From: Gammaproteobacteria bacterium | Lineage (GTDB): Bacteria > Pseudomonadota > Gammaproteobacteria > S012-40 | Assembly (NCBI GenBank): GCA_029881255.1 | Contig: JAOUMY010000003.1 | Coordinates: 26,732-58,731 of the forward strand | Direction of reading: 5' to 3' | DNA length: 32,000 bases | Shown: in pieces, positions 1 through 32,000 of the stretch | Position numbering within the stretch: the stretch's first letter is position 1 | How the letters are laid out: each line of letters starts with the position of its first letter | The notes under the pieces: generated by a model | Told to the model about the DNA's origin: nothing | The model's input: only the letters and a program-made list of their open reading frames with translations | The model's database searches: none | Position numbers and translations under genes: made by a program

Positions 1-2
1 AC

Positions 3-995
3 AACATCGTAGAAGTAAGCGGCTACTCCTCGGGCACCGGAAGCATATACGCGACGCGTATTGAATTGAAAAAGGCCGACTTCACCGTTGGTGAAGAAAT
101 GGAATTGAAAGGCGTGATCTCCCAACTGACAGACGCTACGTTTGTTATCGGCGGCATGACAGTGAACCACCTGAGTGCCGTACTGGAAGATTTCGAAGGT
201 GTAAGCCTGGCTGATGGTATGTACGTTGAGGTTAAGAGCACAGAAGGACTTGACGGAAACCAAAACCTGATCGCCTCCAAGATTCAACTCGAAAACAAGG
301 ATGGCAAAGGCGAAAAACGCGAAGACGGCGAAGAAATGGAGATCGAAGGTCTGGTCACTGGCGCGGTTAACGCCGATTTGACCGAAGTCGAAATCAACGG
401 CCAAAAGGTGTTACTTCGCGAGAAGACCGAATTCGAACACGGAGATGCAAGCCTATTGCTTGCTGGTACCAAAGTCGAGGTCGAAGGGGAGTTTGATTCG
501 AACGGCGCATTCATCGCCGAAGAAATCAAGTTCCGCGCCGAAGCCAAAATCGAAATGGATGGGATGCTCGAAGCCGTCGACCCTGCCCAACATACCGTTA
601 CAGTATTTGGACAAGTCGTATCGGTTAATAATCTGACCGTGATGGTCGATGAGCGCAACTCTGGCGATATCGAGCCAGTCAAATATTTCAACCTGAGCCA
701 TCTCGCTGTCGGCGACTGGGTCCAGTTGAAGGCGCACAAAGATGAAAGTGGCAACCTGGTTGCTAACAAATTGGAGCGCGATGACGCCGAAGATGCAAAT
801 AACGGTGTGATCGAAGTGGAGCTGCGTGGCGATATCGACGCCGTGCAGGACAATGGACAGTTACTCGTCGCTGGCGTTGCAGTTGATGTAAGTGCCATAG
901 ACGGAAAAAGCTTTGGTGTTGGCATGGAAATCGAGATGCGAGGAACATACGCCAACGGACTTTTCACAGCGACGGATGTGTCTGTAGAAGAGTAA
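3..995 (+). CDS. DUF5666-type repeat protein, 5' end cut by the window edge (paralog of 1880..3334)
   Basis: The frame of track ORF 66..995 stays open back to nt 3 (NIVEVSGYSSGTGSIYATRIELKK...). It is collinear with the last ~335 aa of the downstream paralog (GNIVEVSGFNSGDGFIYATRVEVKK...). It contains tandem ~65-aa beta-rich modules of the form xExxG.V...........V.G..V.........F.......L..G..VEV.G......G.L.A..I. Stop TAA at 993-995. The DUF5666 name is from memory, not a search. Confidence 0.75.
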   Translation, partial: NIVEVSGYSSGTGSIYATRIELKKADFTVGEEMELKGVISQLTDATFVIGGMTVNHLSAVLEDFEGVSLADGMYVEVKSTEGLDGNQNLIASKIQLENKDGKGEKREDGEEMEIEGLVTGAVNADLTEVEINGQKVLLREKTEFEHGDASLLLAGTKVEVEGEFDSNGAFIAEEIKFRAEAKIEMDGMLEAVDPAQHTVTVFGQVVSVNNLTVMVDERNSGDIEPVKYFNLSHLAVGDWVQLKAHKDESGNLVANKLERDDAEDANNGVIEVELRGDIDAVQDNGQLLVAGVAVDVSAIDGKSFGVGMEIEMRGTYANGLFTATDVSVEE

Positions 996-1006
996 TAGGA
1001 TGAAAC

Positions 1007-1024
1007 GGAGACAGGGATGTCTCC
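1007..1024 (+). promoter_or_regulatory. Intercistronic stem-loop (GGAGACA-GGGA-TGTCTCC)
   Basis: Perfect 7-bp stem with a 4-nt loop, 12 nt after the stop of the first gene and 29 nt before the next ATG. No T-tract follows, so it is probably not a full terminator. It may be an attenuator or mRNA-stability element. Confidence 0.25.
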
Positions 1025-1052
1025 ACTACTAACTGGAAAGCAGTAAAGCATT

Positions 1053-1883
1053 ATGAGTGAGCAAGATACCAAAAAGATATTGACGTCAGCGATCTACCGA
1101 GTGTGTCGATCGCTTGTGCGTATCTTGCTGCGTAACGGCATACCCTTCGCAGGGTTTACGGACATCGCCAAGAAAGCCTATGTGGATGTTGCACGCGAGG
1201 AATTCGGTGTTGAAGGCAAGAAGGTTTCAGACTCACGCATTGCCACGATTACGGGGCTAACGCGCAAGGATGTACGACGTGTGAAACTGTTGGATATCCG
1301 CTCAGACACGGAACTTGCCGAACACTATAACCGCGCTGCACGCGTCATATTCGGATGGATACACGACAAGGATTATCAGGACGAAAACGCCAAACCGGTA
1401 CGATTGAAATTTGAAGGAAACAGTCCCTCGTTTAGCGCGCTGACCAAGAAATACAGTGGCGACGTTCCACCCAGAGCAATCTTGGACGAATTGGAACAGG
1501 TAGGCGTAGTCAAGGTGTTAGCCGACGACAGTATCGAAATACTCAAACTCGGTTACATACCTAGCACCAGCCAGGCAGAGAAGCTGAAATTGTTTGGCCG
1601 TGATACTTCCGGGCTGATCGATACCGTAGACCGAAACATTTACAGCGGTGAACAAGCATTTTTTCAACGTAAAGTAAGTTACGACGAATTGCCAGAAGAC
1701 GCGCGAGAAGAAATCCGCGCCATGCTGGAAGTGAAGGGCCAGGAGTTATTGATATATTTTGACGCCATCATGGCAGGTAGAGACGCCAGTCTGAATCCCG
1801 ATCAAAAAGGGAAAAACCACAAGGCTGCTGGTATTGGCATCTACTACTTCGAAGACGATGGCCCAGAGGAACAGGACTCATGA
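1053..1883 (+). CDS. Uncharacterised cytoplasmic protein with an N-terminal HTH-like segment (resembles what I recall as DUF6502)
   Basis: 276-aa ORF with no signal peptide. The segment SDSRIATITGLTRKDVRRV looks like a helix-turn-helix. Its stop overlaps the next gene's start (ATGA at 1880-1883), implying translational coupling. Confidence 0.7.
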   Translation: MSEQDTKKILTSAIYRVCRSLVRILLRNGIPFAGFTDIAKKAYVDVAREEFGVEGKKVSDSRIATITGLTRKDVRRVKLLDIRSDTELAEHYNRAARVIFGWIHDKDYQDENAKPVRLKFEGNSPSFSALTKKYSGDVPPRAILDELEQVGVVKVLADDSIEILKLGYIPSTSQAEKLKLFGRDTSGLIDTVDRNIYSGEQAFFQRKVSYDELPEDAREEIRAMLEVKGQELLIYFDAIMAGRDASLNPDQKGKNHKAAGIGIYYFEDDGPEEQDS

Positions 1884-3334
1884 AACAACAACTGTGGAAA
1901 ACATCGAGCGCTCTGCTGCTCACCCTGTCACTCTTCGCATGTGAAGGTGGCGGCATTACGGGCACAGGTTTTAAAGACCAGGCCGTTGGCGTCATCACCG
2001 GTTTCGGCAGCGTACTTGTCAACGGTATCAAGTTTGAGACCAATAATACCAAGGTGACGATAGACGATATCGAAAACGCCCTGGAAACCGAATTGAAAGT
2101 CGGCATGATAGTCAACATACAAGGCGAGATCGATGAAAACGGCCTCGCAGGATTTGCGAAATCCATTACCTATTCTGACGATGTCGAGGGTACCGTGCTG
2201 GCAAACAATACCTCGGTTGACAACACTCTCAATATTATGGGCCAAACCATTATCGTCAGTCCTGAAACGGTTTTTGGTAGCCAGATCGACACCATTACCA
2301 GAGTAGATGAGATTCAGACAGGAAATATCGTGGAAGTCAGCGGCTTCAATTCTGGTGACGGTTTTATTTACGCCACTCGGGTCGAAGTGAAGAAACTGGC
2401 GCACACTAGTGGAGAAGCGATTGAGGTTTCCGGTTTAATCAAGAGTCTCGATACCCAGGTATTCCTGATTGGCGATATGACGGTAGATTATCGTTCCGCA
2501 GAACTGGTCAATATCCCCAGCAATCAGTTACTCAATGACATGTTTGTTGAAGTGCGCAGCACCGAAGGCATTGATACGGTAAGCAATCGCCTTATCGCCT
2601 CGCGAATCAAACTCGAAGGTGATGGCAAGAAAAAATATCGTCTGGAGAAGGGTCAGGAAATCGAGCTGGAAGGCGTTGTCGCTGACTACAATGCCACTGC
2701 ACAGACTTTTAATCTCAACGGTCAAACCGTGGTGGTAAGCAGCACTACCGAGTTCAAACCCCAGGGTGCCGTGTTACGCGATGGTGCCAAGCTTTCTGTC
2801 AATGGCAGTATCAACGCCAAAGACGAATTGCTTGCCGAGGAGATTGAGATACGCGCCGAGGCCAATCTTAAAGTTCAGGCCTATGTCGAGTGGGTAGATT
2901 CCACTGCACATAGCTTCAAACTGCTCAACAGGACTTTTCTGACCACCAATACCAGCGTGTTCAATGATGAGCGCAACGACGGTTTCGAACCTGTTCGTTA
3001 TATGAATCTGGACCACTTGCGTGAAAATGATTTCGTGGAAGTCAGTGCTTATTATGATGAAGCGGAAGATATCCTGATCGCCACACACATAGAGCGCGAC
3101 GACCCTGAATTCACGCTCAGCAATGCAAGCCAGCAATGGGTGGAAATCAACGGCCTGGTGGCAGAAAACCATTTGCCAGACCTGACTTCAATCAAGATTT
3201 CCGGGATAACCATAGACATCAGTCAAATGTCGGCGGAAGATCAGGCGAATTACATCGTTGGTAAACAGGTTGAGATAATGGGTTACTACGACGAAGTAAC
3301 CCATCTGGTCATCGCCAGCCCGAACGAACCCTGA
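1880..3334 (+). CDS. Lipoprotein built of about six tandem DUF5666-type modules
   Basis: Signal peptide plus lipobox MKQQLWKTSSALLLTLSLFAC|EGGG. Six recognisable repeats of the same ~65-80 aa module as in the truncated gene at 3..995. ATGA overlap with the upstream gene. A strong terminator follows 32 nt downstream. Confidence 0.8.
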   Translation: MKQQLWKTSSALLLTLSLFACEGGGITGTGFKDQAVGVITGFGSVLVNGIKFETNNTKVTIDDIENALETELKVGMIVNIQGEIDENGLAGFAKSITYSDDVEGTVLANNTSVDNTLNIMGQTIIVSPETVFGSQIDTITRVDEIQTGNIVEVSGFNSGDGFIYATRVEVKKLAHTSGEAIEVSGLIKSLDTQVFLIGDMTVDYRSAELVNIPSNQLLNDMFVEVRSTEGIDTVSNRLIASRIKLEGDGKKKYRLEKGQEIELEGVVADYNATAQTFNLNGQTVVVSSTTEFKPQGAVLRDGAKLSVNGSINAKDELLAEEIEIRAEANLKVQAYVEWVDSTAHSFKLLNRTFLTTNTSVFNDERNDGFEPVRYMNLDHLRENDFVEVSAYYDEAEDILIATHIERDDPEFTLSNASQQWVEINGLVAENHLPDLTSIKISGITIDISQMSAEDQANYIVGKQVEIMGYYDEVTHLVIASPNEP

Positions 3335-3365
3335 TCAATCCACCTACTTTCACCTTTAACATTCC

Positions 3366-3402
3366 ATTCACCCACTACAGCGCTAGTGGGTGAATGTTTT
3401 CA
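3366..3402 (+). terminator. Rho-independent terminator of the DUF5666 operon
   Basis: Perfect 12-bp stem ATTCACCCACTA / TAGTGGGTGAAT (3366-3377 / 3384-3395), 6-nt loop, then GTTTTCATTGTT. The track's upstream ATG for argA (3390) lies inside this hairpin, which argues against that start. Confidence 0.8.
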
Positions 3403-3446
3403 TTGTTATGATAAACGCCAATACGTATTCCGGAGATTTTGACACT

Positions 3447-4766
3447 ATGTCTGCCCAAAACACTGATCCATTCGTCAACTGGTTCAGACAATCCTCGCCA
3501 TATATCAACGCGCATCGTCGGCGTACGTTTGTGGTGTATGTGGGCGGCGAGGCTATCATCGAAGAAGACTGCATCCGTGGCATCGTCCACGATATCGCTC
3601 TACTCAATAGTCTGGGGGTAAGACTGGTGTTAGTTCATGGCGCGCGTCCGCAGATAGAGTCATCGCTTAAGGCGCATAGTATCGACGCGCCACTGCATAA
3701 GGGAATACGCGCCACAAGTGTAGAAGCAATGAATGTGGTGCAGTCTACCGTTGGACGTATACGCAGTCAGTTGGAAGCACGCTTTTCCACCGGGCTGGCC
3801 AATTCGCCAATGGCAGGGGCACGCATACGTATACTCGGTGGCAACCTGGTAATGGCAAAGCCTTTAGGCGTACGTGATGGCGTCGACTATGGACATTCAG
3901 GGGAAGTTCGTCGTATCGACAAGGACGCAATCAATTCCATACTGGATCTCGGCGCTGTTGTACTCATTTCTCCCGTGGGCTACTCGCTCACCGGCGAGGC
4001 ATTCAACATCGGCGCAGAAGACGTGGCCACCGATGTTTCCATTTTACTCAAGGCAGACAAGCTGATTCTGTTTACCGATGAGGCCAATATTTGTGATGAC
4101 GATGGCGAAGCCGTACGTCAGTTAAGCACCACCCAGGCCGAAACGTGTGCCCAACAGAGTGGTAAAGACAATCTTCACTTGTTAAGCGGACTGCGTGCCG
4201 CTAAAAACGGCGTTAGACGCGTGCATCTGGTGGATTATCAAACTGATGGCGCCCTGTTGCGCGAGTTGTTCACCCGCGACGGTATCGGCACGCTGATTAC
4301 CACCGACAATTACGATACCTTACGTCAGGCAAATATCGATGATGTCGGTGGCATCCTGGAATTGATTCGCCCTTTAGAAGAGGAAGGCATACTCGTCAGG
4401 CGTTCACGTGAATTACTGGAGACCGAGGTGAATCATTTCACGGTGCTGGAACGTGACGGCATGATTATCGGCTGCGCCGCACTCTATCCGTATCCTGAAG
4501 AATCCGCAGTGGAAATGGCGTGTCTTGCAGTGCACAAGGATTACCAGAATGGCGGGCGCGGCGATACCTTGTTACATACCATGGAAAAACAGGCACGCAC
4601 CCAGGGCTTTCAGCGTTTGTTCGTATTGTCGTCACGCAGTGGGCATTGGTTTCTGGAACGGGGATATGAGGAAAACAGTGTTGATGTTTTGCCGTTAAAG
4701 AAACAGCAGCTTTATAACTATCAACGTAAATCCAAGGTATTTATCAAACCGCTTGCGCAGGACTAG
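3447..4766 (+). CDS. argA: Amino-acid N-acetyltransferase (N-acetylglutamate synthase): amino-acid kinase fold plus C-terminal GNAT
   Basis: FVNWFRQSSPYINAHRRRTFVVYVGGEAI is a typical ArgA N-terminus. The C-terminal GNAT block is VLERDGMIIGCAALYPY...ACLAVHKDYQNGGRGDTLL. I chose the ATG at 3447 (MSAQNTDPF), which has GGAG 11 nt upstream, instead of the track start at 3390. Confidence 0.93.
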   Translation: MSAQNTDPFVNWFRQSSPYINAHRRRTFVVYVGGEAIIEEDCIRGIVHDIALLNSLGVRLVLVHGARPQIESSLKAHSIDAPLHKGIRATSVEAMNVVQSTVGRIRSQLEARFSTGLANSPMAGARIRILGGNLVMAKPLGVRDGVDYGHSGEVRRIDKDAINSILDLGAVVLISPVGYSLTGEAFNIGAEDVATDVSILLKADKLILFTDEANICDDDGEAVRQLSTTQAETCAQQSGKDNLHLLSGLRAAKNGVRRVHLVDYQTDGALLRELFTRDGIGTLITTDNYDTLRQANIDDVGGILELIRPLEEEGILVRRSRELLETEVNHFTVLERDGMIIGCAALYPYPEESAVEMACLAVHKDYQNGGRGDTLLHTMEKQARTQGFQRLFVLSSRSGHWFLERGYEENSVDVLPLKKQQLYNYQRKSKVFIKPLAQD

Positions 4767-4839
4767 GCGCGAGGAAACACGCTGCAGGTGTATCTTTCGA
4801 GGTGAAGTGAAATGCTTTTAAGATCGAAACGACATACTG

Positions 4840-5673
4840 CTATTTCATACCCAGGCGACTGGAGTTTGCCGATGTGTCATAGGCAATAAACTGCGCGCGC
4901 TTGATATCGCTTACATCAAACTCATACGGCGCTTCATAGTCACGACTCACGAAACGATTGTCGATATATAACTCCACATAAGACACCGCGCGATTATCTT
5001 CGACGTTGGCAATCACATGTTGCGCGCCTTGCTGAAGGATATAACCACGAGGCGCCTCGAAATCATTTTCCAGAGACATGTTTGCATAACGCACGGCCTG
5101 CTCAACATCAACTGGTTTTATATCTTGTTGCTGAAACGCGATTTGATCATAAACACTTTCACCAAAGATGCCATGTAGGAGTTGCGCCTGACGCAACTGC
5201 GGATTGATCGCCTTCATTTTCAGTATTGCAACCACGGTATCGTCGGCGACAAAGGCGTGGGTCACGATCAGATTATCGAGCATTAAACCCTGGCCAATAA
5301 GACTATCACCAACCACCACGATGATGGCCTCTGGCATGCGCTCTACCATGTCGATGAAAGCGGACAAGTCGTTTATGCCGTCCATCACCACCACATCACT
5401 ACCTGAAACCGATGACATATCACCAGTCTCTGCCCGATAGGCATAGTATTCAAACTCTGCGTTTTTGACCTCTTGCAACGCTACCCTAACCTTATCGAGG
5501 TTATATCCCATGGAAGTTATCTTGAAATGCGGTGTTGATGCCGCAAAGACGCTGTCGATATTTGCCGCGAGAATTAGCAACACAAGTATGGTTACTAACA
5601 GGCCGCCACGTGTACCGGCCTTTTCGCGCCTGATCTGATAGGCACTTTTGTGCTCAAATGCATTTGAATTCAT
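4840..5673 (-). CDS. Hypothetical membrane-anchored protein with a C-terminal bacterial Ig-like domain
   Basis: I chose the internal start MNSNAFEHK (ATG 5673-5671, GGTGG upstream). One TM/signal-anchor segment (GLLVTILVLLILAANIDSVFA). The C-terminal segment VIANVEDNRAVSYVELYIDNRFVSRDYEAPYEFDV resembles Ig-like (Big_7-type) domains. The central domain is unassigned. Confidence 0.6.
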   Translation of the reverse strand: MNSNAFEHKSAYQIRREKAGTRGGLLVTILVLLILAANIDSVFAASTPHFKITSMGYNLDKVRVALQEVKNAEFEYYAYRAETGDMSSVSGSDVVVMDGINDLSAFIDMVERMPEAIIVVVGDSLIGQGLMLDNLIVTHAFVADDTVVAILKMKAINPQLRQAQLLHGIFGESVYDQIAFQQQDIKPVDVEQAVRYANMSLENDFEAPRGYILQQGAQHVIANVEDNRAVSYVELYIDNRFVSRDYEAPYEFDVSDIKRAQFIAYDTSANSSRLGMK

Positions 5674-5871
5674 TCTTACCACCTGTACTGCATTTATATA
5701 ATAAGTATGCAAATAGTCTACTCCCAAACAGGCGATTACATCATGGGCATTCATCACATAACGTAAAGCCGATGCAAACAACTTATGCCAAGGACATCAC
5801 AGTTCTTGCTGGCTAAGAGAACTTCTAAAGAGATGGAAATGAATTCTGGAAGTGCTCTGAGTCCAGATTAA

Positions 5872-5894
5872 CGAAGCGCCAAACAGGCGCTTCG
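5872..5894 (-). terminator. Stem-loop terminator downstream of argG (possibly bidirectional)
   Basis: CGAAGCGCC-AAACA-GGCGCTTCG, a 9-bp perfect stem, 16 nt after the argG stop. It is followed by TTAATC on the minus strand and TTTCTG on the plus strand. Confidence 0.6.
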
Positions 5895-5910
5895 TTTCTG
5901 AAACACAAAA

Positions 5911-7122
5911 CTAAGCGCGAAGCTTTGCGGCGATACGCATGCGCAGGGCGTTGAGTTTGATAAAACCTTCGGCGTCTTTCTGGTTATAGGCGCCAGCATC
6001 ATCCTCAAAGGTGGCGATATTGGCGTCAAACAGACTATCGGTAGCCGACTCACGACCAACCACAATCACATTGCCTTTATATAGCTTCAATCTGACCGTA
6101 CCGTTGACGCTCGTCTGAGAGGCATCGATCGCCTGCTGCAACATTCTGCGCTCCGGGCTCCACCAATAGCCGTTGTATATCATGCTCGCATAGCGTGGCA
6201 TCAGTTCGTCTTTAAGGTGGGCGGTTTCGCGATCGAGGGTAATCGACTCAATCGCGCGATGGCCTTTCAACATAATCGTGCCTGCAGGCGTTTCGTAACA
6301 GCCGCGAGACTTCATGCCCACATAGCGATTTTCGACGATGTCGGCGCGACCAATCCCGTTCTCGCCGCCTATGCGGTTGAGCAGGATCATCACTTCCGCA
6401 GGTGACATCTCCTTGCCATCCACGGCGACAATGTCACCCTGGCGATAGGTAAGCTCGATATAAACCGGCGCGTCAGGCGCGGCCTCGGGTGATACCGTCC
6501 AGCGCCACATCGACTCTTCCGGTTCCAACCAGGGGTTTTCCAGCTGATCGCCTTCGTAAGAGATGTGCAGCAAGTTCGCATCCATGGAATAAGGCGACTT
6601 TTTACCGCGTTTTTGCTCTATGGGAATGCCATGCTGTTCGGCATAGCCCAGAAGCTTCTCACGGGAAGTCAGATCCCATTCACGCCACGGGGCGATGACA
6701 TGTACGTCTGGCTTTAATGCGTAATAACCCAGCTCAAAGCGCACCTGGTCGTTACCTTTACCTGTTGCGCCGTGTGATACCGCATCAGCGCCGGTCTCAT
6801 TGGCAATCTCGATCTGGCGTTTGGAAATCAGGGGACGGGCGATCGAAGTGCCCAGTAGATATTCCCCTTCATAAATCGTGTTGGCGCGGAACATGGGAAA
6901 CACGAAATCACGGGCATACTCTTCGCGCAGATCGTCGATATAGATCTCGCTCACCCCCATGGCCTTGGCCTTGGCACGGGCCGGTTCCACTTCCTCGCCC
7001 TGGCCGATGTCCGCAGTGAAGGTGACCACCTCGCACTGGTACTCATCCTGCAACCATTTCAGAATAATGGAAGTATCGAGGCCGCCTGAATAGGCCAGCA
7101 CCACCTTCTTGATTTGTGACAT
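5911..7122 (-). CDS. argG: Argininosuccinate synthase
   Basis: [24 protein letters not shown] (ATP-binding AYSGGLDTS motif), [13 protein letters not shown], and 403 aa length all match canonical type-1 ArgG. RBS GAGGG upstream. Confidence 0.97.
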
Positions 7123-7262
7123 GTTACGCCCTCTATAGAAAAGCTGAGACGGAAAAGGGCGCTGATTTTATCAAGACCCACGGGTATGGTCGAGGGGAGG
7201 TGCTTAAGTGGTGGCTATAATTGGACGAAAAAGTGTGACGAAGCAGGCAATCAGGAGAGAAC

Positions 7263-7685
7263 ATGGGCCAAACCAACAGCTTAAACCAATTTCAGGATAT
7301 CAGCCGCCTGCTGAGCAAAACCCTGCAACGCCATCTTGGGCTGGTGGTAAAACAGTCTGATCGCGATATCGGTACCCTGATGAAGGTTTTTCAGGAACTC
7401 TTGAGCAAGCTACAGCAGAGCGATACGGACAGCTCAACCACCGCCGATGTAATGGCGATACTCGAAGCCCTGCAATTCCACGATCGTATCACCCAGATAC
7501 TCACCTCATCGCAAAAGAGTCTCGAGGTCTACCTGCAGGCCCTGGATGAGCTGAAAAATGGACAGGATATCGATGTCGCTTCGCTGGAAAAAGAGATTCG
7601 TTCACATTTTGTTGTTGCTGAGCAATATGCCGATGACGATCCGGAAAATAAACCGGTAGATAGTGACAAGCCGATATTTTTCTAG
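7263..7685 (+). CDS. Hypothetical small acidic cytoplasmic protein
   Basis: 140-aa ORF with a good RBS (AGGAGAgaacATG). Predicted helical. It contains LQFHDRITQ, reminiscent of the QDxxxQ active-site helix of CheZ-type phosphatases, but I cannot support an assignment. Confidence 0.55.
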   Translation: MGQTNSLNQFQDISRLLSKTLQRHLGLVVKQSDRDIGTLMKVFQELLSKLQQSDTDSSTTADVMAILEALQFHDRITQILTSSQKSLEVYLQALDELKNGQDIDVASLEKEIRSHFVVAEQYADDDPENKPVDSDKPIFF

Positions 7686-7851
7686 GTTGCACCCGGGAAA
7701 AACGACGGAAGCCGGGAAGATACTGATGTGCGAGCAGCGGTTTTGATGGTGATGTTTTGCGCCATGATGCGAGAATAGAAATCCCGGTTTTTTTTCGATA
7801 TATGCTGGTCATTGTGCAAACGAGTACCGGTTCGATTCCCCGAAATCTTGG

Positions 7852-9132
7852 CTAGTTATCATCGTCCCCAGCCAACTCAACACGGTTACGTCCACCACTC
7901 TTCGCGGTATACAATGCATTATCTGCCGTTTGCATCAAATCTTCCACTGTCATGCCCGGACGCATCTGGGCGATACCGAAGCTTCCCGTGACTTTGAATG
8001 TTTTATCATCATCGCTTCGGAACTCCATGCTTTCCCATCTTTTACGGATACGCTCTATCGCGATATAGGCCTTTTCCTGATCGGTATAGGGCAAAATGAC
8101 AAAGAATTCGTCGCCTCCATAACGACCAACCACATCCTCAGTACGCAATCCGTCTCTCACGCAGTTAGCGAATTCGCTGATAATTCGGTCACCAACATGA
8201 TGACCATGCGTATCGTTTACGCCTTTAAACCTGTCGATGTCGCACATGCACACACTCATTTTGTGGCCATGCCGCGACACGGAATGGAACTCCTCATTCA
8301 GACGCAACATCAATGCATGCCGATTATAAATGCCCGTCAGCGCGTCGGTATTGGCCAGAACATTCAGTTTGTCCGTGGACGACTTGATGCTATTGGCCAT
8401 AGCATTTAAGGCACGCATCAAAATCGAGAATTCGTCGTTCCAGTTTTCCTTGAGACTAACCTCGTAATTACCCCCTTCCACATTGCGCGCAAAGTCCAAA
8501 ACCATTTGCAGACGCGTGGAAAAATTGCGTACCAGAATAAAAGACCCTCCACCAAGCAAAGCCGTCATCAGTCCAACCAGTATCAACACCAGTGTCGTGA
8601 CGCGTTGCAGTTCACTCTGACTTTCCTCGAAGGTGTTATGAAATTCCGTCTTTACCTGTTCCTGCATATTGACCAGATACGCTTCGAGTTGGTTACGCAG
8701 TAGCGCTGTCCGGGTAATCTGCGCCGACAGCTGCGACATATCCTTATCCAGCAAATCCAGTGACAGCTTCCCCGCCACGTCGTTATAGTCGTGAAACATC
8801 TGGTGAAAGGTGTTGAGCCCTACAATGTGCTGACTAATCACCTGCATTTCATCAATGGAATGATTGATTTCCTCTGCATATTCCTTCGCCTTTTCCAATG
8901 CACGCTTGTCACCCAGGAGAACGGTTTCCTCAAACGCGTCTTGCAAACCATTCAGATTCGCGGAGATTTTGCTGACATGCTGGGAAAAAGGCATATAGAT
9001 CGTGTTTAAAGATTCGACCCTGTCGGAGACAGATTGACTGGACATAAAAACGGCCAGCATGGAAATAATGAACACCACAAAGATTAGGGCGCTAAAAGTG
9101 GGAATTAACCAAATTTTTCTACGGACTTCCAT
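7852..9132 (-). CDS. Membrane diguanylate cyclase (periplasmic 4-helix-bundle-like sensor, HAMP, GGDEF with I-site)
   Basis: Two TM segments (IWLIPTFSALIFVVFIISMLAVF and LVLILVGLMTALLGGGSFILV). HAMP-like linker. GGDEF domain LTGIYNRHAL...DIDRFKGVNDTHGHHVGD...RYGGDEFFVILP. RxxD I-site (RTED) five residues before GGDEF. Confidence 0.9.
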   Translation of the reverse strand: MEVRRKIWLIPTFSALIFVVFIISMLAVFMSSQSVSDRVESLNTIYMPFSQHVSKISANLNGLQDAFEETVLLGDKRALEKAKEYAEEINHSIDEMQVISQHIVGLNTFHQMFHDYNDVAGKLSLDLLDKDMSQLSAQITRTALLRNQLEAYLVNMQEQVKTEFHNTFEESQSELQRVTTLVLILVGLMTALLGGGSFILVRNFSTRLQMVLDFARNVEGGNYEVSLKENWNDEFSILMRALNAMANSIKSSTDKLNVLANTDALTGIYNRHALMLRLNEEFHSVSRHGHKMSVCMCDIDRFKGVNDTHGHHVGDRIISEFANCVRDGLRTEDVVGRYGGDEFFVILPYTDQEKAYIAIERIRKRWESMEFRSDDDKTFKVTGSFGIAQMRPGMTVEDLMQTADNALYTAKSGGRNRVELAGDDDN

Positions 9133-9366
9133 TGATGGACTCAGATGTTCAAAAAGCCTTGGATTACCTCGGGACTACTAAGGGTTAGCCGCATGTTTAG
9201 ACAAAGTATTTCCGTTTCTTCCCAGTTTGTCGGCACTTACAGCTGTTTGCTTGAACGTATTGCGGAAAAAATATGCCTGTATGCTTGTGTTAAATGGTTT
9301 TTGCCCAAGCATTAAACTCAGCGGGTGTAGACGTTTTTAAGGCAGGTATCAACAGGCGGGAAAGTG

Positions 9367-10404
9367 CTACAAACTTACACTACTTTTTAGCGGATAACGC
9401 TCCATCAAATAGCAAAGACAATCTTGCCGTATAACTTTGGCATCCAGGGTCAACATCGACGGCATCATTCCCTTGGCGAAACGGATTTCACTATTTTCAA
9501 AACGAAAGTATTCGGCTTCGACTTCCTCGCCGTTTTCGTCGATGACTTCAAAATGCACAGTTCCCCCCGCGCGCGTTCGGCCGATCAAAGTGTCAGGCGC
9601 GAGTTCGCGGAAATTCAGATGGTCTAGTTCAGGAAGAAACTGAATATCCGTCTCTTCTTCACCAAAACCAAAACCAAAACTGTATTGCTCCGGAACTTTC
9701 ACTGTGGCAACGGTGTGATAAAGATCGATATCGTGTGAAGCAACCGGGTGCTCAGGAATTTCATGTAAATGCATCAGGGCGGAAAGATATTCACTGGCGT
9801 GCGCATATCCAAGTTCATCACCGGCGCGCCCACACTCTACCGTCACGCTGGGGCACAGTTCGGCCATTGCCATTGATTGCACGCCATGAGGACGAGTGAA
9901 ATAGACCACGGTGCGATTAAACAATGTCGCGAGATGAAAAAAACGATGGTCGAGGCGATTGACGCAGGCGTAATGCGGATTCAAACCGGTGTTATTGTGA
10001 AAGTCGACACTGGCAAACAATTTTTGCGCGCGGGCGTAGTGCATCACATCACACACTAAACTATGTTCAGGTGAGTTTTCGCAATCCTCCCCCCCCAACC
10101 ACACGCGGTTGTAATCCAGTTGATCATCGAGACGACGCATACCTTTGGCGGCAGCGGCAACATTACCGACAAAGAGTATTAATCCTTTGGGCAGAGTCTT
10201 TTCCTGTTGTTGCCGAAGAAATCGTTGCACGGCTTGTAAACCCACGTCTTCATTACCGTGTAACAACACCGACGCAAACAGATTTTCCGGCAGCTTTCCA
10301 CGCAGATGGATCAGACTTGGGCCGGGCAAAATCTTGTATAAATCGGCCGCGCTACTCTCCAGAAACCCAGCGGGCAAAGACTCAAATATCGACAATTCGT
10401 TCAT
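9367..10404 (-). CDS. Succinylglutamate desuccinylase/aspartoacylase (AstE/AspA, M14-like) family zinc deacylase
   Basis: The N-terminal LFASVLLHGNEDVG (H-x-x-E zinc motif) and overall pattern are typical of the AstE/AspA family. I chose the ATG at 10404 (MNELSIF), which forms an ATGA overlap with the upstream stop. The track start at 10413 is a GTG. Confidence 0.75.
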   Translation of the reverse strand: MNELSIFESLPAGFLESSAADLYKILPGPSLIHLRGKLPENLFASVLLHGNEDVGLQAVQRFLRQQQEKTLPKGLILFVGNVAAAAKGMRRLDDQLDYNRVWLGGEDCENSPEHSLVCDVMHYARAQKLFASVDFHNNTGLNPHYACVNRLDHRFFHLATLFNRTVVYFTRPHGVQSMAMAELCPSVTVECGRAGDELGYAHASEYLSALMHLHEIPEHPVASHDIDLYHTVATVKVPEQYSFGFGFGEEETDIQFLPELDHLNFRELAPDTLIGRTRAGGTVHFEVIDENGEEVEAEYFRFENSEIRFAKGMMPSMLTLDAKVIRQDCLCYLMERYPLKSSVSL

Positions 10405-11834
10405 ACCAACCACTCGTGTACCGGTTTACCGGAGTTTTGCGCCTGATAATAGGCGTGTGTCAGCGCGACCATATCGGCGCTGCGTTTTTCGACAAATTCT
10501 CGCTGCCATTGCGCGCCTGTCATACCACTCTCGGCGCGCGCGCGTATGATATCGAGATAAAACCGGCTGTCCTGTTCATCGACTTGCAAGACACGCAAAC
10601 CTTGCATTGCATCTTCAAGCAGTCGATCCAGGATTAAATTTTTCAGTGAACCACGCTTACCGTCTAACCATTGATTGGTCGCGCGCAATCCCAGGCGTGC
10701 GGCTTCGTAAAAATTATCCCGTGCCACGCTAAACGGCAAAAGCGTTTCCGGCGCGATATCGCTATTGGCCAGCGTCTCCTGCAAACCGTAGAAGAAGGCA
10801 GCATTGGCCATTTCATCAACTATCGTTGGCCCCGCAGCAATCACTCGATGCTCAATGCGTAAGTGTGTCTGGCCGTTTTTTTCAAAACCGATCAGGGGAC
10901 GATTCCAGCGCCAGATAGTACCGTTGTGCAAACGCAGATACGGCAGTCGCGCGGCATCGTCATCGAGTTTAACCGGCAATAGTATCGGAAAATGATTGAG
11001 GTTTTCCTGGAAACATTCGAATACCGAATGCTGGACATAGCCACTGCCAAAACCTACCCGTTTGATCGGCCCACTAGCGGCGTCACCATAACCACCACTT
11101 TCAACCGAACTCTCAAACAAAGGTATACGCGTTTCTTCCCATAGACTGCGCCCAAACAAAAAGGGTGAATTCGCGCCAAGCGCAACGGTCGCCGCCGAGG
11201 CAATCGTGGCGGCGTTTAAATAGCGTTTGGATGCCCTGGCCGGAATCTGTCGATGCAATTGAAACGAGGTCGCCGCCGACTCCAGCATCACATCATTGTG
11301 CCGCGAAATCAGATGCTCGCGACCATTGATATCCAGATGCAGCGGCTTGCCCTTGCGCGCCAACATCACCTGTTCATTCAAGGCGCGATAGCGATTCAAC
11401 GGCGACATATTTTCCAGGGTAAGATCGTCGTCCTGCAGTGTCGCCAATATGCCGACCATGAGTATGCGATCATTTTGACGATCGGCGATTTGCGCGCATT
11501 CCTGCCAGTGTTGTTCCAGTTCCTGATGCATGCGCATCAATCCTTTTCCACTGAGCAACTGCGGACAGACATTGAGTTCGAAATTGAATCGCGACAGTTC
11601 CGGCGCGATGACCTCTTTGGGTAACTCGTTTAATAAAAGTGCATTATCGGGAGAGGGTGTGGCGTCTTGAGCGATTAACCACGCCTCTTGCTCCAGGCCG
11701 CCGACGGCCTGATCGACGCAGAAATCATTATCCTCAAATTGCTGTTTGAGTCGCTGGGTCTCTGCCAGCAAATGCTGCGCATAGTTCTGGTAGTCTTCTT
11801 CGGAAAACTGGCTGGTGAGTATCTCTTCGCCCAT
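10401..11834 (-). CDS. Glutamate-cysteine ligase family 2 (GCS2/YbdK-like) carboxylate-amine ligase, long form
   Basis: 477 aa. GLEQEAWLI, FELNVCP, ATSFQLHRQI, GANSPFLFG and LRIEHRVIAAGPT blocks resemble the GCS2 fold. It starts 7 nt after the Sel1 gene stop, and its own stop overlaps the next gene's start. Confidence 0.7.
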   Translation of the reverse strand: MGEEILTSQFSEEDYQNYAQHLLAETQRLKQQFEDNDFCVDQAVGGLEQEAWLIAQDATPSPDNALLLNELPKEVIAPELSRFNFELNVCPQLLSGKGLMRMHQELEQHWQECAQIADRQNDRILMVGILATLQDDDLTLENMSPLNRYRALNEQVMLARKGKPLHLDINGREHLISRHNDVMLESAATSFQLHRQIPARASKRYLNAATIASAATVALGANSPFLFGRSLWEETRIPLFESSVESGGYGDAASGPIKRVGFGSGYVQHSVFECFQENLNHFPILLPVKLDDDAARLPYLRLHNGTIWRWNRPLIGFEKNGQTHLRIEHRVIAAGPTIVDEMANAAFFYGLQETLANSDIAPETLLPFSVARDNFYEAARLGLRATNQWLDGKRGSLKNLILDRLLEDAMQGLRVLQVDEQDSRFYLDIIRARAESGMTGAQWQREFVEKRSADMVALTHAYYQAQNSGKPVHEWLV

Positions 11835-11841
11835 TCTAATC

Positions 11842-12468
11842 TCAGTTGTCTGTCATCGATGCCAAGGCAGATTTGGCGGCGTCCACGTCCTGGCTCGCCG
11901 CTTTTTGCAGCCATTGCTTTGCTCCTTGCAAATCCCGTTCAGTTCCACGCCCGTCGAGCATTAATTTGGCGAGATTGTATTGGGCAAAGCGATAGCCCAG
12001 TTCCGCCGAGCGGCGATAATAATGATAGGCCTCGGCGAGATTGACGCTCACCCCCAGGCCTTGTTCGTATAGAACACCAAGATTATTGAGTGCAATTGGA
12101 TGTTGCGCCTGCGCGGCCTGTTCATACCAGCGTCGCGCCTGGGCGAGATCCGCATCGACACCCAAACCTGCCTGCAACATCCAGCCGATATTGGCCTGCG
12201 CATCGGCATTGCCCTGCTCCGCCAGCGGTCGCCAAAGTTTCATGGCCTGTTGATAGTTACCGAAGAAATAGGCGTTCTCTCCCGATTTGTAGACCTGGCG
12301 CTGATCCGGGCGCAATTCCTCTTTACCCTGTCCGAAACCACGGGATACGACTTTTTTCGACCAATCCAGGGGAGGATCTTGTTTCTCTTCCTGTTCTGGA
12401 GCCGCCGCAACCACAACAGACGTGACCAGGAACAGACATAAAAATTTGACTACGACACGAATATGCAT
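11842..12468 (-). CDS. Secreted Sel1-repeat (TPR-like) protein
   Basis: Signal peptide MHIRVVVKFLCLFLVTSVVVAAAP. At least four Sel1 repeats (GNADAQANIGWMLQAGLGV, AQHPIALNNLGVLYEQGLGV, LGYRFAQYNLAKLMLDGRG...). Confidence 0.85.
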   Translation of the reverse strand: MHIRVVVKFLCLFLVTSVVVAAAPEQEEKQDPPLDWSKKVVSRGFGQGKEELRPDQRQVYKSGENAYFFGNYQQAMKLWRPLAEQGNADAQANIGWMLQAGLGVDADLAQARRWYEQAAQAQHPIALNNLGVLYEQGLGVSVNLAEAYHYYRRSAELGYRFAQYNLAKLMLDGRGTERDLQGAKQWLQKAASQDVDAAKSALASMTDN

Positions 12469-12646
12469 CTTTTACGGATCAAATAGTTGGCCAGAAAACG
12501 TAGAAAAATAAAGACGCAGAATACCATTGCGCCCAGAGAAACTGAACGATTGAGCGCGATTGATTTTTGAGCAAGGGCGCCGGCTATGATAGGATTCGCC
12601 GACCAAATGATTCAAAAGTGCTTGATACACGCCGGGGGGATACTCG

Positions 12647-12781
12647 ATGAGCGAGAAAGAAATGATTTTTTTGTTCTTGATCAGCCTGTGCGTAATGGCC
12701 TATAGCCATCTTCCCGGCGAGCCCACAACTCCTGTCCTGGCCTCCGCAGTGGCCATACAAGACGGCAATACTTCCCAGTAA
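12647..12781 (+). CDS. Possible 44-aa small membrane protein (below the ORF-track cutoff)
   Basis: ATG at 12647 preceded by GGGGGA at 6-nt spacing. Translation MSEKEMIFLFLISLCVMAYSHLPGEPTTPVLASAVAIQDGNTSQ has one hydrophobic helix. It lies in the 436-bp gap between fliK and the Sel1 operon. No other support. Confidence 0.2.
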   Translation: MSEKEMIFLFLISLCVMAYSHLPGEPTTPVLASAVAIQDGNTSQ

Positions 12782-12904
12782 ACACGTTTGCGCGCACCCG
12801 TCATCGACGATGCCTCTGACGGTAAACCCCTGGTGATTTTGGTTAACTCATCGGATATGCGCCGGGCACACTCATCATGTCTTGTCGACATAAGGCAAAC
12901 CGCC

Positions 12905-14452
12905 CTATGCGTAGTAGTCAACCAGGTTATCGGTGCTTAAACCTCTCATTTTTCCACTCGATTCGCTTACGACATCGTCTTCCCCGTTGTCGCCACCAGA
13001 TCCAGGAAAAATCGGTTTACCCAGACGTCCTTCCTGACCGTGCGCACCATCGTGCTGGCGTTGGGCAAATTGCTGAGTCGAGACATCCACATTGCCGAGA
13101 GACAAACCGCTTTCCGACAACATATCGCGCAGACGTGGCATCGCCGTTTCTATCGCCTCACGCACATTATTGTGCTGCGCCGTAAATTGAATAGACGCAT
13201 GTTCCTGCGACATCTTGATCTTGATGTTCACTCGACCCATCTCCGGAGGGTCTAGTCTTAGCTCAGCGGTTTGCACGCCATTTTTCACCAGAAAATTGAT
13301 GCGCTTGCTAAACACCGCACCCCATTCCTCGCTTTCTAATGGCGTGTTCATCACATAGGACGGCGTTCCCGTGGCAGACAGGGGACGCACACCGGCGCTG
13401 GCGCTATTGGTGCTACCCGCCCCTCTTTCCGCGCCACCAATCAGGCTCATCTTTTCCGTCAACTGATCAAACAATTCAGCCGCGGACTGCTGTTTCTGCT
13501 GCGCATTGCGTGCCTCGACGATGGTCTCGAAGCGGGTACTATTGCGTTCGAGTTGGCGCAAAGTCTCCTGAACCAGATGTTCTGATTCTTCTTCGCTGGC
13601 AAGTTCATCTGCTGAGACAAGCTGTTTTTCCGAGGGCTTTTCACGCTCGCCACTTTTGAGGTGTTGCGGTATCTGATCCGCTCTGACCGCACCACGACGG
13701 GCCAATTCAGCCGCAGTTTCTTCGATATCTTCCGCCAGGTCTTCAACCTCTACATCCGCCTGTGCAACCATGTTCACAACCTCCTGTGGCAATTCCACTA
13801 CCTCTTCAGTAGCGGTGTCATCGGAGGTTTCGGAAACCTCGGCGACCAGCGCCTCCAATGTTGTGGTGGGATCAGTTTCTTCTTCGCCACCGACTATCAG
13901 ATCTTCCAGTTCGGGCAACAGGGAAGACAGATCATCAATGGATTCTTCTGTGGTCAGCTCGGGGAGCTCGCCAGCCTTCAATTTATCTTCCACCATTTGG
14001 CGAAAGAGTTCGGCTAGCATCGCGTGTTTTTCTGAGGATTGTGTTTGTCCATGCTCGGCCTGCGCCGGCAAGGCCTTCTCATCATCAGCCTTTTCTTCCA
14101 TGCGTTGCGCAGCCTGTTGTGGCCCCTGGCCGGATTGTTCATCCTTTTCGCTCTGCCCCTGTGCTGGCTTGGTCTCGACCTTGTCTGCCACAGTTTGCTG
14201 ATCGGCATTTTCCTGAGAACGGGAAGCGGCGTTGTTTTGTTCATTGCGTGTCGCCGGTGTGTCGTTCTTGCTGCTGCGCTCGCTTGCCTGAGAGGTTTTC
14301 GACGCCGGAGTCTGTTGTTCCTGCTTGCGCATCTCGGCAGCAAACCGATCACCGGACTGTTTGCCCTGACCAGCGCCCATGCCGGCGGCACCGACGCCGC
14401 TCTGACTCAAGCTGCCCTGATCCAGGAATATATTGGCCATTGCATCCATCAT
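12905..14452 (-). CDS. fliK: Flagellar hook-length control protein
   Basis: Low-complexity Q/E/A-rich N-terminal two-thirds. The conserved C-terminal Flg_hook domain is AELRLDPPEMGRVNIKIKMSQEHASIQFTAQHNNVREAIETAMPRLRDMLSESGLSLGNVDVS. It follows fliJ. RBS GAGGA. Confidence 0.9.
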   Translation of the reverse strand: MMDAMANIFLDQGSLSQSGVGAAGMGAGQGKQSGDRFAAEMRKQEQQTPASKTSQASERSSKNDTPATRNEQNNAASRSQENADQQTVADKVETKPAQGQSEKDEQSGQGPQQAAQRMEEKADDEKALPAQAEHGQTQSSEKHAMLAELFRQMVEDKLKAGELPELTTEESIDDLSSLLPELEDLIVGGEEETDPTTTLEALVAEVSETSDDTATEEVVELPQEVVNMVAQADVEVEDLAEDIEETAAELARRGAVRADQIPQHLKSGEREKPSEKQLVSADELASEEESEHLVQETLRQLERNSTRFETIVEARNAQQKQQSAAELFDQLTEKMSLIGGAERGAGSTNSASAGVRPLSATGTPSYVMNTPLESEEWGAVFSKRINFLVKNGVQTAELRLDPPEMGRVNIKIKMSQEHASIQFTAQHNNVREAIETAMPRLRDMLSESGLSLGNVDVSTQQFAQRQHDGAHGQEGRLGKPIFPGSGGDNGEDDVVSESSGKMRGLSTDNLVDYYA

Positions 14453-14487
14453 TGGAGATGATCCTCGCTAGTTTCTAGTGAGCTATC

Positions 14488-14503
14488 AGCAAGTGGGGTG
14501 CCA
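14488..14503 (-). promoter_or_regulatory. Sigma-54 (-24/-12) promoter for fliK
   Basis: The minus strand reads TGGCACcccacTTGCT, an exact match to TGGCAC-N5-TTGCW. It sits 36 nt upstream of the fliK ATG, leaving a leader of about 25 nt that contains the SD. Confidence 0.8.
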
Positions 14504-14569
14504 ATTGGGAGGATCAGGCTTTATGGTCTGGCGAGATGTGTAGGATGACCAAAGCTAAGAAAATGAATT

Positions 14570-15001
14570 TTAAGACTTATCTCGATTAAAACGGTCGTCC
14601 AGTTCCTTCTGAATACGCCGCTCCTCGGCGCGATTTTCCCCCTGAACCATGCGCTCGACCACCTTATCGACCGCCTTGGTGCGGTGGTGGACGGCCAGCC
14701 ATTGCCGTTTGAGTCGTTCGTTTTCCGCCTCGAACTGCTGGATGATCTGGCGCTGCTGTTCGATCGCGCGGGTGAGGTTATCCATAAACGCCTGATAATC
14801 CCTCAGTTTTCGCGCCGGTATGCCGTTCTGGCCCAGGCTCAGAAACTGTCGCCCGTATTCCTGCTGGTATTGCAACAAATCATCCAGGCGCTTGCGGTGA
14901 TTGGCCAGTTGTGCATTGTGGGCACCAAGCGCCCTTGCCGCCTGATCCTCGCGGAATTCGTTGAGGCGTTGAACCGGCTTCAGTCGTTGGCTACCTTTCA
15001 T
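14570..15001 (-). CDS. fliJ: Flagellar export chaperone/stalk protein FliJ
   Basis: 143-aa coiled-coil protein (QAARALGAHNAQLANHRKRLDDLLQYQQEY...) located directly after fliI. Confidence 0.88.
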   Translation of the reverse strand: MKGSQRLKPVQRLNEFREDQAARALGAHNAQLANHRKRLDDLLQYQQEYGRQFLSLGQNGIPARKLRDYQAFMDNLTRAIEQQRQIIQQFEAENERLKRQWLAVHHRTKAVDKVVERMVQGENRAEERRIQKELDDRFNRDKS

Positions 15002-15014
15002 GGCCTATCCCGAC

Positions 15015-16634
15015 CTAAACGCGAGCCGCAGCCGGCACGGGACCTGGCGCTGCCTGCCGTTGTTGCTGCTTGGCCTCCTGAACCTGCATGGCCTGCAACA
15101 GTAATCCACGGCTGCTGGGAAAATCCACCGGCTCGCCCATGTCCTGGGACAAAAAGGCATTGATCAATGGCTGCATCTTGATTGCCGCGTCCACTGCCGG
15201 ATCGCTGCCCGCACTATAAGCCCCCACGCTGATCAGATCGCGGTTGCGCTCATAATTCGAGTAGTGTTGTTTAAACAGTCGCGCCGCGCGCAAATGGGTC
15301 GGATCGACAATCTCGGTCATGACCCGGCTAATCGACTGTTCGATATCAATGGCCGGATAACGCCCCATCTCGGCAATACTGCGCGACAACACGATGTGGC
15401 CATCGAGTATGGCCCGCGCCGCATCGGCAATCGGGTCTTGCTGGTCGTCACCCTCGGCGAGCACCGTGTAAAAAGCCGTAATCGAGCCGCCACCAACATC
15501 GCCATTGCCGGCGCGCTCTACCAATTGCGGAATCCGCGCGAACACCGATGGCGGATAGCCACGGGTCGCTGGCGGTTCGCCGATGGCCAAAGCAATCTCC
15601 CGTTGCGCCTGGGCATAACGAGTCAACGAATCCATTAGCAGTAATACGTTCTTGCCCTGGTCACGAAAATACTCGGCAATGCGCGTGGCCAATGACGCAC
15701 CGTGCAGACGCAACACCGGGGGCGCATCGGCGGGCGCCGCAACGACGACTGAGCGCGACATTCCCTCTTCGCCCAGGGTGTTATAGATAAACTCTTTTAC
15801 CTCACGCCCACGTTCACCGATCAGGCCGACGACAATTACCTCGGCCTCGGTAAAGCGCGTCATCATCCCGAGCAATACCGATTTGCCCACACCACTACCG
15901 GCAAACAAACCGATACGCTGCCCCTTGCCGACGGTGAGCATAGAGTTGATGGCGCGCACGCCAACATCGAGTGGTTCGCTGATCTGATTGCGCGATAAGG
16001 GGTTGATCGGTCTTCCCTGCATGGGCACATATTCGTCTGCATCCAGAGGCCCGAGACCATCCAACGGACGACCGCGTCCATCGATAACCCGCCCGAGCAG
16101 GCCTTCGCCAACGGGAGCCTCATACGTCTGTCCTGTCGGGACCACCCGCGCGTTGGGCGTGATACCGCGCATGTCTCCGGTAGGCATGAGAAAGAGTTTG
16201 TCCTCGGAAAATCCCACGACTTCGGCCTCGACATTCTTGCCATCGCTATTGGCGACCAGACAACGGGCGCCGATGGGCGCCTGCACGCCGGTAGCCTCCA
16301 GTGTCAGGCCGACAATACGCTTGAGCTTGCCCTCGACGAGCAAAGGCATGGGTTCATCAAGACGCTTTTCATAGACCTGTAGACGCTCGGTCCACTCTGC
16401 ACTACGTGGATGCGGACCTTCCAAACGATATAAACGCGGAATGGGTCGACGGGGTGGAATGGCAGAACGGCCTTCAAGTCGTTCATGGTGAAAATGCAGA
16501 CGATCACGCCACTGACTACTGCGGGGGTGTGGCCTGTCACAGGCCATGGGAAGCGGACCGTCTAAACGCTCCGCATATTTATGTAATCGTTTACTCCAGT
16601 TATGCCGTCTTCGCTTGAGCGGGTCGTCACTCAT
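15015..16634 (-). CDS. fliI: Flagellum-specific ATPase FliI with an unusual ~75-aa N-terminal extension
   Basis: Walker [14 protein letters not shown], Walker [10 protein letters not shown], and [10 protein letters not shown] at the start of the core. The ATG at 16634 overlaps the fliH stop by 8 nt (ATGAGTGA). At 539 aa it is longer than the roughly 440-455 aa I recall for typical FliI. Confidence 0.93.
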
Positions 16635-17373
16635 GATCGCCCTCGCGCTCGCCGCCTAATACTTTGGCGATGGTCGCGGCAAGCTGTGATTCTATAGTGG
16701 CATCAATGCGGGACTCATCGGTTTCCACATTGCAACCGCCTCGCGTTAAGGCTGGGTCTTCGACGATCTTCCAGCGCTGTTCTTCTTCGCTGGCATCGGG
16801 CATGGAAAAACTTTCGCGCACCAGGGCCGCGTCTTCCGGATGTAGATACACACGAACATTGCGGCTGTTAATCGGTAAGATCGCAACAGCTTTGCGTACC
16901 GCTGCAACCACTTGTCCGGGGTCGGTTCGTAATTCACGGCGTACCACATGTTTGGCGATGGCAATCGCCACTGCCACCAATTCTTGTTCAACTTCGTCAT
17001 CAAGCTGTAATAGGGGCGCATCGAAACTCAAAATGAGTTTTCTGACCATATCGAGTTGCGCCATCAATTCGGGCTGCGCATCGCGATAGGCCTGTTCGTG
17101 TCCCTGGTGCCGTCCTTCTTCCACACCGATTGCGTGACCTTCGGCGCGTCCTTCTTCTTTGCCGTGGGCCCGGCCCTCTACCAGTCCCCGTTGAAACGCT
17201 TCGTCATATGCCGTCTTCTGAATCTTTTCCAATTCATCGGCAGTAGGCATTTTCAACTTGGACTTCTTGCTGACATTCACCAGACGCGCGTCGGGTTGTT
17301 CGTCGAACGTTGGCAGATCCCAAACCGCAATCTGCGAAAACGCGTCACTGGGATTTACTTTCTTTATTGGCAT
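16627..17373 (-). CDS. fliH: Flagellar assembly protein FliH
   Basis: The position between fliG and fliI supports the call. So do the glycine-repeat segment [31 protein letters not shown] and the C-terminal FliI-binding-type domain. Confidence 0.88.
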
Positions 17374-17401
17374 CCGATGCTCCTTCTATGGACACGCCAA
17401 A

Positions 17402-18448
17402 TTAAATAAATTCTTCGCCGCCGGTGCCGGCAAGCATGATCTCGCCCGCCTCGGCCATGCGTCTGGCAACTGCCACGATACCTTTCTGCGCCGCTTCCAC
17501 ATCGCTGACGCGTACCGGCCCCTTGGACTCCAGATCGTCTTTGAGTATGTCCGCTGCGCGCCGTGACATATTCTTGAAGAACTTGTTCTTCATCGCGTCG
17601 TCGGAACCCTTGAGCGCCACCACCAGATCTTCGGTGGAAATTTCCTTGAGCAGTGACTGGATACCGCGATCGTCGACATCGTTGAGATTGTCGAATACGA
17701 ACATGAGCTCTTGAATGTTTTCGGCAAGCTCGTTGTCCACGTCTTTGATGTTGTCGATGATTTCGGTTTCTGTGGCCGTATCAACAAAGTTGAGGATATT
17801 GGCGGCGGCCTTAACACCACCTACAGAAGAAGATTTCACGTTGGCGTTACCTGCAAATTGACGTTCCATAATATCGTTCAGCTCCTGCAGTGCAGAAGGC
17901 TGGATACCCTCGAGTGTGGCGATACGCAAAATGACGTCGACGCGCACGGGTTCGGAGAACATGGTTAAGACTTCCGCTGCCTGATCGTGTTCGAGGAAGG
18001 TCAACACGATGGCGATAATTTGCGGATGTTCGTTGCGAATGAGATCGGCAATCGATTTCGGGTCCATCCACTTAAAGGCTTCGAGACCTTTGATATGACC
18101 GCCCATGAGTATGCGGTCGATGAGTCCTGCGGCCTTGTCTTCACCGAGGGCTTTAACGAGTACGTTGCGTATATATTCGTCGGTATCGAGGCCAAGTGCA
18201 GTCGCCGTTTCAACAATGTCATAAAACTCTTTGACGACGCGTGTAACCTGGATCTTGGTGACGTTCTTGAGGCTGGCCATGGCCATACCGATGCGTTGCA
18301 CCTCTTTCGGCTCCATGTGTTTCATAACACTGGCCGCTTCTTCCTCACCCAGGGTGAGCATCAGAATCGAGGCACGCTCCAGGCCGGTAAGCGGAGGCCC
18401 GAGACGGGGATCGCCATTCTGCGGCGCTAATGGATTGTCTTCGGCCAT
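17402..18448 (-). CDS. fliG: Flagellar motor switch protein FliG
   Basis: LTGLERASILMLTLGEEEAASVMKHM, the EHPQ motif (IRNEHPQIIAIVL), and a C-terminal torque-helix region. 348 aa. Confidence 0.96.
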   Translation of the reverse strand: MAEDNPLAPQNGDPRLGPPLTGLERASILMLTLGEEEAASVMKHMEPKEVQRIGMAMASLKNVTKIQVTRVVKEFYDIVETATALGLDTDEYIRNVLVKALGEDKAAGLIDRILMGGHIKGLEAFKWMDPKSIADLIRNEHPQIIAIVLTFLEHDQAAEVLTMFSEPVRVDVILRIATLEGIQPSALQELNDIMERQFAGNANVKSSSVGGVKAAANILNFVDTATETEIIDNIKDVDNELAENIQELMFVFDNLNDVDDRGIQSLLKEISTEDLVVALKGSDDAMKNKFFKNMSRRAADILKDDLESKGPVRVSDVEAAQKGIVAVARRMAEAGEIMLAGTGGEEFI

Positions 18449-18450
18449 GT

Positions 18451-20217
18451 TTAATCCTCTTCTTCATCCAGCGCCAGCCAGGTCTTCACAACCTGCGCCA
18501 CGATGCGCGGATCTTCGTTCACCATCTTACGCAGCACTTCCAGCATACGTTGGTATTCCTCGTGACTGACGCCAAGCGCCGCCCAGTCTTCCAGACTCAA
18601 ACCACCAGGACGTTGAGGGTCGTAGTGGATGTCTTCTGCAGACTGCGAACCTTCGTCCTCTTGAACTTGTTCCTCTTCCTCGACCTCTTCCGGCGTGGTC
18701 ATGGCGCGTATTACCGGACGCACTACCAGCAGGATGATCACCAGCACCGCCAACACACCTACGCCCTGCTTGGCCAGATCGATAAACCAGGGTTGTTCCC
18801 ACAGCGGACCACTCGGTGCTGGCGGAATATCCTGGGAGATCTGGAAGGCGGCGTTGATGATATTCAGGCTATCGCCACGCTGTTCGCTAAACCCTACCGC
18901 CTCGCGTACAAGTGACCGAATACTCTCGATTTCCTCGGGAGAGTAGGTGGCGCGGGCAACACTGCCGTCGGCTCCCACAACCACTTTATCGTCCATCACG
19001 ACCGCCACCGACAGCCTTTTCAGCGTGCCCGGCGCCTTGCGCGTGTGGCTGATGGTTTTATCCAATTCATAGTTAAAAGTGGAACGATCACTCTTCTTAG
19101 ACGGGGCCTGAGAAGCACCTTTGCCGTCTGCGGGCAAAGTCTCGGGAGCCTCGCCCGCGCCCGGCGGTTGATTGGTCAGAGCACCCGGTACGCCGCTTAC
19201 ATCACCACCGCGGCTCTCTTCACGCACGGTTTGTTCACTGCGTATCGAAGGCAAATCCGGATTGAATTTTTCGGCGGTGCTCTCGGTCATGGTGAAGTCG
19301 ATGTCGGCATCGACTTGCGCACGCAATGCCTCGAAACCAACGACCGGCGTCAGTATCCGTTCGATACGATGAATGTAATACTCTTCCATCTTTTGTTTGA
19401 AATCGAATTGCGCAGAAGACAGCGCCATGTCACCTGACATGTGTCGCTTAGTTAACATGCGTCCGCGTTCGTCGACGACGGTAACATTATCGGATTTGAG
19501 TTCGGGTATGCTTGATGCGACCAAATGCACAATCGCTGCAACCTGACTTTCATCGAGTGAAAGCCCGCGACCGAGTTTCACCATCACCGATGCGGTTGGT
19601 TCTTTGCGATCGCGAATAAACACAGACTGTTTAGGTATGGCAAGATGCACACGCGCAGATTCGATTGATGACATCGCTGTGATCGAACGGGCAAGTTCAC
19701 CTTCTATCGCCTTGTGATAACGTGCCTGCTCCATAAACTGGCTGGTACCGAAGCCCTGCTGCTCGGCCAACATCTCAAAGCCAGTACCTTCCTGCTGAGG
19801 TAGCCCCTGGGTCGCAAGACGCAAACGTACCTCATGCACTTTATCCCCCGGCACTTTTATCTCACCGGTCTTGTCATCCAGTTGATACGGTATCCCCTCT
19901 TGATCTAACACCTGCACGATATCAGCGCTGGATTGTTGCGAGAGACCTGCATAGAGCAACTCATAATTCTTTTCGGTGGTATACATGAAGATGGCAATAA
20001 TCACGGTGAAGGCCGCCGCGACACCGATAACCAACTGCATTTGCTGCCGACGGGATAAGGCGCGAAAACGCGCCACCATCGGCTTTTCAGTTAAATCCTC
20101 ATCGGAATAATCCTGCATGGTATCGACAGGCAGGCGCGTATCCAGGTCCGTCGTCGCCATATCGGTACGACCCGCTGCATTGGGATTTTGAGGAAGATTT
20201 TCTGCTGGAACCGCCAT
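18451..20217 (-). CDS. fliF: Flagellar MS-ring protein FliF
   Basis: 588 aa with two TM segments. Conserved blocks YELLYAGLSQQSSADIVQVLDQEGIPYQL and SIESARVHLAIPKQSVFIRDRKEPTASV. Confidence 0.96.
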   Translation of the reverse strand: MAVPAENLPQNPNAAGRTDMATTDLDTRLPVDTMQDYSDEDLTEKPMVARFRALSRRQQMQLVIGVAAAFTVIIAIFMYTTEKNYELLYAGLSQQSSADIVQVLDQEGIPYQLDDKTGEIKVPGDKVHEVRLRLATQGLPQQEGTGFEMLAEQQGFGTSQFMEQARYHKAIEGELARSITAMSSIESARVHLAIPKQSVFIRDRKEPTASVMVKLGRGLSLDESQVAAIVHLVASSIPELKSDNVTVVDERGRMLTKRHMSGDMALSSAQFDFKQKMEEYYIHRIERILTPVVGFEALRAQVDADIDFTMTESTAEKFNPDLPSIRSEQTVREESRGGDVSGVPGALTNQPPGAGEAPETLPADGKGASQAPSKKSDRSTFNYELDKTISHTRKAPGTLKRLSVAVVMDDKVVVGADGSVARATYSPEEIESIRSLVREAVGFSEQRGDSLNIINAAFQISQDIPPAPSGPLWEQPWFIDLAKQGVGVLAVLVIILLVVRPVIRAMTTPEEVEEEEQVQEDEGSQSAEDIHYDPQRPGGLSLEDWAALGVSHEEYQRMLEVLRKMVNEDPRIVAQVVKTWLALDEEED

Positions 20218-20252
20218 ACTTTTTTACGCCTGTTTAGTAAAACGTTTCGCCA

Positions 20253-20594
20253 CTACACCTGCATGCTCATCACATCTTGATAGGCTTTGAGTAATTCCTT
20301 GCGTACCGTGAGCAAGGCCTCGAATGCGACGCTGGCCTTTTCCTTCGCTACCATTACTTGCGGCAAATCCACACCTTCGACGCCGGCTTCAAAGGCTTTC
20401 TTCAACGTCGCCGCATTCTGTTGCGCGTTATTCACTTCGTTAACTGCTTTCTGAAACAGTGAACCAAAACCGGGGGGTTGATCATTGGTCACTGGCTGTG
20501 CGTTTTGAGTCGACACATGTGGCACCTGCGCCCTCGCCTGCGAAGCAAGTCGGTGCAAATCTGACATCATGCGGCTCATATTTAAGTCATTCAT
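20253..20594 (-). CDS. fliE: Flagellar hook-basal body complex protein FliE
   Basis: 113 aa. C-terminal VMVAKEKASVAFEALLTVRKELLKAYQDVMSMQV is typical FliE. RBS AGGAAGGAG. Confidence 0.93.
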   Translation of the reverse strand: MNDLNMSRMMSDLHRLASQARAQVPHVSTQNAQPVTNDQPPGFGSLFQKAVNEVNNAQQNAATLKKAFEAGVEGVDLPQVMVAKEKASVAFEALLTVRKELLKAYQDVMSMQV

Positions 20595-20611
20595 ATCGGC
20601 TCCTTCCTCTG

Positions 20612-21991
20612 TTAAAAATTGCCGTAGGCGCTGGGGACTTCGATACCGTCTTCGCGCATGCGCGCCAGTTTGTAGCGCAAGGTGCGCTGACTGACGCCGA
20701 GTTTTTCTGCCGCAGTTTTGCGGCTACCGTTGGACGCCTTTAAGGCCTCCAATATCAAAACGTGTTCTCTGTCGCGCAGACTGTCACCGAGTTGCCCTTG
20801 CGAATTTTCGTCGTCTGTTTCTATGGGCCTTGGCGCGCTTGCACTGCTGGGCGAGCTAGTATTCATCGACGAAGGTTCAAACATGATTTGTTCATCGTCG
20901 ATGCGTTGATTGACCTGCAAAATCAGCGCACGCTGGGCGACGTTGTCCAGTTCACGCACGTTTCCTGGCCAGCTATGCCCCATCAGTTTTTGCTGTGCAG
21001 CATCGCTGAGTTCTGGCACTGGTCCACCACTGCGCGTATGCCGACGCAGTAAAAATTGCATCAATGGCACCACGTCTTGTTTGCGATCACGCAGCGGCGG
21101 TAAATGAATAGGAAAGACATTGAGGCGGTAATACAAGTCTTCACGAAAACGTCCGTTGGCGACTTCCTTTTTCATGTCGCGGTTGGTGGTGGCGAGTACG
21201 CGCACATCCAGGGGAATAAGTTTATTTCCGCCTAGACGTTCGACTTCGCGCTCCTGTAACACACGCAAGAGTTTGGCTTGCAGGCCGATGTCCATCTCGG
21301 AAATTTCATCGAGTAATAGTGTGCCGCCATTGGCCAGTTCAAACTTACCCGGGCTGGATTTATATGCGCCGGTAAACGCGCCTTTTTCATATCCGAACAA
21401 CATCGCTTCGAGCATGTTTTCCGGAATCGCGGCGCAATTGAGCGCCACAAACGGACCTTTATGCCGCGGCGACATTTGATGAATCTGATGGGCAAAGACT
21501 TCTTTACCGGTACCGCTCTCACCAGAAATCAACACCGTTGCTTCGCTGTCGGCGACCTTGGCGACGAGTGCCAAAACCTCTTTTGTTTTTGGATCTTCGG
21601 CAATCATGTCGCCGTCGACAGTCTCCTGCCCCAACACATGATTGGCAACCATATTCACCAGCACTTCGGCCTCGAAAGGCTTAACCAAATAATCAATCGC
21701 GCCATCGTGCATGGCTTCGACGGCTTTCTGGATAGTGCCGTAGGCAGTCATCAACACCGTCGGAATTTCCGGATGTAGCTCGCGCATTTTTTTCAGCAGT
21801 GTGTGACCATCCATGCCGTCCATTTGCACATCGCTAATCACCATGCCGACGTTATCGTTTTCCAGACACTCCAGCGCCGCGTGACCGTTGTCTGCTTCGA
21901 GCACGTTATAACCTGCGATCTGCAAAGTGTCGGTGAGCGCCTCGCGCAAACTCGCATCGTCTTCTACGATCAGTACGCTGGTGTGGCTCAT
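20612..21991 (-). CDS. flrC: Sigma-54-dependent flagellar response regulator (FlrC/FleR type)
   Basis: Receiver domain (VLIVEDD...ISDVQMDGMDG), AAA+ domain with GESGTGKE and the GAFTGA loop (EKGAFTGA), and a C-terminal Fis-type HTH (AAEKLGVSQRTLRYKL). ATGA overlap with flrB. Confidence 0.92.
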   Translation of the reverse strand: MSHTSVLIVEDDASLREALTDTLQIAGYNVLEADNGHAALECLENDNVGMVISDVQMDGMDGHTLLKKMRELHPEIPTVLMTAYGTIQKAVEAMHDGAIDYLVKPFEAEVLVNMVANHVLGQETVDGDMIAEDPKTKEVLALVAKVADSEATVLISGESGTGKEVFAHQIHQMSPRHKGPFVALNCAAIPENMLEAMLFGYEKGAFTGAYKSSPGKFELANGGTLLLDEISEMDIGLQAKLLRVLQEREVERLGGNKLIPLDVRVLATTNRDMKKEVANGRFREDLYYRLNVFPIHLPPLRDRKQDVVPLMQFLLRRHTRSGGPVPELSDAAQQKLMGHSWPGNVRELDNVAQRALILQVNQRIDDEQIMFEPSSMNTSSPSSASAPRPIETDDENSQGQLGDSLRDREHVLILEALKASNGSRKTAAEKLGVSQRTLRYKLARMREDGIEVPSAYGNF

Positions 21992-23235
21992 GCTTGACTC
22001 CTCTTGGATTCGGGGGCGGGTGTGCTGTTCATAATCGGCAGGCGCATAACAAAAGTCGTTCCTTGTTCATCGCTTTTACCCAACCACAGGCTGCCGCCAT
22101 GGGCCTGGACGACGTTCTGGGCGACGGCCAGGCCCAGGCCTGTGCCTTTGGACTTGGTGGTAAAAAACGGCTCAAAAATTCGCTTCTGATCTTCGGCAGA
22201 AATGCCGGGACCGTTGTCGGCGATATAAATATCTACCGAGGGCAAACTCTGTGTTTGTCTCGGTAAATCAGTGACGATGTGAATCTGTGCCTGTTCGCCA
22301 CAGGCCTGTAGCGCATTGGAAACCAGGTTTTGCATTACGCTCAACAAGGCATCGCGATTGGCGCGCAACAGGATCTCTTGTTGCGGCGGCTGGAGGTGTA
22401 ACATCGCACCGGCCTCACTCACCTGCGCTTCCATATATTGGCCAAGGTCGTTGAGTAGCTGTCCGAGGTCGACTTCCTGTAACACCGTCGCCGCGTCACG
22501 GGTGAAGGACAACATATCGTTGACCACTTTTTCCATGTGACGCATGCGATCCAGCGCCTTGTCGGCAAAACGATTGCGATCGGTTTCTTTAATGCCTTGC
22601 TTGGTCAGATTGGAAACATATAACAGTGCCGAGGCCAGCGGTGTGCGTATCTGATGGGCAACCTTGGCACTCATCTCGCCCATGGCGGATAGACGCTTGT
22701 AACGTTCGAGGGCGGTTTGCAGACCGCGAGCTTCGGTGATGTCGTTGAGTAGAATTATCTGCCCCGGCTCGTTACCTAAAGGACAGGTGGAAATCGACAC
22801 CCAACGACCAGCGAGCGTAATCGCTTCCTGACCGGTAAAGGAGCCACCGGATTGCAGAAAACCTTGTTCGACCACATCGCGCCACAGCGCGCCGTCGAGT
22901 TCCATCGCAAGTAATTCGCGCGCAGCTGGATTGGTCTCTTGAATACGGCCGCGGTTATCGATAACCACAACTCCGGCGGGCAGTGCATCCAGTAGATTGC
23001 TGAGACGGGAGGCGAGCCGCGCGTTTTCCGCCAGTTGTTCGCCATGATCGTGTTGCGCGGAATTCAGCTCTTCACTGAGATTGGAGATGTGATCTTCCAG
23101 GGCACGATAAGTCGCCGTGAGCTGATCGGCTACGCCATTAAAAGCGTTAAAAGCCTCTTGCAGCTCTTTGGGATTTGGCTTGCCTGGTTTGGTCTTGGCC
23201 AAGAAATGTGCTCCGATGATTCCGTCTGTTTGCAT
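21988..23235 (-). CDS. flrB: Flagellar sensor histidine kinase (FlrB/FleS type), soluble PAS-HisKA-HATPase
   Basis: PAS-like region (VVVIDNRGRIQETNPAAREL), H-box MSAKVAHQIRTPLAS, N-box LVSNALQA, G-boxes DNGPGI and GTGLGLAV. The start is uncertain: the ATG at 23235 has no SD and lies only ~4 nt after the predicted sigma-54 start site. An in-frame TTG at 23202 has GGAG 8 nt upstream. Confidence 0.9.
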   Translation of the reverse strand: MQTDGIIGAHFLAKTKPGKPNPKELQEAFNAFNGVADQLTATYRALEDHISNLSEELNSAQHDHGEQLAENARLASRLSNLLDALPAGVVVIDNRGRIQETNPAARELLAMELDGALWRDVVEQGFLQSGGSFTGQEAITLAGRWVSISTCPLGNEPGQIILLNDITEARGLQTALERYKRLSAMGEMSAKVAHQIRTPLASALLYVSNLTKQGIKETDRNRFADKALDRMRHMEKVVNDMLSFTRDAATVLQEVDLGQLLNDLGQYMEAQVSEAGAMLHLQPPQQEILLRANRDALLSVMQNLVSNALQACGEQAQIHIVTDLPRQTQSLPSVDIYIADNGPGISAEDQKRIFEPFFTTKSKGTGLGLAVAQNVVQAHGGSLWLGKSDEQGTTFVMRLPIMNSTPAPESKRSQA

Positions 23236-23361
23236 AACGGAATGCTTTGAGCAAGAAGCATGCCCCTGTTTAGGGCTTTAAATTCAGAGAGTTAAAAAGG
23301 CTAAATCAGACCCCGTCAAGGCTTCGTCACTTTTTTGCCGCGGATTCGGGGAATCCATACA
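23109..23361 (-). repeat. Direct repeat copy A (flrB codons 1-42 plus 126 nt of upstream region)
   Basis: It aligns without indels to 29196-29448 at a constant offset of 6087 bp. By hand count there are 17 mismatches in 253 positions. Boundaries are accurate to about 5 nt. Confidence 0.9.
23250..23265 (-). promoter_or_regulatory. Sigma-54 (-24/-12) promoter of flrB (copy A)
   Basis: The minus strand reads GGGCATgcttcTTGCT (GG-N10-GC spacing exact; consensus TGGCAC-N5-TTGCW). The -12 C is at 23251, 15 nt before the annotated ATG. Confidence 0.7.
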
Positions 23362-23370
23362 GCAGCAGAA

Positions 23371-26300
23371 TCACAAAGGATTTACCGTCAGCGTAAAATT
23401 AGCGCTGTCAGAAAACGAGTTCTTTTCGTCTACGCGGATATATAACGAGCTACCGCTGGAGCTTGCGATACAGGAGTCGTTCCACGTTCCTGCATACGCA
23501 ACATCACAAACCGTACGTGCATAGTTATCGTCGTCGTACACCCAGACATCTACGTCGTCGGTCTGATTCGAAACCTCAATCGAATATAAACCTCCAGCGA
23601 TTAAGCCATCGACGCGATAATATCGGTATTCGTCTTTTACTATCGTGTCATCAAAGGGAGTACTTAGCGATAGCGCTTGTGGAGTTACACTAAATTCGAG
23701 AATTTCCAGGACGAAATCTGAACCCGAATAGCTTATGCTCGCATCGACCACTATATATGCACTTGTACTCTGAGCGACAGCTACACAGTCATCTCCTGTG
23801 CCGAAGTAGTAGGGTTCGCAAAGTACCGAACTATAATCTGCGTCCGAATAGACACTAAGATATGTTCCCGAGTCAGTCATGCTCGCCAAGTTAAAATAGT
23901 AGGCCGTTCCAATTGCAAGACCGGTTACCTCATAATAGACCTTGCCTTTATGGGCGCTGCCAGAAGTATCGGGAAACTCTGACAAATCCATTACAATCGG
24001 ACTTGGGGCCGGTTCTATAGTAATTGAAAATTCACCACCGTTATCGCTGTAGAGCGTGTCAACCAGCAAGAACATCGAACTTCCACTGGCAGTCAAATCG
24101 CACTCGAAATGGGTAAAGCAATAAGTGCCGCTAAACGAACCCTCACTATACAATGAAAGAGAAATCGAAGAAGCCGTCGTATTTGAAATCGTCGCCCTAT
24201 ATGTAACGCCAGAGGATAAACCAGTGATTTCGAACAAACCATAGTTGACACCAATTGAACCGCGCAGCGGAAAATCCTCTGTATCGTATGCAACAACTTG
24301 CGGTGTAACTGCTGTAATCGTTACCGTATCTGTTTGACTACTCAATGTGCCATCGTTGACGATGAGACTAAAAACGTAGTCACCAATGAGGTCTGCTTGA
24401 AATTGGAAATACTTGGCGCCAGGATCGACGATAGTCGCGTTACTACCGGCCGGAGAAGAAATAAGTGTCCAGTTGTAATTCAGCGCGTCATAATTAACAT
24501 CGTAACTCTGATAGCCAAAGACAAAGGGTGAAGAGCCAACTGCTACCGCGTGATCAGCTCCTGCGTATGCGACAGGCGCGACATTTCCGCTACCTGCAGT
24601 AATTATGACAGTATCGACAGCACTATCGGATACTCCATCGTTCACAACTAAATTTATAACATAGCTGCCGTCAACATCAGCTACAAATCCCGACGATACG
24701 CTAGTAGGCGTATCAAGCAAACTAAGACCACTTGTCGCAGGTACTGAATTTATAGACCAGGAGTAACTCAGGTTGTCTCCGTTATTATCCTTGCTAGCGA
24801 CCCCTGAAAGCTCGACATATGAACCGCTTAAAACCGTTTGATCACGACCAGCGTCAGCAACTGGAGGTACATTTTGCGCGGCAGTAATCACTACTTGGCT
24901 TAATAGACTCGTCAGCACCCCGTCGCTTACCGATAACGATATTACATAGCTTCCATCTACATCGGGAGTAAAACTAGGAATCCTCGAAAGTGGTTCATTC
25001 AGCATACTTAGTGTGCTTCCAGTAGGCACAGAAACGATATTCCAGGAATAAGTAGATATAGAACCATCCTTGTCTGTACTTAGTGATCCGTCGAGACCAA
25101 CCAGGGATCCGGTTAAGACAGATCTATCATATCCCGCATGTGCAACAGGCGGCATATTTGCGCCCGCACTAATAGTTACCGTGGCTGGGCTACTACTAAA
25201 ATATCCATCGTTCACCACCAGTGATATCACATAGTATCCTTCAACATCTGCAACGAAAGTTGGATTAACAACAGTAGGATCAGACAATGCCGTAACACTG
25301 CTTCCGACCGGTACAGACACAATCGACCACAGGTAAGTAATTGGAGAACCGTCTGGGTCGATGCTTAAGCTAGCATTGAGATAAGCCGCATTTCCGACGA
25401 TTAACGATCGTCTAGGACCTGCGTGCGCATTCGGCGGACTATTAGGTGCACCGGCCGTAATCGTTACAGTTGAACTGCTACTTTGTAACTGTCCATCGCT
25501 AACGACCAAGGAAAAAACATAGTCTCCATCCACGTCGGCCGTAAAGCTTGGGGAAACGACGCTGTTGCTCGACAGAGTCGAAATACTGCCTGTTGGAAGC
25601 GATACTGTCGTCCAAGTGTACGAGAGAAGTTGTCCATTGGGATCATAACTTGCACTTCCATCCAGCGTCACCACGCTTCCAGTGGTAACATATTTTGAGC
25701 TTCCCGCACTGGAAACCGGCGGCGCATCAACCGCCGCAAGTACTGATACTGTCGCTGGGCTGCTGTTGTCCGTACCATCATTAACAGTGAGTGAGAAAAT
25801 ATATGTGCCTTCAACATCTGGGGTAAAACTCGGACTAACTGTAGCGGCATTGTTCAATGAAATCACGTTACTGGAAGCAGGTACGGAGACCACGTACCAG
25901 CTATACGTTATGAAGTCGTTGTTTGCATCCGAGCTAGCGCTACCGTCCAGTGTAACTAGCCTACCCAGGATTGCAGTTTGGTTTTCTCCTGCGTGGGCAA
26001 TCGGGACAGCCTGGAATGCGACTGATACTAAAACCTCGTCAGCGGCGCTTTCAAGGTTTCCGTCGTTCACCACCAATGTTGCGCGATACACACCAACTAC
26101 ATCGGCAACGAAACTAGGTCTCGCAGCCGTAGCGTCAGATAAACTTGCGGAACTTCCGTCTGGCGCGACCAACGTCCAAAGATAAGTGAGCATGTCACTA
26201 TCAAAATCCGAACTAAGAGACCCGTCGAGCGTAACCTTATCACCGGGTTTTGCTGACGAATCTCTACCCGCGTTTGCAACAGGAGCAGAATTTTTTGTAC

Positions 26301-26658
26301 TTGCTACAATCACCACTTCATCGTCAGCAAACTTATCAAGTTCATCGTGCACGACGAGGGAAACTCGATATACACCATCCAAGTCTGCAATAAATGAGGG
26401 CGCAACAGTGGTCGGATTCGATAAAGTTGCCGCGCTGTTTTCTGGAACGTCAACAAATTTCCAGCTATAGGTAATACGACTTCCCTCTGGATCCACGCTC
26501 AAGCTACCATCAAGCTTAACAAGCGATCCGGTAGCAATATTTTGATCCGTACCGGCATGGACGACAGGAGCCTGATTATCAAGTGGGAATTCATTTAAGC
26601 AAGAGGAAAGTAGAAGAATAGGCGAGATAGTGATCAGCTTTGGAAAATAAAAACGCAT
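23371..26658 (-). CDS. Large surface lipoprotein: 8 tandem PKD-like Ig domains followed by 3 PPC-like (pre-peptidase C-terminal type) domains
   Basis: Signal peptide with lipobox-like ILLLSSC (Cys20). Eight ~95-aa repeats follow the pattern (N)xAPVAxAGxDxxVxxGSxVxLDGSxSxDxxGxxLxYxWxxVSxPxGSxxxLSxxTxxxPxFxADVxGxYVxxLVVxDG. Three ~100-aa C-terminal domains follow, each with a conserved Cys pair (TYCFTHFEC, VLCEPYYFGTGDDC, TVCDVAYAGTWNDSC). RBS AGAGGAAAG. Confidence 0.85.
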   Translation of the reverse strand: MRFYFPKLITISPILLLSSCLNEFPLDNQAPVVHAGTDQNIATGSLVKLDGSLSVDPEGSRITYSWKFVDVPENSAATLSNPTTVAPSFIADLDGVYRVSLVVHDELDKFADDEVVIVASTKNSAPVANAGRDSSAKPGDKVTLDGSLSSDFDSDMLTYLWTLVAPDGSSASLSDATAARPSFVADVVGVYRATLVVNDGNLESAADEVLVSVAFQAVPIAHAGENQTAILGRLVTLDGSASSDANNDFITYSWYVVSVPASSNVISLNNAATVSPSFTPDVEGTYIFSLTVNDGTDNSSPATVSVLAAVDAPPVSSAGSSKYVTTGSVVTLDGSASYDPNGQLLSYTWTTVSLPTGSISTLSSNSVVSPSFTADVDGDYVFSLVVSDGQLQSSSSTVTITAGAPNSPPNAHAGPRRSLIVGNAAYLNASLSIDPDGSPITYLWSIVSVPVGSSVTALSDPTVVNPTFVADVEGYYVISLVVNDGYFSSSPATVTISAGANMPPVAHAGYDRSVLTGSLVGLDGSLSTDKDGSISTYSWNIVSVPTGSTLSMLNEPLSRIPSFTPDVDGSYVISLSVSDGVLTSLLSQVVITAAQNVPPVADAGRDQTVLSGSYVELSGVASKDNNGDNLSYSWSINSVPATSGLSLLDTPTSVSSGFVADVDGSYVINLVVNDGVSDSAVDTVIITAGSGNVAPVAYAGADHAVAVGSSPFVFGYQSYDVNYDALNYNWTLISSPAGSNATIVDPGAKYFQFQADLIGDYVFSLIVNDGTLSSQTDTVTITAVTPQVVAYDTEDFPLRGSIGVNYGLFEITGLSSGVTYRATISNTTASSISLSLYSEGSFSGTYCFTHFECDLTASGSSMFLLVDTLYSDNGGEFSITIEPAPSPIVMDLSEFPDTSGSAHKGKVYYEVTGLAIGTAYYFNLASMTDSGTYLSVYSDADYSSVLCEPYYFGTGDDCVAVAQSTSAYIVVDASISYSGSDFVLEILEFSVTPQALSLSTPFDDTIVKDEYRYYRVDGLIAGGLYSIEVSNQTDDVDVWVYDDDNYARTVCDVAYAGTWNDSCIASSSGSSLYIRVDEKNSFSDSANFTLTVNPL
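24298..26574 (-). repeat. Tandem array of 8 diverged ~285-nt coding repeats (PKD-like domains)
   Basis: The repeats start at about aa 29, 123, 215, 310, 404, 500, 595 and 690 of the 1095-aa protein. They are diverged at the DNA level and are protein-domain repeats, not CRISPR or satellite. Confidence 0.8.
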
Positions 26659-27042
26659 CTAAACTTTCCTCTTTGGTATTTGATACATCTATCGGACTAG
26701 CCAAACGCGCATCTATAACAATTTTTGCCAACAAAACCATAATTTTCCGATAAACCGACAGAACAACTCCAACTCTTTCATCAAGTTTCAAGCAATCCTC
26801 TCCCTATAACTGGCATATGGCACAAAAAAACACGCATTACTTTCTGCACTATTGGATTTATTCCCAAACAATTTCTCGATCTAAATATTTGTAAACGTTC
26901 TATACGAATACTACAAGACTAGTTAACACAGACAACATACCAATTACATCGTCGTCATCGAACAACGCCGATCCTAAACTGCCACGCACCTACTTAAAGA
27001 TAGAAACACGTCCGACGATATACATAGCAATATGCGCCACTC

Positions 27043-28440
27043 ATGAGAACCGCCAATTTGAAAAATATAATCTATAAATTAGCTCTAACAACGAATTTAC
27101 TTTTCCTATTTTCGTGCGTAACAACACCTGTGGAACACACATTAGTACCGGAAGGACACGAAAAGTCTGGACTACTTGTTGGCGAGATAATTTCAACCAG
27201 TATTCCAAATTTTAAATACGCAAGTGTCGTTATCGACGGTGTAGAACGAGGAAATTCTCGATTCGGCGGAAAAATAAAATTTTTACATTCACCTGGAAAT
27301 CATACGATAAATTCTGTAAACGTTCCTATACCCGGAACCAACTTATATAATCGCTACCCCATTAATCTAGCATTCACTATTAACTCCAAAAGAGTCACCA
27401 ATTTCGGATTGCTAAATATTGAAATACAAAGCAAAACTAATCAGTTTTTTATTTGGTATTTGGACAACAATGAAGAAATGAAATATTTTCTTAACAACGC
27501 CTACCCAAATGAATCGACAAAGATTAACTTGACCGAAATATCTCTGATTCCGAACAAGTACGTTAAAGGAAATAAGATAAATAATATTCGTAATCATATC
27601 ACCCGCAATACGCTAATTTCTCGTATGGATGACAAAACTAGACCGCTAAACGTCAAAGGATATGTACTAGGCCCTATCGGAAGCATTGCGAGATATGATT
27701 TATCCAACAAGAACTCTCCTTTGGAAACCCCTATTGACATAGATACGACGCTTGATATGAGCAATTGCAAGTCGCATGAAAAAATTGTCGCATGTCTATT
27801 CCCCCCGAGTAAACTATTCGTCGTAGATGGAAAAAAGGCATACAAACGCAGTTTGCCTGACGGCATAGTAGCCGACACTATCCGGATTCTAGACAAACAA
27901 AAATTAATGCTCATCGATAAAGCTGGGTCTATATTTGTTTCCCGAAACGCCGGTGTTTCCTGGACTACGGCACATAAAAGTACGGTAAGTCGCCAGCCTC
28001 AGTTCGCGGCGAACGAGTATCTTAACAACTATGGCTCTGAATCCTATGGTGTATATCTCGGTCCCGACAAATATTACGTTTACGCAAATTCGCGTGAAAA
28101 AAGCGGAAATTTCGGCATTTGGGAAAGTGACAGCAAATTGAAATCTTTTTCGGCTATTTCGCTACCGGAATCTATACGTGATATACCAAGTATTTTGGAG
28201 TCTAACGACACCCTTGTAATCAGCCCACGTATTGAGAATCTCTTTAACGAGGAATTCTACATACGCACTAGCGACGGAAAAACTTGGCGAACTGTCGATA
28301 CGCCTGGAAGACGGTGTGGCGCCCTGAAAGTTAGCGAAAGTGACCCGAATACCATGAGCCTGATTTGTTCCGGTAGAACATGGAAAACAACAGACGGCGC
28401 CAAAACCTGGAAGGCAAGCAACAAGTTGGATAAAGGCTAA
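27043..28440 (+). CDS. Lipoprotein with a very AT-rich N-terminal half and a BNR/Asp-box (beta-propeller-like) C-terminal half
   Basis: Lipobox LLFLFSC|VTTP. Asp-box-like motifs SRNAGVSWTT, TSDGKTWRTV and TTDGAKTWKA. The N-terminal ~200 aa are N/K/I-rich. No convincing SD before the ATG. Confidence 0.7.
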   Translation: MRTANLKNIIYKLALTTNLLFLFSCVTTPVEHTLVPEGHEKSGLLVGEIISTSIPNFKYASVVIDGVERGNSRFGGKIKFLHSPGNHTINSVNVPIPGTNLYNRYPINLAFTINSKRVTNFGLLNIEIQSKTNQFFIWYLDNNEEMKYFLNNAYPNESTKINLTEISLIPNKYVKGNKINNIRNHITRNTLISRMDDKTRPLNVKGYVLGPIGSIARYDLSNKNSPLETPIDIDTTLDMSNCKSHEKIVACLFPPSKLFVVDGKKAYKRSLPDGIVADTIRILDKQKLMLIDKAGSIFVSRNAGVSWTTAHKSTVSRQPQFAANEYLNNYGSESYGVYLGPDKYYVYANSREKSGNFGIWESDSKLKSFSAISLPESIRDIPSILESNDTLVISPRIENLFNEEFYIRTSDGKTWRTVDTPGRRCGALKVSESDPNTMSLICSGRTWKTTDGAKTWKASNKLDKG

Positions 28441-28480
28441 GCCTTGTAAGCAAACGTCAAATCATCATGAGAAGAAGTCG

Positions 28481-29107
28481 ATGACAAAAACATACAAACT
28501 GCTACTACTAAGTGTTTTTTTATTCCCATTTAACCAGACACAAGCAAGCAGCCTTGATCTCAGCGGTTACCTCAGCCTAGCACTTGGCCTTGGCGGAGAC
28601 AGATTGTTGGAAATCGGTTATACCGATGGGACGAAAGGAACAACTTACGCCGGAAATGGAGCTTCCGTTATAGTCGGCTCAACTCTTCGAAATAACTATT
28701 TTGAAACTAGAGCGGGAATCGGCTTTATGTCTGTTAGACAAACTGGCGACAATGGCGGCGCAGGGTTCAGGCGGTGGGTGGCAGAAGGAACCGGACTCAT
28801 TCGACTGGGCCGGGAAAAAAAGCATATGATTGGCGGTGGTGTGGTTTATCACATAAAACCCGTTCTAGAATGCGAATTCACTGGCCTGTGCCAAGACTAC
28901 ACGTATTTCAAAAATGCGCTCGGATACACTGTCGAATACAACTATGTATTCGACGGTGGCAATCCAAATTACATGGATACCTATGCAATCGCCTTGCTGT
29001 TTTTTACGCGTGTACAAATCGTCAAGTACCAGATTAATGATTCCACGAGCAACTATACCGCTGATGGCAGCGGTATAAGTATGGGCGTGGCAGTTACGTG
29101 GTATTGA
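28481..29107 (+). CDS. Small outer-membrane beta-barrel protein candidate
   Basis: Signal peptide MTKTYKLLLLSVFLFPFNQTQA|SS. Alternating hydrophobic/glycine-rich strands. C-terminus ends GVAVTWY (aromatic terminal residue). It starts 40 nt after the preceding gene, so it is probably co-transcribed. Confidence 0.55.
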   Translation: MTKTYKLLLLSVFLFPFNQTQASSLDLSGYLSLALGLGGDRLLEIGYTDGTKGTTYAGNGASVIVGSTLRNNYFETRAGIGFMSVRQTGDNGGAGFRRWVAEGTGLIRLGREKKHMIGGGVVYHIKPVLECEFTGLCQDYTYFKNALGYTVEYNYVFDGGNPNYMDTYAIALLFFTRVQIVKYQINDSTSNYTADGSGISMGVAVTWY

Positions 29108-29121
29108 TGAGAGAGTATACG

Positions 29122-29322
29122 TCACCTAAACGTCTTTAGTCCTAAGGCCAATATGATCTTTAGGTCACAAAGACTCATCATACTCGTGTCGCGACAAGTC
29201 GCCGTAAGCTGATCGGCTACGCCATTAAAAGCGTTAAAAGCCTCTTGCAGCTCTTTGGGATTTGGCTTGCCTGGTTTGGTCTTGGCCAAGAAATGTGCTC
29301 CGCTGGTTCCGTCTGTTTGCAT
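29122..29322 (-). pseudogene. Orphan 5' fragment of flrB (42 homologous codons plus 24 unrelated codons, then stop)
   Basis: MQTDGTSGAHFLAKTKPGKPNPKELQEAFNAFNGVADQLTAT matches FlrB residues 1-42 with 2 substitutions (II to TS). Homology ends at about 29196 and the frame runs on to a stop at 29122. Confidence 0.85.
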
Positions 29323-29448
29323 AACGGAATGCTTTGAGCAAGAAGCATGCCCCAGAATTGGGCATTGAAATCAGCGACTTAAAAAGCCTAAATCAGACCC
29401 CGTCAAGGGTTCGACACTTTTTTGCCGCCGATTCGGGGATTCCATACA
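29196..29448 (-). repeat. Direct repeat copy B (flrB' fragment plus upstream region)
   Basis: See copy A. Copy B ends exactly at the stem-loop that overlaps the leuA stop codon. Confidence 0.9.
29337..29352 (-). promoter_or_regulatory. Sigma-54 promoter copy B (orphan duplicate of the flrB promoter)
   Basis: Its GGGCATgcttcTTGCT is identical to copy A. The 30 nt upstream of the ATG are 100% identical in the two copies. Confidence 0.6.
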
Positions 29449-29469
29449 CCGGCTGACAAACTCAGCCGG
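29449..29469 (-). terminator. Stem-loop overlapping the leuA stop codon (weak terminator candidate)
   Basis: CCGGCTGA-CAAAC-TCAGCCGG, a perfect 8-bp stem. On the minus strand it is followed by TGTATGG, which is a poor T-tract. Confidence 0.35.
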
Positions 29470-31180
29470 TAATAGTACTCAACTGCGGTTTGTTTGCAGA
29501 CTTAGCAGCAATGCGCACATCCACCCCGGCGCGTATAAAGTGACGATTGATCGCCGACAACAAGGCCTTCAACGATGCACTAATCGTGTCCTGATCAAAG
29601 GCCACGCCGATGATGCGTTGGCCATCGATATTGGCGTGCACATAGGCGACCGCGACTGCATCGGTGCCCTCTTCCATCGCATGTTCGCTATAGTCAACGA
29701 TACTGATTTGTTGCCCGCAATGTTGTTGCCAGGCATCGACGAAGGCGGCCATGGTGCCCTCACCTTCACCGTGCATGGTGTGCTCACCCTGTTGATTACT
29801 AATCCGCGCTTCAATCACGTCTCGACCGTTCTTGTCGATGTGGAAGCCGTGCAAACTCAACGGCGACTGATCGTGTACATAGTGTTCGCGAAAGATTTCA
29901 TAGATCTGTGCGCTATCGACTTCGCCGCTTTGCGTCTCACTGACTTTCTGAACATGGGTCGCCAGCTCGGTCTGTACCCAACGGGGCAATTGCAAACCAA
30001 AATCACGCTCCATGACGAAGGCAACGCCGCCCTTACCCGATTGGCTATTGACGCGTATCACAGCCTGGTAGTCGCGCCCCAAGTCTTTGGGGTCGATAGG
30101 CAGATAGGCCACCTGCCAATGCTCGTCGTCTCTTTGTTTGTGCAGACATTTGCGTATCGCGTCCTGATGACTGCCGGAAAACGCGGTATATACCAGCTCG
30201 CCTATCCACGGGTGACGCGGATTTAAAGGGATATTGGTGCACTCGGTAACGACGTGGATAATCTCGTCCGGGTTAGACAAATCCAGTTGCGGATCAATAC
30301 CCTGGCTATACAGATTCATGGCCATGGTGACCACGTCCATATTGCCGGTACGCTCGCCATTACCCAATAAAGTCCCTTCGACACGATCGGCACCGGCCAT
30401 GATCGCCAGCTCGGCAGAGGCCACCGCACAACCTCTATCGTTATGGGTGTGTACCGAAAGCACGATGCTGTCGCGACGCTTCACGCGCGTAGCAAAATAT
30501 TCGACCTGGTCGGCAAACACATTCGGCGTGGCGACTTCGACGGTAGACGGCAGATTGATGATGCATTTGTGTTGCGGCGTCGGTTGCCACACATCGGTGA
30601 CCGCGTCGCAGACTTCCACGGCGTAATCCATCTCGGTACTGGTAAAACTCTCGGGGGAATATTCAAAGGTCCAATCCACATTCGGATATTTTTTCGCTTC
30701 GTCTTGTACCCACGTTGCGCCATTCACTGCAATCGCCTTTATGCCCTCGCGGTCCATTCCGAAAACACGCTCGCGTTGAATCGTAGAGGTGGAGTTATAC
30801 ACGTGCACAATAGCGCGCTTGATACCGATCAGCGATTCAAACGTACGCTGAATGAGAGCCTCACGCGCCTGCACCAATACCTGTACCGTGACGTCATCGG
30901 GAATCTGGTTTTCCTCAATCAGCCAGCGCACAAAATCATAATCGTGCTGACTGGCCGACGGGAAACCTACCTCGATTTGTTTAAAACCCAGCTTGACCAA
31001 CAAGGCCCACAGGCGGCGCTTCTGTGTTACCGTCATCGGTTCGAGTAGGGCCTGGTTACCATCGCGTAAATCCACGCTGGCCCACACCGGTGCCTGCTCG
31101 ATGACTCGGGTCGGCCATTGCCGATTCGCCAGATTTACGCCCGTCGCCGGGCGGTATTTACTGTGATTAAACTGCTTCAT
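29462..31180 (-). CDS. leuA: 2-isopropylmalate synthase, long (LeuA type 2) form
   Basis: [13 protein letters not shown], the HTHNDRG metal-binding motif, and a C-terminal LeuA dimerisation/regulatory domain. I chose the start [11 protein letters not shown] (ATG at 31180, AAGGA 7 nt upstream) rather than the track start at 31225. Confidence 0.93.
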
Positions 31181-31405
31181 TGTGTATCCTTTTGCGCCAC
31201 TGGTTTGACCCACATCGATTTCCACCTCTGGTATCAGTTTCCATCTGGCAGTCCCGGTAAGGCCCGCTTTTCGGAGTCTTGGTCACGACTCAAGCCTGTT
31301 TAGCCGTCGTGTAGAAAGCATAGCCCAATCCCCGGGGCATTATCTTGCTATTTGTGCCCGATTTTCGCTCTTGATTAATAGATTATTGCCGATATTATTA
31401 TCACT

Positions 31406-31879
31406 ATGGCAGATAATTTCACTCCCGACCGCTATGACCGCGAGATCCTGGCCATCCTGCAGCAGGATGGACGGATTAGCAATCAAGACCTTGCGGACAA
31501 GATCGGCCTCTCTCCCTCGCCGGTATTGCGACGGGTTCGAGCATTGGAAGAGTCCGGCATCATTGCTGGTTATCGCGCGCTATGCGATGCCCGCAAACTC
31601 GGCCTGACCCTGACCGCCTTGATTCACATATCCATGGACAGACACACCCCTGAGCGCTTTGAAAACTTCGAACAAAAGATTAGCGAGTTGCCGGAGATCA
31701 TGGAGTGTTTGCTGATCACCGGCCAGAGCGCGGACTATCAATTAAAGGCAGTCGTGAAAGACATGGACGCGTATCAAGTTTTGTTGCTCAACAAAATTAC
31801 GCGCATCGAAGGCGTGACCGGGGTGCAGTCGAGTTTTGTGATGCGAAGAGTGGTGGATAGGACGAGTTTGGCTTTGTAG
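31406..31879 (+). CDS. Lrp/AsnC-family transcriptional regulator
   Basis: 157 aa. DREILAILQQDGRISNQDLADKIGLSPSPVLRRVRALEESGII is the AsnC-type HTH. The C-terminal RAM domain is LITGQSADYQLKAVVKDMDAYQ. It is divergent from leuA. Confidence 0.9.
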   Translation: MADNFTPDRYDREILAILQQDGRISNQDLADKIGLSPSPVLRRVRALEESGIIAGYRALCDARKLGLTLTALIHISMDRHTPERFENFEQKISELPEIMECLLITGQSADYQLKAVVKDMDAYQVLLLNKITRIEGVTGVQSSFVMRRVVDRTSLAL

Positions 31880-32000
31880 AAATTGAGCGATCGGGTTTGT
31901 GGTTGCGACATTTTTCCGGATCTGAAATGTTCGCTCTGGGTGTCAACTCAACCGTAGGAAGCTCTAGAGCGCACTTGGTACTATTGTTTGTTTTATCGCC

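Follow-up and report, generated by a model that had tools for sequence, protein, structure and literature searches.

The locus analysed here raises the question of whether a flagellar export ATPase can carry more than one docking helix for its partner FliH and, if it does, what the additional helices are for. To our knowledge, every characterised flagellar or injectisome FliH-FliI contact involves a single helix on each ATPase subunit, which is held by one of two C-terminal domains in the FliH dimer, and we know of no tandem-helix ATPase subunit. The asymmetry of the FliH-FliI contact and the brake that FliH places on premature ring formation are understood only in part. A preliminary description of the 32,000-nucleotide stretch of DNA studied here (the window) had reported a FliI whose N-terminal extension of about 75 residues contains three copies of the FliH-binding helix motif. 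The extension and the three copies are present, while the length had to be corrected to about 68 residues, a truncated fourth unit was added and copy 2 proved degenerate (Table 1).

Table 1. Features of the fliH-fliI-fliJ module and of the FliI N-terminal extension, in window coordinates.
Feature	Position	Strand	Basis
fliI, flagellar type III export ATPase, 539 aa	15015..16634	(-)	Pfam; NCBI MDH5545449.1
fliH, presumed binding partner, 248 aa	16627..17373	(-)	Pfam FliH at aa 106-232, E 2.5e-36
fliJ, downstream in the fliH-fliI-fliJ ATPase module	14570..15001	(-)	Pfam FliJ, E 1.3e-24
Shine-Dalgarno-like GAGGG, 5 nt upstream of the ATG	16640..16644	(-)	anti-SD duplex -6.4 kcal/mol
fliI start codon ATG, 8-nt overlap with the fliH stop, ATGAGTGA	16632..16634	(-)	fliH stop TGA at 16627-16629
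Lineage-specific N-terminal extension, aa 1-76, before the canonical helix	16407..16634	(-)	fliH-stop-to-core distance; open frame
Copy 1, aa 8-29	16548..16613	(-)	24.6 bits to the family N-terminus profile; AF2 helix
Copy 2, degenerate, aa 38-55, PHP just before	16470..16523	(-)	13.8 bits
Truncated fourth unit (stub), aa 67-76	16407..16436	(-)	-0.7 bits, covering only the profile's C-terminal end
Copy 3, canonical FliI extreme-N-terminal helix, aa 77-98	16341..16406	(-)	25.4 bits; Salmonella alignment

Judged by its domains and alignments, the protein is unambiguously FliI, and copy 3 is unambiguously the FliI_EN helix. The open reading frame translates to the 539 residues given in the preliminary description. 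Pfam assigns ATP-synt_ab_N (PF02874) to residues 106-168, ATP-synt_ab (PF00006) to residues 225-436 (E 8.7e-87) and T3SS_ATPase_C (PF18269) to residues 443-512. HMMER matched the protein to Salmonella FliI (5B0O_A) with an E-value of 2e-164, aligning residues 79-508 to residues 6-445 of chain A with a gap-free N-terminus. Its Walker A motif GSGVGKS falls on the Salmonella Walker A in this alignment; G246, G248, G250, K251 and S252 are invariant among 71 aligned sequences, and S247 nearly so. Pfam searches of the neighbouring ORFs showed that the gene order fliF-fliG-fliH-fliI-fliJ-fliK is intact, and that the cluster comes after a two-component/sigma-54 regulator pair. FliH is ordinary in length and architecture, and is 57% identical over its full length, with one 1-residue gap, to the FliH of the nearest relative. 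Scans for Rfam families, promoters and terminators returned no feature in or around the N-terminal region of fliI. The exact FliI sequence is deposited as NCBI MDH5545449.1, from a 459,864-bp contig of a metagenome-assembled genome (MAG) of a Gammaproteobacteria bacterium, and is a singleton at 90% clustering.

The motif on which the earlier claim of three copies was based, W-x2-R-L-x5-R-L-[DE]-[GE], does match FliI at W13, W42 and W81 (regular expression W..RL.....RL[DE][GE]), and PHPRS occurs ahead of the last two copies, at residues 35 and 74. To avoid judging a motif that had been defined after the fact, we trained a profile HMM on 118 other FliI proteins, leaving the window protein out and using the 25 residues just ahead of the conserved core, and ran it on the first 110 residues of the window FliI. 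This resulted in four matches, at residues 8-29 (24.6 bits), 38-55 (13.8 bits), 69-76 (RLEGPHP, -0.7 bits) and 77-98 (25.4 bits). Since helices from the homologues reach 26.4 ± 6.1 bits on the same profile, copies 1 and 3 are by this measure family helices of ordinary quality, and copy 2 lies roughly two standard deviations low. Composition-preserving shuffles of residues 1-76 reached 9.5 bits at best, with none of 2000 attaining 13.8 bits, and a profile scan of the six-frame ORFs of the window found no comparable match outside fliI. On the family profile and the shuffles, the repeats exceed chance. A synthetic two-helix profile gave 55 bits for the window FliI versus at most 36 bits for single-helix FliI.

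The copies differ in how well they have been preserved. Of the ten best-conserved positions of the family (R-4, W, R+3, L+4, Y+7, R+10, L/I+11, E+13, P+14 and P+16), copy 3 has kept all ten, copy 1 nine and copy 2 six or seven. In copy 2 the E-P-x-P tail is missing and position +7 is His, not Tyr. Both copy 2 and the stub show decay, which means that not every copy is needed. Overall, the FliI core begins at residue 100, compared with about 25-38 in homologues, which leaves the surplus of about 68 residues.

We compared the copies at the nucleotide level. They are only 46-54% identical to each other, with saturated synonymous divergence (pS 0.83-0.96) and a pN of 0.30-0.45. The two PHPRS sequences, of copies 2 and 3, differ in four of five codons, all synonymously, and the conserved Leu at +4 has a different codon in each of the three copies (TTA, CTG and CTA). 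Tandem Repeats Finder (TRF) reported no tandem repeat at a score of 30 or above. The preliminary description had argued that the DNA-level divergence spoke against a recent slip, and with an empty TRF result, 46-54% identity and pS of 0.83-0.96 a recent slippage-type tandem repeat is rejected. The sole nucleotide trace of duplication is a run of 20 nt in the stub (16408-16427) that is 85% identical to 16549-16568, where the end of copy 1 is encoded (RLDGPLP, with RLEGPHP as its counterpart in the stub).

To ask what such divergence would do to a helix free of selection, we let copy 3 evolve neutrally under the JC model to the observed divergence (d = 0.82). Of 2000 descendants, none still scored 24.6 bits or higher and 0.05% still reached 13.8 bits. 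Because synonymous sites are saturated, the residues conserved in the family have been kept and the neutral simulation never retains 24.6 bits, the extra copies are old and under purifying selection. Synonymous sites are likewise saturated between the window and its nearest known relative (dS about 2.0, dN 0.146), so duplications of any date after that split could look this old.

The start codon of fliI is the ATG coupled to fliH, and translation of FliI includes the extension. The 8-nt overlap between this ATG and the fliH stop, noted in the preliminary description, is of a usual kind, as fliI start and fliH stop mostly overlap by 3-15 nt in related loci. Besides M1, the in-frame candidates ahead of the core are M30 (ATG), L71 (TTG), M96 (ATG) and L98 (TTG), with anti-SD duplex energies of -2.7, +1.2, -0.1 and +0.4 kcal/mol, respectively. 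M1, at -6.4 kcal/mol, is the only start with a Shine-Dalgarno sequence (SD); other gene starts in the window average -4.0 kcal/mol. The earlier remark that no in-frame ATG or GTG with an SD is found near residues 70-80 holds; the candidate in that stretch, L71, is a TTG that lacks one. The seven codons between the upstream in-frame stop and the ATG include no ATG, GTG or TTG. Downstream, the fliI frame is free of stops over 96 codons, compared with 1-13 stops in each of the other five frames.

Between the fliH stop and the FliI core there are 289 nt in the window, versus 58-92 nt in most related loci. The nearest relative (P0017/L081) has an identical overlap of 8 nt, ATGGATGA, and then 178 nt to the FliI core. 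As the overlapped ATG has been kept at the longer stop-to-core distance, the insertion lies within the coding sequence, after a start whose position is conserved. The codon statistics of the extension are unusual. A codon-usage model favours the annotated frame weakly, with a log-likelihood difference of 8.1 that falls in the 1st percentile of real-gene windows, and GC3 is 0.43 in the extension versus 0.67 in the rest of fliI, among the two largest 5′-end drops in the genes of the window. The Arg/His/Pro/Trp-rich composition contributes to these values. The strongest argument for translation is selection on the peptide, because untranslated DNA could not have retained copy 1. The family-typical overlapped start, the single SD at M1, the open frame and the selection on the extra copies all bear out the earlier proposal that the extension is translated, and we regard its anatomy and translation, taken together, as highly probable.

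How widespread is this arrangement? Among the 119 nearest FliI proteins (68-82% identity), none has a second profile match of at least 5 bits, and none of 81 related loci (the best 80 from GTDB representative genomes plus that of the nearest relative) has two matches of at least 8 bits. The ortholog comparison that the preliminary description had called for thus points to a lineage-specific extension. A word-indexed search with residues 1-169 returned 13 matches, all over the core part only. When residues 1-100 were searched exhaustively with HMMER against 1.84 billion representatives, no relative of the extension came up, in a database whose clustering at 50% identity could conceal a variant FliI behind an ordinary one; its sole match, a TPR protein, was discarded as a spurious W-x-KAL repeat. 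Six extension peptides found no relative in a scan of JGI metagenomes. Three Rhodocyclales loci (L040, L051 and L074) gave long tblastn matches to the extension that turned out to be open high-GC frames without the helix motif. A literature search for FliI N-terminal extensions yielded no relevant case. No second carrier was found in these searches; the extension is so far present in one MAG only, and others may exist elsewhere.

The related single-helix FliI proteins, from Ectothiorhodospiraceae/Chromatiales-like MAGs, Sulfurivermis and Thiohalobacter, have the same core at 68-82% identity. They share the motif RsxxWxxRLxxYxxRLxEPxPL followed by VEGKLTRMVGLT, as well as the overlap of fliH stop and fliI start. 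They differ from the window FliI in having 25-38 residues ahead of the core rather than 99, and none has two or more profile matches. The nearest relative, whose FliI is 82% identical (JGI metagenome 3300022221), also has residues inserted in the N-terminus at the same location, between start and helix. These 35 residues are acidic and form no repeat, and the protein has one helix only, scoring 30.4 bits.

We next consider the predicted structure of the N-terminus. AF2 was run with an alignment of 71 sequences, and its confidence in the extension is low (block means below 70), as expected for a region that homologues do not cover. The core is confidently predicted (mean pLDDT 86.7). A helix is predicted at residues 5-24, corresponding to copy 1, with block-mean pLDDT of about 59-68 at no alignment depth, and another at residues 77-93, corresponding to copy 3, where the block means climb from about 69 to 93. 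Residues 25-71 are predicted to be disordered (pLDDT below 50), and copy 2 forms no helix there. Hydrophobic moments are 0.65 for copy 1, 0.22 for copy 2 and 0.37 for copy 3, with 0.31 for the Salmonella helix. The model thus suggests two helices with a flexible tether between them, about 55 residues long and rich in Pro, Arg and His, in which the decaying copy 2 lies.

In Salmonella, FliI residues 2-21 form the extreme-N-terminal helix, which is bound by one FliH C-terminal domain (FliH_C), and the second FliH_C of the dimer touches a basic patch of FliI formed by R26, R27, R30, R33, R76 and R93 (PMC9114704, PMC8041783). This second contact, with the barrel, is electrostatic and dispensable (PMC8041783). 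The extreme N-terminus regulates FliI oligomerisation, and FliH on FliI_EN inhibits ring formation and ATPase activity (PMC9114704, PMC8041783). Copy 3 aligns to residues 6-21 of 5B0O chain A (W81=W8, L85=L12, Y88=F15 and L92=M19) and, like its Salmonella counterpart, directly precedes the beta-barrel, in keeping with its earlier description as the Salmonella-type FliH-binding helix. The fliH-fliI-fliJ module and the FliH architecture are also the same as in Salmonella. By this alignment, four of the six basic-patch positions are kept in the window FliI (K103, R106, K146 and R163), and L99 and V100 stand in for R26 and R27, as they do across the clade. V100 is nearly invariant in the 71-sequence alignment, so this difference from Salmonella is not special to the window FliI. 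What does set the two proteins apart is the number of helices, one in Salmonella FliI compared with three and a stub, with flexible linkers, in the window FliI. The F1-ATPase alpha-subunit helix-delta/OSCP and SctN-SctL systems differ as well, as they obtain their valency from several one-helix subunits and not from several helices per chain.

We propose that the extension arose through old internal tandem duplications of the extreme-N-terminal FliH-docking helix unit, R-x3-W-x2-R-L-x2-Y-x2-R-L-x-E-P-x-P. These would have left the canonical copy 3 by the beta-barrel, a full-quality copy 1 at the new N-terminus, a decaying middle copy and a stub. Because copy 1 has kept the family-conserved residues of the FliH helix, at least this copy would most likely bind FliH_C, a prediction from sequence that we hold with moderate confidence. 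Such binding would make FliI multivalent for FliH in one of two ways. Both C-domains of a single FliH dimer could be clamped, each on one helix, or an extra FliH dimer could be recruited via the flexible tether of about 55 residues. Either version may strengthen or re-scale the way in which the ATPase is anchored to FliN and the C ring, or the restraint that FliH puts on premature formation of the FliI ring. A counterpoint to multivalency is that the full FliH dimer in Salmonella binds the barrel surface as well, and the tethered helices have no such surface. The overall reading, a translated and selected tandem array whose extra helices make FliI multivalent for FliH, is in our view somewhat probable. 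The narrower suggestion that one FliI subunit holds more FliH C-domains than the canonical FliH2:FliI1, via a second and perhaps a third putative docking helix, seems doubtful.

Four other explanations have to be weighed against multivalency. The extension might be translated yet inert, made up of slippage or duplication remnants tolerated at the 5′ end of fliI, with only copy 3 at work. The decay of copy 2 and the stub (13.8 and -0.7 bits), the atypical codon usage with its low GC3 and the single genome that carries the extension would all fit this, as would the different, non-repeat 35-aa extension of the nearest relative, which, lying at the same place, suggests that the junction tolerates insertions. 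Copy 1 does not fit, as it scores 24.6 bits, close to the 26.4 ± 6.1 bits of homologues, despite saturated synonymous divergence and an outcome of 0/2000 in the neutral simulation, and we consider inert remnants unlikely. The extra helices could also act in cis as decoys or regulators that vie with copy 3 for FliH_C or influence the hexamerisation of FliI, and would then tune when FliH lets go of FliI for ring assembly. In Salmonella, the extreme N-terminus controls oligomerisation, and FliH bound there inhibits the ring and the ATPase (PMC9114704, PMC8041783); the long disordered linker predicted here would permit intramolecular helix exchange. Yet the same observations fit simple multivalency equally, and it is not obvious that a decoy identical to the true site lowers occupancy unless FliH is limiting. 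We rate this regulatory role slightly below the inert one in likelihood.

The remaining two explanations question the extension itself. Were the true start internal, for example at the TTG of codon 71, FliI would have 469 residues, an ordinary length, and 16425-16634 would be an untranslated fliH-fliI spacer, or long and short isoforms would be made. TTG71 does lie 10 residues ahead of W81, a distance typical of homologues, and the coding statistics of the extension are weak. But TTG71 lacks an SD (+1.2 kcal/mol), as do M30, M96 and L98, the position of the coupled ATG is conserved with relatives, and a 96-codon open frame with two further selected helices that match the profile is inexplicable as non-coding DNA; an internal start is thus very improbable. 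As for an assembly or binning artefact, the repeat is known from a single MAG contig and the protein forms a singleton cluster. Collapsing or expanding reads could not have created copies that are 46-54% identical in DNA and form no tandem DNA repeat, however, and the 459,864-bp contig has the fliF-fliG-fliH-fliI-fliJ-fliK synteny intact, which makes an artefact the most far-fetched of the four.

FliI and its docking helix are already known; the new element is the presence of several FliH-docking helices on one chain. That a second full-quality docking helix has long been kept under selection suggests that valency at the FliH-FliI interface is tunable in nature. The window FliI supplies natural one-, two- and three-helix constructs and may offer a natural test of the number of FliH per ATPase. 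If the multivalent reading is true, the stoichiometry or geometry of the FliH spokes between the ATPase ring and the C ring would be altered in this organism. For the flagellar and type III secretion field, this FliI, known from the sequence of a single uncultured genome, would then provide a ready-made system for addressing the asymmetry of the canonical complex and how FliH valency controls the assembly of the FliI ring.

The only trace at the DNA level of the duplications in the window fliI is a 20-nt direct repeat, both units of which are read in the same frame, one encoding RLEGPHP and the other RLDGPLP. This repeat links the truncated unit of the N-terminal extension to the end of the first helix copy. 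The third-position GC content (GC3) of the extension is 0.43, versus 0.67 in the remainder of fliI, and the codon model prefers its fliI frame weakly. The extension is also rich in histidine (7 of 96 residues). Further downstream, a strong Shine-Dalgarno (SD)-like match falls inside the codons for the conserved GLTLEATG; it therefore probably reflects the amino acids encoded there and not an internal start.

Features in the window and in related loci
Feature	Location	Remarks
DUF6502 and DUF5666 gene pair	window 1053-3334	more distant from flagellar cluster
GGDEF-HAMP protein	window 7852-9132	
SD-like GGAGG	window 16286-16300	-9.3 kcal/mol; upstream of in-frame GTG, fliI codon 117
Low-GC3 5' part of fliI	window 16347-16634	codon statistics
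20-nt direct repeat	window 16408-16427 and 16549-16568	85% identity
1095-aa protein	window 23371-26658	~8 PKD/K319L-like repeats; adjoins flagellar cluster
fliH of L001	L001:2052-2990	uncultured Ectothiorhodospiraceae MAG
Pentapeptide array at fliH 3' end	L001:2812-2955	TRF
Acidic N-terminal extension of P0017 FliI	L081:2776-2880	35 aa, MDEPADTLESNQAATDSPIDGSTDNVGLVPPGTEPD

In L081, the locus of the nearest relative, whose FliI shares 82% identity with that of the window, fliI overlaps the fliH stop by 8 nt, as in the window. The extension of its FliI (P0017) is acidic, contains no repeats and precedes the sole helix; alternative starts might lie at V26 and V29, both of which are encoded by an in-frame GTG. 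A separate observation concerns P0020, a 620-aa FliI from a JGI metagenome, in which roughly 100 aa from the catalytic domain are duplicated internally. The duplicated segment, containing ILDGHVVLSRALAE, is present twice; the duplication may be real or may have arisen during assembly.

On the other side of the junction, the FliH of L001 reaches 312 aa owing to a C-terminal array of approximately eight tandem pentapeptides (VPETK/VQEAE), placed after the conserved GGxREGD end (period 15, 7.8 copies, 91% matches). Taken together, the three helices in the window, the acidic insert in L081 and the FliH pentapeptides in L001 give the junction between the fliH 3' end and the fliI 5' end the look of an insertion hot spot in this clade.

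Follow-up and report, generated by a model that had tools for sequence, protein, structure and literature searches.

A 5.8 kb islet bracketed by diverged direct repeats of the flrB promoter region in a gammaproteobacterial genome

Results and Discussion

In a genome assembly of a gammaproteobacterium (GCA_029881255.1), a 5834 bp islet of atypical composition lies between leuA and the flagellar regulatory genes flrBC, and is bracketed by two 253 nt direct repeats, RL and RR, each a copy of the same promoter unit (U), which includes the beginning of flrB. We put at about even the chance that this recombinase-less islet was inserted by a single homologous (Campbell-type) crossover at U. The stretch of DNA analyzed (JAOUMY010000003.1:26732-58731, 32,000 nt) is referred to as the window, and the features discussed are listed below in window coordinates.

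12905-20594, minus strand: fliE, fliF, fliG, fliH, fliI, fliJ and fliK, directly downstream of flrBC
20612-21991, minus strand: flrC-like sigma-54-dependent response regulator (Response_reg, Sigma54_activat, HTH_8)
21988-23202, minus strand: flrB-like PAS histidine kinase, 404 aa from TTG 23202 (415 aa from ATG 23235, the longest ORF)
23109-23361, minus strand: left repeat copy, RL, the working flrBC promoter unit, reading on into intact flrB
23120-23215 (partner 29207-29302): 96 nt identical run, site of the crossover in contig L164
23250-23265, minus strand: sigma-54 promoter-like site in RL, GGGCATGCTTCTTGCT, one mismatch to TGGCAYN5TTGCW
23317-23361 (29404-29448 in RR), minus strand: fleQ 3' remnant, about the last 16 codons plus a 5 nt insertion, from alignment to relatives
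23362-29195: islet, 5834 bp, atypical composition, no mobility genes
23371-26658, minus strand: 1095-aa PKD lipoprotein, at least eight PKD domains and a non-PKD C-terminal region, stop codon 9 nt from RL
26659-27042: AT-rich divergent intergenic region, GC 0.35-0.39
27043-28440, plus strand: 465-aa putative lipoprotein, BNR/Asp-box-like motifs in the C-terminal half
28481-29107, plus strand: 208-aa orphan with signal peptide and C-terminal ...VTWY, no family match
29122-29322, minus strand: truncated flrB' ORF, 66 codons from ATG or 55 from TTG 29289, the flrB start followed by 24 unrelated codons
29196-29448, minus strand: right repeat copy, RR, displaced beside leuA, its intact sigma-54 core promoter pointing into the islet
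29337-29352, minus strand: sigma-54 promoter-like site in RR, the same GGGCATGCTTCTTGCT, -24/-12 core identical to RL
29462-31180, minus strand: leuA, long-form 2-isopropylmalate synthase (NCBIfam NF002991, TIGR00970)

The flagellar locus and the start of flrB

The fleQ-fleS-fleR and flrA-flrB-flrC clusters are the flagellar regulatory loci of Gammaproteobacteria. The window resembles them in having a PAS-HisKA-HATPase kinase, a sigma-54 response regulator, adjoining fliE/fliF and, upstream of the kinase, a predicted sigma-54 (-24/-12) promoter that is present as GGGCATGCTTCTTGCT in both repeat copies. The kinase matches the Pfam families PAS, HisKA and HATPase_c, and its homologues carry the JGI name FlrB. 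Where the window differs is that the master regulator, fleQ/flrA, is gone, and leuA and the islet stand in its place. Only two tails of about 45 nt remain of this gene upstream of flrB, and no other sigma-54 activator is present in the window. In all 13 relatives having upstream sequence, fleQ lies directly 5' of flrB, which contradicts an earlier reading of this DNA, made from the sequence alone, that took leuA to be the native upstream context.

The same reading placed the first 42 codons of flrB within the repeat, counted from ATG 23235. The more likely start is TTG 23202: it is preceded by GGAG 8 nt upstream, is homologous to the start in a 71% identical relative and gives the 404-aa product of the JGI annotation. 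Between the ATG and the transcription start predicted for sigma-54 there are only some 3-5 nt. With the TTG accepted, the repeat has 31 flrB codons, which is probably the correct figure, and the differences at 23216 and 23219 become 5'UTR differences.

Structure and divergence of the repeats

The segments 23109-23361 and 29196-29448 align without gaps or indels over 253 nt (offset 6087) and differ at 17 positions. Three mismatches (23119, 23216, 23219) fall within 23109-23235 and 14 within 23236-23361, so that the hand count of the sequence-only reading stands in full. The pair is the only long repeat found in a scan of the window (265 nt at 92% identity when extended), and comparison of the flanks of both copies gave no significant similarity beyond the repeat edges. 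The description of how each copy ends also held: RL runs on into an intact flrB, identified as a PAS-HisKA-HATPase kinase in the profile scan, and RR loses homology after codon 42 of the longer frame, leaving the 66-codon ORF that is annotated in the NCBI metagenome-assembled genome as hypothetical protein OEZ43_07705. The stem-loop that RR adjoins at the leuA stop (29442-29475) is indeed strong (-20.4 kcal/mol, z = -4.2).

Each repeat contains, in order, a decayed fleQ 3' tail, a spacer, an intact sigma-54 promoter, a 5'UTR and the flrB start. The tail (about 45 nt) aligns with the C-terminal coding sequence (…KYGLQR…V*) and stop codon of fleQ from six relatives; 14 FleQ C-termini were translated for comparison. 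A truncated, frame-shifted tail common to both copies opens RL and RR and ends at the same nucleotide in each, and their neighbors at that point are unrelated (the PKD gene stop and the leuA hairpin, respectively). Both copies therefore descend from one promoter unit that was already rearranged. The sigma-54 site is kept in relatives, at the level of sequence, as GGCAT..TT.TTGCTC; the site in RR would be predicted to give transcripts antisense to the 208-aa and 465-aa genes.

Mismatches between RL and RR are unevenly spread, with 1 in the 94 coding nt, none in the 26 nt of the core promoter and 10 in the 47 nt of the spacer (P = 2e-4 versus a uniform spread), and the 31 flrB codons differ by a single synonymous change, compared with 21% divergence in the spacer. 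The identical runs inside the pair measure 96 nt and 47 nt, and relative to the 96 nt core one of the 17 mismatches lies on one side and 16 on the other. At outgroup-conserved positions, roughly 3-5 derived bases occur in RR versus one in RL. We infer both which repeat copy is native and the activity of the promoters.

Gene content and composition of the islet

The three envelope genes, the partial AT-richness and the lack of mobility genes that had been noted for this region were borne out by the GC profile and family scans. The 1095-aa protein has a lipobox-like N-terminus, matches Pfam K319L-like_PKD and PKD_4, and is encoded with 285 nt periodic repeats. The 465-aa protein gave weak Sortilin-Vps10 and F510_1955 matches in profile scans, and its homologues, about 100 remote full-length clusters at 21-30% identity, form a sparse, uncharacterised family. 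For the 208-aa protein, the homology search returned nothing besides itself, and neither Pfam nor NCBIfam gave a match; an outer-membrane beta-barrel is a guess, and the structure model was unusable (pLDDT 33). The promoters of the PKD gene and the 465-aa/208-aa operon presumably lie in the divergent intergenic region.

GC content drops to 0.35-0.41 across 26501-28000, GC3 of the three cargo genes is 0.40-0.46 versus 0.50-0.67 for the 22 other genes of the window, and the three poorest codon-usage fits in the window are these same three genes. The compositional outlier region stops at the repeats. No close relatives of the three cargo proteins searched were found outside this organism's own assemblies, which is the answer to the proposed search for the cargo elsewhere. 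The islet is absent from the flrB neighborhoods of relatives, and gave no match among plasmids, phages and viral contigs. Its ORFs include no integrase, transposase, recombinase or phage genes (Pfam, NCBIfam, PHROGs). There are no inverted repeats at its ends, the sole nearby pair (26977-26996 and 29076-29095) being at chance level. On GC3, codon usage and its absence in relatives, the islet DNA looks foreign and horizontally acquired, and its earlier description as foreign DNA is thereby supported.

Assemblies and a hybrid repeat junction

Logan contigs of SRR7132271 contain all four outer junctions of the repeats at 100% identity, and the integrated layout is found whole, over 20,013 bp and with zero mismatches, in contig k141_1460692 of ENA assembly ERZ27296367, a 71,739 bp megahit contig. 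The source contig of the window is 459,864 bp long and is also in the NCBI metagenome-assembled genome. An independent assembly thus reproduces the integrated form at 100% identity, which settles in its favor the question of misassembly raised in that reading.

A circular excision product had also been suggested as something to look for, and its junction has an in-silico match in one contig. L164, a 2.8 kb contig of a sister sample (ENA ERZ27296366), consists of 27383-29195, then one hybrid repeat, then 23362-24086. Its repeat matches RR at 23119 and RL at the remaining 16 differing positions, which places the crossover inside the 96 nt identical core. Such a junction would form in a looped-out circle or in a tandem copy. 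The assembler's final k was 141, longer than this core; the assembly itself is of low coverage and fragmented, a chromosomal contig of the same sample being 2.7 kb. We infer that L164 reflects real molecules rather than a graph artefact through a collapsed core, and this one metagenome contig suggests that the two repeat copies still recombine. No empty-site contig or island-free close relative was found, the nearest FlrB being 71% identical.

Origin of the islet

Under the single-crossover explanation, a chromosome in which leuA adjoined U-flrB would have met a circle made up of the islet and its own U, and one crossover within the 96 nt identical run would have joined them. The circle would have come from a relative that had diverged within the same clade, since the truncated fleQ end is the same in the two U copies. 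Of the earlier idea of a homeologous donor, the requirement for a related segment is retained, from the same lineage or clade, and an unrelated donor is unlikely. After integration, RL would give flrB its promoter, ribosome-binding site and N-terminus, and we propose that flrBC, and probably fliE to fliJ as well, therefore stay expressed. RR would be left beside leuA as a stub of 55-66 codons, its predicted sigma-54 promoter firing antisense into the islet. Since the copies are direct repeats, host recombination could loop the islet out as a 6087 bp circle or duplicate it in tandem.

The exact geometry and the unrelated flanks outside the 253 nt unit count for a single crossover, as does L164, the junction predicted for an exchange in the 96 nt core. 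The 1-versus-16 split of mismatches is the pattern that a reciprocal exchange between two parental units would leave in RL and RR, and mismatches that track constraint without indels fit divergence while both units were functional better than the neutral decay of one copy. An outlier composition ending at the repeats, the independently assembled layout and the precedent of the microcin H47 island (PMC3191183) are further points in its favor. On the other side stands the shared end of both copies at one nucleotide of the fleQ tail, next to unrelated neighbors. A single crossover explains the spread of the islet and not the first repeat-islet-repeat structure, for which an unexplained earlier event is needed. 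With no replication, transfer or integration functions, a free circle would lead nowhere unless taken up by transformation. L164 is one 2.8 kb contig from a low-coverage, fragmented assembly, where a graph artefact is conceivable, and neither an empty site nor an island-free close relative was found. The 31 codons differ by a single synonymous change, which is little against a spacer divergence of 21% and hints at gene conversion, and the excess of derived bases in RR leans slightly toward decay in place. The Campbell-type geometry put forward in the sequence-only reading thus gains the support of the L164 junction, and either a single crossover or a duplication in place may have first formed the structure.

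Such a duplication is possible but rather doubtful. The islet would have entered between leuA and U-flrB by illegitimate recombination or template switching that copied 253 nt on both sides or, in a variant, would have interrupted flrB, with a second event restoring the gene. The spare RR would then have drifted, with gene conversion from RL keeping promoter and coding sequence identical, and L164 would be a later loop-out or tandem-duplication product. The shared truncated fleQ end is expected if one unit was copied whole, RR has the more derived bases at outgroup-conserved positions, and a near-identical coding region and promoter beside a 21% diverged spacer fit gene conversion; nor was a donor element or mobility gene found among proteins, plasmids, phages, viral contigs or islet ORFs. 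However, there is no known mechanism for a 253 bp target duplication, one of its ends would have to fall exactly on the older fleQ/leuA rearrangement junction, and 17 substitutions that follow constraint without a single indel are odd for a decaying relic. The spacer divergence would also need long residence, yet the codon use is still strongly foreign.

The repeats might instead be attL and attR of a parasitic site-specific island, acted on independently of RecA by the recombinase of another genomic locus, which we judge improbable. Direct repeats with an identical core (runs of 96 and 47 nt) are present at both ends, as at att sites, and long imperfect repeats around an island with no recombinase are typical of the microcin H47 type. 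The anatomy as a whole, with small size and a candidate hybrid junction in a stretch of identity, is H47-like (PMC3191183). The data fit homologous exchange equally, however, and 96 nt of unbroken identity are plenty for RecA. Nor does the repeat, an ordinary promoter and gene start, show any architecture recognisable as recombinase-binding, and within the window the unit occurs at no other locus.

It is very improbable that the layout is an assembly artefact, in which an island-free chromosome and a separate 6.1 kb circle, or two strain variants, were misjoined via the 96 nt core. Because the Logan k=31 contigs of SRR7132271 all break within identical runs, their graph gives no phasing of the copies, and L164 displays an alternative connectivity. 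Against this, the integrated layout recurs at 100% identity in two different assemblies (the 459,864 bp source contig and the 71,739 bp megahit contig), the core is shorter than both k=141 and typical reads, and a 6 kb circle without a replication gene is unlikely to persist alone. A transposon or IS was rejected (no transposase, no terminal inverted repeats, a 253 nt duplication), as was an integrase-driven element such as an ICE, IME or prophage (no recombinase of its own, and no transfer, mobilisation, replication or phage genes).

Going beyond a single insertion, it may be speculated, with little confidence, that the islet is a recombinase-free mobile cassette that uses a portable flrBC promoter and start as a homologous attachment site, relies on host recombination only, spreads among related strains and alternates between integrated, looped-out and amplified forms. 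The promoter copy left behind would then tie antisense transcription of the envelope genes to the FleQ/sigma-54 regulon, and motility and surface-protein expression would be set against each other.

Comparison with known systems

In laboratory Campbell insertion-duplication, a non-replicating circle with a homologous segment gives direct repeats around the insert, and the event is reversible. The product here has the same geometry and would be reversible by recombination between the repeats; the laboratory case is engineered, and the islet is natural. To our knowledge, there are few documented natural Campbell-type cases that lack a plasmid or phage backbone.

[quoted passage not shown] As in those elements, the target gene here is parted from its original promoter and start, an element-proximal copy would restore expression, and a 5' fragment is displaced. 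Their genes include those for a tyrosine integrase and a recombination directionality factor, their core site is short, they span 20-100 kb and they are conjugative or mobilisable (PMC8409611), whereas the islet has 5.8 kb, none of these genes and a 253 nt repeat with a 96 nt identical core.

The other close analogue, the microcin H47 island of E. coli, is small, has no integrase or excisionase of its own and lies between extensive direct repeats that match imperfectly; the junctions formed on its excision and integration are repeat hybrids with the crossover in stretches of identity (PMC3191183). The flrB islet shares this small, recombinase-less structure with imperfect direct repeats, and L164, if it reflects real molecules, would likewise be a hybrid junction crossing within identity. 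In H47 the repeats are attachment sequences dedicated to that role and recurring in many E. coli islands, exchange between them was RecA-independent by experiment, and a recombinase acting from elsewhere in the genome was proposed (PMC3191183). In contrast, the repeat described here is a predicted sigma-54 promoter and gene start, has no sequence relationship to those of H47, and is represented by one in-silico junction. The islet is a neat instance of an already known type of island and not a new system; what is new is the anatomy of its repeat (fleQ tail, sigma-54 promoter and flrB start), the position of fleQ upstream of flrB in relatives, and the hybrid junction contig.

The repeat pair and the genes around it

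The two copies of the flrBC promoter unit that bound the islet, a left repeat (RL) at flrB and a right repeat (RR) beside leuA, form an ungapped alignment with a constant offset of 6087 nt and differ at 17 positions (23119, 23216, 23219 and 14 within 23267–23353). They are the sole long repeat found by a repeat search of the window. Homology extending past the repeat was rejected, the flanking sequence being unrelated beyond about 10 nt. The genes for fliF, fliE, an flrC-like sigma-54 response regulator and an flrB-like PAS-HisKA-HATPase kinase lie on the minus strand, with the flrB start inside RL. The long form of leuA (−) ends 14 nt away from RR, and a strong hairpin over the leuA stop touches RR. 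These results bear out the repeat observation of an earlier, sequence-only reading of this DNA, and ORF and family scans return the gene content that it described.

Features of the islet and its flanks
12905–23361, flagellar block flrB-flrC-fliEFGHIJK
23109–23361 (−), left repeat RL, at flrB
23362–29195, islet, 5834 bp
29196–29448 (−), right repeat RR, with an ORF of 66 codons (42 flrB codons, then 24 unrelated codons)
Islet protein 1, 1095-aa lipoprotein with at least 8 PKD domains
Islet protein 2, 465-aa putative lipoprotein with BNR-like motifs
Islet protein 3, 208 aa, with a signal peptide and without a match in family scans

The source contig of the window, 459,864 bp long, is also present at NCBI in the MAG "Gammaproteobacteria bacterium" (proteins MDH5545455-461). 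A 71,739-bp megahit contig of the same strain (L167; k141_1460692 of ENA ERZ27296367) is 100% identical to window 11988–32000, with the order of the two repeat copies unchanged. Logan contigs of SRR7132271 (same strain) also reproduce, at 100% identity, the four outer junctions of the repeats; these contigs break within the identical runs because a k=31 graph must break there. Since independent assemblies reproduce the layout, misassembly of the integrated form, a concern raised from the sequence, is very unlikely.

Cargo of the islet

The three islet genes are placed around an AT-rich divergent spacer. Their GC3 is 0.40–0.46, against 0.50–0.67 in the 22 other window genes, they are the three poorest codon-usage fits to the window, and the compositional contrast ends at the repeats, all of which agrees with the proposal that the islet is foreign DNA. 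Pfam/NCBIfam-type scans and PHROGs, small ORFs included, detected no recombinase, transposase, replication or phage genes in the islet, as had been noted for integrases and transposases by eye, and Rfam gave no match in the window. Transposon ends were rejected, inverted repeats near the islet being at chance level. A 20-nt inverted repeat (26977–26996 / 29076–29095, 18/20), statistically also at chance level, flanks the gene pair for the 465-aa and 208-aa proteins.

The search for the cargo genes elsewhere returned nothing close. Among 5.8 billion proteins the 208-aa protein matches only itself, and no relative of it occurs in viral contigs; the relatives of the 465-aa protein are all remote (about 100 clusters at 21–30% identity), and the islet DNA has no match in plasmid or phage collections. 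For the 208-aa fold, an AlphaFold model made without an alignment was unusable (pLDDT 33) and PDB sequence searches were uninformative. Start calls for the gene at 27043–28440 (+) differ (320 aa at NCBI; 465 aa at JGI, Logan and ENA), and the long form, with a predicted lipoprotein signal, is favoured because the remote homologues align from about residue 10–20. In the PKD gene (24634–26112, −) there are six diverged tandem units of 282–288 nt (61–74% identity) that represent the PKD domain repeats and were missed by Tandem Repeats Finder.

The repeat unit and the lost fleQ

In all 13 of the closest available relatives (L166, a contig whose FlrB is 71% identical, and twelve loci with FlrB 46–56% identical), a FleQ/FlrA-type sigma-54 activator gene is found directly upstream of flrB, and neither leuA nor the islet genes occur near flrB in these neighborhoods. 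The native upstream context of flrB is therefore not leuA, as the sequence-only reading had it, and fleQ was removed by an earlier rearrangement. The relatives' FleQ proteins end in LRKYGLQRxxESxxV and a stop, and in each repeat copy the first ~45 nt align with the end of this coding sequence and its stop codon. Both copies carry a 5-nt insertion in the fleQ tail that breaks the frame, and the truncated fleQ end common to both means that they descend from a single unit that was already rearranged. No fleQ, or sigma-54 activator other than flrC, was found in the window or in the sequence that contigs L165 and L167 add to it.

Downstream of the fleQ tail are the spacer motifs TTAGCC and CTGATTT, and a predicted sigma-54 −24/−12 promoter element, GGGCATGCTTCTTGCT, of the same sequence in both copies and conserved among the relatives. 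From the ATG at 23235 the expected transcription start is just a few nt away, whereas the TTG at 23202 is preceded by a GGAG at a distance of 8 nt, corresponds to the start in the 71% relative and was used in the JGI gene call (404 aa). The unit therefore most likely holds 31 flrB codons, which would make 23216 and 23219 5'UTR positions; the 42 codons reported earlier stand as a reading of the ORF in RR, but are less likely to be the coding extent of the repeat.

Several smaller motifs were observed in or near these promoters. A perfect palindrome, GGATTC-CCC-GAATCC, at 23342–23356 (the start of RL, ~90–100 nt upstream of the sigma-54 promoter) owes its existence to the 5-nt insertion in the tail of fleQ and is a candidate activator-binding site; its counterpart in RR is degenerate (GGAATC…GAATCG). 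A short hairpin on the −24 element (23262–23276, 29347–29365 and about 1470–1490 of L166) keeps its stem although 4/6 loop bases differ between RL and RR, and shows a compensatory stem change (GCCT…AGGC) in the 71% relative. A terminator role for it was rejected, since shuffled sequence folds just as well; it could derive from the former terminator of fleQ. At 14488–14503 (−), 36 nt upstream of the fliK start, there is a perfect match to the sigma-54 consensus, TGGCACCCCACTTGCT.

Surroundings of the flagellar block

The flagellar block, compared with loci L001, L002, L081–L091 and L166, is isolated among amino-acid metabolism genes, with argA-like, argG, GCS2-family ligase and Sel1 protein genes on one side and leuA and an Lrp/AsnC regulator on the other. 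In the window, fliK is not followed by fliL or fliM, and the cluster is excised from its customary context. A 26-nt inverted repeat (12816–12841 / 23366–23391, 22/26 complementary) brackets the block, one arm 64 nt beyond the fliK stop and the other over the terminal codons of the PKD gene, at 5 nt from the edge of RL. Its score is near chance (about 0.3 expected) and its placement striking, and it is a possible scar of the rearrangement by which the block was moved. The FliI ATPase ORF (15015–16634, −) specifies 539 aa, as also called on Logan and ENA contigs, and its ATPase domain begins only at residue 225, so that, if the start is called correctly, the N-terminal region exceeds the usual length by ~75–100 residues. 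At 66–3334 (+), a DUF6502 protein gene lies between those of two paralogous DUF5666 proteins (309 and 484 aa), which share short direct DNA repeats (families D3 and D7).

A hybrid junction

The idea of a circular intermediate predicts a junction between the two islet ends, and one is present in silico in L164, a 2791-bp megahit contig from a sister sample (ENA ERZ27296366) that includes the whole 208-aa gene. It runs from window 27383–29195 through one repeat into 23362–24086, thereby joining the right end of the islet to its left end, and outside the repeat it is identical to the window throughout. The repeat is a hybrid that follows RR at 23119 and RL at the remaining 16 differing positions, which places the apparent crossover within the 96-nt identical run at 23120–23215. 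L164 is the expected reciprocal product of recombination between RL and RR. It could stand for a circle of 6087 bp or for the internal junction between tandem copies, and equally could be the free form of a circle integrated by single crossover.

L164 is one contig in a fragmented, probably low-coverage assembly; a chromosomal contig of that sample is 2672 bp. At 96 nt the identical run is below the assembler's final k (141). For a false path to arise, several competing branches would have had to be pruned. We consider it probable that L164 reflects real molecules. It suggests that RL and RR recombine or once did.

The empty site that the sequence-only reading proposed to look for in relatives was not found. 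The nearest FlrB in the protein database is the 71% identical one, and an FlrB scan of genome and metagenome contigs gave no close relative (best matches 51–56% identical). Exact look-ups of LeuA, the Lrp-like regulator, FlrC, FliE and the 465-aa and 208-aa proteins retrieved same-strain contigs only, none with an empty site, and those of both FlrB forms retrieved no records.

Origin of the structure

The mismatches between RL and RR are unevenly distributed (P = 2e-4 against a uniform spread) and include no indels.

Mismatches between RL and RR by segment
flrB coding segment, 1/94 nt
5'UTR, 2/38 nt
Core promoter, 0/26 nt
Spacer, 10/47 nt
fleQ tail, 4/48 nt

The pattern looks like that of two units diverging while both were functional, and the split of 1 against 16 mismatches about an identical core is what reciprocal chimeras of a single crossover would show. 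Our preferred account, held with moderate confidence, is a Campbell-type integration, in which a circle carrying the islet and one promoter unit would have entered a leuA–unit–flrB site by single crossover. The donor of the circle would have been a diverged relative within the same clade, because the truncated fleQ end is common to both copies. RL would keep flrBC expressed, and probably fliE to fliJ as well, given the 17-nt gap after flrC and no evident promoter. RR would be left as a stub whose predicted, intact sigma-54 promoter points antisense into the 208-aa/465-aa operon, and the direct repeats would make loop-out or amplification of the islet possible. The single-crossover reading gains support from the geometry and the hybrid junction, but its main weakness is that it accounts for the spread of the structure and not for its first formation: both copies end at the same nucleotide beside unrelated neighbors, which calls for an earlier, unexplained event.

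That common boundary is accounted for by the chief rival, in which the unit would have been duplicated in place, with later drift of RR and gene conversion acting on the promoter and coding part of that copy. So is a slight excess of derived bases in RR, which looks the more derived copy when the 17 differences are polarised with outgroups, these being too distant for significance. However, a mechanism for duplicating 253 nt would be required, as would a long residence that fits poorly with the still-foreign codon usage, and we judge this origin unlikely. A recombinase acting in trans on the repeats, by analogy with the microcin H47 island, is more doubtful still.

Comparison with known systems

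The islet is a clean natural case of foreign chromosomal genes without dedicated mobility machinery, in which a duplicated host stretch would both repair the interrupted operon and supply the substrate for later excision or amplification. The flagellar regulatory cascade appears rewired in this uncultured gammaproteobacterium, with fleQ gone from its conserved place and a predicted spare FleQ-type promoter now aimed at newly gained surface-protein genes. If the hybrid junction is confirmed, the locus could serve to measure directly, in natural populations, the frequency of loop-out of such recombinase-less islets.

Among known systems, the microcin H47 island of E. coli is the closest functional analogue; it is small, lacks a recombinase, has extensive imperfect flanking repeats and forms hybrid junctions that cross over inside identity stretches (PMC3191183). 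The islet shares this anatomy, and does not qualify as a transposon or as an integrase element; SXT/dusA-type elements at gene 5' ends, for example, encode integrases (PMC8409611). It has no sequence relationship to the H47 island, integrase elements or transposons. Recombinase-less islets bounded by long imperfect repeats are already known as a kind, and what is unusual here is that the repeats are, by prediction, a working flagellar sigma-54 promoter unit, and that a reciprocal junction is seen in silico.

Follow-up and report, generated by a model that had tools for sequence, protein, structure and literature searches.

Collagen-binding domains, one subclass of the PPC superfamily, make up together with PKD domains the collagen-binding segment that recruits enzymes of the ColG/ColH type to their insoluble substrate (PMC4356367). 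In these clostridial collagenases, one or two PKD-like domains (s2) are combined with one or two collagen-binding domains (s3), and secreted proteases of the clostridial and Vibrio type carry the same segment behind their catalytic module. PPC domains also form the C-terminal substrate-binding sandwiches of marine and Vibrio metalloproteases, e.g. the vEP C-terminal domain (PDB 2luw), the C-terminal segment of the Grimontia collagenase (PMC6168687), and Pseudoalteromonas E495 (PMC3327674), where the PPC domain follows the protease and is often cleaved off. PKD repeats of the K319L-like type (PF22352) occur in KIAA0319L and in bacterial PKD-repeat surface proteins. Two further classes are relevant here: Asp-box propellers such as Ycf48/HCF136, GH74 xyloglucanases, and sortilin VPS10, among which Ycf48 is a lipoprotein propeller without enzyme activity, and small 8-stranded outer-membrane barrels (PF13505; OmpX, OmpW, and OmpA-N).

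Within the window (the whole 32,000-nt stretch of DNA that was analysed), a 5.8-kb insert adjoining the sensor kinase gene flrB carries three intact genes for cell-envelope proteins that resemble parts of these systems. An earlier note had read them as a three-gene envelope module inserted into the flagellar regulon. Our analysis indicates that the block is probably a lineage-specific insert of three independently evolving accessory envelope genes and not a conserved functional system.

Gene layout and export signals

All three open reading frames fall where they had first been placed (Table 1), and their spacing is likewise as described: the plus-strand pair is 40 nt apart, the divergent spacer measures 384 nt, and 135 nt lie between the stop of the giant gene and the annotated flrB ATG. 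The spacer presumably carries the promoters of both the giant gene and gene 2. Just ahead of the giant gene's ATG lies a good ribosome-binding site (GAGGAA), and the short gap between genes 2 and 3 suggests that they are co-transcribed.

Table 1. Coordinates of the insert, its borders, and the adjoining flagellar gene, in window positions
Feature	Position	Strand	Description
flrB (sensor kinase)	21988..23235	-	opens the flrBC-fliE-K block, which lies downstream of the insert
Direct-repeat copy 1	23105..23369	-	functional flrB promoter region with the initial 131 nt of flrB
Giant lipoprotein gene, 1095 aa	23371..26658	-	lipobox signal, 8 K319L-type PKD repeats, 3 PPC/collagen-binding-domain-like repeats
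Three C-terminal PPC-like domains	23374..24297	-	residues 788-885, 886-989, 990-1095; internal HMM E 1e-39 to 1e-48
Divergent spacer	26659..27042	.	384 nt, 38.3% GC; no Rfam match
Gene 2, 465 aa	27043..28440	+	lipoprotein of a rare unnamed family; N-terminal beta-rich domain, Asp-box-like motifs, lipobox
Gene 3, 208 aa	28481..29107	+	small outer-membrane beta-barrel candidate; signal peptidase I signal, C-terminal ...VTWY
Direct-repeat copy 2	29192..29456	-	92% identical; orphan flrB promoter and 5' stub

Signal peptides claimed for all three products, two of them with a lipobox, are indeed present. As read from the sequence, the giant ends its signal in ...LLLSSC (lipobox LSSC, Cys20) and gene 2 in ...LFLFSC (LFSC, Cys25), while the signal of gene 3 is of the signal peptidase I type (...TQA|SS). 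The giant and gene 2 are thus predicted bacterial lipoproteins by the lipobox criterion, and export of all three products to the envelope is supported by these signals. An extracytoplasmic location also fits because Cys pairs are conserved in all three proteins.

A non-catalytic PKD/PPC stalk

The giant had been described as eight PKD-like repeats followed by three PPC-like domains with Cys pairs and no catalytic domain, and this architecture holds. Eight repeats of about 95 aa span residues 28-787 and match K319L-like_PKD in eight stretches with 283.9 bits, far above the gathering cut-off of 27 bits, as well as PKD_4 with 192.5 bits (Pfam); their best PDB match is 6nz0. In contrast to KIAA0319L, the giant is a predicted bacterial lipoprotein, and its PKD repeats give no specific clue to a ligand. 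In each of the C-terminal repeats, about 100 aa long, there is a single Cys pair (847/853, 947/958, and 1051/1063).

Assignment of these C-terminal repeats to the PPC type stands at the level of fold and not at that of Pfam sequence models. Residues 788-1095 gave no match to PF04151 even at E<=10, although among 21 related repeats of other proteins the model matches 3 (best E 5.2e-5), and the sole full-length PDB match by sequence was 2luw (E 0.003 and 0.018). An AlphaFold2 (AF2) model of repeat 2, with a pLDDT of 89.9, was matched by Foldseek to the ColG collagen-binding domain (1nqd, 1nqj, 2o8o, and 4hpk; TM 0.65-0.74, E ~1e-5 to 2e-4) and, in the same range, to the PPC domain of a Bacillus collagenase (5sv5) and an enterotoxin C-terminal domain. 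The predicted structure thereby shows a PPC/collagen-binding-domain sandwich fold for repeat 2.

No catalytic domain is present in the giant, since the signal, the eight PKD repeats, and the three PPC-like domains already account for all 1095 residues. An NCBIfam match to M36 peptidase involves only the PKD tail of the model (positions 1187-1562) and, with 335 bits, falls short of the cut-off of 1500; a secreted protease or glycosidase with a PKD/PPC tail was rejected for want of the catalytic domain.

Compared with ColG/ColH, the giant has the same domain types in the same order and a similar fold (TM about 0.7), but it lacks an M9 or any other catalytic module, extends the array to 8+3 domains, and is predicted to be lipid-anchored at its N-terminus where the collagenases are secreted. 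Moreover, its PPC-like domains each carry a Cys pair and share 14-18% sequence identity with the collagenase domains, and its ligand need not be collagen. The segment that follows the enzyme in clostridial and Vibrio-type proteases is thus expanded and enzyme-free here, and the sandwiches resembling those of marine metalloproteases end a non-enzymatic lipoprotein in three copies.

Because the array consists of non-catalytic PKD and PPC-type binding domains, an adhesin or binding stalk, as first suggested, remains the best reading of the giant. It would be a lipid-anchored stalk, tethered to the outer membrane through its N-terminal lipid, in which three PPC/collagen-binding-type domains come after eight PKD beta-sandwiches, and its job may be to fix the cell, or a partner, to an insoluble polymer or particle. 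We infer surface exposure and an adhesive role from this architecture.

The two smaller envelope proteins

Gene 2 had been called a BNR propeller. In favour of this are three Asp-box-like motifs in its C-terminal half and weak propeller-profile matches within its C-terminal 260 residues, where Sortilin-Vps10 (PF15902) scores 23.8 bits, under the cut-off of 33. In the family as a whole, PF02012 matches 14 of 40 members, and a profile of the family finds propellers of GH74 and Ycf48 with E-values of 4e-7 to 7e-4 (2cn2, E 4e-7). Gene 2 has Asp-box-like motifs in common with these proteins and, with Ycf48, the lipoprotein character, yet all its matches to known Asp-box propellers lie under curated cut-offs and it has an additional N-terminal beta-rich domain, which is DUF2846-like in three relatives. 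A structure model of gene 2 reached a pLDDT of 38 and was unusable for the fold. Its lipobox Cys25 is nearly invariant across the 40 family members (consensus L-x-G-C), and two Cys pairs are present (242/251 and 425/442). This lipoprotein would comprise a small beta-sandwich and, C-terminal to it, a probable Asp-box beta-propeller that would act as a ligand-binding or scaffold module. The family, unnamed in both Pfam and NCBIfam, comprises ~137 clusters at 50% identity among 1.8 billion proteins.

Gene 3 agrees with the OmpX/OmpW/OmpA-N class in size and signal peptide, in ending on an aromatic residue, and in its alternating, amphipathic strands, of which about 8-10 can be read from the sequence. 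Unlike members of that class, it has no PF13505 match, nor any other Pfam match, and it carries a conserved Cys pair (Cys131/137) in a predicted loop. The earlier designation as a small outer-membrane barrel is plausible from these features and from its family of ~200-aa small outer-membrane barrels, 2 of 8 relatives matching PF13505 (OMP_b-brl; 8.7e-8). Gene 3 would be a stand-alone barrel of OmpX/OmpW size.

Conservation of the gene set

Co-occurrence was assessed in samples that together hold about 800 other genomes. The gene 2 family was found in none of 15 relatives from the same bacterial family, in 1 of 400 genomes from the class, and in 1 of 400 from the phylum. In four other genomic contexts of gene 2 family members, the neighbours differ and none of the four includes a gene 3 relative or a PKD/PPC protein, while gene 3 relatives are solitary genes in varied contexts. 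All three genes were found together in no other genome searched, and we therefore regard them as ordinary accessory surface genes and not as a new system; the module as first proposed is not upheld.

A three-part envelope system specific to this lineage, in which the gene 3 barrel and the gene 2 lipoprotein would anchor or export the giant to the surface, is conceivable by analogy with the dedicated outer-membrane partners of some surface lipoproteins. It would be in keeping with three exported products clustered within one insert, with the shared strand and close spacing of genes 2 and 3, and with the probable need of an 11-domain stalk for a surface route, given that such a stalk would outlength the width of the periplasm. 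We nevertheless consider this system unlikely in view of the absence of co-occurrence, of relatives whose PKD/PPC lipoproteins lack such partners, of the solitary gene 3 relatives, and of a base composition that varies between the genes. The last is heterogeneous across the block: the giant (46.9% GC) and gene 3 (46.1%) lie near the 47.4% of the genome, and gene 2, at 40.1%, falls in its 2nd percentile. A 20-nt inverted repeat (90% complementary) flanks exactly genes 2 and 3 and hints at joint mobilisation of both, and genes only 40 nt apart could work together in this organism. Independent evolution of three accessory genes is the reading that we retain.

Insert borders and flagellar setting

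The insert itself is real. The three-gene block lies exactly between the two copies of a 265-nt direct repeat, which consists of the promoter and 5' end of flrB: copy 1 starts 10 nt past the stop of the giant gene and contains a sigma-54-type element (GGGCAT-N5-TTGCT), and copy 2 adjoins the stop of leuA and is oriented antisense into genes 3 and 2. This duplicated flrB promoter around the insert is the unusual feature of the locus. An integrase-borne genomic island was rejected, as there is no recombinase or tRNA at the borders (PF00589 has no match across the whole contig C33, and no tRNA lies within the window) and the borders are formed by repeated promoter and gene sequence of the host. 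Neither an empty site nor a donor locus was found because the genome collection holds no genome of the same genus.

Placement within the flagellar regulon is correct on one side only: the block adjoins flrB, but its other neighbour is leuA. In 7 of 7 relatives flrA and flrB are direct neighbours, whereas here their junction is split by 51.6 kb, with the housekeeping genes leuA and lrp in between.

This setting raises the question of whether the insert wires an adhesin into flagellar control, coupling attachment to the cascade either by read-through with flrBC or through the orphan copy of the sigma-54 promoter. The giant gene and flrB share one orientation, and read-through is physically possible, judging from the sequence, because the gap between the two genes contains no canonical terminator; the orphan copy, moreover, is intact and lies 2.7 kb upstream, facing the giant gene across genes 3 and 2, to which it is antisense. 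On the other hand, flrB needs no read-through because it retains its own sigma-54 element, conserved in 6 of 7 relatives, the giant gene has its own AT-rich upstream region and ribosome-binding site, and the arrangement is unique to this genome and hence has no comparative support. Such wiring is accordingly quite improbable. A reading of equally small likelihood goes further: once the promoter and 5' end of flrB were duplicated, an adhesin-like lipoprotein, newly acquired, would have come under the FlrA/sigma-54 cascade or in series with it (orphan copy upstream, read-through downstream), and gene 2 would found an undescribed family combining a beta-sandwich and an Asp-box propeller. If true, attachment and flagellar regulation would be transcriptionally coupled in this lineage.

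That the three proteins are accessory envelope parts of the flagellum, comparable to the ring proteins that sheathed polar flagella have in the outer membrane and periplasm, would suit the adjoining flrBC-fliE-K block and a set of products made up of one outer-membrane barrel and two lipoproteins. We regard this as highly improbable, given that the genes lie beside flrB in none of the 7 relatives with the same flagellar genes, that gene 2 was found in none of the 15 family relatives, and that no similarity to flagellar families was found in Pfam or NCBIfam. A lineage-specific insert of unrelated accessory genes accordingly remains our preferred reading.

Significance for the bacterial family

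The result is mostly one of annotation, and what invited reading as a three-gene system proves not to be conserved in the genomes searched. A 1095-aa hypothetical protein becomes a predicted lipid-anchored stalk of PKD and PPC/collagen-binding-type domains without an enzyme, and the public model of gene 2 (P0004), too short at 320 aa, should be extended to the 465-aa lipoprotein. The gene 2 family, with no name and no known function, is of some wider interest.

Lipoproteins with PKD/PPC arrays are common across this bacterial family and sit at unrelated loci. Examples with a lipobox include a 1105-aa protein with five PKD and five PPC-like domains (relative G005), arrays of seven PPC-like domains (relatives G008 and G011), and a 1555-aa paralogue in the window's own genome (on C21). 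Arrays of PKD and PPC domains on lipid anchors, devoid of a catalytic domain, thus recur in the family and may be devices for attachment to particles or polymers.

Boundaries and origin of the insert

A 5.8-kb insert between leuA and flrB carries three genes, which encode a giant lipoprotein (the giant), a second lipoprotein (gene 2) and a candidate outer-membrane barrel (gene 3). The coordinates that the earlier note gave for the three open reading frames are all correct. Genes 2 and 3 lie 40 nt apart on the same strand, divergent from the giant across a spacer of 38.3% GC. Upstream of the insert lie leuA, in its long form, and a gene for an Lrp-type regulator; downstream of it are flrB, flrC, fliE, fliF, fliG, fliH, fliI, fliJ, and fliK.

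Coordinates of the genes and repeat elements in and around the insert (window positions)
Feature	Position	Strand	Size	Remark
Direct repeat, copy 1	23105-23369		265 nt	92% identical to copy 2; spacing 6087 nt
Giant	23371-26658	minus	1095 aa	
Divergent spacer	26659-27042		384 nt	
Inverted repeat, left arm	26977-26996		20 nt	90% complementary to right arm
Gene 2	27043-28440	plus	465 aa	
Gene 3	28481-29107	plus	208 aa	
Inverted repeat, right arm	29076-29095		20 nt	
Direct repeat, copy 2	29192-29456		265 nt	
Stem at leuA stop	29456-29480	minus	9 bp	

The direct repeat brackets exactly the three genes, with copy 1 beginning 10 nt past the stop codon of the giant and copy 2 beginning 6 nt past that of leuA. 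The repeated sequence is made up of the region upstream of flrB, with its sigma-54-type element (GGGCAT-N5-TTGCT), and the gene's first 131 nt. Only one copy of the insert is present in the genome, and we found no integrase on its contig (C33), no tRNA within the window, and no Rfam match in 22900-29600. A perfect stem (ACCGGCTGA ... TCAGCCGGT) extends across the stop codon of leuA, directly before repeat copy 2, with no T-run behind it. Within the insert, genes 2 and 3 alone are enclosed by an inverted repeat that begins 47 nt before the gene 2 ATG and ends 12 nt short of the gene 3 stop; by rough estimate, about 0.04 such pairs are expected by chance in 7.5 kb. One possibility is that this repeat delimits a unit, genes 2 and 3, that was acquired separately or can invert.

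Base composition does not identify the whole block as a low-GC foreign island. The giant (46.9% GC) and gene 3 (46.1%) lie close to the genome average of 47.4%, and only the spacer and gene 2 (40.1%, 2nd percentile) are low. The high-GC side is that of the flanking flagellar genes and leuA, with flrB and leuA at about 54%.

Flagellar setting and transcription of flrB

In all seven family relatives compared, flrB is immediately preceded by an flrA-type activator gene. In the genome studied here, flrA (C33:101597-103063) is 51.6 kb upstream of flrB and outside the window, and the fliS/fliD/flagellin block (C33:144750-158627) is about 42 kb beyond flrA. Since these distances separate blocks whose order and strand are unchanged, the polar-flagellum cluster has been opened in several places by large intervals that include the housekeeping genes leuA and lrp. 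The 5.8-kb insertion at the leuA-flrB junction came later and was a small event. A role for the three proteins as flagellar accessory parts is, in our view, highly improbable.

The sigma-54 element upstream of flrB is conserved in six of seven relatives, and flrB thus has its own promoter. No canonical intrinsic terminator occurs in the 135 nt between the stop codon of the giant and the annotated flrB ATG, where the only structures are a hairpin with an A-run behind it and a stem of 5 bp overlapping the -24 box. Read-through from the giant into flrB, as raised in the earlier note, would be possible without such a terminator but unnecessary given the promoter that flrB itself possesses. Alignments with the FlrB proteins of relatives begin only at residues 12-30 of the annotated protein, and an in-frame TTG at codon 12 has a GGAG 8 nt before it (window 23200-23235); translation of flrB therefore probably starts at this TTG (23202).

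That the direct repeat has duplicated a promoter could be taken to couple transcription of the putative adhesin to the flagellar cascade; coupling of this kind seems to us quite unlikely. In the divergent spacer, no match to the sigma-54 sequence TGGCAC-N5-TTGC was found with up to two mismatches allowed, and by eye we saw only a partial sigma-28 -10-like CCGATAA without a -35. The window contains a single exact TGGCAC-N5-TTGC, located on the minus strand between fliJ and fliK (12905-14452 and 14489-14503), which fits a separate sigma-54 promoter for fliK.

The giant as an enzyme-less, probable binding stalk

The N-terminus of the giant (...LLLSSC) has its lipobox at Cys20. The protein matches Pfam K319L-like_PKD (283.9 bits, eight stretches) and PKD_4 (192.5 bits), and its PKD repeats begin with A/P-P-V-x-x-A-G at intervals of ~95 residues between positions 28 and 787, matching a 285-nt periodicity in the DNA. 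Residues 788-1095 form three ~100-aa repeats that recognize one another at E 1e-39 to 1e-48, each with one cysteine pair; apart from Cys20, there are no other cysteines. Signal, PKD, and C-terminal repeats leave no residues over, which bears out the earlier view that the protein lacks a catalytic domain. The top NCBIfam match, to an M36 peptidase model (335 bits vs. a cut-off of 1500), is confined to the PKD tail of that model.

The C-terminal repeats had been described as PPC-like, a label supported by fold and not by Pfam sequence comparison. At the sequence level, the giant's own repeats did not reach the Pfam PPC threshold; PF04151 was matched by three of 21 related repeats, all from other proteins, and the only full-length PDB sequence match was 2luw, a 101-residue metalloprotease domain (E 0.003). 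Repeat 2, modelled from a seven-row alignment with rows from its own genome only, gave a pLDDT of 89.9. Searched against the PDB with Foldseek, this model matched the ColG collagen-binding domain (1nqd, 1nqj, 2o8o, and 4hpk), the PPC domain of a collagenase (5sv5), and the C. perfringens enterotoxin C-terminal domain, with TM scores of 0.65-0.74 and E-values of about 1e-5 to 2e-4. We discounted fn3 because its matches span only ~30 residues (Y-x-I-x-G-L-x-P-G-T-x-Y) and the fold search prefers PPC/collagen-binding domains.

Within the PPC superfamily, these collagen-binding domains make up a subclass, and in ColG and ColH a PKD-like domain together with a collagen-binding domain constitutes the collagen-binding segment (PMC4356367). 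The giant likewise joins PKD to collagen-binding-type domains, but has more copies, no enzyme, and a lipid anchor. From its domain content, the fold matches, and this description, we read it as an expanded version of this recruitment segment.

Gene 2 belongs to an unnamed lipoprotein family

In the word-indexed database, gene 2 is present only as a 320-aa version (P0004) that starts at Met146; this model misses the lipoprotein signal and N-terminal domain (27043-27477). The first 145 codons have 34.7% GC, below every long ORF in the genome. Despite this AT-richness, the family alignment (n=40), in which Cys425/Cys442 are invariant and the lipobox Cys25 nearly so, indicates that the full 465-aa lipoprotein is the correct model.

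An exhaustive HMMER search recovered 137 cluster representatives of the gene 2 family (69 with E<=1e-10), mostly of 430-480 aa, which align end to end at 21-26% identity. Other searches returned few relatives: the word-indexed homologue search found only the protein itself, a profile search contributed a single named MAG protein, locus scans gave only two extra, and neither the related-locus search with the single protein as query nor the plasmid collection yielded any. No name for the family exists in Pfam or NCBIfam. Among 40 members, 14 matched PF02012 BNR, 10 Sortilin-Vps10, and three DUF2846, while the family profile weakly matches Asp-box propellers (GH74 2cn2, 4e-7; Ycf48, about 5e-4). 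Gene 2 itself has three Asp-box-like motifs (residues 300, 410, and 449); its single-sequence AlphaFold model was unusable (pLDDT 38). The proposed BNR-propeller lipoprotein is plausible, not established.

Gene 3 as a candidate small outer-membrane barrel

The gene 3 product carries a signal of the signal peptidase I type, and its last residues are VTWY. The word-indexed search found only itself, and its weak relatives (186-243 aa) occur in six other genomes and as one paralogue in its own. They share G-Y-K, G-G-G-x-T-Y-H, F-S-R-x-P-hydrophobic-D/E (consensus FSRxPIE; FSRIPLD in one relative), and a terminal aromatic residue, and several have a loop Cys pair. PF13505 OMP_b-brl was matched by two of eight (8.7e-8), and the top PDB profile match was a designed transmembrane barrel (E 0.017). 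The small outer-membrane barrel proposed earlier is a reasonable reading.

Distribution of the three genes

The earlier note saw in these genes a three-gene envelope module, a proposal that is not upheld, as they do not co-occur in the genomes searched. The gene 2 family was present in none of 15 family relatives, one of 25 class relatives, and, in larger samples, 1/400 other class genomes and 1/400 phylum genomes. Four other contexts of gene 2 homologues (genomes G040 and G676, a gammaproteobacterial MAG contig, and a betaproteobacterial MAG contig) have entirely different neighbors, and none places a gene 3 relative or a PKD/PPC protein beside the homologue. In G040 (C1:1134000-1153999, 8635-13749), the homologue is flanked by a lipoprotein of 194 aa and by a protein of 234 aa that has no Pfam match; hhalign comparison was negative for these neighbors as remote gene 3 relatives. 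It also adjoins TPR and AAA_22 genes resembling those of MSHA-pilus biogenesis, a context not seen at the other three loci.

Gene 3 relatives are solitary, beside unrelated housekeeping genes. PKD/PPC lipoproteins are common in the organism's bacterial family at unrelated sites, including a 1105-aa protein with five PKD and five PPC-like domains (G005) and proteins with seven PPC-like domains in two other genomes (G008 and G011). The genome itself encodes a 1555-aa lipoprotein paralogue of the giant on another contig (C21:82080-86744, the ORF reaching the contig end); this protein matches DUF6252 and has four PPC-like domains of the giant's type. A lipobox was present in 4/4 of the PKD/PPC proteins readable from the N-terminus; the G011 ORF is cut by the contig start.

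A three-part system specific to this lineage would accord with a repeat that encloses just these genes; given their separate occurrence elsewhere, we consider it unlikely. We think it rather probable that three unrelated accessory envelope genes share one lineage-specific insert. The giant would serve as a lipid-anchored stalk binding an insoluble polymer or particle, gene 2 as a lipoprotein with a binding or scaffolding role, and gene 3 as a small porin-like barrel. The original description of the locus was correct and its kind is ordinary: the genes belong to known kinds and to one unnamed lipoprotein family.

Follow-up and report, generated by a model that had tools for sequence, protein, structure and literature searches.

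[quoted passage not shown]

Introduction

Insertion with long target duplication has been described by Nobusato et al. (2000, Gene 259:99) and by Furuta, Abe and Kobayashi (2010, PMC2853133). The duplications reach up to 423 bp and the elements lack mobility genes, and a cycle of amplification and release via the repeats has been proposed (PMC2853133). The described repeat pairs measure up to 417/423 and 384/412 bp, and their cargo consists of restriction-modification systems (PMC2853133). The architecture of the locus analysed here matches insertion with long target duplication. A foreign block of <20 kb that encodes neither an integrase nor a transposase is flanked by repeats of >30 bp, longer than the duplications made by transposons. 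The repeat is ordinary local DNA, otherwise unique and slightly diverged, and could support amplification or loss. In contrast to the described cases, the cargo comprises three envelope/surface genes in place of a restriction-modification system, and the target holds a complete enhancer-dependent promoter with a gene start, so that a potentially active orphan promoter results. Unlike there, the empty site was not found in a sister genome.

Campbell-type (single-crossover) integration and homology-facilitated illegitimate recombination likewise leave the homologous segment directly repeated on either side of the insert, the copies being hybrids. These models predict that part of a copy is derived from a diverged donor while the remainder matches exactly, which fits the 14% divergence of the distal part of the repeat, the ~1.4% divergence of its centre and a junction of the type found in contig L034 (see below). 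However, no donor molecule or replicon is known for this island, and the models give no reason for the distal homology edge to lie just where the leuA terminator hairpin ends. The locus also resembles e14 and phage 21 in E. coli icd and the islands in tRNA and tmRNA genes, where the target gene stays intact because a near-identical end is supplied and the displaced pseudo-end lies at the other border. Those elements depend on a site-specific integrase, and it is usually the 3' end that they replace, whereas here a recombinase gene is absent and the 5' end is duplicated together with its promoter.

The duplicated promoter is of the FleQ/FlrA class II sigma-54 type, known from Vibrio flrBC and Pseudomonas fleSR, with a -24/-12 core upstream of the flrB/fleS kinase gene. 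In Vibrio, flrBC is known to be activated by FlrA together with RpoN (PMC3930126). As in such promoters, a GTCA...TGAC box resembles the proposed FleQ consensus in the form quoted in PMC6120874, and an IHF-like site lies between box and core. The locus differs in that flrA is remote from flrB, whereas in relatives the master activator gene is located directly upstream, and in that it has two promoter copies, with the canonical box in the copy that drives no gene.

A preliminary description of the locus had proposed that this second copy is maintained and may link flagellar gene activation to antisense interference with the surface-protein genes of the island. Here we compare the two copies with each other and with their relatives. 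Copy B is most likely an insertion scar, and a role as a regulatory switch is speculative.

Results

A foreign-looking island lies between two copies of the flrB control region

The window, by which we mean the whole 32,000-nt stretch of DNA analysed, corresponds to C33:26732-58731 of a 4.97-Mb genome. Along the minus strand, the order is leuA, repeat copy B, a unique spacer, the barrel and BNR genes (both on the plus strand), a divergent spacer, the PKD gene, repeat copy A, flrB, flrC, fliE, fliF and more flagellar genes. The features of the island and its borders are:

31180/31225 to 29462, minus strand: leuA
29188-29456, minus strand: repeat copy B, orphan, with a flrA 3' remnant, the upstream control region, the sigma-54 core and the first ~43 flrB codons; homologous to the flrA-flrB intergenic regions of contigs L031 and L032
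29108-29191, no strand assigned: junction spacer, 84 nt, with nested inverted repeats, no U-run and a single occurrence in the genome
28481-29107, plus strand: barrel gene, orphan barrel candidate, 208 aa; the first gene in the antisense path of a predicted transcript from copy B
27043-28440, plus strand: BNR/sortilin-like protein gene, 465 aa
26658-23371, minus strand: PKD-repeat protein gene, 1095 aa
23370-29191, no strand assigned: island cargo, 5822 nt, three genes, bracketed by the 261-265-nt repeats
23101-23369, minus strand: repeat copy A, leading into the intact flrB-flrC-fliE... operon (Pfam: histidine kinase, sigma-54 activator and FliE/FliF)

A repeat search followed by base-by-base registration aligned 23105-23369 with 29192-29456 at 92% identity, without gaps and with an offset of 6087. 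The outer limits of the repeats are 23101-23369 and 29188-29456, which corresponds to a length of 261-265 nt; firm homology extends over 23101-23361 (261 nt) with 20 differences. The repeat has only these two copies in the 4.97-Mb genome. The duplicated unit reaches from just past the leuA terminator hairpin to approximately codon 43 of flrB.

The GC content of the island is 0.34-0.47 versus 0.52-0.55 in the flanks, and a 384-nt divergent spacer separates the BNR gene from the PKD-repeat gene. Neither the ORF list nor a domain search revealed an integrase, a transposase or a tyrosine/serine recombinase in 23370-29191. A search of 5.8 billion proteins returned no homologue of the barrel protein. 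The BNR protein was not found in the 15 same-family relatives searched and has one distant match, 25% identical, among 40 other genomes searched. No plasmid match was found for the island. The low GC content, the orphan barrel, the failure to find the BNR protein in the relatives searched and the lack of a plasmid match thus mark the cargo as lineage-specific and foreign-looking. The island sequence is 100% identical across three data sets and appears to be of recent arrival. We also considered the junction spacer as a repeat element, a MITE or an attC site; it is unique in the genome, matches integron core sites weakly by eye and gives no Rfam hits, and these assignments were rejected.

Copy B carries the elements of an authentic flrB sigma-54 promoter

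The control elements of the two copies are:

29337-29351, minus strand: sigma-54 -24/-12 core GGCATGCTTCTTGCT of copy B, with a predicted transcription start at ~29326
23250-23264, minus strand: sigma-54 core of copy A, the operon promoter, identical to the copy B core
29402-29415, minus strand: FleQ-type palindromic box GTCGAACCCTTGAC (GTC-N8-GAC), in copy B only, 64 nt upstream of the GG
29369-29381, plus strand: perfect IHF consensus WATCARNNNNTTR (AATCAGCGACTTA) of copy B, between box and core
29347-29365, minus strand: hairpin overlapping the -24 element, with a 6-bp stem in copy B and 5 pairs in copy A (23262-23276)

The position of the transcription start follows from the customary spacing to the -12 element. 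In copy B, GGCATGCTTCTTGCT has the GG and GC dinucleotides 10 nt apart within a TGGCAC-N5-TTGCW-like sequence, as expected of a sigma-54 core. The pattern GGCAY-N5-TTGCW matches the window three times (0.34 expected), in copy A, in copy B and at the fliK promoter. In relatives, a sigma-54 core is located between flrA and flrB in 19 of 20 cases by the strict pattern and in all 20 when the pattern is slightly relaxed. The hairpin that overlaps the -24 element is terminator-like toward transcripts arriving from the upstream gene.

Upstream of the core, the family-typical arrangement is retained in copy B. A GTC-N8-GAC box with the consensus GTCAAGAGTTTGAC is found at -63 to -66 in 11 of 20 relatives, where it overlaps the flrA stop codon. 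In the genome studied here such boxes are rare, with a density of 0.16 per kb. The equivalent in copy A (23315-23328) reads GAC...GAC, one half-site having been lost. The box shared by copy B and the family has the outer half-sites of GTCaNTAAAtTGAC, the FleQ consensus proposed for Pseudomonas aeruginosa as quoted in PMC6120874, and by analogy with that quoted sequence FlrA may bind to it. The IHF-like element occurs at -30 of the GG in five relatives (L010, L011, L015, L031 and L032), with near-variants in most of the others; copy A has a TGAAT variant. The genome encodes RpoN (C17:938778-939254) and, as the cognate activator, FlrA, whose gene lies at C33:101585-103063 and whose product has a FleQ domain.

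The core, the IHF-like site and the FleQ-type box of copy B are all located at family-typical positions, and copy B keeps the box and a perfect IHF site while copy A lost a half-site; the earlier designation of copy B as an orphan but intact promoter is therefore supported. By every sequence criterion applied, copy B is a complete, orphan copy of the authentic flrB sigma-54 promoter.

The four other flagellar sigma-54 promoters inspected (flgB, fliD, fliK and a fliL-like one) have no GTC-N8-GAC box. An attempt to build a FlrA motif from the other promoters of this genome was abandoned, as these same four are class-III-like, boxless and too few.

The flrB promoter has moved away from flrA

The gene flrA is located directly upstream of flrB in all 20 relatives and near-relatives. 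In this genome the distance between them is 52 kb, and the interval contains hrpB, a one-strand run of small genes, an NRPS cluster, lrp and leuA. In the two closest contigs, L031 and L032, FlrA is 91% and 84% identical, and FlrB 71% and 64% identical, to the proteins of this genome. Each of these contigs lacks the island and carries one promoter only, but there it is located between flrA and flrB. Apart from a 5-nt indel, the distal ~42 nt of copies A and B can be aligned with the final flrA codons of L031 and L032, so the flrB promoter moved along with a decayed flrA tail that contains the activator box. Overlapping functions were kept both in the promoter relocation and in the later duplication, and selection for motility may thus have determined which rearrangements persisted.

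A genome of the same species or genus that lacks the island was found neither by protein look-ups nor in the GTDB set nor by a metagenome scan. Exact look-ups of FlrB (415 and 404 aa) and of the 587-aa LeuA returned no match, and those of the 572-aa LeuA, FlrC, the BNR protein and the barrel protein led only to contigs identical to the window, three of which (L033, L037 and L038) end within the repeats while a fourth (L039) is too short. The GTDB set holds no further species of the genus, with a top FlrB match of 57% identity, and a single metagenome pattern scan for the empty site returned only two unrelated chance matches. Without an island-free sister genome, we therefore infer the empty site and the direction of the event.

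The two copies form a mosaic of near-identical and diverged parts

The differences between the copies are distributed unevenly. Our alignment reproduced the counts of the preliminary description: the copies are identical over ~31 nt just upstream of the flrB ATG, including GGCATGCTTCTTGCT (23236-23266); the 127 nt taken as coding (23109-23235) differ at three sites (23219, 23216 and 23119); and the distal 96 nt (23266-23361) differ at 14 sites. Over the firm homology, 14 of 97 distal and 6 of 164 proximal positions differ (Fisher p=0.003). The maximum chi-square method places the breakpoint at 23267/23266, on the upstream border of the -24 element (permutation p=0.03), and the longest perfectly matching run measures 96 nt (permutation p=0.001). 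The differences are concentrated at both homology edges, with 14 in the distal part, four in the final 20 nt and two across the intervening 147 nt. The near-identical block thus comprises 147-161 nt and extends well past the promoter, covering synonymous sites of a stub that ends in junk.

In a comparison with L031, the outgroup state is retained at nine distal sites in copy A and at one in copy B; with L032, the numbers are seven and three. The upstream, distal part of copy B is therefore the faster-changing and more derived one.

The preliminary description had taken the low divergence of the core and 5' end as a sign that copy B is maintained rather than decaying. This interpretation did not hold: the identity block passes through synonymous sites of the stub, its breakpoint is sharp and the distal part of copy B is the more derived one. 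The mosaic pattern, whose shape is that expected of a conversion tract or of a crossover within a donor-recipient hybrid, is better explained by recombination between the copies, either a crossover or gene conversion, than by selection. Given that the GC content of the cargo is far from that of the host and that the island is 100% identical in three data sets, it is implausible that point mutation after the insertion produced the 14% distal divergence; a diverged donor segment would be a simpler source.

The spectrum of the differences is peculiar. A<->T or G<->C swaps account for 12 of the 14 distal differences versus none of the six proximal ones (p=0.0007). Such a swap-biased spectrum is not that of neutral decay, and neither model accounts for it; it could be a sign of constraint on both copies. 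Some of the distal swaps create or destroy small palindromes: copy A has a perfect GGATTCCCCGAATCC (23342-23356), copy B has the GTC half-site of the box, and the hairpin over the -24 element gains one base pair of stem in copy B. As the source of the swaps, error-prone gap filling during the insertion was considered and discarded, as it predicts distal changes in copy A and the outgroups place most of them on copy B.

Copy B could yield a short stub and antisense RNA to the barrel gene

The reading frame downstream of the copy B core is:

29122-29322, minus strand: stub ORF, 66 codons from the ATG; likelier 55 codons from a TTG at 29289, with a GGAG at 29298-29301

The preliminary description counted 66 codons, and from the ATG the stub indeed comprises 42 FlrB residues followed by 24 others, which are encoded by the junction spacer and have no homologue. 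The ATG is less convincing as a start, and the likelier TTG leaves 55 codons. The flrB ATG lies ~4 nt from the predicted transcription start and lacks a ribosome-binding site. In contrast, the database gene call for FlrB (P0001, 404 aa) starts at a TTG at 23202, with a GGAG 8 nt upstream, and this arrangement is kept in the closest relative contig, L031. Judged from these signals, flrB probably starts at the TTG, and the stub would have 55 codons. With a TTG start, two of the three "coding" differences between the copies belong to the 5' leader. An 86-aa antisense ORF at 28865-29125, whose GTG overlaps the TGA of the stub, was dismissed, as its sequence looks random.

A terminator scan detected no terminator-like site in 29108-29195 on either strand, in line with the earlier observation. 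Folding of the junction region gave only a nested hairpin without a U-run, no better than shuffled sequence. The transcript path suggested in the preliminary description thus holds as a prediction: RNA from copy B would pass through the stub and then run antisense into the barrel gene, with no intrinsic terminator between. All of the copy A control region to ~+135 is present in copy B, and copy B is therefore expected to fire whenever copy A does, which we consider likely. The transcript would comprise the stub ORF preceded by a ribosome-binding site, a stop at 29122 and then an untranslated part antisense to the barrel gene. The antisense RNA of the barrel gene has C-rich, G-poor windows at 29131-29054 and 28858-28700. 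Such windows in untranslated RNA make Rho termination inside the barrel gene likely; the antisense RNA is probably ended by Rho before the BNR gene, and it is doubtful that it reaches that gene. Transcription from copy B and that of the BNR-barrel genes could also meet head-on, in both directions.

A metagenome contig joins the island ends through a hybrid repeat

Contig L034 (ENA ERZ27296366, 2791 nt), from an independent metagenome assembly, joins the barrel end of the island to its PKD end via one hybrid repeat. It is otherwise identical to the window over its 2791 nt, with no other mismatches. Two proximal marker sites of this repeat are of the B type and the remaining ones of the A type, which puts the crossover inside the 96-nt identical run. 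Provided that the contig is genuine, this is the recombinant repeat predicted from an exchange between the copies. If real, L034, a single short and probably low-coverage MEGAHIT contig, may represent the junction of an excised circle or of a tandem duplication; it may also be an assembly chimera across the 96-nt identical stretch.

Discussion

On balance, we favour a model in which copy B is a scar, the displaced flrB control region left behind by insertion and duplication, and in which its identity to copy A goes back to recombination and not to selection for antisense transcription; our confidence in it is moderate. In this model, a 5.8-kb foreign island of envelope-protein genes would have inserted near codon 43 of flrB, accompanied by a duplication of 261 nt. 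This segment would hold ~42 nt from the very end of a decayed flrA, the promoter with its FlrA, IHF and sigma-54 elements, and the beginning of flrB. Its duplication would restore an intact flrBC-fliE... operon at copy A, and the event would have been tolerated because the operon was rebuilt there. Formally, the insertion is equivalent to single-crossover integration of DNA that bears a homologous segment. The near-identity of the core and the 5' part would stem from recombination between the copies, in the original crossover or in later gene conversion. As far as the sequence allows a prediction, copy B probably fires when FlrA and sigma-54 are active. Its product would be a short transcript encoding a chimeric stub of 55-66 aa and running antisense into the 3' part of the barrel gene, where Rho would most likely end it. 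We infer that copy B has no selected role.

Copy B might also be silent in vivo, a pure scar that is occluded by convergent BNR-barrel transcription or lacks FlrA contacts. BNR-barrel transcription would run head-on into copy B with no terminator between. The sites of FleQ-family activators are varied and poorly defined and are located upstream or downstream of promoters (10.1101/2021.08.29.457346; PMC6120874); an intact-looking box is therefore no guarantee of activation. However, any downstream FleQ sites would be expected in the leader and the 5' coding part, which copy B also has, and the activation of copy A should extend to it. We regard complete silence as unlikely.

The circuit suggested in the preliminary description, in which copy B has been selected as a FlrA/sigma-54-driven antisense or interference promoter that lowers BNR-barrel expression and thereby toggles between motility and surface proteins, is quite improbable. 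It draws on the complete set of cis elements in copy B, with a FleQ-type box better than that of copy A, on the path into the barrel gene without an intrinsic terminator, on the convergent geometry of copy B and the BNR-barrel genes, and on the fact that 12 of the 14 distal differences keep the weak/strong base class, a possible sign of constraint on both copies. The identity nevertheless extends far beyond the promoter, through synonymous sites of a junk-ended stub, and breaks off in a mosaic manner, and the distal part has changed more in copy B than in copy A. The untranslated antisense RNA, with its early C-rich, G-poor stretches, would be a likely Rho substrate, and an island that looks recent and is 100% identical in three data sets left little time to select a new circuit.

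A broader version, to which we assign a slim chance, holds that copy B is the operative FlrA-responsive element of the locus. It would act either as a selected, sigma-54-driven antisense or collision promoter that silences the BNR-barrel genes during flagellar assembly or, from a distance, as an enhancer or decoy by which flrBC expression from copy A, with its defective box, is set, and the swap pattern would reflect a shape-readout constraint on both copies. A reading with both copies constrained retains this small share mainly because the swap bias is unexplained.

It is very unlikely that copy B matters chiefly as DNA, be it as a recombination partner for excision, amplification or loss of the island, as in L034, or as a remote enhancer or decoy for FlrA via its box. 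The hybrid junction of L034, the documented amplification of such elements via flanking long repeats (PMC2853133) and the presence in copy B of the sole GTC-N8-GAC box among the flagellar sigma-54 promoters examined in this genome are consistent with such a role. L034 is, however, possibly an assembly chimera, excision by homologous recombination is a passive trait of any direct repeat, and enhancer action over 6 kb is speculative. Finally, translation of the stub into a functional small protein that mimics the FlrB N-terminus and modulates FlrB/FlrC signalling is extremely improbable: the GGAG-TTG start signals are kept in copy B and residues 12-42 are a conserved N-terminal segment of FlrB (56-69% identical in relatives), but the preservation of the start signals is accounted for by the same identity block, the 24 C-terminal residues come from the junction spacer and are without homologue, the fragment stops short of the PAS domain (which starts at about residue 77), and there is no independent small-protein family.

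The insertion scar that we favour has implications beyond this locus. It illustrates how an essential regulatory operon can take up foreign genes at its start and stay intact, through duplication of the promoter together with the gene start. Such a duplication leaves a fully equipped enhancer-dependent promoter whose sole possible output is antisense RNA, and orphan promoters such as copy B are raw material for new regulation. If copy B fires and affects the island genes, the very act of insertion would have connected a horizontally acquired module to the flagellar hierarchy. The locus also adds envelope genes to the cargo of insertion with long target duplication, which in the described cases consists of restriction-modification systems.

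As a separate observation, the FleQ-type box of copy B is better than that of the working copy A, which is unexpected in a mere relic.

Separation of flrA from flrB

flrA directly adjoins flrB in each of the 20 relatives examined (20/20); in this genome, 52 kb lie between the two genes.

G000:C33:101585-103063 (contig coordinates), flrA
window 21988-23235, flrB

A decayed flrA 3′ end of ~42 nt is carried by both repeat copies, the operon-side copy A leading into flrB and the orphan copy B, and flrA itself is complete at its C-terminus, with a strong hairpin terminator behind it. A decayed 3′ end in both repeats together with a complete one at flrA indicates that a duplicated overlap was also part of the earlier flrA-flrB separation.

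The metagenome contig L034 (ENA ERZ27296366 k141_309214) comprises window 27383-29191, a hybrid repeat and 23370-24086, linking the right end of the island, the low-GC cargo between the copies, to its left end via this one repeat. The hybrid is B-type at the equivalents of 29195 and 29206 and A-type at the other sites. Such a junction would be expected for an excised island circle or an island tandem duplication, or the contig may be a chimera from low-coverage assembly, formed over the stretch of 96 identical nt.

Hairpins and base swaps in the repeat

One hairpin overlaps the -24 element of the sigma-54 promoter, and another lies at the leuA end of the repeat.

23262-23276 (copy A) and 29347-29365 (copy B), minus strand, hairpin overlapping the -24 element
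29449-29469, 8-bp hairpin at the leuA end, arms CCGGCTGA/TCAGCCGG

The -24 element itself forms the 3′ arm of the first hairpin and is followed by the T-rich -12 region, an arrangement that looks like a terminator for the upstream gene (flrA in relatives; the PKD-repeat gene or leuA here). The stem is common to both copies, the loop differs at four positions, and comparable hairpins are found in some relatives (L031, L006, L015). The leuA-end hairpin contains the leuA stop codon in its 5′ arm and lacks a U-run; solid repeat homology starts directly after it.

The two copies differ at 14 sites in their distal parts (23267-23353 vs 29354-29440), and 12 of these are A↔T or G↔C swaps that keep the weak/strong base class, as compared with 0/6 in the proximal part (p=0.0007). 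Some distal swaps make or break small palindromes; copy A has GGATTCCCCGAATCC as a perfect palindrome (23342-23356), and copy B has the GTC half-site of the activator box.

Start of flrB and an antisense ORF

23200-23235 (copy A) and 29287-29322 (copy B), flrB start region
28865-29125, minus strand, 86-codon ORF antisense to the barrel gene

Translation of flrB most likely starts at TTG 23202 and not at ATG 23235. GGAG lies 8 nt upstream of the TTG, the database gene call for FlrB (404 aa) agrees with this start, and the arrangement is conserved in a relative (L031); transcription from the sigma-54 promoter is predicted to begin ~4 nt from the ATG.

The GTG start codon of the 86-codon ORF overlaps the TGA of the truncated flrB stub (GTGA); its sequence looks random, and it is an unsupported candidate.

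A gene run outside the window

G000:C33:58700-98600, small-gene run and NRPS-type cluster (L042/L043)

No Rfam matches were found in this region, which resembles a cassette array. Small unrelated genes (GNAT, methyltransferase, SRPBCC-like, DUF5946, GmrSD, DUF4145, MORN) all lie on one strand, with attC-like sequences (TAACAAG...GTTAAGC) between them. A 153-156-nt repeat occurs three times (60751, 89724, 97842; 91-94% identical), and the region also holds the ~24-kb NRPS-type cluster and fragments of IS elements and group II introns.
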